A stretch of 64,000 nucleotides of DNA from Bdellovibrionales bacterium (GCA_965203785.1 OZ241911.1:100013-164012); one strand, 5' to 3'; positions 1-64,000 are shown, counted from the first letter of the stretch. Notes: a model not told the origin generated them from the sequence alone. Numbers and translations: made by a program.

Positions 1-725
1 AAGGACTTTTAAATCATAAAAAAGGGCAAACTTTTAAAACTATATTAAATCTTTTAGATTTAGCAGGCTATCAAGTTATAGCTAAAAAAATGGATAGCTC
101 TCACTATGGTTTGCCTCACAAAAGAGAAAGAATATATTTTATAGGAATTAAAAAAAATTTAATAAAAAATTTGAGTAATTTCTATAGTTACTTTCACCAA
201 AACCCTAAACAAAAGAAAATGAATAATATAAAACACTACCTAATTGATGAAAACAACATAGCATTTAAAAACAAGCAACAAAAAACTTATCAAACTTTTT
301 TAAAGTATCTAAAAAATAAATATAACAAAGGTAAAAATTCTGTAAAACATCTATTAAAAGAGGAGTTTTTAATAATTGATACTAGGCAATCAGATTTACG
401 ACTATACAGAGAGAAAATACCAACTTTAAGAACAAGCCGACATGGACTCTTATATGTGAAAGGAAATAAGTTTAGAAGGCTATCTGGATATGAAGCTTTG
501 CTTTTGCAAGGGTTTTCTACGCAATTAGCTTTAAAAGTAAAAAATAAAACGGTTGAAAATCAAATTCTTAGTCAAGCTGGGAATGCTATAAGTGTGAATG
601 TTGTAAAAGCTTGTGGAAAAAGCTTAATTGATTTTATAAAGAAATATATAAACCATGATATTTCTTTACCGCTGAAAATAGATCTAAATAAAAATTCTAA
701 TAAAATAGCTGATTTAACTTTTTAA
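1..725 (+). CDS. DNA (cytosine-5)-methyltransferase, C-terminal part (5' end lies outside the window)
   Basis: The reading frame is open from the window edge (codons from nt 3). It contains LDLAGYQVIAKKMDSSHYGLPHKRERIYFIG (motif VIII-like QxRxR), RRLSGYEALLLQGF and SQAGNAISVNVV (motif X GNAxxV). The N-terminal PCQ/ENV motifs would lie upstream of the window. Confidence 0.85.
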   Translation, partial: GLLNHKKGQTFKTILNLLDLAGYQVIAKKMDSSHYGLPHKRERIYFIGIKKNLIKNLSNFYSYFHQNPKQKKMNNIKHYLIDENNIAFKNKQQKTYQTFLKYLKNKYNKGKNSVKHLLKEEFLIIDTRQSDLRLYREKIPTLRTSRHGLLYVKGNKFRRLSGYEALLLQGFSTQLALKVKNKTVENQILSQAGNAISVNVVKACGKSLIDFIKKYINHDISLPLKIDLNKNSNKIADLTF

Positions 726-733
726 AAACCCTT

Positions 734-1501
734 ATGAAAAAAAGTAAATTAAAAGCAATGGGTTCATACACTGCAAAAGCTGGTTTTAAAAATGAAAATA
801 AAATAGTTACTAAATTCAATAATTGGAAAATAGATAAAGATGCCCAAAAATGGCTTATTATTATGGGATATATGATCAAAGAAATAAACACTGTAAAAGC
901 TATCAAATTAGCTAATAAATATAAAACAGATGTACAAGTTCAAATAACTATTTATATGCAAAAAGCTATTTCAACAGAAAATTTATCTATTAAGCTGGTG
1001 AGCAATCCTAATGGCTTTAATCAAATAGATAAAAGATGGATTAAAAAATATACTGAAATGTGGAATATCCCAAAAAATGTTGTGAAAATTTTAAAATTTT
1101 TTACAGGTGAAATACATCTTAAAAATAAAAAAAAATTAAAAGACAAAAAGAGAATTTTTTTAAATGAAACAAAAAAAGAGGAACAAAAAAAGGTTTTGGA
1201 TTTCTTCTCAAAAAATAAATTTTTAATTGTTTCTGATACACTTAAAGGACGAGGAAAATTTTCAGCTGACTGGATGTTGGTTATTTTAAGATCAAGAGAA
1301 AATAACAAATGGATTTTGAAATCTATAAATTATGTTATGAATTTTTTTGCAGAAGGTGAAATAAAAATCACTAGAAGAGGAAATTTGAAAATTGGGAGAA
1401 TTACTATGCAAAGAAAAGGTGGAGATGCAGGGAGAAAAACAGCAAAAATGCTTCAATTTAAAATAAACCCAGTTAAACTATTTGATAAAAAAAATGATTG
1501 A
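734..1501 (+). CDS. Small type II restriction endonuclease, HinP1I/MspI-like (assignment from memory)
   Basis: A 255-aa ORF starts 8 nt after the methyltransferase stop. GSYTAKAGFKNE, NWK..DAQKWL..MG, a TD-x18-SxK arrangement and the C-terminal GRITMQRKGGDAGRKTAKMLQFKI resemble what I recall of the monomeric HinP1I/MspI family. Position next to an m5C MTase supports an R-M pair. Confidence 0.55.
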   Translation: MKKSKLKAMGSYTAKAGFKNENKIVTKFNNWKIDKDAQKWLIIMGYMIKEINTVKAIKLANKYKTDVQVQITIYMQKAISTENLSIKLVSNPNGFNQIDKRWIKKYTEMWNIPKNVVKILKFFTGEIHLKNKKKLKDKKRIFLNETKKEEQKKVLDFFSKNKFLIVSDTLKGRGKFSADWMLVILRSRENNKWILKSINYVMNFFAEGEIKITRRGNLKIGRITMQRKGGDAGRKTAKMLQFKINPVKLFDKKND

Positions 1502-3290
1502 ACAATTATACTCAATTTTAAGTGAATTTAAAAAACCAGATTTTATGATAGAGCAAAAAATCTATGATAAAATTTGTAATTTTAATCGTAAACAATTTAA
1601 AGATAAAAAAATTCCTACAGATTCTAAGTATTTTTACGAAGAAACAGCTTTTGCATTTATGGAAACAAACACAGAATGCAACCTCCAAGGATGGGAAGAT
1701 TTGCATTATACACCAGAATTTTTTTACAAAAACAAAAATGGAAATCTTGTATCTAATCCAGATATTAAAAACATTACTTCTGAAATGGTTAATTATTGGG
1801 AAAAAAGAGCTTCTGAAGTAGATAATCCAATACTTCAATGTCGTTATGCAGGTCTTATATGGGATTTTTCTCAAAAAATTAGAAATTTAAAACCAAATAT
1901 ATCAAATGCTCATCGATTTATTGATTCAATCATTAAAATATCTGAACTTGGAGAAGACTCTTTATTTAAAAATAAATTAGAAAGAGGATTAAAATTAGCT
2001 GTTTCTATCAATGATCAACAAAGAATTACTTTGGTTCGCAATGTTATTATTAAATATGAAAATACTTATTCTGAAGATAATAAACCTGGAACATGGGGTT
2101 ATTCTTATGATTTATTGATTGCCAATAAAGATTTATATCATAAAGTTAAATTAGAGAAAAAACAAGAAGATCAAATTATAAAAGAACTTGAAAGAAAATT
2201 AAAAGTTTTTTCTTCTAAAAACTTAAACACCTCTAACCCTCATTCTGTGGAATATATAGTAACAAAGTTAGCTCCCTATTATAGGGATAAGAATGATACA
2301 AAAAATATGAAAAGAGTTTTACTCATATATAAAGATTCTTTTTTATATGGTATTGATAATCATTGTATAATGATGGGAAGTCATTGGTTAGAAAAAGTGA
2401 GAAAAATTTTATTTCAATATGGTTTATCTAAAGAAGCAAAAAAATTAGAAACTAAAATAAAAAAACTTCAAAAAGAAGATTTAAAAATGTTGAAAAAACA
2501 TGAATTATCTATTCGAATCCCTCCAGCAGGAATTGATAATTACATTCCTAACTTAGATAAAAAAACTCTTTCTGAAGCATTAAACTATATAGCATGGGAG
2601 TTTATTCCAAATAAAGAAGATGCTAAAGATACAGTTATTGAAATGAAAAACAAACATCCTTTATCATTTATGTTTTCTGAATATATTATGGATCATAAGG
2701 GGAGAAAAGTTACTCAAATTGAATCTGATGATTTAGAAGGACATGTAGTCCAACATATAGCTCAATCAATGAGTTTCTATTCAGCTTTAATTAAATTAGG
2801 ATTAAATCATCTGGAAAAAAATAAATCACTCAATGCAACCACTCTTTCAGAGCATCTGTTTAAATCACCAGTGTTTCCAAAAGAAAATCATCCCATTATA
2901 AAAGAAGGTTTGATTGCTTATTTTAATAAAAACTATATCGCAAGCTCTTCTATACTAATGCCTCAAATTGAATCAGCAATACGAGAATTAGTATCTATAG
3001 CTGGAGGAGAAATTTACCAATCTTCCAGTAACTCTAAAGAAAAAGGTTTTGAATTAAGACCGTTAGGAACTTTGCTAAGAGATGAGATTTTTATAAAAAC
3101 TTTTGAAAAATTAAACAATAACATACCATTTTTTTTTAGAATTGTTTTAATAGATAATCGAGGTTTAAATCTTAGAAATGATATTTGTCATGGTTATTTT
3201 CCTGCTAATTATTTTAACCAAAGAATTACAAATTATATTATTCAAATATTACTTATTTTATCTATTTTGAGGAAAAAAAACTCTTCTTAA
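1494..3290 (+). CDS. Large uncharacterised protein, possible DUF4209-type C-terminus; translationally coupled to the restriction gene
   Basis: Long ORF (the track starts it at TTG 1482). ATG 1494 overlaps the upstream stop (ATGATTGA, 1494-1501). The C-terminal GLNLRNDICHGYF recalls the NLR..H signature I associate with DUF4209. No ATPase or nuclease motif recognised. Confidence 0.6.
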   Translation: MIEQLYSILSEFKKPDFMIEQKIYDKICNFNRKQFKDKKIPTDSKYFYEETAFAFMETNTECNLQGWEDLHYTPEFFYKNKNGNLVSNPDIKNITSEMVNYWEKRASEVDNPILQCRYAGLIWDFSQKIRNLKPNISNAHRFIDSIIKISELGEDSLFKNKLERGLKLAVSINDQQRITLVRNVIIKYENTYSEDNKPGTWGYSYDLLIANKDLYHKVKLEKKQEDQIIKELERKLKVFSSKNLNTSNPHSVEYIVTKLAPYYRDKNDTKNMKRVLLIYKDSFLYGIDNHCIMMGSHWLEKVRKILFQYGLSKEAKKLETKIKKLQKEDLKMLKKHELSIRIPPAGIDNYIPNLDKKTLSEALNYIAWEFIPNKEDAKDTVIEMKNKHPLSFMFSEYIMDHKGRKVTQIESDDLEGHVVQHIAQSMSFYSALIKLGLNHLEKNKSLNATTLSEHLFKSPVFPKENHPIIKEGLIAYFNKNYIASSSILMPQIESAIRELVSIAGGEIYQSSSNSKEKGFELRPLGTLLRDEIFIKTFEKLNNNIPFFFRIVLIDNRGLNLRNDICHGYFPANYFNQRITNYIIQILLILSILRKKNSS

Positions 3291-3379
3291 TATACTGTGA
3301 TGCTGAAGTCGCTTTTTTATATTGAAATAACTGGTTTAATGAAGATCAATACAATTAGGAATGAATAAGTTAAAAAAAA

Positions 3380-3456
<77 letters not shown>

Positions 3457-3627
3457 AATAAAAACTCATAACCTTTACATACTACCACATTCATAGCTCT
3501 CAACCATAATATTCCTCTTACAGCAAATACTTTCACCTTCTTTCAACAATTTCACCTTCTTTTTCACAAGTATTCTGCAATCTTTATCTTGCCTTTAAGT
3601 CTAAATCAGTAGACATTCTATAGCATA

Positions 3628-4176
3628 ATGAGTAACAAAATATCCAAATTTCTTTGGTTAGATATGGAAATGACTGGATTGGACCCAGAAAGAGAAGCCA
3701 TTATTGAAATAGCTGGAATCATTGCCGATCCCCAACATAAAGAAATAGACTCCTACCACAAAATTATTAAGCAAGCCCCTCAATATTTAGAAAAAATGGA
3801 TAAATGGAATACTAAACAACATAAAAGATCAGGACTTTACGATTTAATCCATACAGGGATTACTCAATACCAAGCAGAAAAAGAACTGATTGCCCTCATC
3901 GATAAACATTTTGGAAAAGAAAAAGTTATTTTAGCTGGCAATTCGATTTACCAAGATCGATTGTTTATCAAAAAACATTTGCTGGAGTTAGAAACTCGAC
4001 TTCATTATCGAATGTTAGATGTATCCGCTTGGAAAATTATCTTCAATAACCAAGACATTACATTTAAAAAAGAAAACAAACACCGTGCCTTAGACGATAT
4101 TCGAGAAAGCATACGAGAAATAAAATTTTACTTAAATTATTTAGACCTACAAAAAATTAAACCCTCCACAACTTAA
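3628..4176 (+). CDS. orn: Oligoribonuclease
   Basis: LWLDMEMTGLDPEREAIIEIAGII, GNSIYQDRLFIKKH, HYRMLDVS and HRALDDIRESI are collinear with E. coli Orn (DEDDh exonuclease). Confidence 0.9.
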   Translation: MSNKISKFLWLDMEMTGLDPEREAIIEIAGIIADPQHKEIDSYHKIIKQAPQYLEKMDKWNTKQHKRSGLYDLIHTGITQYQAEKELIALIDKHFGKEKVILAGNSIYQDRLFIKKHLLELETRLHYRMLDVSAWKIIFNNQDITFKKENKHRALDDIRESIREIKFYLNYLDLQKIKPSTT

Positions 4177-4311
4177 AGCTTAAAACCCCTCTGATCTATC
4201 TACTCAATTGTTTGGAACAAAAAAAAGTTATTTTCTTTTTCCAATCACTAATCAATCACCAATCAACAATCGTTAAATATTAAATATTTTAGTATCTTTA
4301 CCTATTGGGGA

Positions 4312-5712
4312 TTGACCTTAAAATCAGTTTCTTTCAGAATGTGTTTTATGAAAACTCCAAACCCTACTTTTTCAAACCCAACTTTGCCTAAAGATCTTTC
4401 TTACCAAGTATGTCCTCAAGCTATGAAAGACCCAAATAAAATGGCAGAGCTTGCCCGTTGGGGAAGAGAAGAAATCCGCCTTGCCGAACGAGAGATGCCA
4501 GGTCTTATGGCGATTAGAAAAGAATATGCTCCCACACAACCATTAAAAAATGCACGCATTACGGGTTGCCTCCATGTCACCATTCAAACTGCCGTTTTAG
4601 TAGAAACTTTGATTGCTTTGGGTGCAAAAGTGAGGTGGAGTTCTTGCAATATTTATTCTACGCAAGACCATGCGGCTTGTGCTTTAGCTCAAAAAGGTAT
4701 ACCCGTATTTGCTTGGAAAGGAGAGACAGAAAAAGAGTATTGGCAGTGTATTGAACAATCTGTAAAAGGGTGGGGCAAAGATGGTTTTGATTTAATTTTA
4801 GACGATGGAGGAGACTTAACAAATTTTATGCATCAACTGAAGCAGTCTCACTTATTAAAACAAATTGTTGGCGTATCTGAAGAAACCACAACAGGAGTTA
4901 GAAACTTAGAGCGACTTCATAAAAAAAATCTTTTAAAAATACCCGCTTTTAATGTCAACGACTCGGTTACAAAATCTAAGTTCGACAATTTATACGGTTG
5001 CCGAGAATCGCTTGCCGACGGTGTTAAAAGAGCAACTGATATTATGTTGGCTGGGAAAAAAGCTTTAGTAGCAGGCTTTGGAGATGTCGGAAAAGGCTCC
5101 GCACAAAGCCTTCGCCATTATGGCACGCAAGTATTTATTTCAGAAGTAGACCCCATTTGTGCACTCCAAGCCAGTATGGAAGGCTATCCGGTGGTTAGAA
5201 TAGCAGATGTAGCCGATCAAGTGGATTTATTTGTAACGGCTACCGGTTGTCGAGATGTGATCACAAAAAAACATTTTTTAAAAATGAAATCGGGAGCAAT
5301 CGTCTGCAACATTGGTCACTTTGATTTGGAAATAGATATGAAATGGCTCAATACCCATACCAAAAAAACTGTCGTTAAACCTCAAGTAGATTTACATAAA
5401 TTTTCTGACGGGCGAGAAATTATTGTACTGGCAGAAGGTCGACTGGTAAACTTAGGCTGTGCAACAGGACATCCTTCTTTTGTAATGAGTAACTCTTTTT
5501 CTAACCAAGTGCTGGCACAAATTGATTTGTGGCAAAACAAAGGACAATTAAAACCAGGTGTTTACACATTACCTAAAAAATTAGACGAAAAAGTCGCCCA
5601 TCTTCATCTGCCATCTTTAGATGCAAAACTTACTAAACTTACTCCAACGCAAGCTGAATACTTAGGCATTAGTTCAGAAGGTCCTTTTAAACCCGATAGC
5701 TATAGATATTAG
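4312..5712 (+). CDS. ahcY: Adenosylhomocysteinase
   Basis: [53 protein letters not shown], the NAD-binding GFGDVGKG and [15 protein letters not shown] are present. The start is uncertain: TTG 4312 in the track, ATG 4339 or 4348 more likely. Confidence 0.93.
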
Positions 5713-5773
5713 CGATTAGTTGTCGAATTTTTACATTTATAATGATCAGCCAGCTTTTACACTTTCGTAACCT

Positions 5774-6556
5774 CTAGTAACCCACTTCAAAATCTTCTTC
5801 GGGTTGAGTGAGAATTTCGCAATCTTTACCTCCTTTGGTAATCAATACAGTGTGTTCAAATTGAGCAGACAAAGATTGATCGGAGGTCTCATACACTTTA
5901 ATTTCTGAATGAGGGATGGGTGATTCTTTTAAAGAAGCGGAGGTTTCGTTGACCATTGGTTCTACAGTAATGCATTGATGAGCTTTTAAAACCACACCTT
6001 TGTGTTTTTTACCTACAGAGGGGACGAATGGTTCGTCATGAAATGTTTTGCCAATGCCATGACCTCCTATCTCTCGCACAGGATAAAACCCCTGCCTCGT
6101 AACATATTTGTTAATGGCAAAACCAATATCCCCAGTGGTCTGACCCGCTTTAGCCTGCTCAATACCCTTTAACATCGCCTGATAAGCACAACGAGTGATT
6201 TTTTTTGCTCGCTCGGATACCTCCCCCACATAAAAAGTGCGAGAAGTATCCCCATGAAATCCATCTTTTATGCAAGTAATGTCAATATTGACAATATCCC
6301 CTTTTTTTAAAACATAAGAGCTTGGCACTCCATGACAAATTAAATGATTAACCGAAGTGCAAATAGACTTAGGATACCCCTTATAACCCAAAGGAGCAGG
6401 CTTGGCTCCTAAAGATAAAGTTAAATCATAAGCCATCTGATCTAACTTTTCAGTCGAAATCCCAGGTTGAACTTTTTTCCCCACTTGAGCCAATACTCGA
6501 GCAGCTAAATGACCCACTCGACGCATGAGTACTATTTCTTCTTCTAACAAAACCAT
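5774..6556 (-). CDS. map: Type I methionine aminopeptidase
   Basis: ICHGVP, DIVNIDIT...DGFHGDTSRTF, GHGIGKTFHDEP, ITVEPM and FEHTVLIT are the metal-ligand motifs of MetAP-I. Confidence 0.92.
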   Translation of the reverse strand: MVLLEEEIVLMRRVGHLAARVLAQVGKKVQPGISTEKLDQMAYDLTLSLGAKPAPLGYKGYPKSICTSVNHLICHGVPSSYVLKKGDIVNIDITCIKDGFHGDTSRTFYVGEVSERAKKITRCAYQAMLKGIEQAKAGQTTGDIGFAINKYVTRQGFYPVREIGGHGIGKTFHDEPFVPSVGKKHKGVVLKAHQCITVEPMVNETSASLKESPIPHSEIKVYETSDQSLSAQFEHTVLITKGGKDCEILTQPEEDFEVGY

Positions 6557-6558
6557 TT

Positions 6559-6680
6559 GAATGACTACCCCGTAATAACTACCCCGTATTGATTGCCTTG
6601 CGATTTACCACCCTGAATGACCACCCTAAATAACTACCCCGCCCCGATGGACTGCCCTAGCCCTAAATAACTGCTCGAGC
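6559..6680. repeat. Degenerate ~14-bp tandem repeat array (about 8-9 units, consensus near AATAACTACCCCG)
   Basis: Read directly: gaatgactaccccg / taataactaccccg / tattgattgccttg / cgatttaccaccct / gaatgaccaccct / aaataactaccccg / ..gatggactgcccta.. / aaataactgctcg, lying between the map start and the terminator at 6693-6725. Confidence 0.6.
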
Positions 6681-6692
6681 TTACTATGCATT

Positions 6693-6725
6693 AAAAAAGA
6701 GCCTGCTTAAAAAACAGGCTCTTTA
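6693..6725 (-). terminator. Rho-independent terminator downstream of the SWIB-domain gene
   Basis: The stem is gagcctg (6699-6705) / caggctc (6715-6721) with a 9-nt loop. On the minus strand it is followed by a T-run (plus-strand aaaaaa, 6693-6698). Confidence 0.7.
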
Positions 6726-6752
6726 TCTTAAGATCTAAACAAAAAGTCAAAT

Positions 6753-7178
6753 CTAAGTTAAGTTTTTGCTGATCACTTTAGTTGCCTCAAACATACTTAC
6801 TTGACGCTTATTTTTGCCAAACAAGCCTTTGAGCTTAGCATCCAAGTTGATTTGACGACGATCTTGACTATCTTGCAAACGGTGTTTTTTTACATGAACC
6901 CAAAAATACTTAATCGCTTTCTGCCTTGTGATTCTCTTAGACCCCACAATATCTGCCAAAGCAGGTGAAGCGGTCAGAGTCTTCATAAGAGCTGGATTTA
7001 ATTTTCTTTTCTTTTTGGATTTCCTCTTAACCTTTCTTGTCACTTTTTTCTTTGCTTTCTTTTTTACAACTTTTCTTTTTGCTTTTTTCTTCACAACTTT
7101 TCTCCTCACTTTCTTTTTAGCTTTTCGTTTAACAACTTTTTTTCTACCTACTTTTTTTGCTTTTCTCTTTTTTGCCAT
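6753..7178 (-). CDS. SWIB/MDM2-domain protein with an N-terminal Lys/Ala/Val-rich histone-H1-like tail
   Basis: The N-terminal ~60 aa are KKAKRKVVKKKAKKKV-type repeats. The C-terminal LTASPALADIVGSKRITRQKAIKYFWVHVKKHRLQDSQDRRQINLDAKLKGLFG matches the SWIB domain pattern. A GGAGGTG Shine-Dalgarno lies upstream of the ATG. Confidence 0.8.
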   Translation of the reverse strand: MAKKRKAKKVGRKKVVKRKAKKKVRRKVVKKKAKRKVVKKKAKKKVTRKVKRKSKKKRKLNPALMKTLTASPALADIVGSKRITRQKAIKYFWVHVKKHRLQDSQDRRQINLDAKLKGLFGKNKRQVSMFEATKVISKNLT

Positions 7179-7302
7179 AACTAGACACCTCCATATTGTC
7201 GCTGTTGTTTTATATCAACAGTTTTTTTTACGCCTACCATAGAAGATAATTCAAAATAGGCAATTGATCAAAATAAAAAATGACAACCTATATAAAAAAT
7301 TA

Positions 7303-7716
7303 TTAATTGGAACGATTTTTCAGATTCTTCCTATGACAAGGGGGAGAAGAAGCAATGGCAGACGAAGAATAATGCAATCTCTCCTCTGGCTTTAGTGGTG
7401 GCTCTGACAGCTCTGATATAAGAGGAGCAGAAGAAACAGATTGCCACTCTTTGGGTGTAAAAGTCTGTTGGCAGAGAGCATGCACCCCGTTTTTTAACTC
7501 TTCACTTAAAATCTGATACACCTTTCGATGGCGATTAACGGTGCTTAAACCTTCAAAATCCTTTGAAACAATTAAAAGACGAAAATGAGTCTGAGCCCTC
7601 GCCCCTGGTCTTCCTTCTGGAGACATTTGATGAGCAGAGCTTTCGTTAATGACTTCCAAAAGTTCCACCTCAAGGGAAGCCCTAATTTTTTGATCCATAA
7701 TATCTGCGGTTTGCAT
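7303..7716 (-). CDS. BolA-family protein with a ~45-aa C-terminal extension
   Basis: SAHQMS..., THFRLLIVSKDFEGLSTVNRHRKVYQIL and GVHALCQQTFTPKEW follow the BolA pattern. Confidence 0.75.
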   Translation of the reverse strand: MQTADIMDQKIRASLEVELLEVINESSAHQMSPEGRPGARAQTHFRLLIVSKDFEGLSTVNRHRKVYQILSEELKNGVHALCQQTFTPKEWQSVSSAPLISELSEPPLKPEERLHYSSSAIASSPPCHRKNLKNRSN

Positions 7717-7735
7717 AAACTTCCCTTTTTTTTAC

Positions 7736-9142
7736 CTATTTTGAGTTAGTCATATTTTTTGGTTGAACCCATTTATCAAATTCTTCTTCTGTTAAAAATT
7801 CCAATCGTAAAGCTTCTTTCTTAAGAGTTGTCCCATTTTGATAAGCAGATTTAGCAATCTGTGCCGCTTTGTCATAACCAATATGAGGGTTTAAAGCCGT
7901 CACCATCATTAAAGAGCGATCCAAATTGATTTTTAGTTGTTTAAAATTAACTTTCAAACTTTTAACACAGTGCTTATTAAAACTTTTCACACTATCTGTT
8001 AGGAGCCGAATGGAGCGTAAAATATTAAAAATTATCAAAGGTTTATAAGTATTGAGTTCTAAGTGTCCACTAGACCCTCCAAAAGTAACTGCCAAATTGT
8101 TGGCTATAACTTCTGCACAGACCATTGTGAGGGCTTCGTTTTGTGTGGGGTTAGTTTTCCCCGGCATAATGGAGCTTCCGGGTTCGTTAGCTGGAATAAT
8201 CAGCTCGTTCAAACCAGCTCGTGGACCACTCGCCATTAAGCGAATGTCGTTGGCAATTTTTGTTAAACTCACTGCAAATATTTTGAACACACCACTTAAT
8301 TCTACTAAGTCATCGTGGGCAGAAGTTGTGGAAAATAACTGCTCTGCTGGTCGAAAGGGGTAACCACTTTCTTTGGCAATCCAAGAAATCGTAAGTTTTG
8401 CAAAATTTGGATGAGCATTCAAACCCGTTCCTACAGCTGTCCCTCCTAAAGGTAGAGAGTATAGACGCGATAAACAATTTTTAAGCCTCTCACAATTAGA
8501 GATGAGTTGAGCACGATAGCCAGAAAATTCTTGCCCTAAAGTTAATGGCACAGCATCCATTAAATGGGTTCGCCCCACTTTCACCACATCTGAAAACTCT
8601 GAAATCTTTTGATCTAAGCTGGTTATAAACTGCCGAATAGCTGGTAAAAAAGAAGATTGAACAATCCCCACTGCACTTATATGCATAGCTGTTGGAAACA
8701 CATCGTTAGAAGATTGACATTTGTTGACATCGTCGTTGGGGTGAACACTTTTATCCCCTAGCTGATTATTTAAAATTTGAATGGATCGGTTAGCTATTAC
8801 TTCGTTAACATTCATATTACTGGCTGTTCCACTTCCCGTTTGCCAAACTGGCAAGGGAAAATGATCATCCCACTTCCCTCGGCAAATCTCATCTGCACTT
8901 TGACTAATGGCTTTGGATTTTTTAGAACTTAAAAGTCCTAATTGTTCGTTTGCTTTGGCTGAACACTTTTTTACTAAAGCCAGAGCGTAAATCACTTGTA
9001 AAGGCATGCGTTCTAAAGAGTCCCCAATTGGGAAATTTTTTAACGCACGAGCAGTTACCGCCCCCCATAAACGATCAGTTGGAATATCTACAGTCCCTAA
9101 ACTGTCTTGTTCTTTTCGAACATTTTCTTTTCGAATATCCAT
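7736..9142 (-). CDS. fumC: Class II fumarate hydratase
   Basis: Collinear with E. coli FumC: DSLGTVDIPTDRLWGA, WQTGSGTASNMNVNEV, HPNDDVNKCQSSNDVFPTAMH and the signature GSSIMPGKTNPTQNEAL. The start is set at MDIRKE (ATG 9142) rather than the track start 9178. Confidence 0.92.
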   Translation of the reverse strand: MDIRKENVRKEQDSLGTVDIPTDRLWGAVTARALKNFPIGDSLERMPLQVIYALALVKKCSAKANEQLGLLSSKKSKAISQSADEICRGKWDDHFPLPVWQTGSGTASNMNVNEVIANRSIQILNNQLGDKSVHPNDDVNKCQSSNDVFPTAMHISAVGIVQSSFLPAIRQFITSLDQKISEFSDVVKVGRTHLMDAVPLTLGQEFSGYRAQLISNCERLKNCLSRLYSLPLGGTAVGTGLNAHPNFAKLTISWIAKESGYPFRPAEQLFSTTSAHDDLVELSGVFKIFAVSLTKIANDIRLMASGPRAGLNELIIPANEPGSSIMPGKTNPTQNEALTMVCAEVIANNLAVTFGGSSGHLELNTYKPLIIFNILRSIRLLTDSVKSFNKHCVKSLKVNFKQLKINLDRSLMMVTALNPHIGYDKAAQIAKSAYQNGTTLKKEALRLEFLTEEEFDKWVQPKNMTNSK

Positions 9143-9277
9143 TTTTGATGATCTAACAGCAAGGATCAAAAAACTCAAGAGACAATACTTGACTTAACTG
9201 GTAAATCGCTTAAATATTTTTGTTCAATGACTTTCCAAAACTCTAAACAGAAATTAAATCTAAAAAGAATTTAAAAA

Positions 9278-9817
9278 ATGCCAGATAAAAAAAAAGTTTT
9301 AAAATCGATTACACCAACTCAAAATACAAAACAATATTGGTTGATGAAATCAGAACCCCGAGTGTATTCCATTCAACATTTAAGAAAATCAGGTAAAGAC
9401 TTATGGGATGGGGTCAGAAATCATCAAGCTAAAAATTTTATGAAACACAATATGCAAATAGGAGATGAAGTCTTATTTTACCACTCCAACGCCCAGCCAT
9501 CTGGTATTGTAGGTTTAGCTCGTGTTTCTAAAACCGCTCGACCAGATCCCACCGCCTTTGACTCTCGTTCTCCCTATTATGATCCCTCAAGCCATCGCAA
9601 TAACCCTCGGTGGTTTTGCGTAGAAGTGACATTCAAAGCGTGTTTTAAACGGATTTTATCTTTGGCAGAACTTAAAGCCCAAAAAAAATTATCCCGCATG
9701 CTCGTTTTAAAAAAAGGTCAAAGGCTTTCGGTCATGCCGGTTACAAAAAAAGAATACGAACACATATTGGTTTTATCTCAACTACCAAAACGATCTAAAC
9801 TATCAAAAAAGGACTAA
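9278..9817 (+). CDS. EVE (PUA-like) domain protein
   Basis: YWLMKSEPRVYSI..L...GKDLWDGVRNHQAKNFM..MQIGDEVLFYHSN....GIVGLARV is the typical EVE/DUF55 pattern. Confidence 0.8.
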   Translation: MPDKKKVLKSITPTQNTKQYWLMKSEPRVYSIQHLRKSGKDLWDGVRNHQAKNFMKHNMQIGDEVLFYHSNAQPSGIVGLARVSKTARPDPTAFDSRSPYYDPSSHRNNPRWFCVEVTFKACFKRILSLAELKAQKKLSRMLVLKKGQRLSVMPVTKKEYEHILVLSQLPKRSKLSKKD

Positions 9818-9823
9818 CTCCCA

Positions 9824-11668
9824 ATGGAATCCGATAAACATAAATCCGAATTAAACTGGCTTCTCGCCGCAGGTGTAGTGGGAGCAGACATTGGCACTTC
9901 TGTTTTTTACGGGACGGGGATTTTGTTTCCCATTGTCGGATATTTAGCTCCCTTATTTGTGCTAACTGCTTGTTTAGCTATGTGGCTTTTTAAACGAACT
10001 TACGAAGAGGGGCTGGCAATGAGTCCTTATAATGGTGGAGCTTATTCGATGATTTTACGCAGTATCGGCAAACGAACAGCTGTTTTCGCAGGAGCCCTAA
10101 CCTTTGTATCCTATTTAGCCACAGCGGCCGTTAGCTCTTTGTCTGGTGGATTTTATCTGTCTTCTTTGTTTGAAGGAGGATTTAATTCCTCCACAGTGGT
10201 GTTGATATCTTTTATACCTGTGATTTTTTTTGGATTTCTCAATATCAAAGGTATTAAAGAATCGGCAAAGCTCGTTACGGGGATTGCTTTGTTCCATTTC
10301 GGGTTATTGGGAATTATTGTTTTATGGAGCAGTGTGTATATTATTTTCCACTGGTCCGAGGTGGATTTTTCGAAGTTTGGAGATTTTTCTCGTTTTCCTC
10401 AAGCTTTAACTGGAGCGACTTTAATGTATGGATTTGCCGCCGCCTTTCTGGGCATTACAGGCTTCGAATCAGCGGCTCAAATTGTAGAAACTTTAGAGCA
10501 TCCCACTTCTGACACCGTTCGAAAACTTTACCGAATAGTGATTATATTAGTATCTCTGACTGCTCCACTTATTTCTTTAATGTGTCTGACCATTCTCACT
10601 CCCGATGAAATAACAGGTAATTTAAACTATTTGTTAAGTGGATTGTCCGAAAAAATTGGAGGGCGATTTCTTTTAACACTCATTGTATTGGATGCCACCT
10701 GCACCTTATTTGCCGCTACCAACACTGCTTTTATTGGCTTTATTGGACTGGCGACTACAATGGCTAAGCACGGAAATTTACCTCAGTTTTTTTTAAAAAG
10801 AGTTTCTCATATTATTCCTCAATTACAGGGGTATCCATTCACCATCTTAAGTTTAATGCTAATTGTTATGGGAACTTCTGCCTTTGTCGCTGGGGAAGTG
10901 GACATTGCCGCAAAAGTTTATGAGATTGCTTTTTTAGGAGTTATGGTCAGTTTTGCTCTGGGGGCAATTATTATGAGAAACAAAGGGTTTCGCCAATCTA
11001 CCCCGAGGCAGTATTTATCATCTTCTTTTTTAAAAATAAATGGAACCAAGCTTTCTTTACCTCCACTTCTTACAAGCTTTATTTTAAGCTTTGCAGTTTG
11101 TTTGTTAATGTGGAATGCCAGTGCAGATACTCGCTTTATGTTGACCTTTCTTATGGGAATTACTTTGATGCTCATGACTTACTATCGATGGGGAGTATTG
11201 GAAACTCGCCTAGAAACCCACACCGATTTGCGATTAGCTTTGGGTCGCTTTATTCACAATGTCAATGAGCTCCCCAAAGATTTGCCCAAACATGTTTTAT
11301 GCATTGGAGAACACAGAGTGCGATTATTAATTTCCAAAACTCTTAGTTTGATTTTCAATAAGCAATCGGGACCGTTTGAATTAATTTTATTTTATGCAGA
11401 AAACGAAAATATCACTGGTCGCAATATTTTTTACGAACTCTTGCAACGAGTGGTCTCTCAACAAATTGCTCCCATCTACGAAAAAAAAGATATTATCTTA
11501 ACTGTCAAAATCTTACCCGGGCAAATTTTAGAAGGATTGCGAAGTTTAAAAAAAACCAACTCCCCTGTGGCCATCTATTTTGGCATAGGCAGAAACTCTG
11601 AGCTTTCTCACCGTCAACGCAATCATATTGCAAGCGAAATCGAAATGCCTATTACCGCTATCAGCTAA
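9824..11668 (+). CDS. APC-superfamily amino-acid/polyamine permease with a ~170-aa C-terminal soluble extension
   Basis: About 12 hydrophobic segments with an APC-like N-terminus (GVVGADIGTSVFYGTG). Substrate unknown. Confidence 0.65.
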   Translation: MESDKHKSELNWLLAAGVVGADIGTSVFYGTGILFPIVGYLAPLFVLTACLAMWLFKRTYEEGLAMSPYNGGAYSMILRSIGKRTAVFAGALTFVSYLATAAVSSLSGGFYLSSLFEGGFNSSTVVLISFIPVIFFGFLNIKGIKESAKLVTGIALFHFGLLGIIVLWSSVYIIFHWSEVDFSKFGDFSRFPQALTGATLMYGFAAAFLGITGFESAAQIVETLEHPTSDTVRKLYRIVIILVSLTAPLISLMCLTILTPDEITGNLNYLLSGLSEKIGGRFLLTLIVLDATCTLFAATNTAFIGFIGLATTMAKHGNLPQFFLKRVSHIIPQLQGYPFTILSLMLIVMGTSAFVAGEVDIAAKVYEIAFLGVMVSFALGAIIMRNKGFRQSTPRQYLSSSFLKINGTKLSLPPLLTSFILSFAVCLLMWNASADTRFMLTFLMGITLMLMTYYRWGVLETRLETHTDLRLALGRFIHNVNELPKDLPKHVLCIGEHRVRLLISKTLSLIFNKQSGPFELILFYAENENITGRNIFYELLQRVVSQQIAPIYEKKDIILTVKILPGQILEGLRSLKKTNSPVAIYFGIGRNSELSHRQRNHIASEIEMPITAIS

Positions 11669-11689
11669 TTTCTGTTATAGTGATTAATT

Positions 11690-11995
11690 ATGATCGTCAA
11701 CCGATGGCAAGCTCCCATTTTACCTACATTTGAGCAAATCAAAATGATTTTTGAAAGAGAAGGGCTTCGTCCAGTAGAAGAAGTCTACACCCCCGGTCAA
11801 GAAATATCTGCCCACCGACACCCATTTGACGAAGTACGAATGTTGGTTCAAGGCTCTCTTTTAATTGATATTGCTGGAAACAACCTATTGCTAAGAGCTG
11901 GAGATAAAATTATTATTCCATCCAACACCAAGCATTCAAAAAAAGTTCATGGCAAAGAAACTTGTATTTGTATTTTTTCTTATAAAGTTCTTTAG
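11690..11995 (+). CDS. Cupin-domain protein
   Basis: HRHPFDEVRMLVQG....AGDKIIIPSNTKHS is the two-motif cupin signature. Confidence 0.7.
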   Translation: MIVNRWQAPILPTFEQIKMIFEREGLRPVEEVYTPGQEISAHRHPFDEVRMLVQGSLLIDIAGNNLLLRAGDKIIIPSNTKHSKKVHGKETCICIFSYKVL

Positions 11996-12027
11996 AGATA
12001 AAATTTTTTAGAGAGTTTTTAAAGAAA

Positions 12028-13515
12028 TTAGGGAATTTTGCACAAAGTAGTTTGTCGGGTTAAGTTCTGATAAGTGGAAAGAGTAGAAATTCCCTGTGCT
12101 TCGTAAGCTTGTGCATAATCAGCTGGTTGTCTATCGTGCTTGTCCATTAAACAAACATTTGCTCGGTTTTTTAATAAAACTTTCACCACCGATGAACGAT
12201 ATCCTTCTTGAACGGCATAGTGCAAGGGGGTTTTTTTTTGATCATCTAAAGCATCAATCTGTGCTTTGGCTTGTAAAAGTAGTTGCACCTTGGCACGGGA
12301 TCCCACACCACTTGCATAATGTAAGGGGGTTCGTTGGTTTTTGTTGCTCGAATTGGGATTTGCTTTGTGGTCTAATAGAATTTTTAAAACTGCCAAGTTC
12401 GTGTTTTGTTTCGCTGAGTAATGTAAAGGAGTGTTTCCATAATTATCGGCTTGATTGACAAATGCTCCTAATTGAATGAGTCGCTTAACGACTTCCACAT
12501 GGGGGGTTTCCCCAGTTGCATAATGGAGTGGAGTGTCTCCATCTTCATCTTTAATATTTACAGACCAACCATGATTGACTAAAAAATCAATCATCTGCGG
12601 ATTTTTATTTTCTGCAGCCGCTTTATGTAAAGGACTACTCCCTCCCCGTCCCAGTTGATCTCGTTTAAGCTCTTTGCTTCGAAGAAGTGTTTCTAATACA
12701 GTAGCATTCTGGCTATAAGAAGCCCCCCAAAGTAAAGGGGTATCCCCATAGCGATTACTGGCATTGACATCACTTCCCATTTGAATCAAAGTTTGTGCAA
12801 TTAGAGGATTGGAATTAAAAGCCACTGCCCAGTGTAAAGGAGTGCTGTGTTCTAAGTCACGACTATTGGGATCAGCTCCCGCATTAATGAGTATTTGAAT
12901 AACTTGAGGGTTGGAATTTTTAGCAGCTGCTTTATGCAATAAACTCAATCCATTAATGTTAGTAATTTTTACATGTTTTACTTGATCTAAAAACCAATTG
13001 AGTATTTGAGTGTTTGGATTATTTCCCACCAGAGAATGCAAAACACTATCGCCTTTGTGGTCACGAGCTTTGTAATCAGCCCCTGCTTTTAAACTCATTT
13101 GAATAATTTTTTCATCTCGAGAAAAAGCCGTTACATAATGCAAAAGAGTTTTACCTCGTTCATCATGCCAATTCACATCGGCTTTATGGGATAATAAAAT
13201 TTGAAATTTTTTTGGATCTTTAATGGCATAATAAATGGGGGGATAGCCATGTTGATCTAAAACATGAATCGCACTTCCTTTTTGAATCAACCATTCGGTA
13301 ACTTGAGAATTTAAGTTATACTGAATGGCATAATGTAAAACAGATCCTAAGTCTTTCCCTCTGCGTGTTAAGTCTTTTTCCGACACTAAAAAAGATAAAA
13401 CTTTAAGATTTTTGACATAAGCACACACCCAATGCACGGGATGATTAAACACCGGATGGGTATAATAGGCATAAAAACTAGATCCTAAAACTAACAAGCA
13501 TAATATCCATTTCAT
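12028..13515 (-). CDS. Ankyrin-repeat protein (~13 repeats) with an N-terminal signal/anchor sequence
   Basis: MKWILCLLVLGSSFYAYY is followed by repeated G.TPLH.A......V...L...GA..N units throughout. Confidence 0.88.
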   Translation of the reverse strand: MKWILCLLVLGSSFYAYYTHPVFNHPVHWVCAYVKNLKVLSFLVSEKDLTRRGKDLGSVLHYAIQYNLNSQVTEWLIQKGSAIHVLDQHGYPPIYYAIKDPKKFQILLSHKADVNWHDERGKTLLHYVTAFSRDEKIIQMSLKAGADYKARDHKGDSVLHSLVGNNPNTQILNWFLDQVKHVKITNINGLSLLHKAAAKNSNPQVIQILINAGADPNSRDLEHSTPLHWAVAFNSNPLIAQTLIQMGSDVNASNRYGDTPLLWGASYSQNATVLETLLRSKELKRDQLGRGGSSPLHKAAAENKNPQMIDFLVNHGWSVNIKDEDGDTPLHYATGETPHVEVVKRLIQLGAFVNQADNYGNTPLHYSAKQNTNLAVLKILLDHKANPNSSNKNQRTPLHYASGVGSRAKVQLLLQAKAQIDALDDQKKTPLHYAVQEGYRSSVVKVLLKNRANVCLMDKHDRQPADYAQAYEAQGISTLSTYQNLTRQTTLCKIP

Positions 13516-13539
13516 AAGGCAAAAAAGCTTCCATTGTTT

Positions 13540-14643
13540 TTAAGAAAAAGAATGATACTTTAACCCTAAATCCCTAGCTACAGATGGATGAGTCACTTGC
13601 CCGCGATAGACATTTAAACCTCGAGCTAAAGTGCGAGAATTTTGAATGGCTTTTTCTAATCCCTTATCTGCAATGTCTAAAGCGTAAGGAAAAGTGCGGT
13701 TAGTCAGAGCATAAGTTGAAGTGCGAGATACAATACCTGGGATATTCGGGACGGCATAGTGAATAACACCTGCATGGACAAAAGTGGGTTGATCGTGTGA
13801 AGTGGGATGAGCGGTTTCTACACATCCTCCCTGATCTACGGACACATCTACGATCACACTTCCTTCTGACATATCCTCCACCATCTGCTTAGTAACCAGT
13901 TTAGGAGCTTTTCGACCAGTCCGTAAAACAGCTCCAATTAATAAATCAGCTACCTGAACAGATCGGGCAATATTTTCTGAATTGGAATGCAAAATTTGAA
14001 CCCGTCCGTGATAATAATGACTCAAATACTCTAAGCGAGAGTAATTGACATCTAAAATTGTCACTTGTGAGCCCAAACCAACGGCGATAAAAGCGGCATT
14101 GATTCCGACAGTGCCTCCTCCGATAATAACGGTTTGCCCTTGGGGAACACCCGGCACCCCTCCAAGCAAAATACCTTTTCCCCCTCTATCTTTTTGCAAA
14201 TACCCAGCTCCGATTTGTGCAGACAAACGACCAGCTACTTCACTCATTGGTCTTAAAAGGGGTAAGGCTCCATCTTCTTCTTGAATAGTCTCATAAGCTA
14301 TGGCTTTTACTTTTCGTTTTAAAAGGGCTAAAGTGAGTTCTCGCTGCGCAGCTAAGTGCAAAAAAGTATAGAGAATTTGATCTTCTTTTAATAAATCGTA
14401 TTCTGATTTGAGAGGTTCTTTAACTTTAACGATCATATCGGATTGTTCGTAAATTTTTTGTGATGAAGAAATAAGTGTCGCTCCATTTTTTTGATAGCTT
14501 TCATCTGAGATAAAACTTCCCCGCCCTGCACCTGTTTGAACTAAAACTCGATGACCATTTTGAATCAACTGCCGAACATTGTGGTCGGTTAATCCCACTC
14601 GATTTTCTGCTCGTTTAATTTCTTTTGGAACACCAATAATCAT
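13540..14643 (-). CDS. ald: Alanine dehydrogenase
   Basis: MIIGVPKEIKRAENRVGLT, the Rossmann motif VIIGGGTVGINAA, and DVSVDQGGC. Confidence 0.9.
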   Translation of the reverse strand: MIIGVPKEIKRAENRVGLTDHNVRQLIQNGHRVLVQTGAGRGSFISDESYQKNGATLISSSQKIYEQSDMIVKVKEPLKSEYDLLKEDQILYTFLHLAAQRELTLALLKRKVKAIAYETIQEEDGALPLLRPMSEVAGRLSAQIGAGYLQKDRGGKGILLGGVPGVPQGQTVIIGGGTVGINAAFIAVGLGSQVTILDVNYSRLEYLSHYYHGRVQILHSNSENIARSVQVADLLIGAVLRTGRKAPKLVTKQMVEDMSEGSVIVDVSVDQGGCVETAHPTSHDQPTFVHAGVIHYAVPNIPGIVSRTSTYALTNRTFPYALDIADKGLEKAIQNSRTLARGLNVYRGQVTHPSVARDLGLKYHSFS

Positions 14644-15636
14644 TTACTTACCTTTTGCTAAATATTGACGAGCATAGTTGGTGAGCATACGTCCTCGAGC
14701 TGTTTTTTGTATCAAACCCTGTTGGACCAAAAATGGCTCATGAAAATCTTCCACCGTATCTGTTTCTTCCCCTAAGACACTGCATAGAGCATCAATACCC
14801 ACTGGTCCGCCCTGAAAATGATCCCTCATTAAAAGCAAAATTTTTAAATCCATAAAGTCTAACCCTTTTTGATCGACTCCTAAATAATGGAGAGCTTTTT
14901 GAGCTTGTTCTTGGTCAATTAAATTTCCCCCATGGACTTGCACCACATCTCTTACTCTTTTTAATAGACGATTAGCTGTGCGAGGGGTTCCCCGACTCCG
15001 AGAGGCGATTTCAAGAGCTGCTTCTTCAGTAATAGATACCTTCAACAAACGAGCGGAACGAGAGATAATTGTACTCAACGATTTTTCTTTATAAAATGAC
15101 ATACGCTCCACAATTCCAAAACGATCCCGAAAGGGAGAGTTTAAAAGTCCAATTCGAGTGGTAGCTCCAATTAAGGTAAACGGGGAGAGTTGAAACCGCA
15201 TAGAGCGTGCTCCAAAACCTTCACCTGTCACAATATCAATATAAAAATCTTCCATTGCACTATATAAATATTCTTCCACTTCTTTGGGAAGACGATGAAT
15301 TTCGTCTATAAAAAAAACTGCATTTTCTTTCATAGTTGTTAAGAGTGCCGCCATATCTCCTTTTCGGCGAATCACCGGACCTGAGCTGGTCTTTAAATCC
15401 ACTTTCATTTTATGGGCAATAATATGAGCTAAAGTTGTTTTGCCTAAACCCGGAGGTCCAACCAATAGACAATGATCCAATACTTCTTTTCTCTTTAAAG
15501 AAGCCGAAACAAAGAGTTCGATTTTCGCTTTTACTTCATCTTGACCAGGAAATTCTTCAAACTTGGAAGGTCGCAAACTATAGTTATTAAATGGTGCTTG
15601 CCGAGGAAGACTTGCCAGCTCAACTCTATGCTCCAT
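14644..15636 (-). CDS. ruvB: Holliday junction branch migration DNA helicase RuvB
   Basis: RP..F.EF.GQ, Walker A GPPGLGKTTLA, Walker B FIDEIHRL, and GTPRTANRLLKRVRD. Confidence 0.95.
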   Translation of the reverse strand: MEHRVELASLPRQAPFNNYSLRPSKFEEFPGQDEVKAKIELFVSASLKRKEVLDHCLLVGPPGLGKTTLAHIIAHKMKVDLKTSSGPVIRRKGDMAALLTTMKENAVFFIDEIHRLPKEVEEYLYSAMEDFYIDIVTGEGFGARSMRFQLSPFTLIGATTRIGLLNSPFRDRFGIVERMSFYKEKSLSTIISRSARLLKVSITEEAALEIASRSRGTPRTANRLLKRVRDVVQVHGGNLIDQEQAQKALHYLGVDQKGLDFMDLKILLLMRDHFQGGPVGIDALCSVLGEETDTVEDFHEPFLVQQGLIQKTARGRMLTNYARQYLAKGK

Positions 15637-16219
15637 CGGCTACAACCTCCCGATCGGGTCGAAGATAAGACAAAGCTTTTTTAAGAGCTTTGGATTGGTC
15701 TTTTTCAAATGGAATTTGATCCAACACTTTATGAATTTCTTTTGAATGAAACCCCAAATGAGATAAAACTTCGTTTAACCATTTCTTCATTTGTATTTCT
15801 TCGGATTTTCCAACTCCTATTGGTAAATTACCCTTTAAACCTAATACCATCTGCTGAGCAATTTTTTTGCCCACTCTGGGTAAACTACATAACCCCTTTA
15901 CATCTTCTTTTTCAATCATCTCCACTAACAAATCTAAAGAAGAAACTGCCGACAAAACTGATAAAGCCATTTTAGGTCCCACACCAGAAATGCCAATAAA
16001 AGCACAAAATAATTCTTTTTCTAAATGAGTAAAAAAACCATAAAGTTTAAAACTATCTTCTCGCACATGGGTGTAAATTTCTAACTCAACAGTGGAGTGT
16101 AAAGATAACCCATTACAAGTTTTATTGGATACAAAAACCTCATAGCCCACCCCTCTCACATCTACCATTATGCAATGGGATTCGATTCGCTTAACAACTC
16201 CTTTTAGAAAGGCAATCAT
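15626..16219 (-). CDS. ruvA: Holliday junction DNA-binding protein RuvA
   Basis: MIAFLKGVV......VDVRGVGYEVFVS and the HhH region ISGVGPKMAL. ATG 16219 overlaps the ruvC stop (ATGA). The longer track ORF to 16330 is a spurious N-terminal extension. Confidence 0.9.
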   Translation of the reverse strand: MIAFLKGVVKRIESHCIMVDVRGVGYEVFVSNKTCNGLSLHSTVELEIYTHVREDSFKLYGFFTHLEKELFCAFIGISGVGPKMALSVLSAVSSLDLLVEMIEKEDVKGLCSLPRVGKKIAQQMVLGLKGNLPIGVGKSEEIQMKKWLNEVLSHLGFHSKEIHKVLDQIPFEKDQSKALKKALSYLRPDREVVADGA

Positions 16220-16722
16220 AACTGTTTTCCCAATAAGTGAGGTCTTTGCTTTTGAAAAACATGACATAAGGCGACAGCTAAAGCATCTGTTGCGTCCAAA
16301 GGGATTTCTAAATCGGGCAGAGAGAACCAATTGGAAATAAAGTTTTTTACTGTTTGCTTATCTGCTCCACCCATTCCCGTCACAGATTGTTTAACAAACC
16401 GAGTGGCATAAGAAAAAAACTGTGAATGATACCGACTCGCTTGATAACTACAGATGCCAAAAATTTGACCCAGCTTAAAGGCGCTATCGGCATTTTTACC
16501 AAAAAAAACTTTTTCCACCGCAGTTTCTGAGGGGCTATATTTCTGATAAAGTTGTTCCAACTTCCCTCCAATCACCAATAGGCGATCCACATAATTTTCT
16601 GTTTTTCCGCCCTCTATCACACCTAAATCCTGTAAAATAAGTTGCTCTTTTTCTAAGCCAATTACGGCAAAGCCCATTCGAATAGTCCCAGGATCTAAAC
16701 CCAATACCTTGCTCTTCATCAT
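16216..16722 (-). CDS. ruvC: Crossover junction endodeoxyribonuclease RuvC
   Basis: VLGLDPGTIRMGFAVI, ..AVEKVFFGKNADSAFKLGQ, and DATDALAVALCH. Confidence 0.92.
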   Translation of the reverse strand: MMKSKVLGLDPGTIRMGFAVIGLEKEQLILQDLGVIEGGKTENYVDRLLVIGGKLEQLYQKYSPSETAVEKVFFGKNADSAFKLGQIFGICSYQASRYHSQFFSYATRFVKQSVTGMGGADKQTVKNFISNWFSLPDLEIPLDATDALAVALCHVFQKQRPHLLGKQL

Positions 16723-16793
16723 AAAGCTTCTACAAGACTATCCCGATAGAAAACATCTGGCAATTCCCTCTTTCTTTTTGTATGACATAAAGT

Positions 16794-17681
16794 ATGGCAG
16801 TTAAACCGTCTTTATTAAAGCATTATTTAAAGTTATATCGCAGAAAGCCTAATTCACAGTTTTTTGTTCCCTTAGCCGATCTCTATCGCAGAAATGGAAA
16901 CACAGACAAAGCCTTGCAAGTTTGCCAAAAGGGAATTAAAAACCATCCGAAGTTCGCAATGGGTCATGCCGAATTGGGAATGATCTGGATGGATTTAAAG
17001 CAATTAAACTTAGCTCAACAGTCTTTAGAGTTGGCCGTCCGACTTTCTCCAAAATACTTATTGGCACATAAATTATTAGGTCAAGTTTACTTAAAACAAA
17101 AAAACCCAGAAAAAACCCTCTCTGCTTACCAGATGGTTTTAACATTAGACCCGGGCAATAAAACTGCTACTCGCATTATCGATAAATTATCTAAAGCTGA
17201 AAAACCCCCTCCAGTAGACGATACAGGATTTACTTTTCAAAACCTATCGGAAGTTTCTGCTCAAATCACGCCACCTTCAACTTCGATTTCAACTCCGACT
17301 CCGACTTCGACTTCACTTCGTTCTACTTTATCGCACTCCACTTCGGATCATCATTTACCTCCCCTGCTTCATCCTCTGCCCAAAAAAACGAGCAAAACAA
17401 ACGAAGAAGAATTTAAAAATCGATGTTGGATAGTGGAAGGCTTGCTGGAACAAAACAATTTTGAGGAAGCAAAAAACCTTTTAACCGAGATGAAAAATAT
17501 TTATAACCATCACCAACAAAAAAAAGATTCCATCCATCGTCTAGAACAAAGCTTTTTTCTTAAAAAAAAGAAAATTCAAGAAGAGCAAATCAAACAAAAC
17601 CAAAAACGCTCTCATCAAATCAAAACTTTACGCCATTTACTCGATCGCGTCAATGGATATCTTTCTCGTCAAGAGTATTAA
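16794..17681 (+). CDS. TPR-repeat protein with an S/T/P-rich linker
   Basis: Several 34-aa TPR-like units are visible (ADLYRRNGNTDKALQVCQKGIKNHP..., AHKLLGQVYLKQKNPEKTLSAYQMVLTLDP). Confidence 0.6.
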   Translation: MAVKPSLLKHYLKLYRRKPNSQFFVPLADLYRRNGNTDKALQVCQKGIKNHPKFAMGHAELGMIWMDLKQLNLAQQSLELAVRLSPKYLLAHKLLGQVYLKQKNPEKTLSAYQMVLTLDPGNKTATRIIDKLSKAEKPPPVDDTGFTFQNLSEVSAQITPPSTSISTPTPTSTSLRSTLSHSTSDHHLPPLLHPLPKKTSKTNEEEFKNRCWIVEGLLEQNNFEEAKNLLTEMKNIYNHHQQKKDSIHRLEQSFFLKKKKIQEEQIKQNQKRSHQIKTLRHLLDRVNGYLSRQEY

Positions 17682-17699
17682 AACAGGGGCATTGGATCA

Positions 17700-18269
17700 A
17701 TGGTTGGAACTAACGATTTCAAAAAAGGACTTCGAATTTCTATTAAAAAAGAACCTTATGTGATTTTAGATTTTCAACATGTTAAACCGGGCAAGGGAAA
17801 TCAATTTACACGAACTAAACTTAAGCACTTAATTAAAGGTTCTTTGTTGGATTTAACCATTCGATCGGGTGAAAAATTTAAAGAACCCGATATTATTTAC
17901 AAAGATATGAACTTTTTATACAAAGACGAAAGCCAATTTTATTTTATGGATCGTGATTCTTACGAACAAATCACCTTACCTCAAAAAATAATTGGAGAGT
18001 ATGGTATGTTTTTAATAGAAAACATGACAGTTAAAATTTGTTTTTTTGATCAACAACCAGTAGGAATGGAATTAGCTAAAACTGTCCAGTTAAAAATTAA
18101 AGACACCGAGCCGGGATTTAAGGGCAACACAGTTACCAACACCACCAAGCCCGCTACATTGGAGACTGGATTAGTGATCCAAGTACCAACTCATCTCAAT
18201 TCTGGAGATATCATTAAAATCAATACCAAAAAATGTTCTTATATTGAAAGAGTAAAATCTAGGAACTAA
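17700..18269 (+). CDS. efp: Translation elongation factor P
   Basis: DFKKGLRI.......VILDFQHVKPGKGNQFTRTKLK, with the conserved Lys in the PGKG loop. Confidence 0.92.
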   Translation: MVGTNDFKKGLRISIKKEPYVILDFQHVKPGKGNQFTRTKLKHLIKGSLLDLTIRSGEKFKEPDIIYKDMNFLYKDESQFYFMDRDSYEQITLPQKIIGEYGMFLIENMTVKICFFDQQPVGMELAKTVQLKIKDTEPGFKGNTVTNTTKPATLETGLVIQVPTHLNSGDIIKINTKKCSYIERVKSRN

Positions 18270-18271
18270 AA

Positions 18272-19354
18272 ATGACCCAATTTGCAAAAAATAAAAAACT
18301 CAGCACTCCATTTTCAAACTCAATCGAAACAACCGTCCAATCTCTTTTAGTTAAAGGCACACCAATTAGAAAAATTGCCAAGCAATTACTAAAAAAAAAA
18401 GCCGTCCAAACGAATGCAAATTACTTTCACCAAGTTTGCCGATTTTTGTATCAAGCGGGATTAGACCAAATGCTGATCCAAGTTTGCAGTTGGAGATTGA
18501 AAAACAAAAAAATTATCCCATGGAGTTTTTTAATAGAAACTTTATCGTCCCGAAAAATTCAAGTTCCTAAAAAAATTCAACGAGTTTTCTTAAAAGGCAT
18601 TCACGAACAAAAACAAATTAAAGAAATGCTCACCAGTCGAAGCTGGGATCATAACCATCCCGAATTACAAGAATGGAAAACTCAAACAATCCAAATAATC
18701 TTTAACAAAAAAAACAAAAATTTTATTAAACTCATGGAAGATTTAGAGTTTATCCAAAGCCAAGGAGTTTTACAAAAAGAAGAAGAAATTCTAAAAAAAT
18801 TGAAAAAAATTGATCCTCAAAATCCAGATATTCAAGAAAAATGGAATCAATTTAAAGAAAAATGGGGACGACACATTATTCGAAAAAAAAAACAAGAATT
18901 GTTGACAAAAACTACTCCACCATCCCCTCCGCCCAAAGAAGAACTGGAATTTGCTAAAAAACTTTTAAGTCTTGCAAAAAAAATGTTAAAAAAACAACCT
19001 CAACTCGGCGAAAACTTAGCTTTGCTGTTTTCTTTTATTGGTTATCCTCGTATGGCGGTCAGTCTTTTAGAAAATCAATTACATTCTTCGTCTAGTGAAT
19101 GGTTATATATAGACCTACTGTTACAAAGCCAACTGTATGTGAGTTGCTTAAGTTTTGCAGACTATATGGAAATGAAATATAAAAATAACCCCGACACTGT
19201 TTTTGCTCTATCTTATACTCGTTCTAAAGCCTATTATGGCTTGGGGAAAAAACAAAAAGCTAAAAATATTTTAAAAGAATTGCTAAAAATTCGACCTAAT
19301 TATCGACTCATTTATGTTTTATTAGAACAATGGGAAAAGGGAGTAGAGCATTGA
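18272..19354 (+). CDS. Hypothetical protein (helical, possible TPR-like C-terminus)
   Basis: A 360-aa ORF packed tightly between efp and the tamB-like gene. No motif recognised. Confidence 0.5.
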   Translation: MTQFAKNKKLSTPFSNSIETTVQSLLVKGTPIRKIAKQLLKKKAVQTNANYFHQVCRFLYQAGLDQMLIQVCSWRLKNKKIIPWSFLIETLSSRKIQVPKKIQRVFLKGIHEQKQIKEMLTSRSWDHNHPELQEWKTQTIQIIFNKKNKNFIKLMEDLEFIQSQGVLQKEEEILKKLKKIDPQNPDIQEKWNQFKEKWGRHIIRKKKQELLTKTTPPSPPPKEELEFAKKLLSLAKKMLKKQPQLGENLALLFSFIGYPRMAVSLLENQLHSSSSEWLYIDLLLQSQLYVSCLSFADYMEMKYKNNPDTVFALSYTRSKAYYGLGKKQKAKNILKELLKIRPNYRLIYVLLEQWEKGVEH

Positions 19355-19362
19355 AAGTGCCG

Positions 19363-22300
19363 ATGGTTCGATGGGTTCGGTGGGTAGCCATTATCACATT
19401 ATTGATAAGTGCCACTTTTTTTGCTTATCAGTTACAATCTAAAGCTAAAAAATGGGTAACTACCCAAGTAATTAACGTAATAAAAAAAAAACAAGCTCAG
19501 TTGGGGGTTCGCATTCGATGGGAAAGCTTATCAATTTCTTGGATTCCGTTAAGAATTAACATTAAAAATATCACCTTTCGTTTTCCCAATCGTTTTTTAT
19601 TTGCAGAACCGATTACCAGTAAACAACTCATTATTTCACCGGATTACATGCATCTTTTAAAAAAAAGATTAACTGCCAAAATAACCGCCCTGCAAGCTCG
19701 TATGGTCATTCAACCATCTCAGAAAAAAAATGCTAACGGATTTAAGGTCCTCACTCAAAAATACACAACTTGGTTAAAAAATATTCCACTTGTAAAGCTT
19801 TCTTTAAAATCGGCTCATTTAATTGTTCATACCCCAAAAGAGAGTTTAGAAACTCAAAATATAGATATTCAACTCCTATCTCGAAAAAAACAAACTACTC
19901 TTAAAATGGAAGCTCCCATTATTCAACTGGGCAAGCAAGCTTTGTTTTCTTTAAAAGCAAATATCGCATTAAAGCCGGATATGATTTTTTTTAAAGATTT
20001 TTTATTTCATAATCCTTATTCTCTTTTAAAATTATCGGGTCAGATAAAAGGGGATTTTTACAAAAAACAATTAAACTCCAGTCGATTAAAGATAAAAATT
20101 AAAGCTTCTGCAAACGACTTTTTAAGTGTACACCAATTGATCCATCCTCAAGCACAAGCTCTTTATAAAGGAGTTGTTTCTTTAACAGCTGATATGCAAT
20201 ATCGTCCCAATCCAAAAAAGAACAAAAAATTTTCTGCTCAAAATATTACGGGCGATTTTAATTTTTCTACTAAAAATTTTTCTGCTCAAAACATCTTTTT
20301 TTCAGAAATAAAAGCCGTGGGAAATTTAAAAAATAAAAAGCTCTATTTTGATCAATTTTATATTCAACATTTACCCAGTTGGGATATTCGTTTAACTGAT
20401 TTTAAAATCCATTTAGAAAAACCTTATTTTTTTAAAACCCATCTTAGAATTAAAAACAGCCAACTTTATTCACTACTCAAAGCGGTTAACATTTCATCTC
20501 GAGTTTCTTCTCTAATAGATGGTGGATGGAATTGCCAAGGGAGAGGTCAAGGAGCAGAAAAAAAACCAACTCTTAACTGCAACGGAGAAGCTCAAATCCA
20601 ACAACTTTCTGTTCGATATAAAGCCACAAAAAAAAAATTACAAACACCTCCTATTTTAAAAGTTCCATCTTTTAATTTTAAAAATCAAATCTCTATGGAA
20701 AAAGATATTTTAACTGCCCAAACCGTCGCATTTACTGACACTTCTTTATTAGATGGAAACTATCGCTTAAATTTAAGAAAAAAAGATTTTTTGGCCCACC
20801 TCCAAGGAAAGCTCAATTTTTCGGATATAGAAAATTTAGTTAATCTTTCTCCAAAGGGCTTAGTCGATATTAAAAATGCCAGTTTTAAAATTTCTCAAAA
20901 AAAATTAGAAGTTCAATCGGATATGGAGGGGGAAAATATACAAATTGCCAATTTTAAAGCGGGACATTTAAAAACTCATTTAACTTATGCAGATGGTTTT
21001 TTACAGTTCAATCGGGTTAAAGGAAGTTTCAAAAAATCTCGCTACAGAGGTTATGTGCACTTTAATCTTTTTAAAAGTACCATTCAGTCTTTTGCTGATT
21101 TCCCGATTATTCGATTAGAAAACATTACCCACAGTGTGGAAAAAAGAAGAACTTTACCCGTTCGATGGAATGGGGGTGGAAGTTTAACGGCTTATTTAAA
21201 AGGTCCTTTAAAGAAAAATGCTCTCTATTACACTATACGATCTCAATTGAGTGAAATAAATTTAGAAAAAGAGCAATTTAAAAAAGCAATGATCCATGTG
21301 GAATCTCAAAATGGTCATTTAAAAACCCACCAGATGGAGTTTCACAAAGAACATGGGGAAATTAAAATAAATGGTGAGATACTTCCAAACGGAAACATTC
21401 ACGCCAATATTAAAGGCTCTCACCTTTATTCCAACGACTTCCAAAATATTCAAAAGTATACTAAGGGTTATTTTTCATCCAATTTAGATTTTGACATGCA
21501 AGTTGGGGGGACTTATTTAAAACCTGAAGCAAAAACCCAACTGATACTTCAAAACTCATCTTTTAAAGGGCAAGCATTAAGAGATTCGAAATTATCTTTA
21601 ATTTTATATCCCGATCGAGTAGTGGGTTTAGGACAATTATTTAATGAGTTAAAAATTCAAAAATTTATATTCCCCTATCAAAGCAGAAAAAAAGTGATGT
21701 TATCTGTTAATGCAAAAAAATTTAATCTCCAACCTTTTTTATCTGGCAAATCTTTTGATACCAATTTTCAACATTCGTCCCATGTAGGTGGTGAAATAGA
21801 CATCACTTACAAAAAAAATCATTTTGATCAATCGAGTAACGGGCAAATTAAACTCAATAAAATATTTTTACAATCGGGACCCCACTTTTTACAAAATCAA
21901 AAACCCCTTTTGATTACCCTACAAAACGGAAAAATAAACACATCTCCGATCGTACTCATGAGTGAAATGAAACCTTTAAAAATCACTCCTTTCAATAAAA
22001 ACCATTTAATGATCGATGGGAGTTTGCCTGCATCTCTTTTAAATTTTTTATTCCCGTCTATAAAATTTTCGGAAGGAAGATTGCAAACTTATCTAAAAAT
22101 TAACTCTCAATTATCTCATTTGCAAACAACTGGTCAGATTCAACTTAAAGGAACTAAAGTTCAACTTCATCCTTATTTAGATCCTTTAGAAGGTGTGGAT
22201 TCTCTCATACAGATTCGCAATCGAAAATGGGAAGTTCAATCTCTCCAAGCAAATATGGGGGGTGGGCATATTAATCTCAAAGGAGATATTAATTTTATTC

Positions 22301-23358
22301 GTAAAGGGAAGATACCTATCCATATTGAAGGGGATTTTCAGCAAGTGCATTGGAAGAGCTGGCCGAGCATGAGTGCTAAAGGGGATGGGAAAATTCGAAT
22401 CACTGGGCAAAAATTTCCCTACAAACTATCTCTCATAGCTGACATTAAAAGTGCAAAAATTAAAAAAAATTTTTCTTCTTCGTCTTCGTCGGCTAATCCA
22501 TTTAATCTCAGTCCTTTTGTTTTAACCCAGACGGAAAAAGAATCTTTTAATGTCGTGGATATGGATTTTGATTTAAATTTTAAAGAGCCTATTCGTATTC
22601 AAAATTCTCAAATGCAATCCCATTTAATAGGAAATGTTTACATAACCGGTCGACCTGCTCAACCTATTTTATCTGGAAAATTTAAAATTCAACCTGGTGG
22701 AGAAATTATTTTCCGAGATCACAAATTTAAAATCACCTCTGGTCAATTAATTTACCATAAAAATAAAGCTCAAGAACCTTTTATTCGATTAACGGCTCAA
22801 ACTTCTGTTCTAGAGCAAAATATCACCGACAATTTTAAAAACGAATATGACATTCTTCTCAAAATTAAAGGTCGAGGTCATTTAGCCACTTTTACTTTAA
22901 CTAGCTTGCCAGCATTAACAGAAAACGAAATTGTCTCTTTATTAGTTTTTGGCACTCGATCGATGAGTTTTCAATCGTCTAATTCTTCAAACATTGTTCA
23001 ACACGATATTATTAAATACTCTTATTATCATCTGGCACCTGTTTTATTTCAAAAGGCTATTAACAAAGAGTTTCAACATACATTAGGTATGGATTTTTTA
23101 ATTGTTCCTTATATTAACTCTAAGAAGCACACAGTTTCTACTAAACTCATCGTAAAGAAAAAAATTTTTAACCGGTTAAATGTTTCTACCAGTCAAACAT
23201 TTTTAGATAAAAATTCTGAAAAAAATATTACAGCCGAATACACTGTTAATCCAAATGCCTCTTTAGTTGGATGGTGGAAAAACGAAAACTTAGCCGGCAC
23301 AGATGATCAAAACTCTAATGTACTAGGTTTAGATTTGGAGTATCAAATTGCATTCTAA
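19363..23358 (+). CDS. tamB: TamB-like translocation and assembly module protein (DUF490-type C-terminus)
   Basis: About 1330 aa with an N-terminal anchor (WVRWVAIITLLISATFFAY), a long beta-rich body and a C-terminal region typical of TamB. It lies directly upstream of an Omp85 gene. The start is moved to ATG 19363 to avoid overlap with the upstream gene. Confidence 0.7.
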   Translation: MVRWVRWVAIITLLISATFFAYQLQSKAKKWVTTQVINVIKKKQAQLGVRIRWESLSISWIPLRINIKNITFRFPNRFLFAEPITSKQLIISPDYMHLLKKRLTAKITALQARMVIQPSQKKNANGFKVLTQKYTTWLKNIPLVKLSLKSAHLIVHTPKESLETQNIDIQLLSRKKQTTLKMEAPIIQLGKQALFSLKANIALKPDMIFFKDFLFHNPYSLLKLSGQIKGDFYKKQLNSSRLKIKIKASANDFLSVHQLIHPQAQALYKGVVSLTADMQYRPNPKKNKKFSAQNITGDFNFSTKNFSAQNIFFSEIKAVGNLKNKKLYFDQFYIQHLPSWDIRLTDFKIHLEKPYFFKTHLRIKNSQLYSLLKAVNISSRVSSLIDGGWNCQGRGQGAEKKPTLNCNGEAQIQQLSVRYKATKKKLQTPPILKVPSFNFKNQISMEKDILTAQTVAFTDTSLLDGNYRLNLRKKDFLAHLQGKLNFSDIENLVNLSPKGLVDIKNASFKISQKKLEVQSDMEGENIQIANFKAGHLKTHLTYADGFLQFNRVKGSFKKSRYRGYVHFNLFKSTIQSFADFPIIRLENITHSVEKRRTLPVRWNGGGSLTAYLKGPLKKNALYYTIRSQLSEINLEKEQFKKAMIHVESQNGHLKTHQMEFHKEHGEIKINGEILPNGNIHANIKGSHLYSNDFQNIQKYTKGYFSSNLDFDMQVGGTYLKPEAKTQLILQNSSFKGQALRDSKLSLILYPDRVVGLGQLFNELKIQKFIFPYQSRKKVMLSVNAKKFNLQPFLSGKSFDTNFQHSSHVGGEIDITYKKNHFDQSSNGQIKLNKIFLQSGPHFLQNQKPLLITLQNGKINTSPIVLMSEMKPLKITPFNKNHLMIDGSLPASLLNFLFPSIKFSEGRLQTYLKINSQLSHLQTTGQIQLKGTKVQLHPYLDPLEGVDSLIQIRNRKWEVQSLQANMGGGHINLKGDINFIRKGKIPIHIEGDFQQVHWKSWPSMSAKGDGKIRITGQKFPYKLSLIADIKSAKIKKNFSSSSSSANPFNLSPFVLTQTEKESFNVVDMDFDLNFKEPIRIQNSQMQSHLIGNVYITGRPAQPILSGKFKIQPGGEIIFRDHKFKITSGQLIYHKNKAQEPFIRLTAQTSVLEQNITDNFKNEYDILLKIKGRGHLATFTLTSLPALTENEIVSLLVFGTRSMSFQSSNSSNIVQHDIIKYSYYHLAPVLFQKAINKEFQHTLGMDFLIVPYINSKKHTVSTKLIVKKKIFNRLNVSTSQTFLDKNSEKNITAEYTVNPNASLVGWWKNENLAGTDDQNSNVLGLDLEYQIAF

Positions 23359-25828
23359 ACCAGCACTCCTTATTAACTATTTTAGTGTTGGATTGTTTTT
23401 TTTACTTTTCAACCTCAATAGTTTTTCTGCACCTGTTGATAACCAGTTAAAAAAACCTTCGTCGTTTACCACCTCGCTTGCCACTCATAACACCATTCAA
23501 AAAATTAAAGTGATTACAGAAAATAAACAACTAAAATCTCGTATAGAAAAACACTTAGCATCTTACCGAGGTCAGGTGATCTCTTCTGCTTTAAAAAACA
23601 CAATTCGTCAAAAAGTTTTTTCTTTACTCCAAAAGAAAAGATTTTTTTGGCCCAATTTAAATGGTCCGATTTTTTTTTCTACCCCCCAAGGGGTGATTGT
23701 ATCTATTTTTATTAACCACCCTTATCGTTATGGATGGATTCTAAAAGGGAACCAACACATTCCTTCTGACCAATTGATAACAAAAAAAATTAAAAACCAA
23801 ATATTTAATCATAGAAAGTCTGAGCAAAAACTGATTGAGTTAATTAAAACGGCTTATTTAAAAAAAGGTTATTTTCGAGTTCGCATTCAAAGTCGCACAC
23901 AAACTGACTCTAATCGTTTTGTTAAAACTTTTCGCCTATTTATTACAGAAGGTCCAATTTTAAAAATTAAAACTATTCAGATCACCGGACGCTTTTCTCG
24001 TCCGACTCATTATTACATGCGACTGATCAAAAAATTTAATCGTGTTCTCATTCGAAACAATTTTTTTTATAAAAACACATGGGACAAAGGGGTCACCAGT
24101 TTAAAAAATCAACTGAAAAAAGAAGGTTATTTACAAGCGAACCTTTACTCAAAAATTAAAAAAGAAAAAAACCAAGTGACTATTAATATTAACTTAAATG
24201 AAGGACCTCTCACTCAAATTAATCAAATGACATTTAAAGGTAATCATCATTTTTCGGATCATCAGTTGCAAGAGCTCATCCAAACCAAACCTCAATTGGG
24301 ATGGAATCCTTATTTATTGGATCAAGATGTTCACACTCTTATCAAAGCCTATAAAGAGCAAGGTTTTATGGAGATGACTATTAACACAAATAACATGATT
24401 TCTTACAATCCTTCGACTGCCAAGGTGGATTTGTTATTTGATATAAAAGAAAATCAAAAAATTATTGTCTCCGATATTATTATTCAAGGAGCTGGAATCA
24501 CAAAAAGTCATTTTATAAAAAAAACTTTGCCATTAAAAATAAATGATATTTTAACCTCAAAAAAAATTAACTACTCGATAAAAAAATTAAGAAAGCTGGG
24601 TATTTTTTCTTCTGTGGATATTTTAGTTGTCAATACGAAAAAAAAACAATCTCGTAAGAGAATTGTTATTGTAAAAGTAAAAGAAAGAAAACCGAGATTA
24701 ATACGCATAGGAGCTGGATTAAATACAGAGCGTGTTTTAACAGCTCGGGGGTTTTTACAATTATCTCACCATAATTTATGGGGTGTCGGTCGAGGAGTTT
24801 TTTCTAACATAAAACTGCAATCTAACATGGCTCGGTTATTTGATATGATATCTCCAACCCTTCCCCATATTGAACATCAAGCAGACCTTATTTATACAGA
24901 GCCATTTTTGCTTCATTCTCCTTTTAGTGGGCAGGTGAGTTTATCTCATGCCAATACTATTTCTCTCTACAATAAAGACCAAAATTCTCTGAATATCGCA
25001 AACACTGCTAAATTGAATTTTAATTTACAAAAAGAGATTAACCCTCATATCAACTGGCAATTGACCTTACTGAGCTGGGAGGGGAAAAAAGAATTTGAAA
25101 AAAGCTCTCGATGTTTGAATAGAAATGTTGGTTTGCAATCACTTCCACCCCAACTAAAAGGAATTTGTGAAGATCGAACCCTCAATATGACTGGTACGGG
25201 ATTAGCCATTAATATAGATAAAAGAAATCAAGTGATTTCCACTTCAGAGGGTTTTTTATCTAAATGGTTTGTAGAACACACAGGTCCTTACTTTCCGAAC
25301 AGCTCGGAAGAAATTAATTTTATCAAAATGGAGATGAAACATTTTGACTTTCACTCTCTTTTTGACCAATTGGTATGGGTGAACTCTTTACAAGGGGGTA
25401 TGATTTTTAACCTCAATAAAAGCTTAAACAATAGTGGGTTTCCGGTTAGCCGATCTTTTATCTTAGGAGGAGTTAATTCTTTAAGAGGATTTGACGGACT
25501 ATTAGATGGTCAGAGGGTGCCCGATAAAGAAGAAATGGATATTTCTGGTGCAAATCAAATAATTATGGCCAGTTCTTCTGTTTTTTTTCTCATCAAAACA
25601 GAACTGCGGTTTCCGATTAACAATCAATTAAAGGGGAGTGTTTTTTACGATGGAGGGGGAGTGATGATTTCTGGTATGGACTTTAAACAACCTTATCGGC
25701 ATTCAGCGGGTTTTGGGCTTCGATATCGAACTCCTTTAGGGTCTATATCGGGATATTTAGCTTTTAAAATCACTCCTAAAAAAAATGAATCTCCATTTTT
25801 ACCCCATTTGTCATTTGGGAGTTTTTAA
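23348..25828 (+). CDS. bamA: Omp85-family outer membrane protein assembly factor (BamA-sized, multiple POTRA repeats)
   Basis: 826 aa with a signal peptide and repeated POTRA-like units (I..I.I.G........I). The C-terminal barrel has RGF (VNSLRGFDG) and ends in ...LSFGSF (terminal aromatic). Confidence 0.8.
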   Translation: MHSKPALLINYFSVGLFFLLFNLNSFSAPVDNQLKKPSSFTTSLATHNTIQKIKVITENKQLKSRIEKHLASYRGQVISSALKNTIRQKVFSLLQKKRFFWPNLNGPIFFSTPQGVIVSIFINHPYRYGWILKGNQHIPSDQLITKKIKNQIFNHRKSEQKLIELIKTAYLKKGYFRVRIQSRTQTDSNRFVKTFRLFITEGPILKIKTIQITGRFSRPTHYYMRLIKKFNRVLIRNNFFYKNTWDKGVTSLKNQLKKEGYLQANLYSKIKKEKNQVTININLNEGPLTQINQMTFKGNHHFSDHQLQELIQTKPQLGWNPYLLDQDVHTLIKAYKEQGFMEMTINTNNMISYNPSTAKVDLLFDIKENQKIIVSDIIIQGAGITKSHFIKKTLPLKINDILTSKKINYSIKKLRKLGIFSSVDILVVNTKKKQSRKRIVIVKVKERKPRLIRIGAGLNTERVLTARGFLQLSHHNLWGVGRGVFSNIKLQSNMARLFDMISPTLPHIEHQADLIYTEPFLLHSPFSGQVSLSHANTISLYNKDQNSLNIANTAKLNFNLQKEINPHINWQLTLLSWEGKKEFEKSSRCLNRNVGLQSLPPQLKGICEDRTLNMTGTGLAINIDKRNQVISTSEGFLSKWFVEHTGPYFPNSSEEINFIKMEMKHFDFHSLFDQLVWVNSLQGGMIFNLNKSLNNSGFPVSRSFILGGVNSLRGFDGLLDGQRVPDKEEMDISGANQIIMASSSVFFLIKTELRFPINNQLKGSVFYDGGGVMISGMDFKQPYRHSAGFGLRYRTPLGSISGYLAFKITPKKNESPFLPHLSFGSF

Positions 25829-25858
25829 AATATAAATTTTTATGCAGAGAAGAGTGCT

Positions 25859-26560
25859 ATGAAATATAATTTAGTGATCATACGCCACGGACAAAGTGAA
25901 TGGAACCAACACAATCGGTTCACTGGTTGGGCAGACATTGATTTAAGCTCCCAAGGTATTAAAGAGGCAAAGCGAGCGGCGAAACTTCTCATCGACTTAG
26001 GCTTTAAATACGATATAGCCTGCACTTCTGTTTTAAGAAGGGCTATCCGAACTCTATGGATTTTATTAGATGAGATGAACCAAATGTGGACTCCTGTGAT
26101 TAAATCATGGCGACTCAACGAACGACATTACGGCGAACTCACTGGCTCTAATAAACTCAAAATGATTGAAAAATATGGTAAAAAACAAGTGCAAATATGG
26201 AGAAGATCGTATCAAACACCTCCTCCTCAAAATCTAACTCATGAGCTAACATCTTCTACTTTACCTCATTTGGTGCCTCCATTTTTAAAAAAAATTGAGC
26301 CACTTCAAGGGGAATCTCTGAAACAAACTCAGAACAGAGTGCTTCCTTTTTGGAACGAGATCATTGCCCCTGCTTTGCAAAATAAAGAAAATTTGCTCGT
26401 CGTAGCTCATGGCAACAGTTTGCGAGCTTTAATCAAACATATCGAACAGCTAAACGAACACGAGATTACAGAAGTGGAAATTCCCACTGGAGTTCCCATG
26501 GCGTATCATTTATCGTCCAAAGATTTATCGATTCAAACTCCTCGGGTCGTTATTCAATAA
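25859..26560 (+). CDS. gpmA: 2,3-bisphosphoglycerate-dependent phosphoglycerate mutase
   Basis: LVIIRHGQSEWNQHNRFTGWADIDLS, RLNERHYG, and VVAHGNSLRAL. Confidence 0.92.
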   Translation: MKYNLVIIRHGQSEWNQHNRFTGWADIDLSSQGIKEAKRAAKLLIDLGFKYDIACTSVLRRAIRTLWILLDEMNQMWTPVIKSWRLNERHYGELTGSNKLKMIEKYGKKQVQIWRRSYQTPPPQNLTHELTSSTLPHLVPPFLKKIEPLQGESLKQTQNRVLPFWNEIIAPALQNKENLLVVAHGNSLRALIKHIEQLNEHEITEVEIPTGVPMAYHLSSKDLSIQTPRVVIQ

Positions 26561-26590
26561 TAAGATCTCTAAATATTCTTTAAAAAAAAC

Positions 26591-26652
26591 GATTAGTTGT
26601 TTGACTTAAGCCCTATTTTGCGATTAAAAATAGCCATGTCAAACAACTAATC
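26591..26652 (+). promoter_or_regulatory. Perfect 15-bp inverted repeat (32-nt spacer) upstream of the RRM protein gene
   Basis: GATTAGTTGTTTGAC (26591-26605) is the exact reverse complement of GTCAAACAACTAATC (26638-26652). A TTGACT -35-like hexamer sits in the left arm. The right arm ends 16 nt before the ATG. Confidence 0.6.
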
Positions 26653-26668
26653 AGAAGTAGAGGAAGTT

Positions 26669-26950
26669 ATGGAAAAACTATATGTCGGCAATTTGTCTTA
26701 CGATGTAACGGAAGAGGAATTGACTAATCTTTTTTCTCCTAAAGGGGAAGTGGTATCTGTGCGAATCATTAGCGACCATCAAACGGGTCGGTCTAAAGGA
26801 TTTGGTTTTGTGGAGATGTCTAATAACGAAGCGTGTTCAGCTGTCATATCAGCTTTTAACGGATACGAACTCAAAGGGCGACCCATGAAAGTAAACAAAT
26901 CTGTAGATAAACCTCGTCGAAATCGAGGAAGAGACGACAAGCGCTGGTAA
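26669..26950 (+). CDS. RRM (RNP-1/RNP-2) RNA-binding protein
   Basis: RNP-2 is LYVGNL, RNP-1 is KGFGFVEM, and the C-terminal tail is Arg-rich. Confidence 0.9.
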   Translation: MEKLYVGNLSYDVTEEELTNLFSPKGEVVSVRIISDHQTGRSKGFGFVEMSNNEACSAVISAFNGYELKGRPMKVNKSVDKPRRNRGRDDKRW

Positions 26951-26975
26951 TATTTTTTTAACTCCCTTAAATCAA

Positions 26976-27683
26976 TTAAAGCCGGTCCTTATAGAGGGGA
27001 AAGTAAAGATCTTCTCCGATTGGAATGTGGAGTTCTGACGGATTGGTTTGGAGTGTAAAAACGACAGGTGCAGAATGAATGATCGCCAATGGACAACATT
27101 TGTTTCCCTCTCCCATGAGCAAAACGGCACTGGCAGCTAAGGCATCCACTCGATTCACACTTGTGAAGCGAAGAGTTTTATCAAACAAATCTTTGCTCCC
27201 AATGAGAGAAGAAACGCCCGAAAAACCATAATAAGAAACCGAAACCCCGATCACTCCTTTTCGCAAAGGAGTGGTTTTAGAATCAGTCATGATCAATCCA
27301 AAGTGCTTGAGATGAAGTTTGTTTTGAATGTAATGATAAAGTTTTTTTAAAGAAGCATAAGGGTCTTTAGGGTAGAGAATATAATTTCCGTCTGGAGAAT
27401 TAGATTCATCAATACCTGCAGAAGGGAGCATCAAATGATGTTGAATGGTCAGATGAAACCCCGACTGGGTGGAACCTAAATCGTGTTGGCATTCTTTTTG
27501 AATGAGCTTTTTTTTATCGTGATTTTTTTTAGACACCACTCGCCCTTCAGATAGACTAACAATTTTAGAAGTAATTGCCAGAATAGAGTTTTCTTTGAAA
27601 TGAGACTGGGTGTGCTTTAAAATAAAAGCTGATAAATCCATACCGGCAGAGAAAACAGAAGTTTTAATTGCTACGACATTCAT
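26976..27683 (-). CDS. CofE-like gamma-glutamyl ligase family protein (possible folate polyglutamylation enzyme)
   Basis: ILAITSKIVSLSEGRVV, LPSAGIDESN and AVLLMGEGN match the F420-0:gamma-glutamyl ligase fold family as I recall it. The start is set at MNVVAIK (ATG 27683) because the track ORF runs into tRNA-Leu. Confidence 0.6.
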   Translation of the reverse strand: MNVVAIKTSVFSAGMDLSAFILKHTQSHFKENSILAITSKIVSLSEGRVVSKKNHDKKKLIQKECQHDLGSTQSGFHLTIQHHLMLPSAGIDESNSPDGNYILYPKDPYASLKKLYHYIQNKLHLKHFGLIMTDSKTTPLRKGVIGVSVSYYGFSGVSSLIGSKDLFDKTLRFTSVNRVDALAASAVLLMGEGNKCCPLAIIHSAPVVFTLQTNPSELHIPIGEDLYFPLYKDRL

Positions 27684-27694
27684 AAACGATTCGA

Positions 27695-27778
27695 TGCCCG
27701 GCGAGGGACTTGAACCCCCACCTCTTGAAAGAGACATGATCCTAAGTCATGCGCGTCTGCCAATTCCGCCAGCCGGGC
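27695..27778 (-). tRNA. tRNA-Leu (anticodon UAG), class II with long variable arm, CCA not encoded
   Basis: The reverse complement is GCCCGGCTGGCGGAATTGGCAGACGCGCATGACTTAGGATCATGTCTCTTTCAAGAGGTGGGGGTTCAAGTCCCTCGCCGGGCA. The acceptor stem is GCCCGGC/GCCGGGC and the anticodon loop CTTAGGA. Confidence 0.9.
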
Positions 27779-27797
27779 GGTTTTTTTATTACTTAAT

Positions 27798-28220
27798 TTA
27801 CTCCAAACTTTTAATCTCTCCATCAATGAGTTTTCTATAACTAGCCGGATCCATTAAATGAGACAAATCTCCCTCTCGGACCATTTCTATACGAATTAAC
27901 CAACCTTGATCCATGGGGTGATCGCTAATTAACCCAGGCGTTAAAGAGCCATTAATTTCCACCACTTCTCCAGAAACTGGCACATATAAATCGCTGACAC
28001 TTTTATTGCTCTCCACCAGTCCGAACACTTGCCCTCTTTCAAAACTTTGCCCTTTTTGTGGCAACTTCCAGCTCACAATTTCGCCCAATCGATCTTGAGC
28101 ATAATAAGTAATCCCAATAGTGACCGTATTGCGATCATCTAGAGAAATCCACTCATGAGTTTTGGTATAGTAATAATTGCCTTCTGGAACAATGAGCCGT
28201 CTTTGCTGTTCTTCATGCAT
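27798..28220 (-). CDS. gcvH: Glycine cleavage system protein H
   Basis: YTKTHEWI, GITYYAQDRLGEIV, and the lipoyl-lysine context VESNKSVSDLYVPVSGEV. Confidence 0.92.
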   Translation of the reverse strand: MHEEQQRRLIVPEGNYYYTKTHEWISLDDRNTVTIGITYYAQDRLGEIVSWKLPQKGQSFERGQVFGLVESNKSVSDLYVPVSGEVVEINGSLTPGLISDHPMDQGWLIRIEMVREGDLSHLMDPASYRKLIDGEIKSLE

Positions 28221-28260
28221 AAAAAAAATTCTCCTTTAAAAAAAATATTAAAAACTGATC

Positions 28261-29388
28261 TTACTTTTTTATAAATGGGGTGACAACCACTTCGGCAGCA
28301 ATGAGCTGGCGATGAATCTCTACTTCAATGGGTGTTCCGGGATCACAGTAACGAGAATCTACATACCCAAGGCCAATCATTTGATTAAGAAAAGGAGATT
28401 TAGCTCCACTAGTGACTTCTCCGATCACTGAACCGTTTTTAAAAATTCGATATTTTTGACGAGGAACGCCACTTTGTAAATTTTTTAACCGAAATCCAAC
28501 CCATTTTCTTTTTAACAAATCCTCTTTTTTCTGCAAAGCCTGCGACCCAATAAACGAGGCTGGATTTTTTACCGCCCACCCCAGACCCGCCGAATAGGGA
28601 TTGGTGCCCTCGTTTAAGTCGACTCCGTAGAGAGGGTATTTCATTTCCATACGCAAAGTGTCTCGGGCAGAAAGACCAACTGGTAGACATTTTATCTGAT
28701 ACTTGGGATCTAAAAATGCCCGCCACAAATTTTTTGCAATTTCTGCACATAAAATAAGTTCGAAACCATCTTCTCCTGTATAACCCGTCCGAGATACCAA
28801 AATTTTTTGATTATAAAAAGGCACAAACTTCCAACCAAACTGATCTAATCCACTCAACTTAAAGTCATGCGTATTGGAGGAAGAGGAGGAGGAGTTCAGC
28901 ACTTTTTCTAAAAGCTTAACGGCAAGAGGACCTTGCAAAGCTAACATAGCATGTTGAGAACTTTCATCTTGGATATGACAAGTTTTAGGATACACATTAT
29001 GGTTTTTCATCCATTGCAAGTCTTTTGTTTGTTGAGAACCGTTACCTACAAAAAGATATTCTGTCTTAAATTTCACACAATATAAAATTCCATCGTCTAC
29101 AATACCTCCTCGGGGATTACACATCAGATTGTATTGCCCTCGATAAGGAGAAAGACTTTGAACACGATTAGTAAAAAGTTTTTCTAAAACTAAAAGAGCA
29201 TCTAAACCTTGGATTCGAATTTGACTTAAATGAGAGATATCAAACAACCCGACATGAGTTCTGGTATGAATATGTTCTGCATGGGCGTTTAAAGAAAACT
29301 CCAAAGGTAATTTCCAACCATGAAAATTCACAAACCGAGCATTGAGCAATGTATGTTCTTTAATTAAAGGAGTGGTTTTAAGCATCAT
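28261..29388 (-). CDS. gcvT: Glycine cleavage system aminomethyltransferase T
   Basis: TPL...H.......F.GW.LP, LFDISHLSQIRI.G, SRTGYTGEDGFEL, and the typical length. Confidence 0.9.
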   Translation of the reverse strand: MMLKTTPLIKEHTLLNARFVNFHGWKLPLEFSLNAHAEHIHTRTHVGLFDISHLSQIRIQGLDALLVLEKLFTNRVQSLSPYRGQYNLMCNPRGGIVDDGILYCVKFKTEYLFVGNGSQQTKDLQWMKNHNVYPKTCHIQDESSQHAMLALQGPLAVKLLEKVLNSSSSSSNTHDFKLSGLDQFGWKFVPFYNQKILVSRTGYTGEDGFELILCAEIAKNLWRAFLDPKYQIKCLPVGLSARDTLRMEMKYPLYGVDLNEGTNPYSAGLGWAVKNPASFIGSQALQKKEDLLKRKWVGFRLKNLQSGVPRQKYRIFKNGSVIGEVTSGAKSPFLNQMIGLGYVDSRYCDPGTPIEVEIHRQLIAAEVVVTPFIKK

Positions 29389-30236
29389 AAACTCTTTGAA
29401 AGCTTAAAAGTATTTTCTAAAAGACATGCCACTGTCAGTGGACCCACCCCCCCCGGCACGGGAGTTATCCATCCTTTAAAAGAAGAAAATTCGTTCAACC
29501 GTATATCTCCTACTAAAGTGGTTTTTCCATCTTTACACACTCGATGAATCCCTACATCTATAACAGTGGCAGAAGGTTTAAAATCATCAATCCCCAATAA
29601 CCCGGGCTTTCCACTGGCTACAACCACCACATCGCAATCCCTTGTAATGTCTGCTAAATGACGAGTTTGAGAATGACAAATCGTTATTGTGGCATTGGCT
29701 TTTAGTAAAAGTTGAGCCATCGGAAGACCCACAATACGACTTCGCCCAATCACAACCGCCTTTTTTGCTTGCAATGGAATACGGTAAAAATTTAAAAGCT
29801 TCATAATCCCTAAGGGAGTACAAGGCAGTATTCGGGGTTTTCCAATCCAAGCTAAACCTTGATTTTCAGCTGTTAAACCGTCCACATCTTTTAGGGGATT
29901 TATCCAAGAGATCACATCTTTTGAATCAAATCTTTTTGGCAAAGGAAGTTGCACCAACAAAGCACTTACTTCTGAGTTTTGATTTAAATCTTGAATGGTC
30001 TGACGAAGAAACGAAAAAGACACATCCTCTTTGAGACGAATCACTTGAGAGCGAATACCCACCGTTTCACAAGCTTTAATTTTTCGACGCACATAAATCA
30101 AACTAGCGGGATCATCTCCCACCAATATCATGACTAAAAACGGACGCTTACCCCCACTGAAACAAAAATCTTGAACTTTTTTTGCTAAAGTATGCTGTAA
30201 ATCTAAAGCCAGTTTTTTTCCGTCTAAAACATTCAT
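29385..30236 (-). CDS. folD: Bifunctional methylenetetrahydrofolate dehydrogenase/cyclohydrolase
   Basis: LDGKKLA, LVGDDPASLIYVRRKIKACE, VQLPLP, GRSRIVGLPMA, and TPVPGGVGPLTVA. The stop overlaps the gcvT start by 4 nt. ATG 30236 is preferred to the TTG at 30254. Confidence 0.92.
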   Translation of the reverse strand: MNVLDGKKLALDLQHTLAKKVQDFCFSGGKRPFLVMILVGDDPASLIYVRRKIKACETVGIRSQVIRLKEDVSFSFLRQTIQDLNQNSEVSALLVQLPLPKRFDSKDVISWINPLKDVDGLTAENQGLAWIGKPRILPCTPLGIMKLLNFYRIPLQAKKAVVIGRSRIVGLPMAQLLLKANATITICHSQTRHLADITRDCDVVVVASGKPGLLGIDDFKPSATVIDVGIHRVCKDGKTTLVGDIRLNEFSSFKGWITPVPGGVGPLTVACLLENTFKLSKSL

Positions 30237-30583
30237 TATCACTTGACCTCTCAACTTAAAAAAATAAATAACATGATATGAAAAAACAATCTAACAACCC
30301 TTTACTTTCTCTCAGAAAAGACTTTATAGAACACCCTCTAACACAAAATTTATACAAAACCATCTACGACCATCAGTTAGTAGAAGAAGCTTACAAAACA
30401 ACACTTAAACTTTACATCCAATTTAAAGAATCGTTAAATCCAACTACCAAAAACTAAAAATATTTTAAAAAACTGTTACAAAACTCTACGGTGTAAATAA
30501 AATTTTTAGTCGTTTTGGGGATTTTCGCATGTTTTAAGCCCCTAAAACTCCCCTAAAACATCTTTTAATGCACTTTTAAGTGC

Positions 30584-30599
30584 TGGCTTCGTTTTTGCT
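30584..30599 (+). promoter_or_regulatory. Sigma-54-type (-24/-12) promoter upstream of the flp-like gene
   Basis: TGGCTT-CGTTT-TTGCT has GG (30585-86) and GC (30597-98) exactly 12 nt apart, as in TGGCAC-N5-TTGCW. It lies ~33 nt upstream of the ATG, with an AAGGAGG Shine-Dalgarno in between. Confidence 0.55.
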
Positions 30600-30630
30600 T
30601 ATCTAATAATTAAAAAAAAAAGGAGGTTTT

Positions 30631-30945
30631 ATGAAACATTTAATTCCTAGGCTTACAAAACAAAGTTCTCAGCTTAAAAAACAAAGTTTTAGGCCTACAA
30701 AACAAAAAGGGCAAGGTTTGATTGAATATTTAATTTTGATTGCTTTAATGGGGGTGGCGACTATTGGAGTGATTCGAGTTTTGAATCAGACAATTAAAGC
30801 TCGTTTTGCTTCGGCTATTTATGCCCTTCAAGGAAACCCCAAAAAAGTTAAAACTGAGAGTCTTCAAAAAAACAATTATCAAAAATCGGATTTGAGTGAC
30901 TTTATGAGTGGTGCCGCCAGCCAGAAAAAAAAGACTAAAAGATAA
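30631..30945 (+). CDS. flp: Flp/Fap-family type IVb prepilin (unusually long, 104 aa)
   Basis: A basic leader is followed by KG|QGLIEYLILIALMGVATIGV, which is the G/xxxxEY Flp motif plus a hydrophobic helix. Strong Shine-Dalgarno. Confidence 0.75.
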   Translation: MKHLIPRLTKQSSQLKKQSFRPTKQKGQGLIEYLILIALMGVATIGVIRVLNQTIKARFASAIYALQGNPKKVKTESLQKNNYQKSDLSDFMSGAASQKKKTKR

Positions 30946-31289
30946 TGAAATATAAAAGAGGGCAAGCCGTTATGGAGATGGTCATGTTTTTACCTTTGGC
31001 ATTTGGAGGCTTGGTGGTGTGTTTATTTGTGTTTTACACTTGTTCGAAACAGTTATGGGTGGATCATCAACTGTATCAATTTTTAATTTGTTTATCTCAA
31101 AGAGTAAATCAGCTTAAGTGCCAAAGAAAGTTAAAAAAAGGTATTCGTTCATTTTTATGGATGGGAGATAAAATAAAAACTCTGAAATTTAATGGGAAGG
31201 AGAACAAATGGAGCGGTTATTTAGTAATAGAAAATATTTATATTCGAGGAGTTTGGAAAAAAAAAGTTCACTTCAACGGGGATTTATAA
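30945..31289 (+). CDS. TadE-like pseudopilin
   Basis: MKYKRG|QAVMEMVMFLPLAFGGLVV is a TadE-type N-terminus with Glu at +5. The start overlaps the flp stop. Confidence 0.6.
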   Translation: MKYKRGQAVMEMVMFLPLAFGGLVVCLFVFYTCSKQLWVDHQLYQFLICLSQRVNQLKCQRKLKKGIRSFLWMGDKIKTLKFNGKENKWSGYLVIENIYIRGVWKKKVHFNGDL

Positions 31290-31948
31290 GCATGTTTTTA
31301 TTGTTAACTCCTTTACTTATAACTTGTCTTATGGTGTTTATCAGTTTAATTTTTTGCATCCGAAATTATACTCAATCTCAAAGTTTATGTATTAATTACA
31401 CAATGAAAGCTCAAAAAATAGCAGGCAGACAATTAAAAAAACTTTTAAAATTAAATCCATTAGCTGATCGATTAAGAGCTATGTATCGAAAACTAAAACA
31501 TGCGTATTACATAGCAATTACTATGGGAAACAAAGTGTCCGCTCTGGCGATTAAAGAGCAAATCCGAATCATTCAACAAAAAAGATATGCCTTAGATTTA
31601 AAACAAAAAAATATTTTAAATGACAGTCTCTCCCAAATAAAAAAAGTTTTTTTTAAATTTAAAAGAAAATTGGCAAAGTTTAAATCTCCCAAAATACGGA
31701 TGTTGCATCCTCTCCCTTTTGGTTTAGCCATAAAGGCTAGACCTACTAAAGACATTGCACCATCTTATTATGTAAAATCTCATTTTTCTAAACGGCAAAA
31801 AATTTCGATTAATTGGACTATGTTTCTTTATCATTTTTTGCCTCATTGGTTGGATATTTCTTTTTTTAACAAGCTATTATCTGCTTATAGTTGCTCAAGC
31901 ACTTTATATAAAAAGAAGAACACATGGATGATTGGACTTTCTTCTTAA
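31208..31948 (+). CDS. Hypothetical membrane protein, possible TadE/G-like N-terminus (start uncertain: 31208 or ATG 31292)
   Basis: ..LQRGFISMFLLLTPLLITCLMVFISL resembles a Tad pseudopilin N-terminus but lacks Glu at +5. The rest is Lys-rich with no recognised motif. Confidence 0.45.
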   Translation: MERLFSNRKYLYSRSLEKKSSLQRGFISMFLLLTPLLITCLMVFISLIFCIRNYTQSQSLCINYTMKAQKIAGRQLKKLLKLNPLADRLRAMYRKLKHAYYIAITMGNKVSALAIKEQIRIIQQKRYALDLKQKNILNDSLSQIKKVFFKFKRKLAKFKSPKIRMLHPLPFGLAIKARPTKDIAPSYYVKSHFSKRQKISINWTMFLYHFLPHWLDISFFNKLLSAYSCSSTLYKKKNTWMIGLSS

Positions 31949-32025
31949 AGTTTTAAAATAGAGAAATAAAAGGTGAGTGAGAAAATGTTAAATGGTGATA
32001 TGAAATTTTAAAGGAGGTAGTGTAA

Positions 32026-32208
32026 ATGATAAAATGGCAATTTGTAAAAAGGCAATTGCTAAGAGGGCAAGCCCTAAAGGGGCAGGTGATATTAGAACTT
32101 TTATGGGTGACTTTATTTATATGTACTTTTTTAAGTATTATGTCTTTTATGTATGAAAAGGGAAAACAAGAAATTCGATTCAGCCGACAAATCAAATCGA
32201 CAAATTAA
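32026..32208 (+). CDS. Small prepilin-like protein (60 aa)
   Basis: A strong AAAGGAGG Shine-Dalgarno lies upstream of the ATG. ..LRGQALKG|QVILELLWVTLFICTFLSI has Glu at +5 followed by a hydrophobic helix. Confidence 0.5.
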   Translation: MIKWQFVKRQLLRGQALKGQVILELLWVTLFICTFLSIMSFMYEKGKQEIRFSRQIKSTN

Positions 32209-32256
32209 ATAACCAATTATAATTAAGAGAAAATTAAACAAGGGGGGTAAAAAAAA

Positions 32257-32787
32257 ATGGACAACAAAAAAATTAAAGATTGGATTATCCAACATCCTCA
32301 AATTAAGTGGTGGTTAGTTTTAATGGGAGTATCGGTGGTTTTTACTTACTCGTCTTACTACCAAACAACCAGTCATGAGGGCATAAAGGGTCAGAAAGAT
32401 TATCTTTCTAAAAATGTCGATACTTTAATCCCAGAGGGTTTTGTTTTATTACCTGTCGAATTAAGCAATCGGGATTCTTTGGATGGTTTTTTGCCAGAAA
32501 AAGGGGTAGTGGATCTTTATGTTTCTAATTCTTCCTCGATGAAAACGATTAAAGTGGCAGGTGGAGTTAAAATTATTCGATCTCCACAGAACCCAGATCA
32601 ATTAGCTGTATTAGTTTCTGAGAAAAAAGCTCGATTTTTAATTAAAAGGTCTGAGGCTTTTTATGCTATTATTCAAAACCCAGAGAAAAGAGGAGAGGGG
32701 GTATATCCTTTGGGAACGGCGAAACCCAAAAGGCAGATTATTATAGAACATAGTTTAGATTCCACTCCCATGTCAGAGAATCTGTAA
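32257..32787 (+). CDS. CpaB/RcpC-like protein (RcpC-type domain only, no SAF domain)
   Basis: An N-terminal TM (WWLVLMGVSVVFTY) is followed by IPEGFVLLPVELSNRDSLDGFLPEKGVVDLYV, which resembles the RcpC/CpaB C-terminal domain pattern (ip.G.r.v.v....v.gfi.pGd.VDv). Confidence 0.4.
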   Translation: MDNKKIKDWIIQHPQIKWWLVLMGVSVVFTYSSYYQTTSHEGIKGQKDYLSKNVDTLIPEGFVLLPVELSNRDSLDGFLPEKGVVDLYVSNSSSMKTIKVAGGVKIIRSPQNPDQLAVLVSEKKARFLIKRSEAFYAIIQNPEKRGEGVYPLGTAKPKRQIIIEHSLDSTPMSENL

Positions 32788-32849
32788 TGTAAGAACTTTA
32801 TAAAAAGAAAGTATAAAAAAAGAGATATTAAAATTAAAAAGGGCTTATA

Positions 32850-33935
32850 ATGAATTTTAAAAAAAGATACCTCTATTATGGGATTTATTGGGGAGTGTAT
32901 TGGGGTATTTTATTAACTAGCTTTTCAGCTTTGGGCGAAGATAATTCTCATGAGGTTTTAATTCGCTCAACAAAGACTCGTTTTTCAGAATTTAATTCTT
33001 TTTTACAAGTGGAGTTTATAAAAACTTATGCTCAATATCAGTTAGATGAGGTTAGAAGTCGCACTCGACCCATTCATTTATCTTCGTTGTTTAAAAAATC
33101 TCAAGCTGAATTTTTATCTCACAATCCCAGGTCAGCTGAACGGACTTATCAAAAAATTGTTCGCCACATCCATGCTTTTGATTGGAACGAAGAAGAGAGA
33201 AAAATTATTTTTTACACTTTATTTCGCCTTGCTCAACTCAAATTAGATACTAAGAAAAAGAAATTATTCTTAAAAGAGGCGATGACTTTTGGTTTGAATT
33301 TAAAAATTGATTTTAATATTTTTCCTCCTCCTTTAACCACCATGTATTCGAAAATTCGAAAATCAGTTAATCGGGTATTACTAGATTTAAAAAAGATTTT
33401 CCCAGACCATGAGTTAATTGTCATAAACGGCAAAACTTTTAAAAGAGGTGAGAAAGTAAAACTTGGCTATGGAATGTATCGGATCAGTGCTTACAGTTCG
33501 TCTCATACACCTTGGTCGCAAACACTATCTTTATCTCGTTTAATCGTGCAGACTGTTCGCACTCATTCTTTAACAGATCCGAATAGCAATTGTCGAAGTG
33601 GAACCATTGCAAATTTACAAACTCAACTTAAAAAATCTCTAAAAGGTAAAATATTATTTCCAAATTTTTGCGTCTACAATTTAAAAACAAAATCTGCTAA
33701 ATTTAATCACTACAAACCTTTAAAAATGATGTCAAAATCGCATTTAAAAAGAAATTTTAAAAAAGCAAAATCAAAAGAAAATATTTGGGAAAATTGGAAA
33801 AGTCATAAAAAAATGTGGATGATAGGGGGAGTTGCCTTATCTGGTGTGGTGCTATACTTTTTGTTAAAAGATAACAAGGTTCCACCCAATGCTCAGCGTT
33901 CAAATAGTTATCCTATAATTAAGGTCAAATTTTAG
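32850..33935 (+). CDS. Hypothetical exported protein with a C-terminal membrane anchor
   Basis: Signal-like N-terminus (YYGIYWGVYWGILLTSFSALG) and a C-terminal TM (MWMIGGVALSGVVLYFLL). Lys-rich. It is the last gene of the pilin-like operon, and its stop overlaps the stop of the convergent gene (TTAG). Confidence 0.5.
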   Translation: MNFKKRYLYYGIYWGVYWGILLTSFSALGEDNSHEVLIRSTKTRFSEFNSFLQVEFIKTYAQYQLDEVRSRTRPIHLSSLFKKSQAEFLSHNPRSAERTYQKIVRHIHAFDWNEEERKIIFYTLFRLAQLKLDTKKKKLFLKEAMTFGLNLKIDFNIFPPPLTTMYSKIRKSVNRVLLDLKKIFPDHELIVINGKTFKRGEKVKLGYGMYRISAYSSSHTPWSQTLSLSRLIVQTVRTHSLTDPNSNCRSGTIANLQTQLKKSLKGKILFPNFCVYNLKTKSAKFNHYKPLKMMSKSHLKRNFKKAKSKENIWENWKSHKKMWMIGGVALSGVVLYFLLKDNKVPPNAQRSNSYPIIKVKF

Positions 33936-36577
33936 CGACCTCTTCTGTCTTTTGGTCGGATTCGCCTTCTTCTACCTGTATTATTTCTACTACCTCCTCC
34001 GCCAATACCACCTAAGCCTACATTGACACCACCTTGAAACCCACCTGCAAAATTACCGCCAATGCCTCCGCCTCCCATCATAATGTCTTGGATTTGCATT
34101 TGAAGACGATTGATCTCTTGGTAAAGAGAAGAAGCAGCTTGTTGCCGTTGCATCCAATTTCTCATTTGATTTTGTCTCCAAGACATAACCATTTGCTGAT
34201 ACGATGCCATCTGCTGCCACTGATTGTTAAGTCCCATCATGGGGTTCATCATGTTCATGCCGGGGAAACCACCCGTCATACCTGGAAACCTACCCATCAT
34301 GCCTGGGAACATACCTGGGAAATTACCTCCAAAGTTTACACCTCCAGTAAAACCTGGATTACCACCAAACATACCTGGGAACATACCTGGGAAATTACCT
34401 CCAAAGTTTACACCCCCCATCATGCCTGGGAACATGCCCGGGAAATTACCTCCAAAGTTTACACCCCCCATCATGCCTGGGAACATGCCCGGGAAATTAC
34501 CTCCAAAGTTTACACCCCCCATCATGCCTGGGAACATGCCCGGGAAATTACCTCCAAAGTTTACACCCCCCATCATGCCTGGGAACATGCCCGGGAAATT
34601 ACCTCCAAAGTTTACACCCCCCATCATGCCTGGGAACATGCCCGGGAAATTACCTCCAAAGTTTACACCCCCCATCATGCCAGGGAACATGCCACCACCC
34701 CACATATTACCACCTACTGTAGGCGAACATGCAAGAGATGAGCGATTGCCCCACATCCCTCCGCCATAAAGCCCTGCTTGAATAAAGGGAAAAGCAAGTC
34801 CTAAAGCCATCCCTGGTTGTGTGGGAAAGCCTTGGCTTTCTAACCTTTTATTGGCATGCCTCATGCCAAAATAACCAAGTGCCGCCCCGCCAAGAGCTGT
34901 AGCGGTTCTACCCAATATCTCCCACCCCGAAGGGCCTGGGTCTACAATCTCTTTAATCTCTCTTAGTCTTCTTAATCTGCAATCTAAACAATCAGCTCCT
35001 CCTTCTGTCGACTCACCACTTAATAACTGGGCTAATCTTTTAGCTTCTATCTCGTCTCCTAACTCCTCTAAAGTCTCTTTTAATTCTTCTATTCTTTCGT
35101 CTAAAATTTTTTCTCTATCAATTAGTTTTTTAAGGTTTTTTAAAGACTTCTTACACTCTTTGCCGGTATCTGAATCGTTACGAGAAAACCTACTACCACC
35201 ATCTTCGCTACTACTACCAAGACGCGGAACTCCTGTTTCTTTTAATCTGCATGTGTCTGGGCGATTGCAAATCCTTGTAATATCTATTTTTATTCTACTT
35301 TTAGATCTATTACCTCTTTTTGCACAAGCTTGCCAGCTTTTAAAAGCTTGACACGAAGGAGTTAATACGCATTTGTTTTCTTCTACATGATGACCTCGCT
35401 TTTTGTTGCAATCTGTTTCTATTTCCTCTTCAGTTTGTGTTAAACCCTTTTTAGCTTTTTTTAAAGTTGCCTTAGCCTCTATGAAGCTTTCAGCATTATC
35501 TTGGATATTGCTAAAAGCTCTTGTTTCTTTGCTGTAAATTCCATCTTCTTTAGTTAGTAATAGGGAGTTATTCTCGTCAGAAGTTACTTTATCTCTAACT
35601 TTTCCATTATTACTATTAGTTTCAAAATCTTGAACTTTCGAAAAAGCGCCATTCAATTGATCTTTCAAATCATCTATATCAGTACCATACGCATTTTCTA
35701 ATATATTTTCATCTGAATTTTCAACAGCATTTTCAAATTGAGTTCTTTTTTTGTTTATAGCTTTTTCATAAGCTATTAAAGCATCTTTAGCTGCTGTTAG
35801 TGTTGTGTTTTGCATGCTATAACTATTGTGGGGATTTTTTTTGGCTAGCTTTTCATAATAATCAGAAGATTTTTGTAATTGTTTTTTTAAGTTTTTAATT
35901 GCTGTATTAGTGTTGTCTTGACTTTCTTTTAAATTATTGTTTTGTTTTTTAAAATTCCCTCCTTTTTTTGTTTTAAAGTCTTTTAATGTTTGTTTTGCTT
36001 CATCTACTGCCTTTGTCTGTTTTGCTACACTTTTTTCCAAAGAACCAGACTCTTCACTGTTATCATCATCATCACTTAAAAAATCATCTATCGCATTAGC
36101 ATAAGCAAAACTTGGCCATAAAAAAGATAAAAACAAAGGGATATGTTCATCATCATTTTTACTTCTATTGCTATCTACTAAAAACGAAGTGCTTTTTTGA
36201 TATAAAAAGCTTGATTCTGATTTTATTGGGCAAAACCTATTGTTTGCTTTGTTTAAATTTAGACCATCTCTTATAAACTCGTGGATTTGATCGGCAACAG
36301 GAGAGGCCCATTTGTTATAGCCTAAAGCACTTTCGACTGAATCTCTAGAATCTGCAATTTTATCTCGAATTCTTTCTTGTTGTTTTTCTAATTCTTTTAA
36401 TTGTAATTTAACTCTTAGTATTTTAGAATTGTCTTTGCTTAAGTATCCACCTTCTCTTTGTTGTAAAGCCTGCAAGTATAATGGCAAAGCACAGTTTGCA
36501 CCCTGATTCCAATACGACAGTGCGAAAAAAGAATAAAATAAAGTGCTTAAAAAAATCAAAAATTTAAAACAGCTCAT
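33932..36577 (-). CDS. Large exported protein: coiled-coil N-half, Cys-rich segment, Gly-rich hydrophobic segments, 17-aa G/M/F/P/N tandem repeats, Q/N/M-rich region, Gly-rich and Arg-rich tail
   Basis: An 881-aa ORF with a signal peptide (MSCFKFLIFLSTLFYSFFALS) and (MMGGVNFGGNFPGMFPG) x6 plus variants. The C-terminus reads ...NQWQQMASYQQMVMSWRQNQMRNWMQRQQ...GGGGIGGNFAGGFQGG...RRRRIRPKDRRGR. No known family recognised. Confidence 0.75.
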   Translation of the reverse strand: MSCFKFLIFLSTLFYSFFALSYWNQGANCALPLYLQALQQREGGYLSKDNSKILRVKLQLKELEKQQERIRDKIADSRDSVESALGYNKWASPVADQIHEFIRDGLNLNKANNRFCPIKSESSFLYQKSTSFLVDSNRSKNDDEHIPLFLSFLWPSFAYANAIDDFLSDDDDNSEESGSLEKSVAKQTKAVDEAKQTLKDFKTKKGGNFKKQNNNLKESQDNTNTAIKNLKKQLQKSSDYYEKLAKKNPHNSYSMQNTTLTAAKDALIAYEKAINKKRTQFENAVENSDENILENAYGTDIDDLKDQLNGAFSKVQDFETNSNNGKVRDKVTSDENNSLLLTKEDGIYSKETRAFSNIQDNAESFIEAKATLKKAKKGLTQTEEEIETDCNKKRGHHVEENKCVLTPSCQAFKSWQACAKRGNRSKSRIKIDITRICNRPDTCRLKETGVPRLGSSSEDGGSRFSRNDSDTGKECKKSLKNLKKLIDREKILDERIEELKETLEELGDEIEAKRLAQLLSGESTEGGADCLDCRLRRLREIKEIVDPGPSGWEILGRTATALGGAALGYFGMRHANKRLESQGFPTQPGMALGLAFPFIQAGLYGGGMWGNRSSLACSPTVGGNMWGGGMFPGMMGGVNFGGNFPGMFPGMMGGVNFGGNFPGMFPGMMGGVNFGGNFPGMFPGMMGGVNFGGNFPGMFPGMMGGVNFGGNFPGMFPGMMGGVNFGGNFPGMFPGMFGGNPGFTGGVNFGGNFPGMFPGMMGRFPGMTGGFPGMNMMNPMMGLNNQWQQMASYQQMVMSWRQNQMRNWMQRQQAASSLYQEINRLQMQIQDIMMGGGGIGGNFAGGFQGGVNVGLGGIGGGGSRNNTGRRRRIRPKDRRGR
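34296..34700 (-). repeat. In-frame 51-bp tandem repeat array (~8 units, 5 of them DNA-identical at 34418-34672)
   Basis: The unit catcatgcctgggaacatgcccgggaaattacctccaaagtttacacccccc recurs at 34418, 34469, 34520, 34571 and 34622. Diverged copies flank these on both sides. Confidence 0.95.
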
Positions 36578-36598
36578 TATAAATATCCAAATTTGAAA

Positions 36599-36695
36599 TT
36601 TGTCGTTTGTTGTGCCAATTTGTTTGTTTTTTGCTTTTTTCCAATCTGTTTGTTGTTTGTTCCAATTTTAATTTGTTCCAATTTGTTTGTTCTAA
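36599..36695 (-). repeat. Repeat-rich upstream region of the 881-aa gene (4 copies of CCAAT(T/C)TGTTTGTT on the plus strand)
   Basis: Copies begin at 36615, 36641, 36662 and 36678. The region includes TTGTTGTGCCA, which recurs upstream of the 461-aa gene at 41421-41431. Confidence 0.55.
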
Positions 36696-36999
36696 ATCTG
36701 TATTCTGTTCCAGTTAACTTCTTAAAATTACAATATAGCATAAAATTTTGATAAAAAGATAGCTAATAATGTTAAATTCGCTATTAAAGCTTTTAAAATT
36801 TGAGCTGGCTGGGGTTTAAATAAAGATCTTTAAGGTTTTTACTTAGACTTATGTCCAGTATTTTACTTTTTTTAGATTTTCGAAAAATCAATTGCTAATT
36901 GATGTAAATAATGTATGTAAATCGGATTTAATAAAAAAAATAGCCAAAATTTTTTAAATATATCCTGATTATTCGCTAAGACTTACACATAATGTGAAT

Positions 37000-45802: not shown

Positions 45803-46828
45803 ATGTTGATTTATCTTCTTAAGCGATTACTGGCGGTTACTCCCACTCTTTTTGGAATCACTTTGGTATGTTTTTTTATTATCAACTTAGCCCCTGGGGG
45901 ACCAATTGAACAAAAAATAGCTCAACTGCAATTCGCCAACCAATCCACTTCCATGAGTGGGGAATCTTCCAATGCGTCTCATATTTCAGAAGAAGTGTTG
46001 TTAGCACTTAAAAAACAATATGGATTCGACAAACCCATTTACATTCGCTACTGGCTTTGGTTAAAAAGTATTGCCACTTTAGATTTTGGAGAAAGTTTTT
46101 TTTACGAAGAGCCTGTGATTGATGTCATTGTTTCTAAATTTCCAGTGTCTTTACAATTTGGTTTAATTTCTTTTTTGTTAATTTATTTGGTATGCATTCC
46201 CTTAGGGGTAGCCAAAGCGGCTCGAGTGCATTCGAACTTTGATTTAACCAGCACTATGGTGGTTTTAGTCATGTATTCGATCCCTCCACTCGTGTTAGGG
46301 GTGTTGCTTAAAACTTACTTAACTGGTGGCACGGGATGGGGGTGGTTTCCGGTCGGAGACCTTTATTCGGATCAATACTTCGATAAAGGGGGGTGGGGTC
46401 AGCTGATCGACCGCATTCATCATTTTATTTTACCTATGGTGTGTTATATGATTGGCTCTTTTGCCGTTTTGACTTTTTTAACTAAAAATTCTTTGTTAGA
46501 CGAAATTAAATTGGATTATATCCGAACGGCTCGAGCCAAAGGGCTTTCAGAAAAAGTGATTGTCTTTAAGCATGCTTTAAGAAATGCACTCATTCCGATT
46601 GTCACAGGGATTGGAGCTTATTTAGGGGTATTTTTTGCAGGTTCTATTATTATAGAAAAGCTATTTACTTTAGATGGAATTGGTCTATTGGGTTATAACT
46701 CGGTGATTAACCGAGATTACCAAGTGTTAATGGCTTTAATTTTTTTGCAATCTGGACTGGGTCTTTTTGGGAGAATTGTATCCGATTGGATGTATGTTTT
46801 AGTGGATCCTCGGATTAATTTTTCTTAA
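45803..46828 (+). CDS. yejB: ABC transporter permease (YejB-like)
   Basis: MLIYLLKRLL..PTLFGITLV.FFI..LAPGGP, and the EAA-type loop YIRTARAKGLSEK.V..KHALRNALIP. Confidence 0.8.
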   Translation: MLIYLLKRLLAVTPTLFGITLVCFFIINLAPGGPIEQKIAQLQFANQSTSMSGESSNASHISEEVLLALKKQYGFDKPIYIRYWLWLKSIATLDFGESFFYEEPVIDVIVSKFPVSLQFGLISFLLIYLVCIPLGVAKAARVHSNFDLTSTMVVLVMYSIPPLVLGVLLKTYLTGGTGWGWFPVGDLYSDQYFDKGGWGQLIDRIHHFILPMVCYMIGSFAVLTFLTKNSLLDEIKLDYIRTARAKGLSEKVIVFKHALRNALIPIVTGIGAYLGVFFAGSIIIEKLFTLDGIGLLGYNSVINRDYQVLMALIFLQSGLGLFGRIVSDWMYVLVDPRINFS

Positions 46829-46859
46829 TTAAAAACATGCCTCAGTAGAAAGTTTTAAT

Positions 46860-47885
46860 ATGATTGAACAATGGATTAAAAATAAAGACAGTTTAAAAAG
46901 ATGGAGAAAATTTAAATCTCACAAAAAAAGTGTGATAGCCAGTTGGTGTTTTTTATTTATTTTATTTTTAAGTATAACTGCTGAATTTTGGGCGAATAAC
47001 AAACCCCTTGTGATGTTTTACCAAGAGCATGTGTATTTTCCAGTTTTTATAAATTATCATCCATCTGATTTGAATTTAAAAACCGATGCTCAAGTGATCG
47101 ATTATCGCACCTTAAATTTATCTCATCCCAATTGGGCGATTTGGCCTCTTATTAAATGGGACCCTTTTGAATCCAACACTTTACCGGCACATTATCCTTC
47201 CCCTCCTTCTTACAAAAATTGGTTAGGCACTGACGACCGCGGAAGAGATGTATTAGCTCGTTTAATTTATGGGTTTCGCTACAGTATTGGTTTTGCCATT
47301 ATGGTGTGGTTGTTTTCATATTTAGTGGGTAGTGTGATTGGGGCCACTATGGGTTTTATAGGCGGTCTATTAGATTTAATTGGGCAAAGATGTGTAGAAG
47401 TGATAGAGACCATCCCCTTTCTTTTGTTGTTAATTACTTTGGTGGATTTAATGGGAGGGGGGTCTTTTTGGTTGTTAGTGATTTTGATGTCTTGTTTTCG
47501 GTGGATTAATATTTCTTATTATATTCGAGCGGAGTTTTTAAAAATCAGAAAAAGAGATTTTATTTCTGCATGCCAAGCTCAGGGAATGTCTCGTATAAGA
47601 ATTATGTTCCGACACATTTTACCCAATGCTTTAAACCCGATTATCACTTTTTCGCCTTTTTCTTGGGCGAGTTCTATTTCTTTTTTGGCTGGGATGGATT
47701 ATTTAGGTTTTGGCTTAACCCCTCCCACTCCTTCTTGGGGAGAACTCCTTTTACAAGCTGAAAAATACTTTACAATCGGATGGTGGTTAGCTCTTTACCC
47801 TTCCTTAGCTTTGTTTATGACTTTAATGGTTTTAATCTTTATGGGAGATGGAATCCGAAGTGCTTTTGACCCCCACGACACTTGA
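46860..47885 (+). CDS. yejE: ABC transporter permease (YejE-like)
   Basis: NWLGTDDRGRDVLARLIYGFRYSI, and FISACQAQGMSRIRIMFRHILPNAL. Confidence 0.8.
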   Translation: MIEQWIKNKDSLKRWRKFKSHKKSVIASWCFLFILFLSITAEFWANNKPLVMFYQEHVYFPVFINYHPSDLNLKTDAQVIDYRTLNLSHPNWAIWPLIKWDPFESNTLPAHYPSPPSYKNWLGTDDRGRDVLARLIYGFRYSIGFAIMVWLFSYLVGSVIGATMGFIGGLLDLIGQRCVEVIETIPFLLLLITLVDLMGGGSFWLLVILMSCFRWINISYYIRAEFLKIRKRDFISACQAQGMSRIRIMFRHILPNALNPIITFSPFSWASSISFLAGMDYLGFGLTPPTPSWGELLLQAEKYFTIGWWLALYPSLALFMTLMVLIFMGDGIRSAFDPHDT

Positions 47886-49115
47886 AGAAGTTTTATCGGT
47901 GTCGGTGTAATGTTTAAAAAGAAAAAATATTTTTTTCTTAAACCATTCCATTTCTGCAAACGAAACCAAAACAGAAGTCGTCAAAATCGAAAAGGGAATA
48001 ACGGCAAAAATGAGGTTTTGAATCCACTCTCCGTCAGCTAAACCTCTTTGAAAAGGCAAGGTTGCCAATACCGCACACGCCAACCCTCTGGGTCCCATCG
48101 CCACTGCCGTGATCGCAGATAAAAAACCCGCTTCTTTGGGAAACACCACTCGCACACACAAATAACGAGTGATAAAAATTAAAGCCACTAAAGCAATCGC
48201 CCATAAAACAATAACAACCCCTTGAATTTGAATCAAAAGCCCTAAGTAGATAAAGAAAAAAGTGCGCAGTAAAAAAGTCACTGAACCAAGTAAAGACATT
48301 TCTTCTGTAGACACGGGCTTATCTTCTAAAAATTTTCTTAAAAAAACTGGCAATAAATTGACATTGGCTAAAGTAAAACCCAAAGCTAAAACTCCAATGG
48401 CCCCATTTAGAGAAAAAAACTCTAAAATCCCATAAGTTAAAAGTGCTCCCGCCTCTCCACTAAACGATAATTGAGAAATATCGGTTCGCTTTCTTAAAAA
48501 AGCCCAAGTTATACCAGATATAACTCCTATCAAAACCGACAAAGCGGGTGTGGAACTTAAGTTAATAAAAAACTGACCTCCACCTTCTGAACCTTGAGAA
48601 GTCAGATACTCTAACAAGCCTAAAAAAATGACAATCGTCAACACATCTGTAAAAGCCGACTCCAAAGAAAGCACCGTCTTAGTTTGTGCAGAAATAGAAA
48701 GAGGTTTGACCATGGGAATCACAATCGCCGAAGAAGTACTCCCCACTCCCACTCCCACTAAAAGTGCAGTCAAAGGGTTTAAAACAGGTAACAAAAGTAA
48801 AGTAGTTAGCCCGGCTACACTTAAAAAACTCAATAGAGAAAGAAGTAAAGCCGATACAGAAGACTCCATTAAATCTTTAGCACTTAAGTGCAACCCCCCT
48901 TCGTATAAAATCACAATTAAAGTAATAATAGAAAGCACCGACCCCGCCTGACCTAAATGCTCAGTGGGGTTAATAACACTTGCACCCGAAGGACCTAAAA
49001 CAAAACCAATAATAATTAAAATTAAAAGATCTGGAATTTTTGTCTTAACAAAAAACCAACTTAAAAAATGACCTAAGAAAAATAAAATTGATAATCCAAT
49101 AATAATAATATCCAT
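47832..49115 (-). CDS. Cation:proton antiporter (CPA family)
   Basis: 427 aa, ~11-12 TM, with the N-terminus IIIGLSILFFLGHFLSWFFVKTKIPDLLILIIIGFVLGP typical of Na+/H+ exchanger family proteins. Its 3' end overlaps the convergent yejE-like gene by 54 bp. Confidence 0.75.
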   Translation of the reverse strand: MDIIIIGLSILFFLGHFLSWFFVKTKIPDLLILIIIGFVLGPSGASVINPTEHLGQAGSVLSIITLIVILYEGGLHLSAKDLMESSVSALLLSLLSFLSVAGLTTLLLLPVLNPLTALLVGVGVGSTSSAIVIPMVKPLSISAQTKTVLSLESAFTDVLTIVIFLGLLEYLTSQGSEGGGQFFINLSSTPALSVLIGVISGITWAFLRKRTDISQLSFSGEAGALLTYGILEFFSLNGAIGVLALGFTLANVNLLPVFLRKFLEDKPVSTEEMSLLGSVTFLLRTFFFIYLGLLIQIQGVVIVLWAIALVALIFITRYLCVRVVFPKEAGFLSAITAVAMGPRGLACAVLATLPFQRGLADGEWIQNLIFAVIPFSILTTSVLVSFAEMEWFKKKIFFLFKHYTDTDKTSSSVVGVKSTSDSISHKD

Positions 49116-49178
49116 CTAATACGCCCCTTTGCCTTTTATATATACGCCCTTGCCATTTATATACCCCTTTTATACACC

Positions 49179-51092
49179 CTAAGATAAATAAGTATACCCA
49201 GCCAAGGCTTGGTGATAATTTTTTAATAAACAACCAGCTTCTTCTCGGCTCAGCTTCCCTTTTAAAACTGCCTGCTCAGTTGTTTTATGAATTTTCTCCA
49301 TCAATTCTCTTTTATGATAGCCGACATATTTTAACATGTCATAGACAGAATCTCCTTCTACATGATGATCGACCGAATAAGCTCCGTTTTTTTCAACCGA
49401 AATATGTAAGGCATCGGTGTCTCCAAACAAATTATGCATGTCGCCTAATATTTCTTGATACGCTCCTGTCAAAAAAGCAGCCATATAGTAAGGGGTTTTT
49501 TCTTTTAAGCTATGCACCATAAGATGTTTTTCGTTTTTCCATAATTCATAATTCATAAAATAAGATATTTTCCCATCTGAATCGCATGTTAAATCCACTA
49601 ATCGAGCTCGACGATTGGGTTTTTCGTTTAAACGATGCACTGGCATAACCGGAAACACATGCCCCAAAGCCCACGAGTCGGGCAAACTTTGAAACACAGA
49701 AAAATTAGAAAAATACACATCGGCTAATTCATGAATTAAAAATTGAAAAATATCTTCGTAATCTTTTTTTCCTTCCACAATTTGTTTTAATCGAGAAGCA
49801 GTTAAATAATAAATATTTTCTGCTAAAGCGACATTTTTTAAATCCAATACTCCATAAATAAATAATTGATGAATATCTTTCTTTTTTTCTATTAAATCGT
49901 TAAAGGATTCACTCACTGGATTGGTTTCTAAACCTTTATAAATATCATATAAATCTTTTACAAAAGAGTGAGTTTTTTTGTTTGGCAAGGGGGGAGAGGT
50001 TTGAGGTAGGGGTGTTTTTTCAATCCAATTGGCCGATATGACATTAAAAATTAAAAGAGAACTATGAGCCGTTAAAAATCGACCCGATTCGGAAATAATA
50101 TGAGGGTGAGGAGTTTGAGTTTCGTCACATATTTTTTGTAAATGATAAACAATATCGTTTGCGTATTCTTGAGCCGTGTAGTTAGTGGATGAATCCGAAT
50201 CTCCCGACCCATCGTAGTCAACTCCTAAACCTCCTCCCACATCTAAGTATTCAATTTTGACATGGGCTTGATGAAGCTCGGTTAAAACTCGTGCCGCTTC
50301 TCGAATGGCTGATTTAATGGGATGAATGGAGCAAACTTGAGAGCCTAAGTGAAAGTGAAGTAACTTAAGGCAAGATAAATTATTTTGTTCTTTGAGTATT
50401 TGGATTCCTCGTACAATTTCGCTGGCAGTCAGACCAAATTTAGAACGAGAACCCGAGCTATTCATCCACCGACCTCCTCCTTGGGTGTTGAGTTTAATCC
50501 GAAAGCCAATTTGCACACTTGTGCCAAGGGTTTTAGCCATTTTTAAAATCACCGATAATTCTTCTAATCGTTCGACCACAATAAAAATCTTTTGCCCAGC
50601 TTTCGAAGAAAGAAGAGCTGTTTGAATGTATTGAGAATCTTTAAATCCGTTGCAAATAATAATTCGACCCGAATGATTCATCACTGCCAAAGCAATTAAA
50701 AGTTCTGGTTTGCTTCCCACTTCCAATCCGAATCGATACGCTCGACCGGAGCGAATAATGTCGTTTACTACATAACTTTGCTGATTAACTTTAATGGGAA
50801 AAACTCCTTGATACTTTCCGCGATAGCCGTATTCTTGAATGGCTTGTTTAAAACAGCTAGTCAGTTTAGTCATTTGAGAGTGAACGATATCGGGAAAGCG
50901 AATCAACAGAGGCAGGCGAACATTTTGCCTTTCCATTTCTGTAACAATTTTATGTAAATCTAGGCGAGTACCGGTTTTTCCCTCGGGAGTGATTTCCACA
51001 TGACCTTTTGAATTGAGATGAAAGTATCCATCTCCCCATACGGGGACACCGTATATTTTGGCACTGTCTTTGGTCGTCCAAGATTTAGTCAT
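49179..51092 (-). CDS. speA: Biosynthetic arginine decarboxylase
   Basis: 637 aa with YGV..WG.GYF.....G.V, the PLP site FPIKVNQQ, YLDVGGGLGVDYDG, and the C-terminal SpeA-type region. Confidence 0.9.
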   Translation of the reverse strand: MTKSWTTKDSAKIYGVPVWGDGYFHLNSKGHVEITPEGKTGTRLDLHKIVTEMERQNVRLPLLIRFPDIVHSQMTKLTSCFKQAIQEYGYRGKYQGVFPIKVNQQSYVVNDIIRSGRAYRFGLEVGSKPELLIALAVMNHSGRIIICNGFKDSQYIQTALLSSKAGQKIFIVVERLEELSVILKMAKTLGTSVQIGFRIKLNTQGGGRWMNSSGSRSKFGLTASEIVRGIQILKEQNNLSCLKLLHFHLGSQVCSIHPIKSAIREAARVLTELHQAHVKIEYLDVGGGLGVDYDGSGDSDSSTNYTAQEYANDIVYHLQKICDETQTPHPHIISESGRFLTAHSSLLIFNVISANWIEKTPLPQTSPPLPNKKTHSFVKDLYDIYKGLETNPVSESFNDLIEKKKDIHQLFIYGVLDLKNVALAENIYYLTASRLKQIVEGKKDYEDIFQFLIHELADVYFSNFSVFQSLPDSWALGHVFPVMPVHRLNEKPNRRARLVDLTCDSDGKISYFMNYELWKNEKHLMVHSLKEKTPYYMAAFLTGAYQEILGDMHNLFGDTDALHISVEKNGAYSVDHHVEGDSVYDMLKYVGYHKRELMEKIHKTTEQAVLKGKLSREEAGCLLKNYHQALAGYTYLS

Positions 51093-53491
51093 TGTGCGAT
51101 GATATTAAGAATCTGACCAGTTTTGTAAATAATTTTTTTAATTACTTTCCCTTTTAGAGCATTTTGAACTGGTTTTTTTTGCCGAGCCAACTGAACTGCT
51201 AATTCTTCGGTGGTATTTGCGGGACATAAAATAGAACTTCGTGTTTTTCCGTTCACTTGAACACCCAAAACATGAGTTTTTTGCTCTTGAGATTGAACTT
51301 CCCATTTAGGCCATGGGTGTAAAGACACAAAACCCTCCCCTCCTAAACCCGACCATATCTCTTCTGCAATATGAGGAGCAAAAGGCATCAGTAACTGAGC
51401 TAAAGTTTTTAAAACCCGATGATTGACAATTTTTTTTCGATACATCTCGTTTACTAAAATCATCATGGCACTTATTGCTGTATTTAAATTTAAACTTTCG
51501 ATATCTTCGGTCACCTTTTGAATTGTGCGATTATAAAGAGATAAAAAAGATTCGGAGACCACCCCTTGTTCGTGTCTGACTTTTTGTTTTTCATCAAAGC
51601 ACAACCTCCACACTCTTTCTAAAAACCGCCGACACCCTTCAATCCCTTGAGAAGACCAAGGTTTATCTTTTTCTAAAGGACCTAAAAAAGTTACAAATAA
51701 ACGAATTGCATCGGCTCCGTACTGATCTCTTAAAATGTCTGGATTAACTGTGTTGGCATGAGATTTAGACATTTTTTGCCCATCTTCTCCTAAAATAGTG
51801 CCTTGGTGAATCAGCTTTAAAAAAGGTTCGGGATGCGATACCAAACCCATCTCAAAAAAAAATTTTTGCCAAAATCTCGCATATAATAAATGCCCCACCG
51901 TGTGTTCAGCCCCTCCAACATATAAATCCACTGGCATCCAATATTTTTGTTTCTCAAAATCAAACGCCGCTTTTGAATTATGAGGATCCACATAACGAAG
52001 AAAATACCAAGAAGAAGCCGCATACCCTGGCATCGTGGAGCTATCTCTTCTCCCCACTCGACCCGTCGAAGGGTGTGTGTATTGCATAAATTGTTTTTGC
52101 CGAGCCAAAGGGGGTTCACCTTTTTCCGATGGTTTGTAATGAACCGTCTGAGGCAACACAACCGGAAGTTCTGAATCACAAACAGCTTGAGTTTTTTTGT
52201 CAAAATACACGACGGGGAAAGGCTCCCCCCAATATCTTTGCCGAGAAAAAATCCAATCTTTTAATTTGTATTGAGTTTCCACCCGACCCACTGAGAGAGC
52301 TTCTAACCTCTGGATGATTTTTTGCCTCGCCTCTTTACCCTGCAAACCATTCAAAAAATCTGAATTAATATGCGGAATGTCCCCTTCAAAAGGTAAAGTT
52401 TTATGGTCCATAATTTTTTTAATAGGGAGATGAAAAGTATTTGCAAACTCAAAATCTCTTTCGTCATGAGCTGGAACTGCCATAATGGCACCTGTTCCAT
52501 ATTCCATTAAAACATAATCTGCTATCCAAACGGGGATTTTCTCTTTTGTCAAAGGATGAATAACCCAAGCTCCTGTCCAAACACCTGTTTTATTTTTGCC
52601 AATTTGTCGATCCACTTCTGATAAATTTTGAGCCTGCTTTTGATAATCTAAAACTTGCTTTTTATGAGAGCTACCTGCAATCTCGCTTGCCAAAGGATGT
52701 TCGGGAGCCAATACCAAAAAAGTAACCCCAAACAAAGTGTCTGGACGAGTGGTAAATACTTCGATTTTTTTTTTAGAATTGAAAACCGAAAAAAAAATCC
52801 TAACCCCTTGGCTTTTTCCAATCCAATTTTTCTGCCCCTCTAGAGTATGTTTTGGCCAATCCAGATGCTTTAACCCCTCTAATAGAGAATCCGCATATTG
52901 AGTGATTTTTAATATCCACTGCAAAACCCGTTTTTTAAAAACTAAATGTCCGCCTCTTTCACTTCTTCCGTTGATCACTTCTTCGTTAGCTAAAATAGTT
53001 CTCAGATGAGGACACCAATTGACTGGAGTTTTTTTCTGATAAGCCAGATTTTTTTTAAAAAACTGAATAAAAATCCATTGAGTCCATTTATAAAAACTGG
53101 GATCACAAGTGGAGATTTCTCTGTTCCAATCAAAACTATAACCAAAAGATTTGAGTTGCCGGCGAAAATTAGAAATCGCTTGCTCTGTAATAACTGACGG
53201 ATGAATCCCCGTTCGAATGGCATACTGCTCAGCTGGCAAACCAAAGGCATCATACCCCATGGGGTGTAGCACATTAAACCCATTGGCTCTCTTAAAACGA
53301 GCGATAATTTCTGTCGGAGTATAAGAAGCAATATGCCCAATATGAAGACCCGAACCCGACGGGTAGGGAAACATACTCAGAGCATAAAATTTAGGACGAG
53401 TGAGATCTAACTCCACATTAAAACAACGTTTAATTTCCCATTTTTTTTGCCACTTTTTTTCTATCTCGTTGTGATCAAAAGCCATAACCAA
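51089..53491 (-). CDS. leuS: Leucine--tRNA ligase
   Basis: The HIGH motif is PYPSGSGLHIGH and the KMSKS motif is QKMSKSHAN, with an editing domain present. The stop overlaps the speA start (4 nt). The start is either TTG 53491 or ATG 53485. Confidence 0.95.
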   Translation of the reverse strand: MVMAFDHNEIEKKWQKKWEIKRCFNVELDLTRPKFYALSMFPYPSGSGLHIGHIASYTPTEIIARFKRANGFNVLHPMGYDAFGLPAEQYAIRTGIHPSVITEQAISNFRRQLKSFGYSFDWNREISTCDPSFYKWTQWIFIQFFKKNLAYQKKTPVNWCPHLRTILANEEVINGRSERGGHLVFKKRVLQWILKITQYADSLLEGLKHLDWPKHTLEGQKNWIGKSQGVRIFFSVFNSKKKIEVFTTRPDTLFGVTFLVLAPEHPLASEIAGSSHKKQVLDYQKQAQNLSEVDRQIGKNKTGVWTGAWVIHPLTKEKIPVWIADYVLMEYGTGAIMAVPAHDERDFEFANTFHLPIKKIMDHKTLPFEGDIPHINSDFLNGLQGKEARQKIIQRLEALSVGRVETQYKLKDWIFSRQRYWGEPFPVVYFDKKTQAVCDSELPVVLPQTVHYKPSEKGEPPLARQKQFMQYTHPSTGRVGRRDSSTMPGYAASSWYFLRYVDPHNSKAAFDFEKQKYWMPVDLYVGGAEHTVGHLLYARFWQKFFFEMGLVSHPEPFLKLIHQGTILGEDGQKMSKSHANTVNPDILRDQYGADAIRLFVTFLGPLEKDKPWSSQGIEGCRRFLERVWRLCFDEKQKVRHEQGVVSESFLSLYNRTIQKVTEDIESLNLNTAISAMMILVNEMYRKKIVNHRVLKTLAQLLMPFAPHIAEEIWSGLGGEGFVSLHPWPKWEVQSQEQKTHVLGVQVNGKTRSSILCPANTTEELAVQLARQKKPVQNALKGKVIKKIIYKTGQILNIIAQ

Positions 53492-53494
53492 CCA

Positions 53495-55222
53495 TTAACC
53501 TCCCGAGGCGAGTGAAGAAAAAGGAGAGGGAGGGATCGGGGAAGGAATTGATTGTAAAAGAGTTTTCGTATAGGGATTTTTTGGATTTTTATAAATATCT
53601 TCTGGCGGATTTTGTTCGACAATTTTTCCGTTTTTCATCACACATATTTCATCGGAGATAAATTTCACAACCGCTAAGTCGTGAGAGATAAAAATATAAG
53701 TTAGATTTAATTCTTCTTTTAAATTTAAAAGTAAGTTAATAATTTGAGCTTGAACCGATACATCCAAAGCCGAAACAGATTCGTCACAAATAATAAAATC
53801 GGGCTGAACAGCTAAAGCTCTGGCGATGCAAATTCTTTGCCTCTGCCCTCCAGAAAATTCATGGGGGTAGCGATTCAACATATCGGCACTTAGTCCCACT
53901 CTTTCCATTAATCGCCCAGCTTCTATCTGACGAGCTTTCGAATCGACTCCCAAGCGATGAATCACCATAGGTTCTATAAGAGTGGTCCCAATTGTCATCC
54001 GAGGATTTAAAGAAGCATAAGGGTCTTGAAAAATAACTTGCATTTTTTTTCTTAAAAGTCGCATCTGCCGATGAGGAAGTTTCATAATGTTTACTCCTTC
54101 GTAAAGAACTTCTCCACCACTTGCCAATAAGAGGCGCAAAATGACTCGTCCTAAAGTGGTCTTTCCCGAACCACTTTCCCCCACTAAACCCATTGTCTGA
54201 CCTTTGCGAATAGTAAACGATACATCGTCTACTGCTTTCACCCAAGATTTAACTTTCCCAAAAAAAGTTTTTTGCAACGGAAAATACTTTTTTAAATTTT
54301 TAACCTCTAACAAAACCTTCACAGATGAAAAGGATTTAGATTTTTTGACACCCCATTTTTTTTGATCCGGCAAAATGGCTTTTCCTTCGCTATCTAAGTA
54401 ATCACTCATAACTGGTAGACGAGCAGTGGAGCTATCCAATAACGGACGACAGTGAATTAACCCCTTGGTATAAGGGTGTTGAGGATTTTTAAAAAGATTG
54501 GCTGTGGAGTTTCTCTCCACAATTTGACCTCGATACATAACCAATACATGATCTGCCACTTGAGCAATTAAACTCAAATTGTGAGTGATAAAAAAAATAC
54601 TCATCGAATATTTTTTTTGAAGTCTTTTTAAAAGGTCCATAATCTGTTTTTGAATAGTCACATCTAAAGCCGTGGTCGGCTCATCGGCAATTAATAAGTC
54701 GGGGTGACATGCAATTGCCATGGCAATCATCACTCTTTGCCTCTGCCCTCCACTGAGTTGATGAGGATAAGCTTTAATACGGTCCATGGGGTTATCTATT
54801 TCAACTTGATTTAATAGCTCGATGGATCGATTAAAAGCCTGCTTTTTAGACATACCAGAATGTAAAATCAACACTTCCGATATTTGGCTTCCAACTGTAA
54901 AAACAGGATTGAGACTCGACATAGGCTCTTGAAAAATCATAGAAATCCGATTGCCTCTAATTTTTCTTATCTCCTGTTCGGGAAGACTGAGTAAATCTTT
55001 TTGATCGCAAAAAATTTGCCCCGAAGAAATTTTCCCAGGAGGTGTGGAAATAAGACGCATAATAGACAAAGCCGTTACACTTTTCCCCGAACCACTTTCC
55101 CCCACCAAACCCATTGTTTGACCTTTGCGAATAGTAAACGAAATATCTCGCACAGCCAGAATTTTTTGAGCCGATGTTTGAAACTCAACTGATAAATTTT
55201 TAACTTCGATTAGAACAGACAT
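53495..55222 (-). CDS. yejF: ABC transporter ATP-binding protein with duplicated ATPase domains (YejF-like)
   Basis: Two copies each of Walker A (GESGSGKS/T), signature (LSGGQRQR) and Walker B (LLIADEPT / FIICDESV). Confidence 0.88.
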   Translation of the reverse strand: MSVLIEVKNLSVEFQTSAQKILAVRDISFTIRKGQTMGLVGESGSGKSVTALSIMRLISTPPGKISSGQIFCDQKDLLSLPEQEIRKIRGNRISMIFQEPMSSLNPVFTVGSQISEVLILHSGMSKKQAFNRSIELLNQVEIDNPMDRIKAYPHQLSGGQRQRVMIAMAIACHPDLLIADEPTTALDVTIQKQIMDLLKRLQKKYSMSIFFITHNLSLIAQVADHVLVMYRGQIVERNSTANLFKNPQHPYTKGLIHCRPLLDSSTARLPVMSDYLDSEGKAILPDQKKWGVKKSKSFSSVKVLLEVKNLKKYFPLQKTFFGKVKSWVKAVDDVSFTIRKGQTMGLVGESGSGKTTLGRVILRLLLASGGEVLYEGVNIMKLPHRQMRLLRKKMQVIFQDPYASLNPRMTIGTTLIEPMVIHRLGVDSKARQIEAGRLMERVGLSADMLNRYPHEFSGGQRQRICIARALAVQPDFIICDESVSALDVSVQAQIINLLLNLKEELNLTYIFISHDLAVVKFISDEICVMKNGKIVEQNPPEDIYKNPKNPYTKTLLQSIPSPIPPSPFSSLASGG

Positions 55223-55277
55223 AGCTTTCCATTATGTATTGATTTTTGATCCAATTGGCAATACAAAAGACATTAAG

Positions 55278-55931
55278 ATGAGAACTCAACAACAAAACCC
55301 CCGGTCCCAATATTTAGATTCTGTCTTTTCTAAAGAAGATGAAACTTCTCAAAAGATCCTTAAATATTCTCAACAAAAAAAAACCGACTATATGCAAATT
55401 TCAGCTTACGAAGCAGGGATTTTACAATTTCTATGCCACGGTTTAAAAGTTAAAAAAGCAATCGAGATTGGCACCCTCTATGGCTACTCTGCTCTGAAGA
55501 TTGCTCAAGCTCTCCCAGAAGATGGATGTCTTTTGACTTTAGATAGTAGTTTAGAAAGGCAAACCCAAGCAAAAATTCTCATGCAAGATGACCCGCATGC
55601 AAAAAAAATTCAATTTATACATGGTCTTGCCTTAGATAGTTTAGAACAACTGAAAAACCAAGCTCCTTTCGATATGATTTTTATCGATGCCGATAAAAGA
55701 GCTTATTTAGATTACCTGCACTGGGGTCACCAACATTTAAAAACAGGAGGTTTAATTATTGCCGATAATACTTTTTTGTTCGGGGCCATTTATAGTCCAG
55801 CCACCTCTGCTGAAGACCCTGTGGCTTTAAAAGTAATGAAAGAATTTAACCGAGAACTAGCTCAATCGGGTAAATACACTTCTACCTTAATTCCCACTGC
55901 AGAGGGATTAACAGTCGGAATTAAAAATTAA
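55278..55931 (+). CDS. Class I SAM-dependent O-methyltransferase (family 3, caffeoyl-CoA OMT-like)
   Basis: KKAIEIGTLYGYSALKIAQALPEDG, FDMIFIDADKRAY, and GGLIIADN. The track ORF starts at TTG 55239; ATG 55278 is preferred. Confidence 0.8.
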   Translation: MRTQQQNPRSQYLDSVFSKEDETSQKILKYSQQKKTDYMQISAYEAGILQFLCHGLKVKKAIEIGTLYGYSALKIAQALPEDGCLLTLDSSLERQTQAKILMQDDPHAKKIQFIHGLALDSLEQLKNQAPFDMIFIDADKRAYLDYLHWGHQHLKTGGLIIADNTFLFGAIYSPATSAEDPVALKVMKEFNRELAQSGKYTSTLIPTAEGLTVGIKN

Positions 55932-56869
55932 TTTAAAGAAGATAATAAATTTCGAATATAAAGATGAAAGCTTTGCCGAATGTGAACATAGCCATCTTTT
56001 AAGATCAATTGCTTTGGAGGATTGGGAAAAGGAGCCGAAGCCATAAATGCATGCAAAGCAGCTGAATCAATATCCTCTTGTCCGCAACTTTTAATGACTT
56101 GTAAATCTTCTAACTCCCCAGATGGAGAAAGTAGGGCGTAAAGATGAGTGGAAAAAAGTTGATGAGTAAAACCTTGAGATAATTTGAAAAGTAAGAGATG
56201 AGGGTCTTTTCGAAAATACTGAACCCAACGAAGATAAAGTTGTTCTTTCATCCGAGAAAAATAAGAATAATAAAGAAACTCTTTTGTGCTGAGCAAGGTA
56301 TGAGAACCCAATTCGATACCCGGCAAAAAATCTGTTGTCCGACTCCAATCACTGCTCTCATCTAAGTTAGAAGTGGCGTTAGATATTGCGTTTTTAGACA
56401 ATTGATGAGTAGAAACTCCCGACAAATCTAACTGCAGAGGTTGAGAGAGTTCTTTTTTAAAGCGATCTGGCAGAACGGAGCTTATTTGACGATTGACCTT
56501 TTTCTTAGGGGTTAAATGAGAAGACGGTGAATGAGAAGACATTGAAGATGTAGACTGTTGATGAAAAAGCCCTTCCATCATGGCTTGTGTTTGTTTTTCG
56601 ATGGCTTGATTTTTGCGACTTAAATAGGGGGTTTTTTGTTTGGGAATGAGTTGATTAAAATCGGTTTGATCGACAATTTGCCGTTGCTGGTGAGAATTTA
56701 AAAAATCCACAAAAACCAAAGATTTTTCTGGAGGAGAAGAGGAAGGCAAGGTCCACCAAGCCCACAAAAAAAAGAAAGAATGGATCAATACAGACAATAA
56801 TAGACACTTTACAAAAAATAATTGGCGGTTTGCAGTTTGCCGAATCTTCTGAATCACCATTTCCTCCAT
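55928..56869 (-). CDS. TonB-like protein (N-terminal anchor, S/P-rich linker, TonB C-terminal-type domain)
   Basis: A TM segment (LFFVKCLLLSVLIHSFFFLWAWW) and the C-terminal ...G.LEDLQVIKSCGQEDIDSAALHAFMASAPFPNPP, which resembles the TonB_C pattern. Confidence 0.5.
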   Translation of the reverse strand: MEEMVIQKIRQTANRQLFFVKCLLLSVLIHSFFFLWAWWTLPSSSPPEKSLVFVDFLNSHQQRQIVDQTDFNQLIPKQKTPYLSRKNQAIEKQTQAMMEGLFHQQSTSSMSSHSPSSHLTPKKKVNRQISSVLPDRFKKELSQPLQLDLSGVSTHQLSKNAISNATSNLDESSDWSRTTDFLPGIELGSHTLLSTKEFLYYSYFSRMKEQLYLRWVQYFRKDPHLLLFKLSQGFTHQLFSTHLYALLSPSGELEDLQVIKSCGQEDIDSAALHAFMASAPFPNPPKQLILKDGYVHIRQSFHLYIRNLLSSLN

Positions 56870-56985
56870 TAAAATCTTTTAAAATCTTTTAATTCAAGCT
56901 ATTTGATTTGCTATAAGAATTAAAATATCCTAACACAGAAAGTAAAATTTTTACTATAAAGACCGTAAAATTATAATATAGCTAT

Positions 56986-57720
56986 ATGAAACTGGACTTT
57001 TATTCAGATACCCATGTTGGACTCATCCGAAACGAAAACCAAGATACGATTTTGGCGGATGGAGAACATGGACTGTTTATAGTAGCAGATGGAATGGGTG
57101 GACACAGAGGAGGGAAAACGGCCTCTCAACTGGCGGTTCAGCTAATTGGAGATCATTTAAAAGAAAAACTCAAAACAGATCCCTCTGCCTCTATGGCTCA
57201 AGAGATTGAACAAACTTATAAACAAACCAATAAAACCATTTACAACAAAGGTCTCCAAAACATTCAACTCAGAGGAATGGGAACCACTGCCTGTTTGTTT
57301 TTAGTGCAGAAAAATGAAGTTGCCTATATTGGCAATGTTGGAGATTCCCGCCTTTACTTATTTAAAGAAAACACTTTATGGCAAATCACAGAAGATCACA
57401 CTGTTATTACAGATCAAAACAAAGCAAATTTACTAACTGGGAAAAATCTTTCTAACGAGTTTTTTACAGAAGATAATATGTTAACAAAAAGTGTTGGATT
57501 TTTTTACGATGTCAGCCCAGATATTTTTAAAAAAAAAGTCCAAGCAAAAGAAGTTTACTTAATGTGCTCAGATGGGTTGACGGGACTAGCTTCTCATCCA
57601 GAAATAGAAAATATTTTAATCCACAACCGAGGACAAAAAAGAGTCCAAGAATGTATCAAATTAGCTTTAAAAAAGGGAGGTTCTGATAATATTTCTGTCA
57701 TTATTATTGAAATATCTTAA
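56986..57720 (+). CDS. PP2C-family Ser/Thr protein phosphatase
   Basis: G..R..NQD, FIVADGMGGHRGG, GDSRLY, CSDGL, and GGSDNISVIII. Confidence 0.9.
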   Translation: MKLDFYSDTHVGLIRNENQDTILADGEHGLFIVADGMGGHRGGKTASQLAVQLIGDHLKEKLKTDPSASMAQEIEQTYKQTNKTIYNKGLQNIQLRGMGTTACLFLVQKNEVAYIGNVGDSRLYLFKENTLWQITEDHTVITDQNKANLLTGKNLSNEFFTEDNMLTKSVGFFYDVSPDIFKKKVQAKEVYLMCSDGLTGLASHPEIENILIHNRGQKRVQECIKLALKKGGSDNISVIIIEIS

Positions 57721-57741
57721 GAAAGGACTTTTACTTATAGA

Positions 57742-58722
57742 ATGAAAAAACAACTTAAAAAACACTATACCCTGTTGATCAGCTCCAATGACCAAAAAGA
57801 TTGTGTGAAAGAATGGCACATCCCAGCAATTTGGGTTCGTTTAAGTGCAATTGGACTTTTAACCTTAATCGTGGGGATTGGAGTTTTGGGAATAGACTAT
57901 GGGTTACTTTTTTTTAAAAAAACCCATTTCGAAAAAAACATCCACGAAAACCAATCTTTAAAAAATCAGATTGTCCAAATGAAGGACAAAGTAAAACACA
58001 TTCAATCTCGGTTAAATCAGATGGAAGATTTTTCTTATCAGCTAAAAATATTAGCTGGGGTAGAAAATCCCACTTCTCCTAAACTCACCACATTAAACGC
58101 AATTGGTCCTTTTGTGGGTCCTTTGTCTGAATCTTCGGCAGGTAATCCTTTTTTATATTCTAATAAAAAACCTCTTAAATCTCATGCATCTCCTCCTTAT
58201 TTACCGTCTTTAGAAGCGGATGCCGTTATTATGAACATTCATCAGTTAGACAAAAAATCTCAATTGGTTCAGCAAGATATTTACCGAATTTTGCAAAAAC
58301 TTTACACAGAGCGAGATAAAATCATGAGTACTCCGAGTTTGATGCCGGTTCGGGGGTGGATCAGTTCTGGCTTTGGTTGGCGTCAGTATCCTTTGAGCGA
58401 AGAAGTATCTTTACACGAGGGAATAGACATTGCGGCCTTGCCCGGCACTCCAGTTTATGCTCCAGGCGATGGAGAAGTTGTATTTGCGGGCTATCAAATA
58501 GGCTATGGAAAAGTAATTATTGTAGACCATGGGTGGGAGCTTTCTACTCTCTATGGGCATCTTTCTGAAATTATGGTCACACACGGACAAAAAATTAAAA
58601 GGAAACAAGTCATTGGAGTCACTGGCAATACAGGGCATTCTTCGGGTCCGCATTTGCATTACGAAGTACGTATTGCTGGAGTCCCGGTAGATCCATCTCA
58701 TTACATATTAAATAAACTTTAA
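57742..58722 (+). CDS. M23-family metallopeptidase with N-terminal TM and coiled coil (EnvC/NlpD-like)
   Basis: HEGIDIAA..GTPVYAPGDGEVVFAG, and GNTGHSSGPHLHYEVR. Confidence 0.9.
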   Translation: MKKQLKKHYTLLISSNDQKDCVKEWHIPAIWVRLSAIGLLTLIVGIGVLGIDYGLLFFKKTHFEKNIHENQSLKNQIVQMKDKVKHIQSRLNQMEDFSYQLKILAGVENPTSPKLTTLNAIGPFVGPLSESSAGNPFLYSNKKPLKSHASPPYLPSLEADAVIMNIHQLDKKSQLVQQDIYRILQKLYTERDKIMSTPSLMPVRGWISSGFGWRQYPLSEEVSLHEGIDIAALPGTPVYAPGDGEVVFAGYQIGYGKVIIVDHGWELSTLYGHLSEIMVTHGQKIKRKQVIGVTGNTGHSSGPHLHYEVRIAGVPVDPSHYILNKL

Positions 58723-58743
58723 CCTTTTTTTAAACGATAAGTA

Positions 58744-59109
58744 ATGCATTCTATTTTAGAAATTAAATCTTTAAACTTACCGGTCCGAATTGGAAAACAA
58801 AAAAAGGAGAGAAACACTGCTCAAAATATTTGTTTTTCTATTAAAATTGGCTTTAAAAAAGCTCCAACTGATGAGGAACAAAAAGACTTTTCTTCTCATT
58901 TAATATGTTATCAGAGTCTTTGTGAGCAAATTAAAACTCTGACTGAAGAGTCAAGTTTTGTTTGGATCGAAACATTGGCAAAACAGGTGGTTCAAAAGTT
59001 AAAAGCCTTACTCCCTAAAGAAGTGGCTTTACAAGTTTGTGTCCACAAAAAACCAAAAGTATTGGGGCTTAAAGGTGGGGTATCTTATATTTGTGGAGAT
59101 CAATTTTGA
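58744..59109 (+). CDS. folB: Dihydroneopterin aldolase family protein
   Basis: About 120 aa with I.L..L....RIG....ER...Q.....I at the N-terminus. It lies directly upstream of, and overlaps, folK-folP. Confidence 0.65.
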   Translation: MHSILEIKSLNLPVRIGKQKKERNTAQNICFSIKIGFKKAPTDEEQKDFSSHLICYQSLCEQIKTLTEESSFVWIETLAKQVVQKLKALLPKEVALQVCVHKKPKVLGLKGGVSYICGDQF

Positions 59110-60428
59110 AAGTCTATGTGGGAGTTGGCTCCAACTTAGGGGATCGTGCTTTTTATCTTCAATCCGCTGTTAGAGAGCTTAAAAAAAAATTTAATGTCAT
59201 ACGCACTTCTTTAATTTACGAAACACCTCCTCTTATTCCCCAAACCCCTCTAAGAGGAACAAAAATCAAAAAAGAAGGAGGAGCTTTTTTAAATACTGTT
59301 TTAGAAATAGATCTTTTAGAAAATAAACAAAATCCAAAAACTCAAGCAACTGAACTTCTAAAAACTTTTAAAAAAATAGAAAAATCTTTGGGGAGAAAGT
59401 ATTCTCAAACTCTTTATTCTCCTCGAGAAATTGACTTAGACCTTTTACTCTTTGGAGATTATGTGATGCACATAGCTCCAAGTAAAAATCTCCCGGGTGG
59501 TCTCGTTGTGCCTCATAAAAAATTAAGTAGGAGAAATTTTGTTCTCACTCCTTTAAAAGAGCTTTGTCCTTTTTTAAAAATTCCGGGATTTAACAAAAAT
59601 ATTTTACAACTTTGCCGTTTACTTAAAAAACCTCTTCCCACTTGGATGAACATTGTAAACATCACACCCGATTCTTTTTCTGAAACCAAAAAAATAACTG
59701 TCAAAGAATTTGAAACTTTACTCCAAACCACTCCACTTGCGAAGTGTCACATTTGGGATTTAGGTGCACAGTCTACTCGGCCAAAGGCTCATCTGATTTC
59801 TTCAACTGAAGAATGGAAGCGGTTAGAAGAATTTATCGATTGCTTTCGAGACTATTACTTGGATAAGTGTTTTCGACCTCTTTTAAGTATAGACACTTGC
59901 AATATAAAAACCGCTCAACTGGCTATAGAAAAAGGAGCCAATATTATCAACGATGTCAGTGGGTTGGGGAATTTAGATTTTTTGGATCTTTTAAAATCTT
60001 TCGATGTTGATTATGTTTTAATGCATAGTTTAAGTGTACCTGCAGATTTAAAAAAAACTTTTTCTTCTCAGCAAGACCCGGTAGCAGAAATTAAAAAGTG
60101 GCTCAGTGCAAAATGTCAAATTTTAGAAAAACACTCCATTAGACCTGAGCGAGTTATTTTTGACCCCGGTATTGGCTTTGGAAAAACCGCTCAACAATCT
60201 TTAGAAATTTTAAAACGAATCAGAGAGTTTTCAGAAATCCCTTTAAGAATTGGAGTTGGACATTCTCGAAAATCTTTTATGAACCAATTTTCTAAAACCC
60301 CTGCTTCTGAAAGAACACCAGAGAGTATAGGTGTGTCTTTAGCTTTAGCCCAAGCAGGAGTAGATATTTTAAGAGTACATCTTGCCACTCATCATGCAAA
60401 AGCTCACCTAGCCTATCAATGGGTCTAA
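59106..60428 (+). CDS. folKP: Fused 6-hydroxymethyl-dihydropterin pyrophosphokinase / dihydropteroate synthase
   Basis: HPPK half: KVYVGVGSNLGDR, YETPP, REIDLDLLLFGD, and VPHKKL..R.FVL.PL. DHPS half: MNIVNITPDSFSE, GAQSTRP, SIDT, INDVSG, DPGIGFGK, GVGHSRKSF, and LRVH. The start is uncertain (TTG 59091 or TTG 59106; the latter overlaps the folB stop as TTGA). Confidence 0.88.
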   Translation: MKVYVGVGSNLGDRAFYLQSAVRELKKKFNVIRTSLIYETPPLIPQTPLRGTKIKKEGGAFLNTVLEIDLLENKQNPKTQATELLKTFKKIEKSLGRKYSQTLYSPREIDLDLLLFGDYVMHIAPSKNLPGGLVVPHKKLSRRNFVLTPLKELCPFLKIPGFNKNILQLCRLLKKPLPTWMNIVNITPDSFSETKKITVKEFETLLQTTPLAKCHIWDLGAQSTRPKAHLISSTEEWKRLEEFIDCFRDYYLDKCFRPLLSIDTCNIKTAQLAIEKGANIINDVSGLGNLDFLDLLKSFDVDYVLMHSLSVPADLKKTFSSQQDPVAEIKKWLSAKCQILEKHSIRPERVIFDPGIGFGKTAQQSLEILKRIREFSEIPLRIGVGHSRKSFMNQFSKTPASERTPESIGVSLALAQAGVDILRVHLATHHAKAHLAYQWV

Positions 60429-60702
60429 AATATATGCTAACTCCCATTTTTTTTTACTCATAACACTACTTTTGGGCAGTTTTAGTCTTTTTTTGGCTTA
60501 TTTACTGGCTCATTCCCATTATTATATATGGTGTATGATTGATGCATTTGCATAAAATTCAATTTTCTTATACACTCGATTTAAAGAATTTAAAGGTCTT
60601 TTAAGTAAATGGTTTATTTTAAGTAAATTGTTTAAAATGAATTATTTATTTAAGTATAGTTTAGGTGTTCAACTTTAATTTTAAACTAAAGGGAGATAAA
60701 AA

Positions 60703-61296
60703 ATGATTTTTAATTTAAAAAAACAAATTGGCTTTATATTATTAGCATTGAGTTTGATGTGTATTGTTTGGCAAGCTCAAGCTCAGATGCATTATTCTCG
60801 AGGAAGTAGCAAATATATGCTTCTCAATTTAAACACTAAGTGGCATCCCTATTTAAATGTCAATTCGGTGGCTCGTAGAATGGGTGGAAATATCGGTTAT
60901 GGACAAAATTTGGGTTCACATGGATATTACGGACTTTTTGAAATAGGTATCGACAGCATTGCTTTTTCATCTTTGGGTCTTCTCTTAAGATATGGGTTTG
61001 AGTTTATGCGACATAGTCCTTTTTCTATTGGTTTGGGTATAAGCCTTACACCTCATTATGTGTTACGACAAAATAGATTTACTAATCTCGTATTAACTGA
61101 CAATAACCAAAATCGAATATTTTTACCGTATGCTTTAGAGATATCTGGAAAGTTTAAAATCACACATAAACTCAGTGGAGTTTTAAGACTTGGTTTGGGA
61201 AGTGTTTTATACCCACTGAATAAACAAGGCACACGAACTATGTTACCTATCCCTCAACAATTAGGAGTGGAGTTAGGAATTCGATATTATCTGTAA
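60703..61296 (+). CDS. Small outer-membrane beta-barrel-like protein
   Basis: Signal peptide ending AQAQ, alternating Gly/aromatic beta-strand-like segments, and a C-terminal GVELGIRYYL. AAAGGGAG Shine-Dalgarno. Confidence 0.45.
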   Translation: MIFNLKKQIGFILLALSLMCIVWQAQAQMHYSRGSSKYMLLNLNTKWHPYLNVNSVARRMGGNIGYGQNLGSHGYYGLFEIGIDSIAFSSLGLLLRYGFEFMRHSPFSIGLGISLTPHYVLRQNRFTNLVLTDNNQNRIFLPYALEISGKFKITHKLSGVLRLGLGSVLYPLNKQGTRTMLPIPQQLGVELGIRYYL

Positions 61297-61332
61297 TTAA
61301 TATTTGATTATAAAAAAAATAAAATTTTTAAA

Positions 61333-61365
61333 AAAGAACCTTTAAAAAAAGGTTCTTTTTTTTTG
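61333..61365 (+). terminator. Rho-independent terminator
   Basis: The stem is agaacc (61335-40) / ggttct (61351-56), followed by a T8 run. Confidence 0.7.
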
Positions 61366-61630
61366 GCTTTCTTTTTACTCGTTTTTTTTGATTAAAAACA
61401 ATACTTAAAAAACTTATAAAGTGCTAAAGAAGCACTCCTTTAAACAATGGGTATGTAAAATTTACACAGAAATATTATTTTGTTTTTCTTTATAAGAAAA
61501 TTTCATATAAATCTAATGGACTACCTTAAATTTATATAAAAATTTGCATAAAACAGAAGTTTTATAAAAAGAAATTTTATAAAAGAAGCTTAAAAACAAG
61601 GAGCTTTATAAAAAAACCGGTACACTTATT

Positions 61631-63550
61631 ATGAATAAAACAAAAACTGCTTTATTGGCTAAAACTTTTTATTTAATCGTATTTAGTGTATTATTTGAAC
61701 ACATTATTTTATTACCAGCCATAGCTCAAGACTTATGCTCTTTAACTTTTACACAAAAACAATATCCAAATAGAGAACCGATTATAAAATCTCCTCCACA
61801 AAATAAAGATACAACTGCCACTGGACCACTTACAAAAAATCAAATTTTATCTGAGCAATTAAGTAATCTTTTACAAAATCATTTAGAAGATTATCAATCT
61901 CAAAAAGGGTATGTCGATATAGCTAATAAATATTTTAATGGGTATTTAATAAAAGCTTTTCGTTTTGTATCATCGATATTAGAACCTACTCAGTTTAAAA
62001 AATTAAAATGGAGAGAGTTTCACGGTTCAACACAAGAATTCTATAACATTCAAAAAGTTTTTTTAAATGAACAAAATGAAGCCAAAAAAGAGTTTATTGG
62101 TATCAAAGGGTATATGCATTTTGCTGAAAAGTTTTTTGATGGATATATGACTAAAGCATTTATAAATGTATCAGCTGTTTTTGGAAGAGAAATGGTAAAA
62201 AAAATTGGTTGGCACCAATTTAATGGCACCTCACAAGAAGCTCGTGATGTAAAAAGTGAACTATTAAATTCGAATGGGAATATTAAATCCACTTATATTG
62301 GCATGCAAGGGTTTGCGTTGTTTGCAGAATTTTATTTTAAAAATGACATGAATAAAACTTATCGAAATGTATTAGCTGCAATAGGTAAAAAACACCTTAA
62401 ACAACTCAAATGGAAATCATTTGTAGGTACAGCACGAGACTTTATAGGCACAACAAAAGATTTTGATACAGTCTACCATTTAGTAGTAGACGAAAACAAT
62501 CAAATTAAAAAAGAATTTATTGGATCCAATGGTTTAATAGATATCGCTAAAAAACATTATAGTAATAATGTATCCACAGCCTACAGTAATATTAGTGCGG
62601 TATTAGATAAAGCCATGTTTCAGAAACTTAAATGGAAAACTTTTAATGGGCATACTAAAGAATATCTAATGGGGAAAAACCTTGTTAAAAAATTTGAATC
62701 GATTAATGTATTTATTAAAGCCTACTCTGGCACACAAGGACATATTCGTATTGCCGATGAGTTAACAAATGGCAATATGAACAGAGCTTACGGAGTTATA
62801 TCTTTAGTACTTAAACCCTATAAATTTAAACAACTTAACTGGACTCAGTTTACAGGAACTACCGAAAAATTTAATTTAATGCAAGATCATCTATTGGATA
62901 AAGATCATAATTTAAAAGAGGAATTTATTGGCACCAATGGGTATGTTAATTTTGCTGATTTATATACAAATAGTCAGATGATCCGAGCATTTACGAGTGC
63001 TATTAAAATATTAGGTAGCAACGAGGCCGTTAGACAGAAATTACAGTGGAAGACCTATTTAGGTAACTCCACAAATACATTTAAAATGCAACAAAAATTA
63101 CTTAAAGATGAAGAAAGTATTAAACAATTTATTGAAAAATATAAAAATATGAACGGACACATTGCCTATGCCAATAAATACCTAGAAGGTAATTTACGTT
63201 TAGCCATAGAAAGTATCAAATATTTTTTAAACAAAGAAGAAATGCAACAATTACAGTGGAAAAAATTTTTTGGCTATGTGGAACAACTTAAACTTTTAAT
63301 TGAAGATTTTAACAAAAATTATCCTAAAAAATGGCAAGGTTTTAAAAATCAAACCCGAATAGCAAATAAAATATTTAATGGACACCTATATAACACTTAT
63401 AAAAACACTTTAGATGGCAGAGAGTATTTATTTGGATCAGATGCGGATGCTTTGGTTAAATTTCAAAAACTCAAATGGAAGAACTTATACCAACATGGCA
63501 ACTTCAAAACAAAAAAAATTGCGAGAATTAAAAAAAATCTCCAAAAATAA
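61631..63550 (+). CDS. Exported protein built from eight ~66-72-aa tandem repeats of an unrecognised type
   Basis: Signal peptide (FYLIVFSVLFEHIILLPAIAQ). Repeats run from about aa 91 to the C-terminus with consensus G(Y/H)xxIAxKYFxGxMxxAYxNVSAVLxxxxF(K/Q)KLKWKxFxGT...(K)EFIG. Confidence 0.75.
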   Translation: MNKTKTALLAKTFYLIVFSVLFEHIILLPAIAQDLCSLTFTQKQYPNREPIIKSPPQNKDTTATGPLTKNQILSEQLSNLLQNHLEDYQSQKGYVDIANKYFNGYLIKAFRFVSSILEPTQFKKLKWREFHGSTQEFYNIQKVFLNEQNEAKKEFIGIKGYMHFAEKFFDGYMTKAFINVSAVFGREMVKKIGWHQFNGTSQEARDVKSELLNSNGNIKSTYIGMQGFALFAEFYFKNDMNKTYRNVLAAIGKKHLKQLKWKSFVGTARDFIGTTKDFDTVYHLVVDENNQIKKEFIGSNGLIDIAKKHYSNNVSTAYSNISAVLDKAMFQKLKWKTFNGHTKEYLMGKNLVKKFESINVFIKAYSGTQGHIRIADELTNGNMNRAYGVISLVLKPYKFKQLNWTQFTGTTEKFNLMQDHLLDKDHNLKEEFIGTNGYVNFADLYTNSQMIRAFTSAIKILGSNEAVRQKLQWKTYLGNSTNTFKMQQKLLKDEESIKQFIEKYKNMNGHIAYANKYLEGNLRLAIESIKYFLNKEEMQQLQWKKFFGYVEQLKLLIEDFNKNYPKKWQGFKNQTRIANKIFNGHLYNTYKNTLDGREYLFGSDADALVKFQKLKWKNLYQHGNFKTKKIARIKKNLQK

Positions 63551-63577
63551 AATTCCCATTCCCTAGAACAAAAAAAG

Positions 63578-63652
63578 TGGCGTTCCCTACGGGACTTGAA
63601 CCCGTGTCTTCACCTTGAAAGGGTGATATCCTAACCACTAGACGAAGGGAAC
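63578..63652 (-). tRNA. tRNA-Glu (anticodon UUC), CCA encoded
   Basis: The reverse complement is GTTCCCTTCGTCTAGTGGTTAGGATATCACCCTTTCAAGGTGAAGACACGGGTTCAAGTCCCGTAGGGAACGCCA. It is collinear with E. coli tRNA-Glu, with anticodon loop CTTTCAA. Confidence 0.92.
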
Positions 63653-63660
63653 AAAAAATG

Positions 63661-63733
63661 TGACCCGCCTTGGACTCGAACCAAGGACCCTCTCCTTAAA
63701 AGGGAGATGCTCTACCAACTGAGCTAGCGGGTC
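63661..63733 (-). tRNA. tRNA-Lys (anticodon UUU), CCA not encoded
   Basis: The reverse complement is GACCCGCTAGCTCAGTTGGTAGAGCATCTCCCTTTTAAGGAGAGGGTCCTTGGTTCGAGTCCAAGGCGGGTCA, with anticodon loop CTTTTAA. Confidence 0.92.
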
Positions 63734-63763
63734 TTAATTATCCAATATAATCTAATATCTCAT

Positions 63764-64000
63764 TTATACATCAACAAATACTGGTTGAAGTTGGATTGTT
63801 TGTTTTCTATCTCGTCCAACTGAAACCATCTCAATCGGAATATTTAGCTCTTTTTGAATAAAATTCAAATACTTATAAGCATTCGGGGGTAAATCTTTAA
63901 TTTTTTTTACTCGAGAAATGTCTTCTTTCCAGCCGGGCAAGTTTTGATACACGGGTTGACATTGAGTACACTCCTCCTCATCGAGTGGAAAATAAGAGAT
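63764..64000 (-). CDS. purA: Adenylosuccinate synthetase, C-terminal part (5' end outside the window)
   Basis: The frame is open to the window edge: ISYFPLDEEECTQCQPVYQNLPGWKEDIS....DLPPNAYKYLNFIQKELNIPIEMVSVGRDRKQTI matches the PurA C-terminus. Confidence 0.85.
   Translation of the reverse strand: MSYFPLDEEECTQCQPVYQNLPGWKEDISRVKKIKDLPPNAYKYLNFIQKELNIPIEMVSVGRDRKQTIQLQPVFVDV

Follow-up and report, generated by a model that had tools for sequence, protein, structure and literature searches.

Gene organisation and the protein family

The window, i.e. the whole stretch of 64,000 nucleotides analysed from a Bdellovibrionales bacterium, harbours on the minus strand an ORF with an ATG start (33932..36577), which encodes a protein of 881 aa plus stop and belongs to a conserved family. 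Every feature listed for this ORF in the initial annotation is present in the sequence. The stop codon overlaps that of the convergent gene of the pilin module (32850..33935, plus strand), as described before, TTAG at 33932-33935 being read as TAG for the plus strand gene and as TAA for the target. The plus strand ORFs 34034..34741 and 34224..34769 were rejected as genes, being antisense artefacts of the repeat. The upstream intergenic region of the target comprises 420 bp and carries four direct repeats, whose conservation was looked for in the orthologues and not found. The following features were identified.

30631..30945, plus strand: Flp-type pilin (G/QGLIEY prepilin motif), first gene of the neighbouring module; Flp_Fap and motif
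30945..32208, plus strand: three pseudopilin-like genes, t114 (G/QAVME), t246 and t60 (G/QVILE); motifs in orthologues
32257..33935, plus strand: t176 (TM and IPEGFVLLPVELSN...VVDLY) and t361, convergent with the target; synteny in 7-9 genomes
33932..36577, minus strand: whole ORF, 881 aa plus stop; translation and family conservation
33935..34078, minus strand: poly-Gly segment and Arg-rich C-terminus, aa 834-881; sequence and orthologue comparison
34079..34231, minus strand: conserved Q/M-rich amphipathic helix, aa 783-833, probable coiled coil; consensus, heptads and AF2
34253..34732, minus strand: uncharged Gly/Met/Phe/Pro/Asn low-complexity domain, aa 616-775; composition, disordered in AF2
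34718..34735, minus strand: SLAC617SPT, invariant Cys directly after the second hydrophobic helix; alignments and Cys parity
34751..34927, minus strand: two glycine-zipper hydrophobic helices (aa 551-574 and 589-609) and the joining loop; hydropathy, alignments and AF2
34943..35173, minus strand: core coiled coil (aa 469-520), TEGGADCLDC turn and next helix (aa 531-545); alignments and AF2
35249..35371, minus strand: conserved Cys-rich module, aa 403-443; alignments and AF2 (pLDDT 79-89)
35408..36097, minus strand: hypervariable K/N/E/D-rich helical middle, aa 161-390; composition, orthologues and AF2
36233..36511, minus strand: conserved N-terminal domain, aa 23-115; alignment consensus and AF2
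36512..36577, minus strand: Sec-type signal peptide, aa 1-22, predicted cleavage ALS/YW; KD19 peak and orthologue cleavage sites
36635..36695, minus strand: four clustered direct repeats resembling TTGGAACAAA, in the intergenic region upstream of the target; may be regulator sites

A homologue search, proposed in the initial annotation, placed the target in a conserved family. Exhaustive HMMER search of cluster representatives detected 75 relatives, and conservation of the core in so many other representatives is far beyond chance. Twenty-two matches were obtained at E <= 1e-10 and thirteen at E <= 1e-30, both counts including the self-match of the query. All named or placed relatives are hypothetical proteins of uncultured Bdellovibrionales. 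Twelve GTDB loci from eleven genomes were found, eleven of them labelled Bdellovibrionales bacterium and one Bdellovibrio sp. The seven orthologous loci adjacent to the pilin module have intact ORFs, so that the interrupted reading frame named in the initial annotation as a refuting condition was not encountered. Neither the family conservation nor the link to type IV filaments beyond one convergent neighbour had been noticed in the initial annotation.

The architecture had not been recognised at first, and no match to a characterised family emerged from Pfam, NCBIfam, PDB sequence or PDB fold searches. Pfam search of the target returned only noise (best E 0.039, below cutoff), NCBIfam search gave zero matches, and no Pfam family matched any of the 28 members in alignment A4. 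Against PDB sequences, phmmer retrieved only a low-complexity match to an ARID protein and the family profile only coiled-coil noise (E >= 0.025). Foldseek comparison of the core and full-length models with the PDB revealed no fold match (E >= 3.5), the full-length AF2 model being of low overall confidence (pLDDT 58.5, pTM 0.40). The target is a real, conserved and uncharacterised exported protein of Bdellovibrionales, small-genome predatory-type bacteria, and its family is an undescribed Bdellovibrionales protein family.

Exported N-terminal half and hydrophobic hairpin

In the plan shared by the family, the Sec signal peptide is followed by a conserved motif at the N-terminus, a hypervariable middle, a Cys-rich module and a coiled coil that closes with TE(A/G)xxCxxC. 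Next come two glycine-zipper helices connected by a basic loop, an invariant Cys, a repeat tail that is uncharged and Gly-rich, and lastly a conserved Q/M-rich coiled-coil helix. In the target, the N-terminal segment reaches a KD19 peak of 1.71, and in the orthologue alignment an AxA-type cleavage site immediately precedes the conserved (F/Y)(F/W)xxG..NCALPLYL motif (FFxPG..NCALPLYL), in agreement with the Sec signal peptide proposed initially. No more than about 8 residues separate this motif from the predicted mature N-terminus. According to the alignment consensus, the N-terminal domain contains the NCALPLYLxALQ motif, a helical hairpin and a VxDQIxEY motif, and then the conserved C116; AF2 pLDDT is 88-98 across aa 51-115. 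The Lys/Glu/Asn-rich region, described earlier as predicted coiled coil, was recovered at aa 161-390 (K14/N11/D10/E9 %), where AF2 models long helices, with aa 122-178 disordered. Orthologues carry Ala/Lys, Ala/Asp, Pro-Thr or Cys-rich repeats in place of this middle.

The Cys-rich stretch, the TEGGADCLDC motif and the two Gly/Ala hydrophobic segments (aa 551-609) are likewise all present. The Cys-rich module follows the pattern C..WK.W..CA...(I/L)C..P..C, in which C409 and C437 are invariant, C418 is invariant in one of two alignments and C443 is nearly invariant. C475, located in the core coiled coil, is invariant. TEGGADCLDC (aa 524-533, 34979-35008) sits as a turn after this coiled coil, and coiled coil, turn and following helix have AF2 pLDDT of 93-98. 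The CxxC at a turn between long helices is similar to the zinc hook of Rad50, and Rad50 hook fragments gave weak matches to the family profile over the CxxC motif, which were not significant (E 0.14-0.23). However, the target is extracytoplasmic and has no ATPase head, and given this location its CxxC is more likely to be a disulfide than a Zn site.

Both hydrophobic helices possess GxxxG patterns or overlapping (G/A/S)xxx(G/A/S) motifs, are bordered by Trp and Tyr belts, and are modelled as helices in the core as well as in the full-length AF2 model. The loop between them is basic and highly conserved, ANK(L)R..QGF (ANKLRDRQGF). Two adjacent Gly/Ala-rich helices of moderate hydrophobicity are also found in glycine-zipper hairpins (Gly-zipper/Rick_17kDa_Anti, SlyB, and VacA-type GxxxG channels), a likeness of generic motifs only, as the Pfam Gly-zipper and Rick_17kDa_Anti models did not match the target at E <= 1. 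The target hairpin differs from these families in the long coiled coil upstream and the IDR downstream. Because the helices are only marginally hydrophobic (KD about 1.0-1.2 versus the usual threshold of 1.6) and contain Lys, Arg and Pro, a permanent membrane anchor is not certain.

C617 brings the total Cys count of the target to an even number. Twenty-four out of the twenty-six full-length family members have an even total, and in twenty-four out of twenty-six the Cys are odd in number on the N-side of the hairpin and 1 or 3 on the C-side, with a binomial tail of about 5e-6 if the members were independent; the counts are not phylogenetically independent. Even counts across a hydrophobic helical hairpin indicate that the large coiled-coil part at the N-terminus and the C-terminal tail both lie outside the cytoplasm and carry disulfide bonds. 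Together with the signal peptide, they support the export claimed in the initial annotation.

The surroundings of C617 also permit the target to be read as a polyprotein, in which the basic loop, the second hydrophobic helix and S-L-A-C617 would act as an internal lipoprotein signal, and cleavage by signal peptidase II would free the Gly-rich tail as a lipoprotein of its own, anchored by C617. SSLA before the invariant Cys fits the last four positions of a relaxed, PROSITE-style lipobox (-4 to -1), although -3 is Ser, and the uncharged hydrophobic helix and positively charged segment that precede it have an N-in/C-out arrangement. Nevertheless, we consider such processing very unlikely, as the target has Arg at -5, the short-tail subfamily breaks the -1 rule with N, T, F, I, V or H, and a lipidated C617 would leave an odd Cys number, against the parity result. 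We know of no precedent for an internal signal-peptidase-II site releasing a lipoprotein from a polyprotein.

Repeat tail and C-terminal helix

The 160-aa region at aa 616-775 has a composition of G35/M16/F16/P12/N11 % and a net charge of +1. The Gly-Met-Phe-Pro repeat reported for it corresponds to six perfect copies of MMGGVNFGGNFPGMFPG at aa 634-735 and, in the DNA, to a tandem repeat at 34370-34693 (51-bp unit x 6.4 copies, 98 % identity). Fifty-six family tails compared by composition are uncharged and Gly-rich, with hydrophobic stickers and Q/N, and the FG-like character ascribed to this half holds across them as a compositional likeness. Similar to FG (GLFG-type) nucleoporins, the target tail is long, disordered and nearly charge-free, and consists of Gly and regularly spaced F/M/Y/L stickers with N/Q/T spacers; aa 616-775 show the sequence characteristics of FG nucleoporins as a resemblance only, not as homology. 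In contrast to nucleoporins, the target is bacterial and exported, has no nucleoporin anchoring domains, and contains repeat units of unrelated sequence that are exchanged between close lineages. The units are near-perfect and lineage-specific, each lineage using another one.

The Met content of the repeat domain, 16 % in the window protein and up to 32 % in some relatives, recalls Cu(I)-binding motifs, as the initial annotation had remarked, and would suit a periplasmic protein that binds or buffers copper. However, the Met share of the family tails ranges from 0 to 32 %, and several tails with 0-5 % have L/F/Y/I in their repeats instead; the units GLNTGFNT (L001) and GGGYPGGGF (L006) are examples without Met. 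Neither His/Asp/Cys partners nor MxxM spacing, as in Met-rich motifs of the CopA/PcoA/CueO/Ctr1 'Mets' type, are conserved family-wide in the tails, and no copper genes lie near the target. Since Met-richness is not a family trait and His/Asp partners are missing, a Cu(I) role is unsupported at the family level and appears highly improbable.

The Q/N/M/W-rich segment, the poly-Gly stretch and RRRRIRPKDRRGR are present in the target as annotated. The first of these (aa 776-830, Q25/N11 %) had been regarded as prion-like. It resembles a coiled coil more than a disordered prion domain, because the Q/M-rich helix is the best-conserved part of the tail across the family and is modelled as a 51-residue helix (AF2 pLDDT 64-81) with heptads (hydrophobic a/d positions 11/15 and 10/15 in the family consensus). 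Within aa 834-881 only the terminal R-G-x is conserved. The polyarginine tail exists in the target but is not general, as the Arg cluster is restricted to the window and L003, and in many orthologues the tail is acidic and ends in (I/V)(I/V)RG(I/L). The target does not qualify for a C-terminal sorting signal (PEP-CTERM, GlyGly-CTERM, MYXO-CTERM, LPXTG etc.), since Pfam and NCBIfam gave no match, no C-terminal TM is present and the Arg cluster is not shared by other orthologues.

Linkage to type IV filament genes and possible roles

Type IV filament genes adjoin the family gene in eleven out of thirteen loci. The Flp/pseudopilin module is adjacent in the window and at L001/L004, L002, L003, L005, L007, L009 and L011, in L003 in a rearranged form on the same strand, and it lies nearby at L014. 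Tad secretin, ATPase and T2SSF were found beside L001, L002 and L008. At L010 the gene order is pilB-pilT-pilC-pilS-(family member)-pilR, and L013 has pilMNOP as neighbours. The pilus link is absent at two loci, L006 beside Fe-S genes and L012 flanked by transposases. The gene has remained beside pilus genes despite rearrangements. Some of the synteny could be due to common descent of related genomes.

In the window, the Flp-type pilin matches Pfam Flp_Fap below cutoff (E 0.0023), and its G/QGLIEY motif is kept in eight loci. Profile searches with t114, t246 and t60 gave no match, their assignment as pseudopilins coming from motifs conserved across orthologues; t246 possesses a TadG-like hydrophobic N-terminus. 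We take t176 to be CpaB/RcpC-like, and t361 is exported with a C-terminal TM. The target itself does not qualify as a Tad pseudopilin (TadE/TadF/TadG) or Flp pilin, having a classical Sec-type leader and no G/xxxxE motif, which occurs in its neighbours flp104, t114 and t60. Predation by Bdellovibrio requires Flp pilins (PMC5430801), and predators have Tad minor-pilin 'Tip' complexes (PMC12075869).

The target could be a prey-directed protein that is secreted through the pilus system or docked at its tip. After Sec export it would stay in the periplasm in soluble form, its weakly hydrophobic glycine-zipper hairpin being buried, and its mature N-terminus (YW..G..NCALPLYL) would dock to the minor-pilin complex. 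Following exit through the secretin, the hairpin would insert in the prey envelope as pore or anchor and the cohesive tail would glue or seal the contact site. TcpF of Vibrio cholerae and CofJ of ETEC are secreted by type IVb pili via such minor pilin docking. Like them, the target is Sec-exported, encoded beside type IVb-class pilin/minor-pilin genes and conserved in a short segment at its mature N-terminus; it shares no sequence similarity with them, is considerably larger and additionally possesses a hydrophobic hairpin as well as a low-complexity tail.

The marginal hydrophobicity of the hairpin, the position of the N-terminal motif, a gene directly adjoining the pseudopilin module, and a hypervariable middle with repeats and Cys-rich modules, typical of surface and host-interaction proteins, are consistent with prey-directed secretion. 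In the AF2 models, long antiparallel helices around the Gly-rich hairpin recall alpha-pore-forming toxins such as ClyA, XaxAB and YaxAB. The unrelated neighbours p428 and p461 share the TEAG-CxxC motif, and p428 weakly matches XaxA (E 8e-6, 25 bits, cutoff 125); the profile-profile link of the target to p428/p461 covers 20 columns only, with a probability of 34 %. However, the target has no toxin similarity in sequence or fold, with no match to alpha-xenorhabdolysin or ClyA-type toxins in NCBIfam (NF033928 etc.) or Foldseek. The very highly conserved basic loop and the Trp/Tyr belts suit a resident membrane hairpin better, and some copies lie beside machinery or regulatory genes (pilS/pilR, pilMNOP) and not beside pilins. 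A prey-directed function is therefore doubtful.

An unlikely explanation is that the target is a general structural protein of the envelope whose function is not specific to pili, either a polar hub or, as in TolA/TonB/Lpp, a tether or ruler that spans the periplasm, and that its linkage to pilus genes is inherited gene order. An elongated coiled coil with a disordered linker of lineage-dependent length, the two loci without pilus neighbours, and the housekeeping genes on the other flank in the window and L005 would agree with it. Nonetheless, the adjacency outlasts the inversion or relocation in L003 and spans three kinds of pilus clusters in different genomes; therefore, inherited gene order alone is hard to uphold.

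Tentatively, we favour the target as an accessory or scaffold protein of Tad/type IV pili that is anchored in the membrane, stapled by disulfides and equipped with a cohesive tail in the periplasm. The family would work with type IV filament machines, i.e. Tad/Flp pili here and type IVa pili for some other copies. The two glycine-zipper helices would be inserted in the inner membrane as a hairpin anchor, the ANKLRDRQGF loop lying in the cytoplasm, and one disulfide would staple C617 to the N-terminal part, close to the CxxC. The Gly-rich tail may serve as a flexible, self-cohesive, FG-nucleoporin-like linker, its length tuned through repeat expansion and contraction, while the Q/M-rich helix would oligomerise through coiled-coil formation and the terminal peptide (I/V)xRG(I/L) would dock to a partner. 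The whole could be a multivalent periplasmic scaffold or tether that, at the predatory pole, organises or supports the basal body of the pilus and the tip module of minor pilins. We regard the target as a good candidate for a new envelope component associated with pili.

FimV, HubP and TspA are large envelope-anchored proteins tied genetically and functionally to type IV pili; they possess coiled-coil or low-complexity regions with lineage-variable repeat number, and are scaffolds and not enzymes. The target resembles them in its pilus linkage, coiled coil and lineage-variable repeats. Neither a LysM domain nor the FimV C-terminal motif was detected by Pfam in the target or its family, and no sequence homology was found. 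In FimV and HubP, which have one TM, the repeat region is acidic and lies in the cytoplasm, whereas the repeat tail of the target is uncharged and, according to the Cys parity, extracytoplasmic.

The 881-aa protein, its gene and its relatives

The gene of the 881-aa protein (33932..36577, minus strand) is an intact open reading frame with an ATG start. The tetranucleotide TTAG at 33932-33935 holds its stop codon, TAA on the minus strand, and that of the convergent gene 32850..33935, TAG on the plus strand. This overlap and all the segments listed for the protein in the initial annotation were borne out, and the segments are, from the N-terminus:

N-terminal hydrophobic leader, minus strand, KD19 1.71
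middle rich in K, N, D and E, followed by a Cys-rich stretch
aa 524-533 (34979-35008, minus strand), TEGGADCLDC
aa 551-609, minus strand, two Gly/Ala-rich hydrophobic segments
aa 634-735, six perfect copies of MMGGVNFGGNFPGMFPG
C-terminal end, a Q/M/N/W-rich segment, a poly-Gly stretch and an Arg-rich end

The MMGGVNFGGNFPGMFPG copies sit in a 160-aa region made of 35 % G, 16 % M, 16 % F, 12 % P and 11 % N, with a net charge of +1. At the DNA level the repeat has a 51-bp unit, present in 6.4 copies with 98 % identity (34370-34693). Two ORFs on the plus strand, 34034..34741 (235 aa) and 34224..34769 (181 aa), have repetitive translations and were discarded as antisense artefacts of this repeat, not genes.

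The 420-bp intergenic region upstream of the gene contains four TTGGAACAAA-like direct repeats within 60 bp (36635-36695, minus strand), which may be binding sites of a regulator. One-mismatch matches of this kind number 22 across the whole window, and the cluster was not conserved upstream of orthologues. Nor was a sigma-54-like -24/-12 element (TGGCTTCGTTTTTGCT, 30584-30599, plus strand) located 32 nt upstream of the neighbouring Flp pilin gene, and therefore no regulatory claim is made for either. Several orthologous flp upstream regions possess a TTTGCA(T/C)A -12-like element, and locus L003 has TGGAATCGATTTTGCA.

The initial annotation did not recognise the architecture, and our searches of Pfam, NCBIfam and the PDB, the latter by sequence and by fold, likewise gave no family. 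The protein had no match in Pfam or NCBIfam, and 27 of its relatives had none in Pfam. Sequence searches of the PDB with the protein and the family returned only low-complexity or coiled-coil noise, and Foldseek found no PDB match for AlphaFold2 models of the core or the full-length protein. The full-length word-index search retrieved only the protein itself, because low-complexity words filled the candidate list; its profile version with the family alignment A1 had no match, and the core of the Bdellovibrio sp. J124 member retrieved four Logan proteins without names. A single-protein scan of GTDB gave no match, and exact-sequence look-ups found neither the protein nor its relative P0002 on record.

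Exhaustive HMMER searching with aa 1-615 revealed 75 other cluster representatives. Among the matches listed, the query's self-match included, 22 had E <= 1e-10 and 13 had E <= 1e-30, and the region matched was aa ~400-615 in all but one. The labelled relatives are hypothetical proteins from MAGs of Bdellovibrionaceae, Pseudobdellovibrionaceae and Bdellovibrionales, so that the homologue search proposed earlier led to no characterised family. When GTDB species representatives were scanned with the close-core alignment A2, 12 loci in 11 genomes were detected, 11 labelled 'Bdellovibrionales bacterium' and one Bdellovibrio sp.; the chromosomes of the former (chromosome-scale contigs) measure 1.3-2.3 Mb. 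The host of the window is a diderm (TamB and BamA at 19330-25828) with a GC content of ~35 %. A phage or plasmid origin was rejected, since the core had no match in either collection.

We regard it as settled that the gene is real and conserved. We rate the family as new, both as a protein family and as an architecture, since no known family or fold accommodates the protein; the testable defining features of the candidate families are absent from it, and its FG likeness is compositional.

Conserved architecture and proposed membrane topology

Members of the family share the following plan:

Part 1, Sec-type leader with an AxA-like site
Part 2, conserved mature N-terminus (F/Y)(F/W)xxG..NCALPLYLxALQ, then helices, a VxDQIxEY motif and a conserved Cys
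Part 3, hypervariable middle, K/N/E-rich helices in the window protein
Part 4, Cys module C..WK.W..CA...(I/L)C..P..C
Part 5, long helix from the invariant Cys C475, then TE(A/G)xxCxxC
Part 6, IDPxPSGWxxLG-GxxGxAALGYYG, the basic loop (K/R)xANKLRDRQGF, and AQPGxALGLAYPFIxxGLYGGGLFG
Part 7, SSLAC617SPT, with C617 invariant
Part 8, repeat region, Gly-rich and uncharged, 190-375 aa long, with a lineage-specific unit
Part 9, conserved Q/M-rich segment MQxYMQYQQAxMxxxQxQMxNxMQxQQAASxLxxEIxRLQMQIQxI
Part 10, GGGG, then a variable tail with the terminus (I/V)(I/V)RG(I/L) or GR

The middle of the orthologues consists of Ala/Lys, Ala/Asp or Pro-Thr repeats, or of additional Cys-rich modules, and examples of repeat units across lineages are GGMMPGMM, NFGGQFPGM, GLNTGFNT, GGGYPGGGF and FPGMGGFGG. 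Because the repeats are near-perfect and lineage-specific, the repeat locus is likely length-variable and a strain marker for uncultured small-genome Bdellovibrionales. A short-tail subfamily (P0028, P0030, P0032, P0040, P0047, P0049, P0050, P0055, P0069 and P0072-P0075) is devoid of the long Gly-rich region; these proteins end 15-25 residues past the conserved Cys with a Pro/Tyr-rich peptide and an aromatic C-terminus, e.g. ...SPYPHPYPTYPMSY.

AlphaFold2, given the family alignment, predicted aa 31-115 as helical (pLDDT 88-98 for aa 51-115), the Cys module with pLDDT 79-89, a single long helix at aa 469-520 (pLDDT 93-98), both Gly-rich segments as helices (pLDDT 66-76), a further helix at aa 783-833 (pLDDT 64-81), and disorder at aa 122-178, 606-782 and 835-881. 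The C-terminal helix shows a heptad a/d pattern, with hydrophobic residues at 11/15 and 10/15 positions of two registers offset by three residues. At the level of prediction, we also regard it as settled that the protein is exported and rich in disulfides, and that its conserved helical core, which includes a Gly-zipper hairpin, leads into a disordered repeat tail free of charges and then a coiled-coil helix at the C-terminus.

The low-complexity half had been described as FG-like and prion-like. The first holds across the family, where the tail resembles FG nucleoporins at the level of composition; the second is a poor fit, because the Q/N-rich segment is conserved and predicted to be helical. 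Met-richness and the poly-Arg tail are indeed present in this protein, but both are lineage-specific and not family features, and therefore cannot define its function. Cu(I) binding by the Met-rich repeats was rejected as a family feature on this ground and is scarcely credible for the protein itself; a function of poly-Arg and a C-terminal sorting signal were rejected as family features as well, the Arg-rich tail being lineage-specific.

Cysteines were counted in 26 full-length members, from the Cys of the N-terminal motif to the hairpin (N-side) and after the hairpin (C-side). Twenty-four of the 26 possess an odd number on the N-side (5 to 43) and one or three on the C-side, and therefore even totals; the binomial tail of ~5e-6 presumes independent members and, as these are related, overstates the evidence. 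In the variable middle, cysteines are always gained in pairs, and the invariant single Cys that follows hydrophobic helix 2 supplies the missing partner. That C617 marks an internal lipoprotein signal is very improbable. Even totals are the look of an all-disulfide, extracytoplasmic protein, whose N-terminal part and tail would share one oxidising compartment.

The loop between the two helices is basic and belongs to the best-conserved stretches of the protein. Helix 1 is flanked by Trp at one end and by Tyr-Tyr plus Lys/Arg at the other. These borders and the loop fit an in-membrane hairpin with its loop in the cytoplasm, and we infer a permanent membrane anchor. However, the two helices reach a mean hydropathy of only ~1.0-1.2, which counts against such a hairpin. 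This marginal hydrophobicity, together with the conserved mature N-terminus and the hypervariable middle, favours the main alternative, a prey-directed protein secreted in a pilus-dependent manner or docked at the pilus tip, whose weakly hydrophobic hairpin would enter the prey envelope; the conservation of the basic loop speaks against it.

Link to type IV filaments and possible function

Six plus-strand genes form a module convergent with the gene:

30631..30945, plus strand, Flp pilin, G|QGLIEY
t114, plus strand, pseudopilin-like, G|QAVME
t246, plus strand, pseudopilin-like, TadG-like hydrophobic N-terminus
t60, plus strand, pseudopilin-like, G|QVILE
t176, plus strand, TM segment followed by IPEGFVLLPVELSN...VVDLY, presumably CpaB/RcpC-like
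t361, plus strand, exported protein with a C-terminal TM

The small genes had no matches in profile libraries (TadE/F/G, CpaB), and their assignments therefore rest on conserved prepilin motifs. The module is paired with a family member again in loci L001/L004, L002, L003, L005, L007, L009 and L011 (partial), and in Bdellovibrio sp. L014 with one gene between. The L003 member is found upstream, on the same strand as the module; thus the adjacency outlived a rearrangement. The context of L005 is that of the window (CaNa antiporter, DksA, arginase, SBP5, folD-gcvTH, BamA). T2SSF and FHA proteins are near the L001 member, and a secretin and a T2SSE ATPase near those of L002 and L008. L010 has the order pilB-pilT-pilC-pilS-[member]-pilR, with a pilS-like kinase and pilR as a sigma-54 response regulator. 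The copy in L013 (10073-11122), convergent with pilMNOP, covers the C-terminal half and is near-identical to the L009 gene of the same genome, indicating a recent partial duplication.

No pilus genes were found in L006, with NifU and cysteine desulfurase as neighbours, or in L012 (8822-11209), with YhgA-like transposase genes on both flanks; thus 11 of the 13 distinct loci have type IV filament neighbourhoods, which fall into three kinds. The L006 copy (9995-11197) appears split by a frameshift or assembly error, its N-terminal piece forming an ORF of its own (8151-8486). We likewise regard the genetic link of the family to type IV filaments in Bdellovibrionales as settled. A general envelope tether with inherited synteny is an unlikely reading of it.

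Flp/Tad and type IVa pili are essential to predation in Bdellovibrio-like organisms (PMC5430801, PMC3818213). The Flp pilins of B. bacteriovorus, including the non-TAD flp4, are needed for predation and dispensable for adhesion (PMC5430801), and Bd2719, adjoining flp4, was reported to be Bd0109-like (PMC3818213). Tad minor pilins build interchangeable tip complexes in predators including Bdellovibrio, and such complexes mediate contact killing in Myxococcus (PMC12075869).

Drawing on sequence and genomic context, we tentatively favour, at somewhat less than even probability, a periplasmic scaffold or tether for Tad/T4P machines that is anchored in the inner membrane. Multivalent self-association would come from the cohesive tail and the coiled coil, with the terminal peptide docking a partner. 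The secreted or tip-docked protein is less likely; the copies adjoining pilS/pilR and pilMNOP speak against it. Quite unlikely is an extracytoplasmic analogue of the nuclear-pore FG meshwork, in which uncharged Gly-rich tails, anchored in the inner membrane and bundled by the C-terminal coiled coil, would form a cohesive periplasmic gel or condensate, either surrounding Tad/type IV pilus machines or located where predator and prey join. Such a gel would hold the machines together at the predatory pole or close off the opening in the envelope during passage of fibre and cargo, and its properties would be tuned by repeat expansion and contraction.

The positioning, anchoring and prey-entry coupling of Flp/Tad and type IVa pili are still poorly understood, and the family, which is conserved, restricted to one lineage and linked to pili, is a candidate for a missing component of predatory pilus systems. 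Its tail, if cohesive, would be a rare nucleoporin-like, charge-free cohesive domain outside the bacterial cytoplasm, and bears on whether phase-separating or hydrogel domains act in the periplasm.

Neighbouring paralogues and other features of the window

Two tandem paralogues (E 1e-20) lie near the gene:

38658-39944, minus strand, p428, 428 aa
39959-41344, minus strand, p461, 461 aa

Each possesses a signal peptide, six Cys and several Gly-zipper segments, as well as the motif 'QTEAG..C.EC', which has the form of the family's TE(A/G)xxCxxC; in the six-frame translation this form occurs only three times, in these two proteins and in the 881-aa protein. Homology to the 881-aa protein was rejected: BLASTP E values were 0.09-0.4 and hhalign aligned 20 columns (34 % probability), which amounts to a shared motif only. 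The match of p428 to alpha-xenorhabdolysin subunit A was weak (E 8e-6, far below cutoff). Both genes are absent from the syntenic L005 and are therefore an insertion in the window. Next to them, a 152-aa ORF (38129-38587, minus strand) matches the C-terminal end of DUF4143 alone and is probably a gene remnant; L011 and L013 possess full-length AAA+/DUF4143-type genes of 382-390 aa.

A 160-aa ORF (41821-42303, plus strand) without family match encodes a putative lipoprotein with an LTSC lipobox-like leader, several Cys and a Pro/Thr/Ala-rich C-terminal tail. Ankyrin repeats (Ank_2 E 4e-91) make up nearly all of the 495-aa protein encoded at 12028-13515 (minus strand); to our knowledge this is uncommon in free-living bacteria, and it may point to interaction with a host, eukaryotic or other. 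Positions 1-4000 (90-1501, plus strand), with 25-29 % GC compared to ~36 % elsewhere in the window, encode a C5 cytosine methylase (fragment or whole gene), a restriction endonuclease of the R.HinP1I type and a DUF4209 protein, next to a tRNA gene (3383-3456); this stretch looks like a small acquired island.
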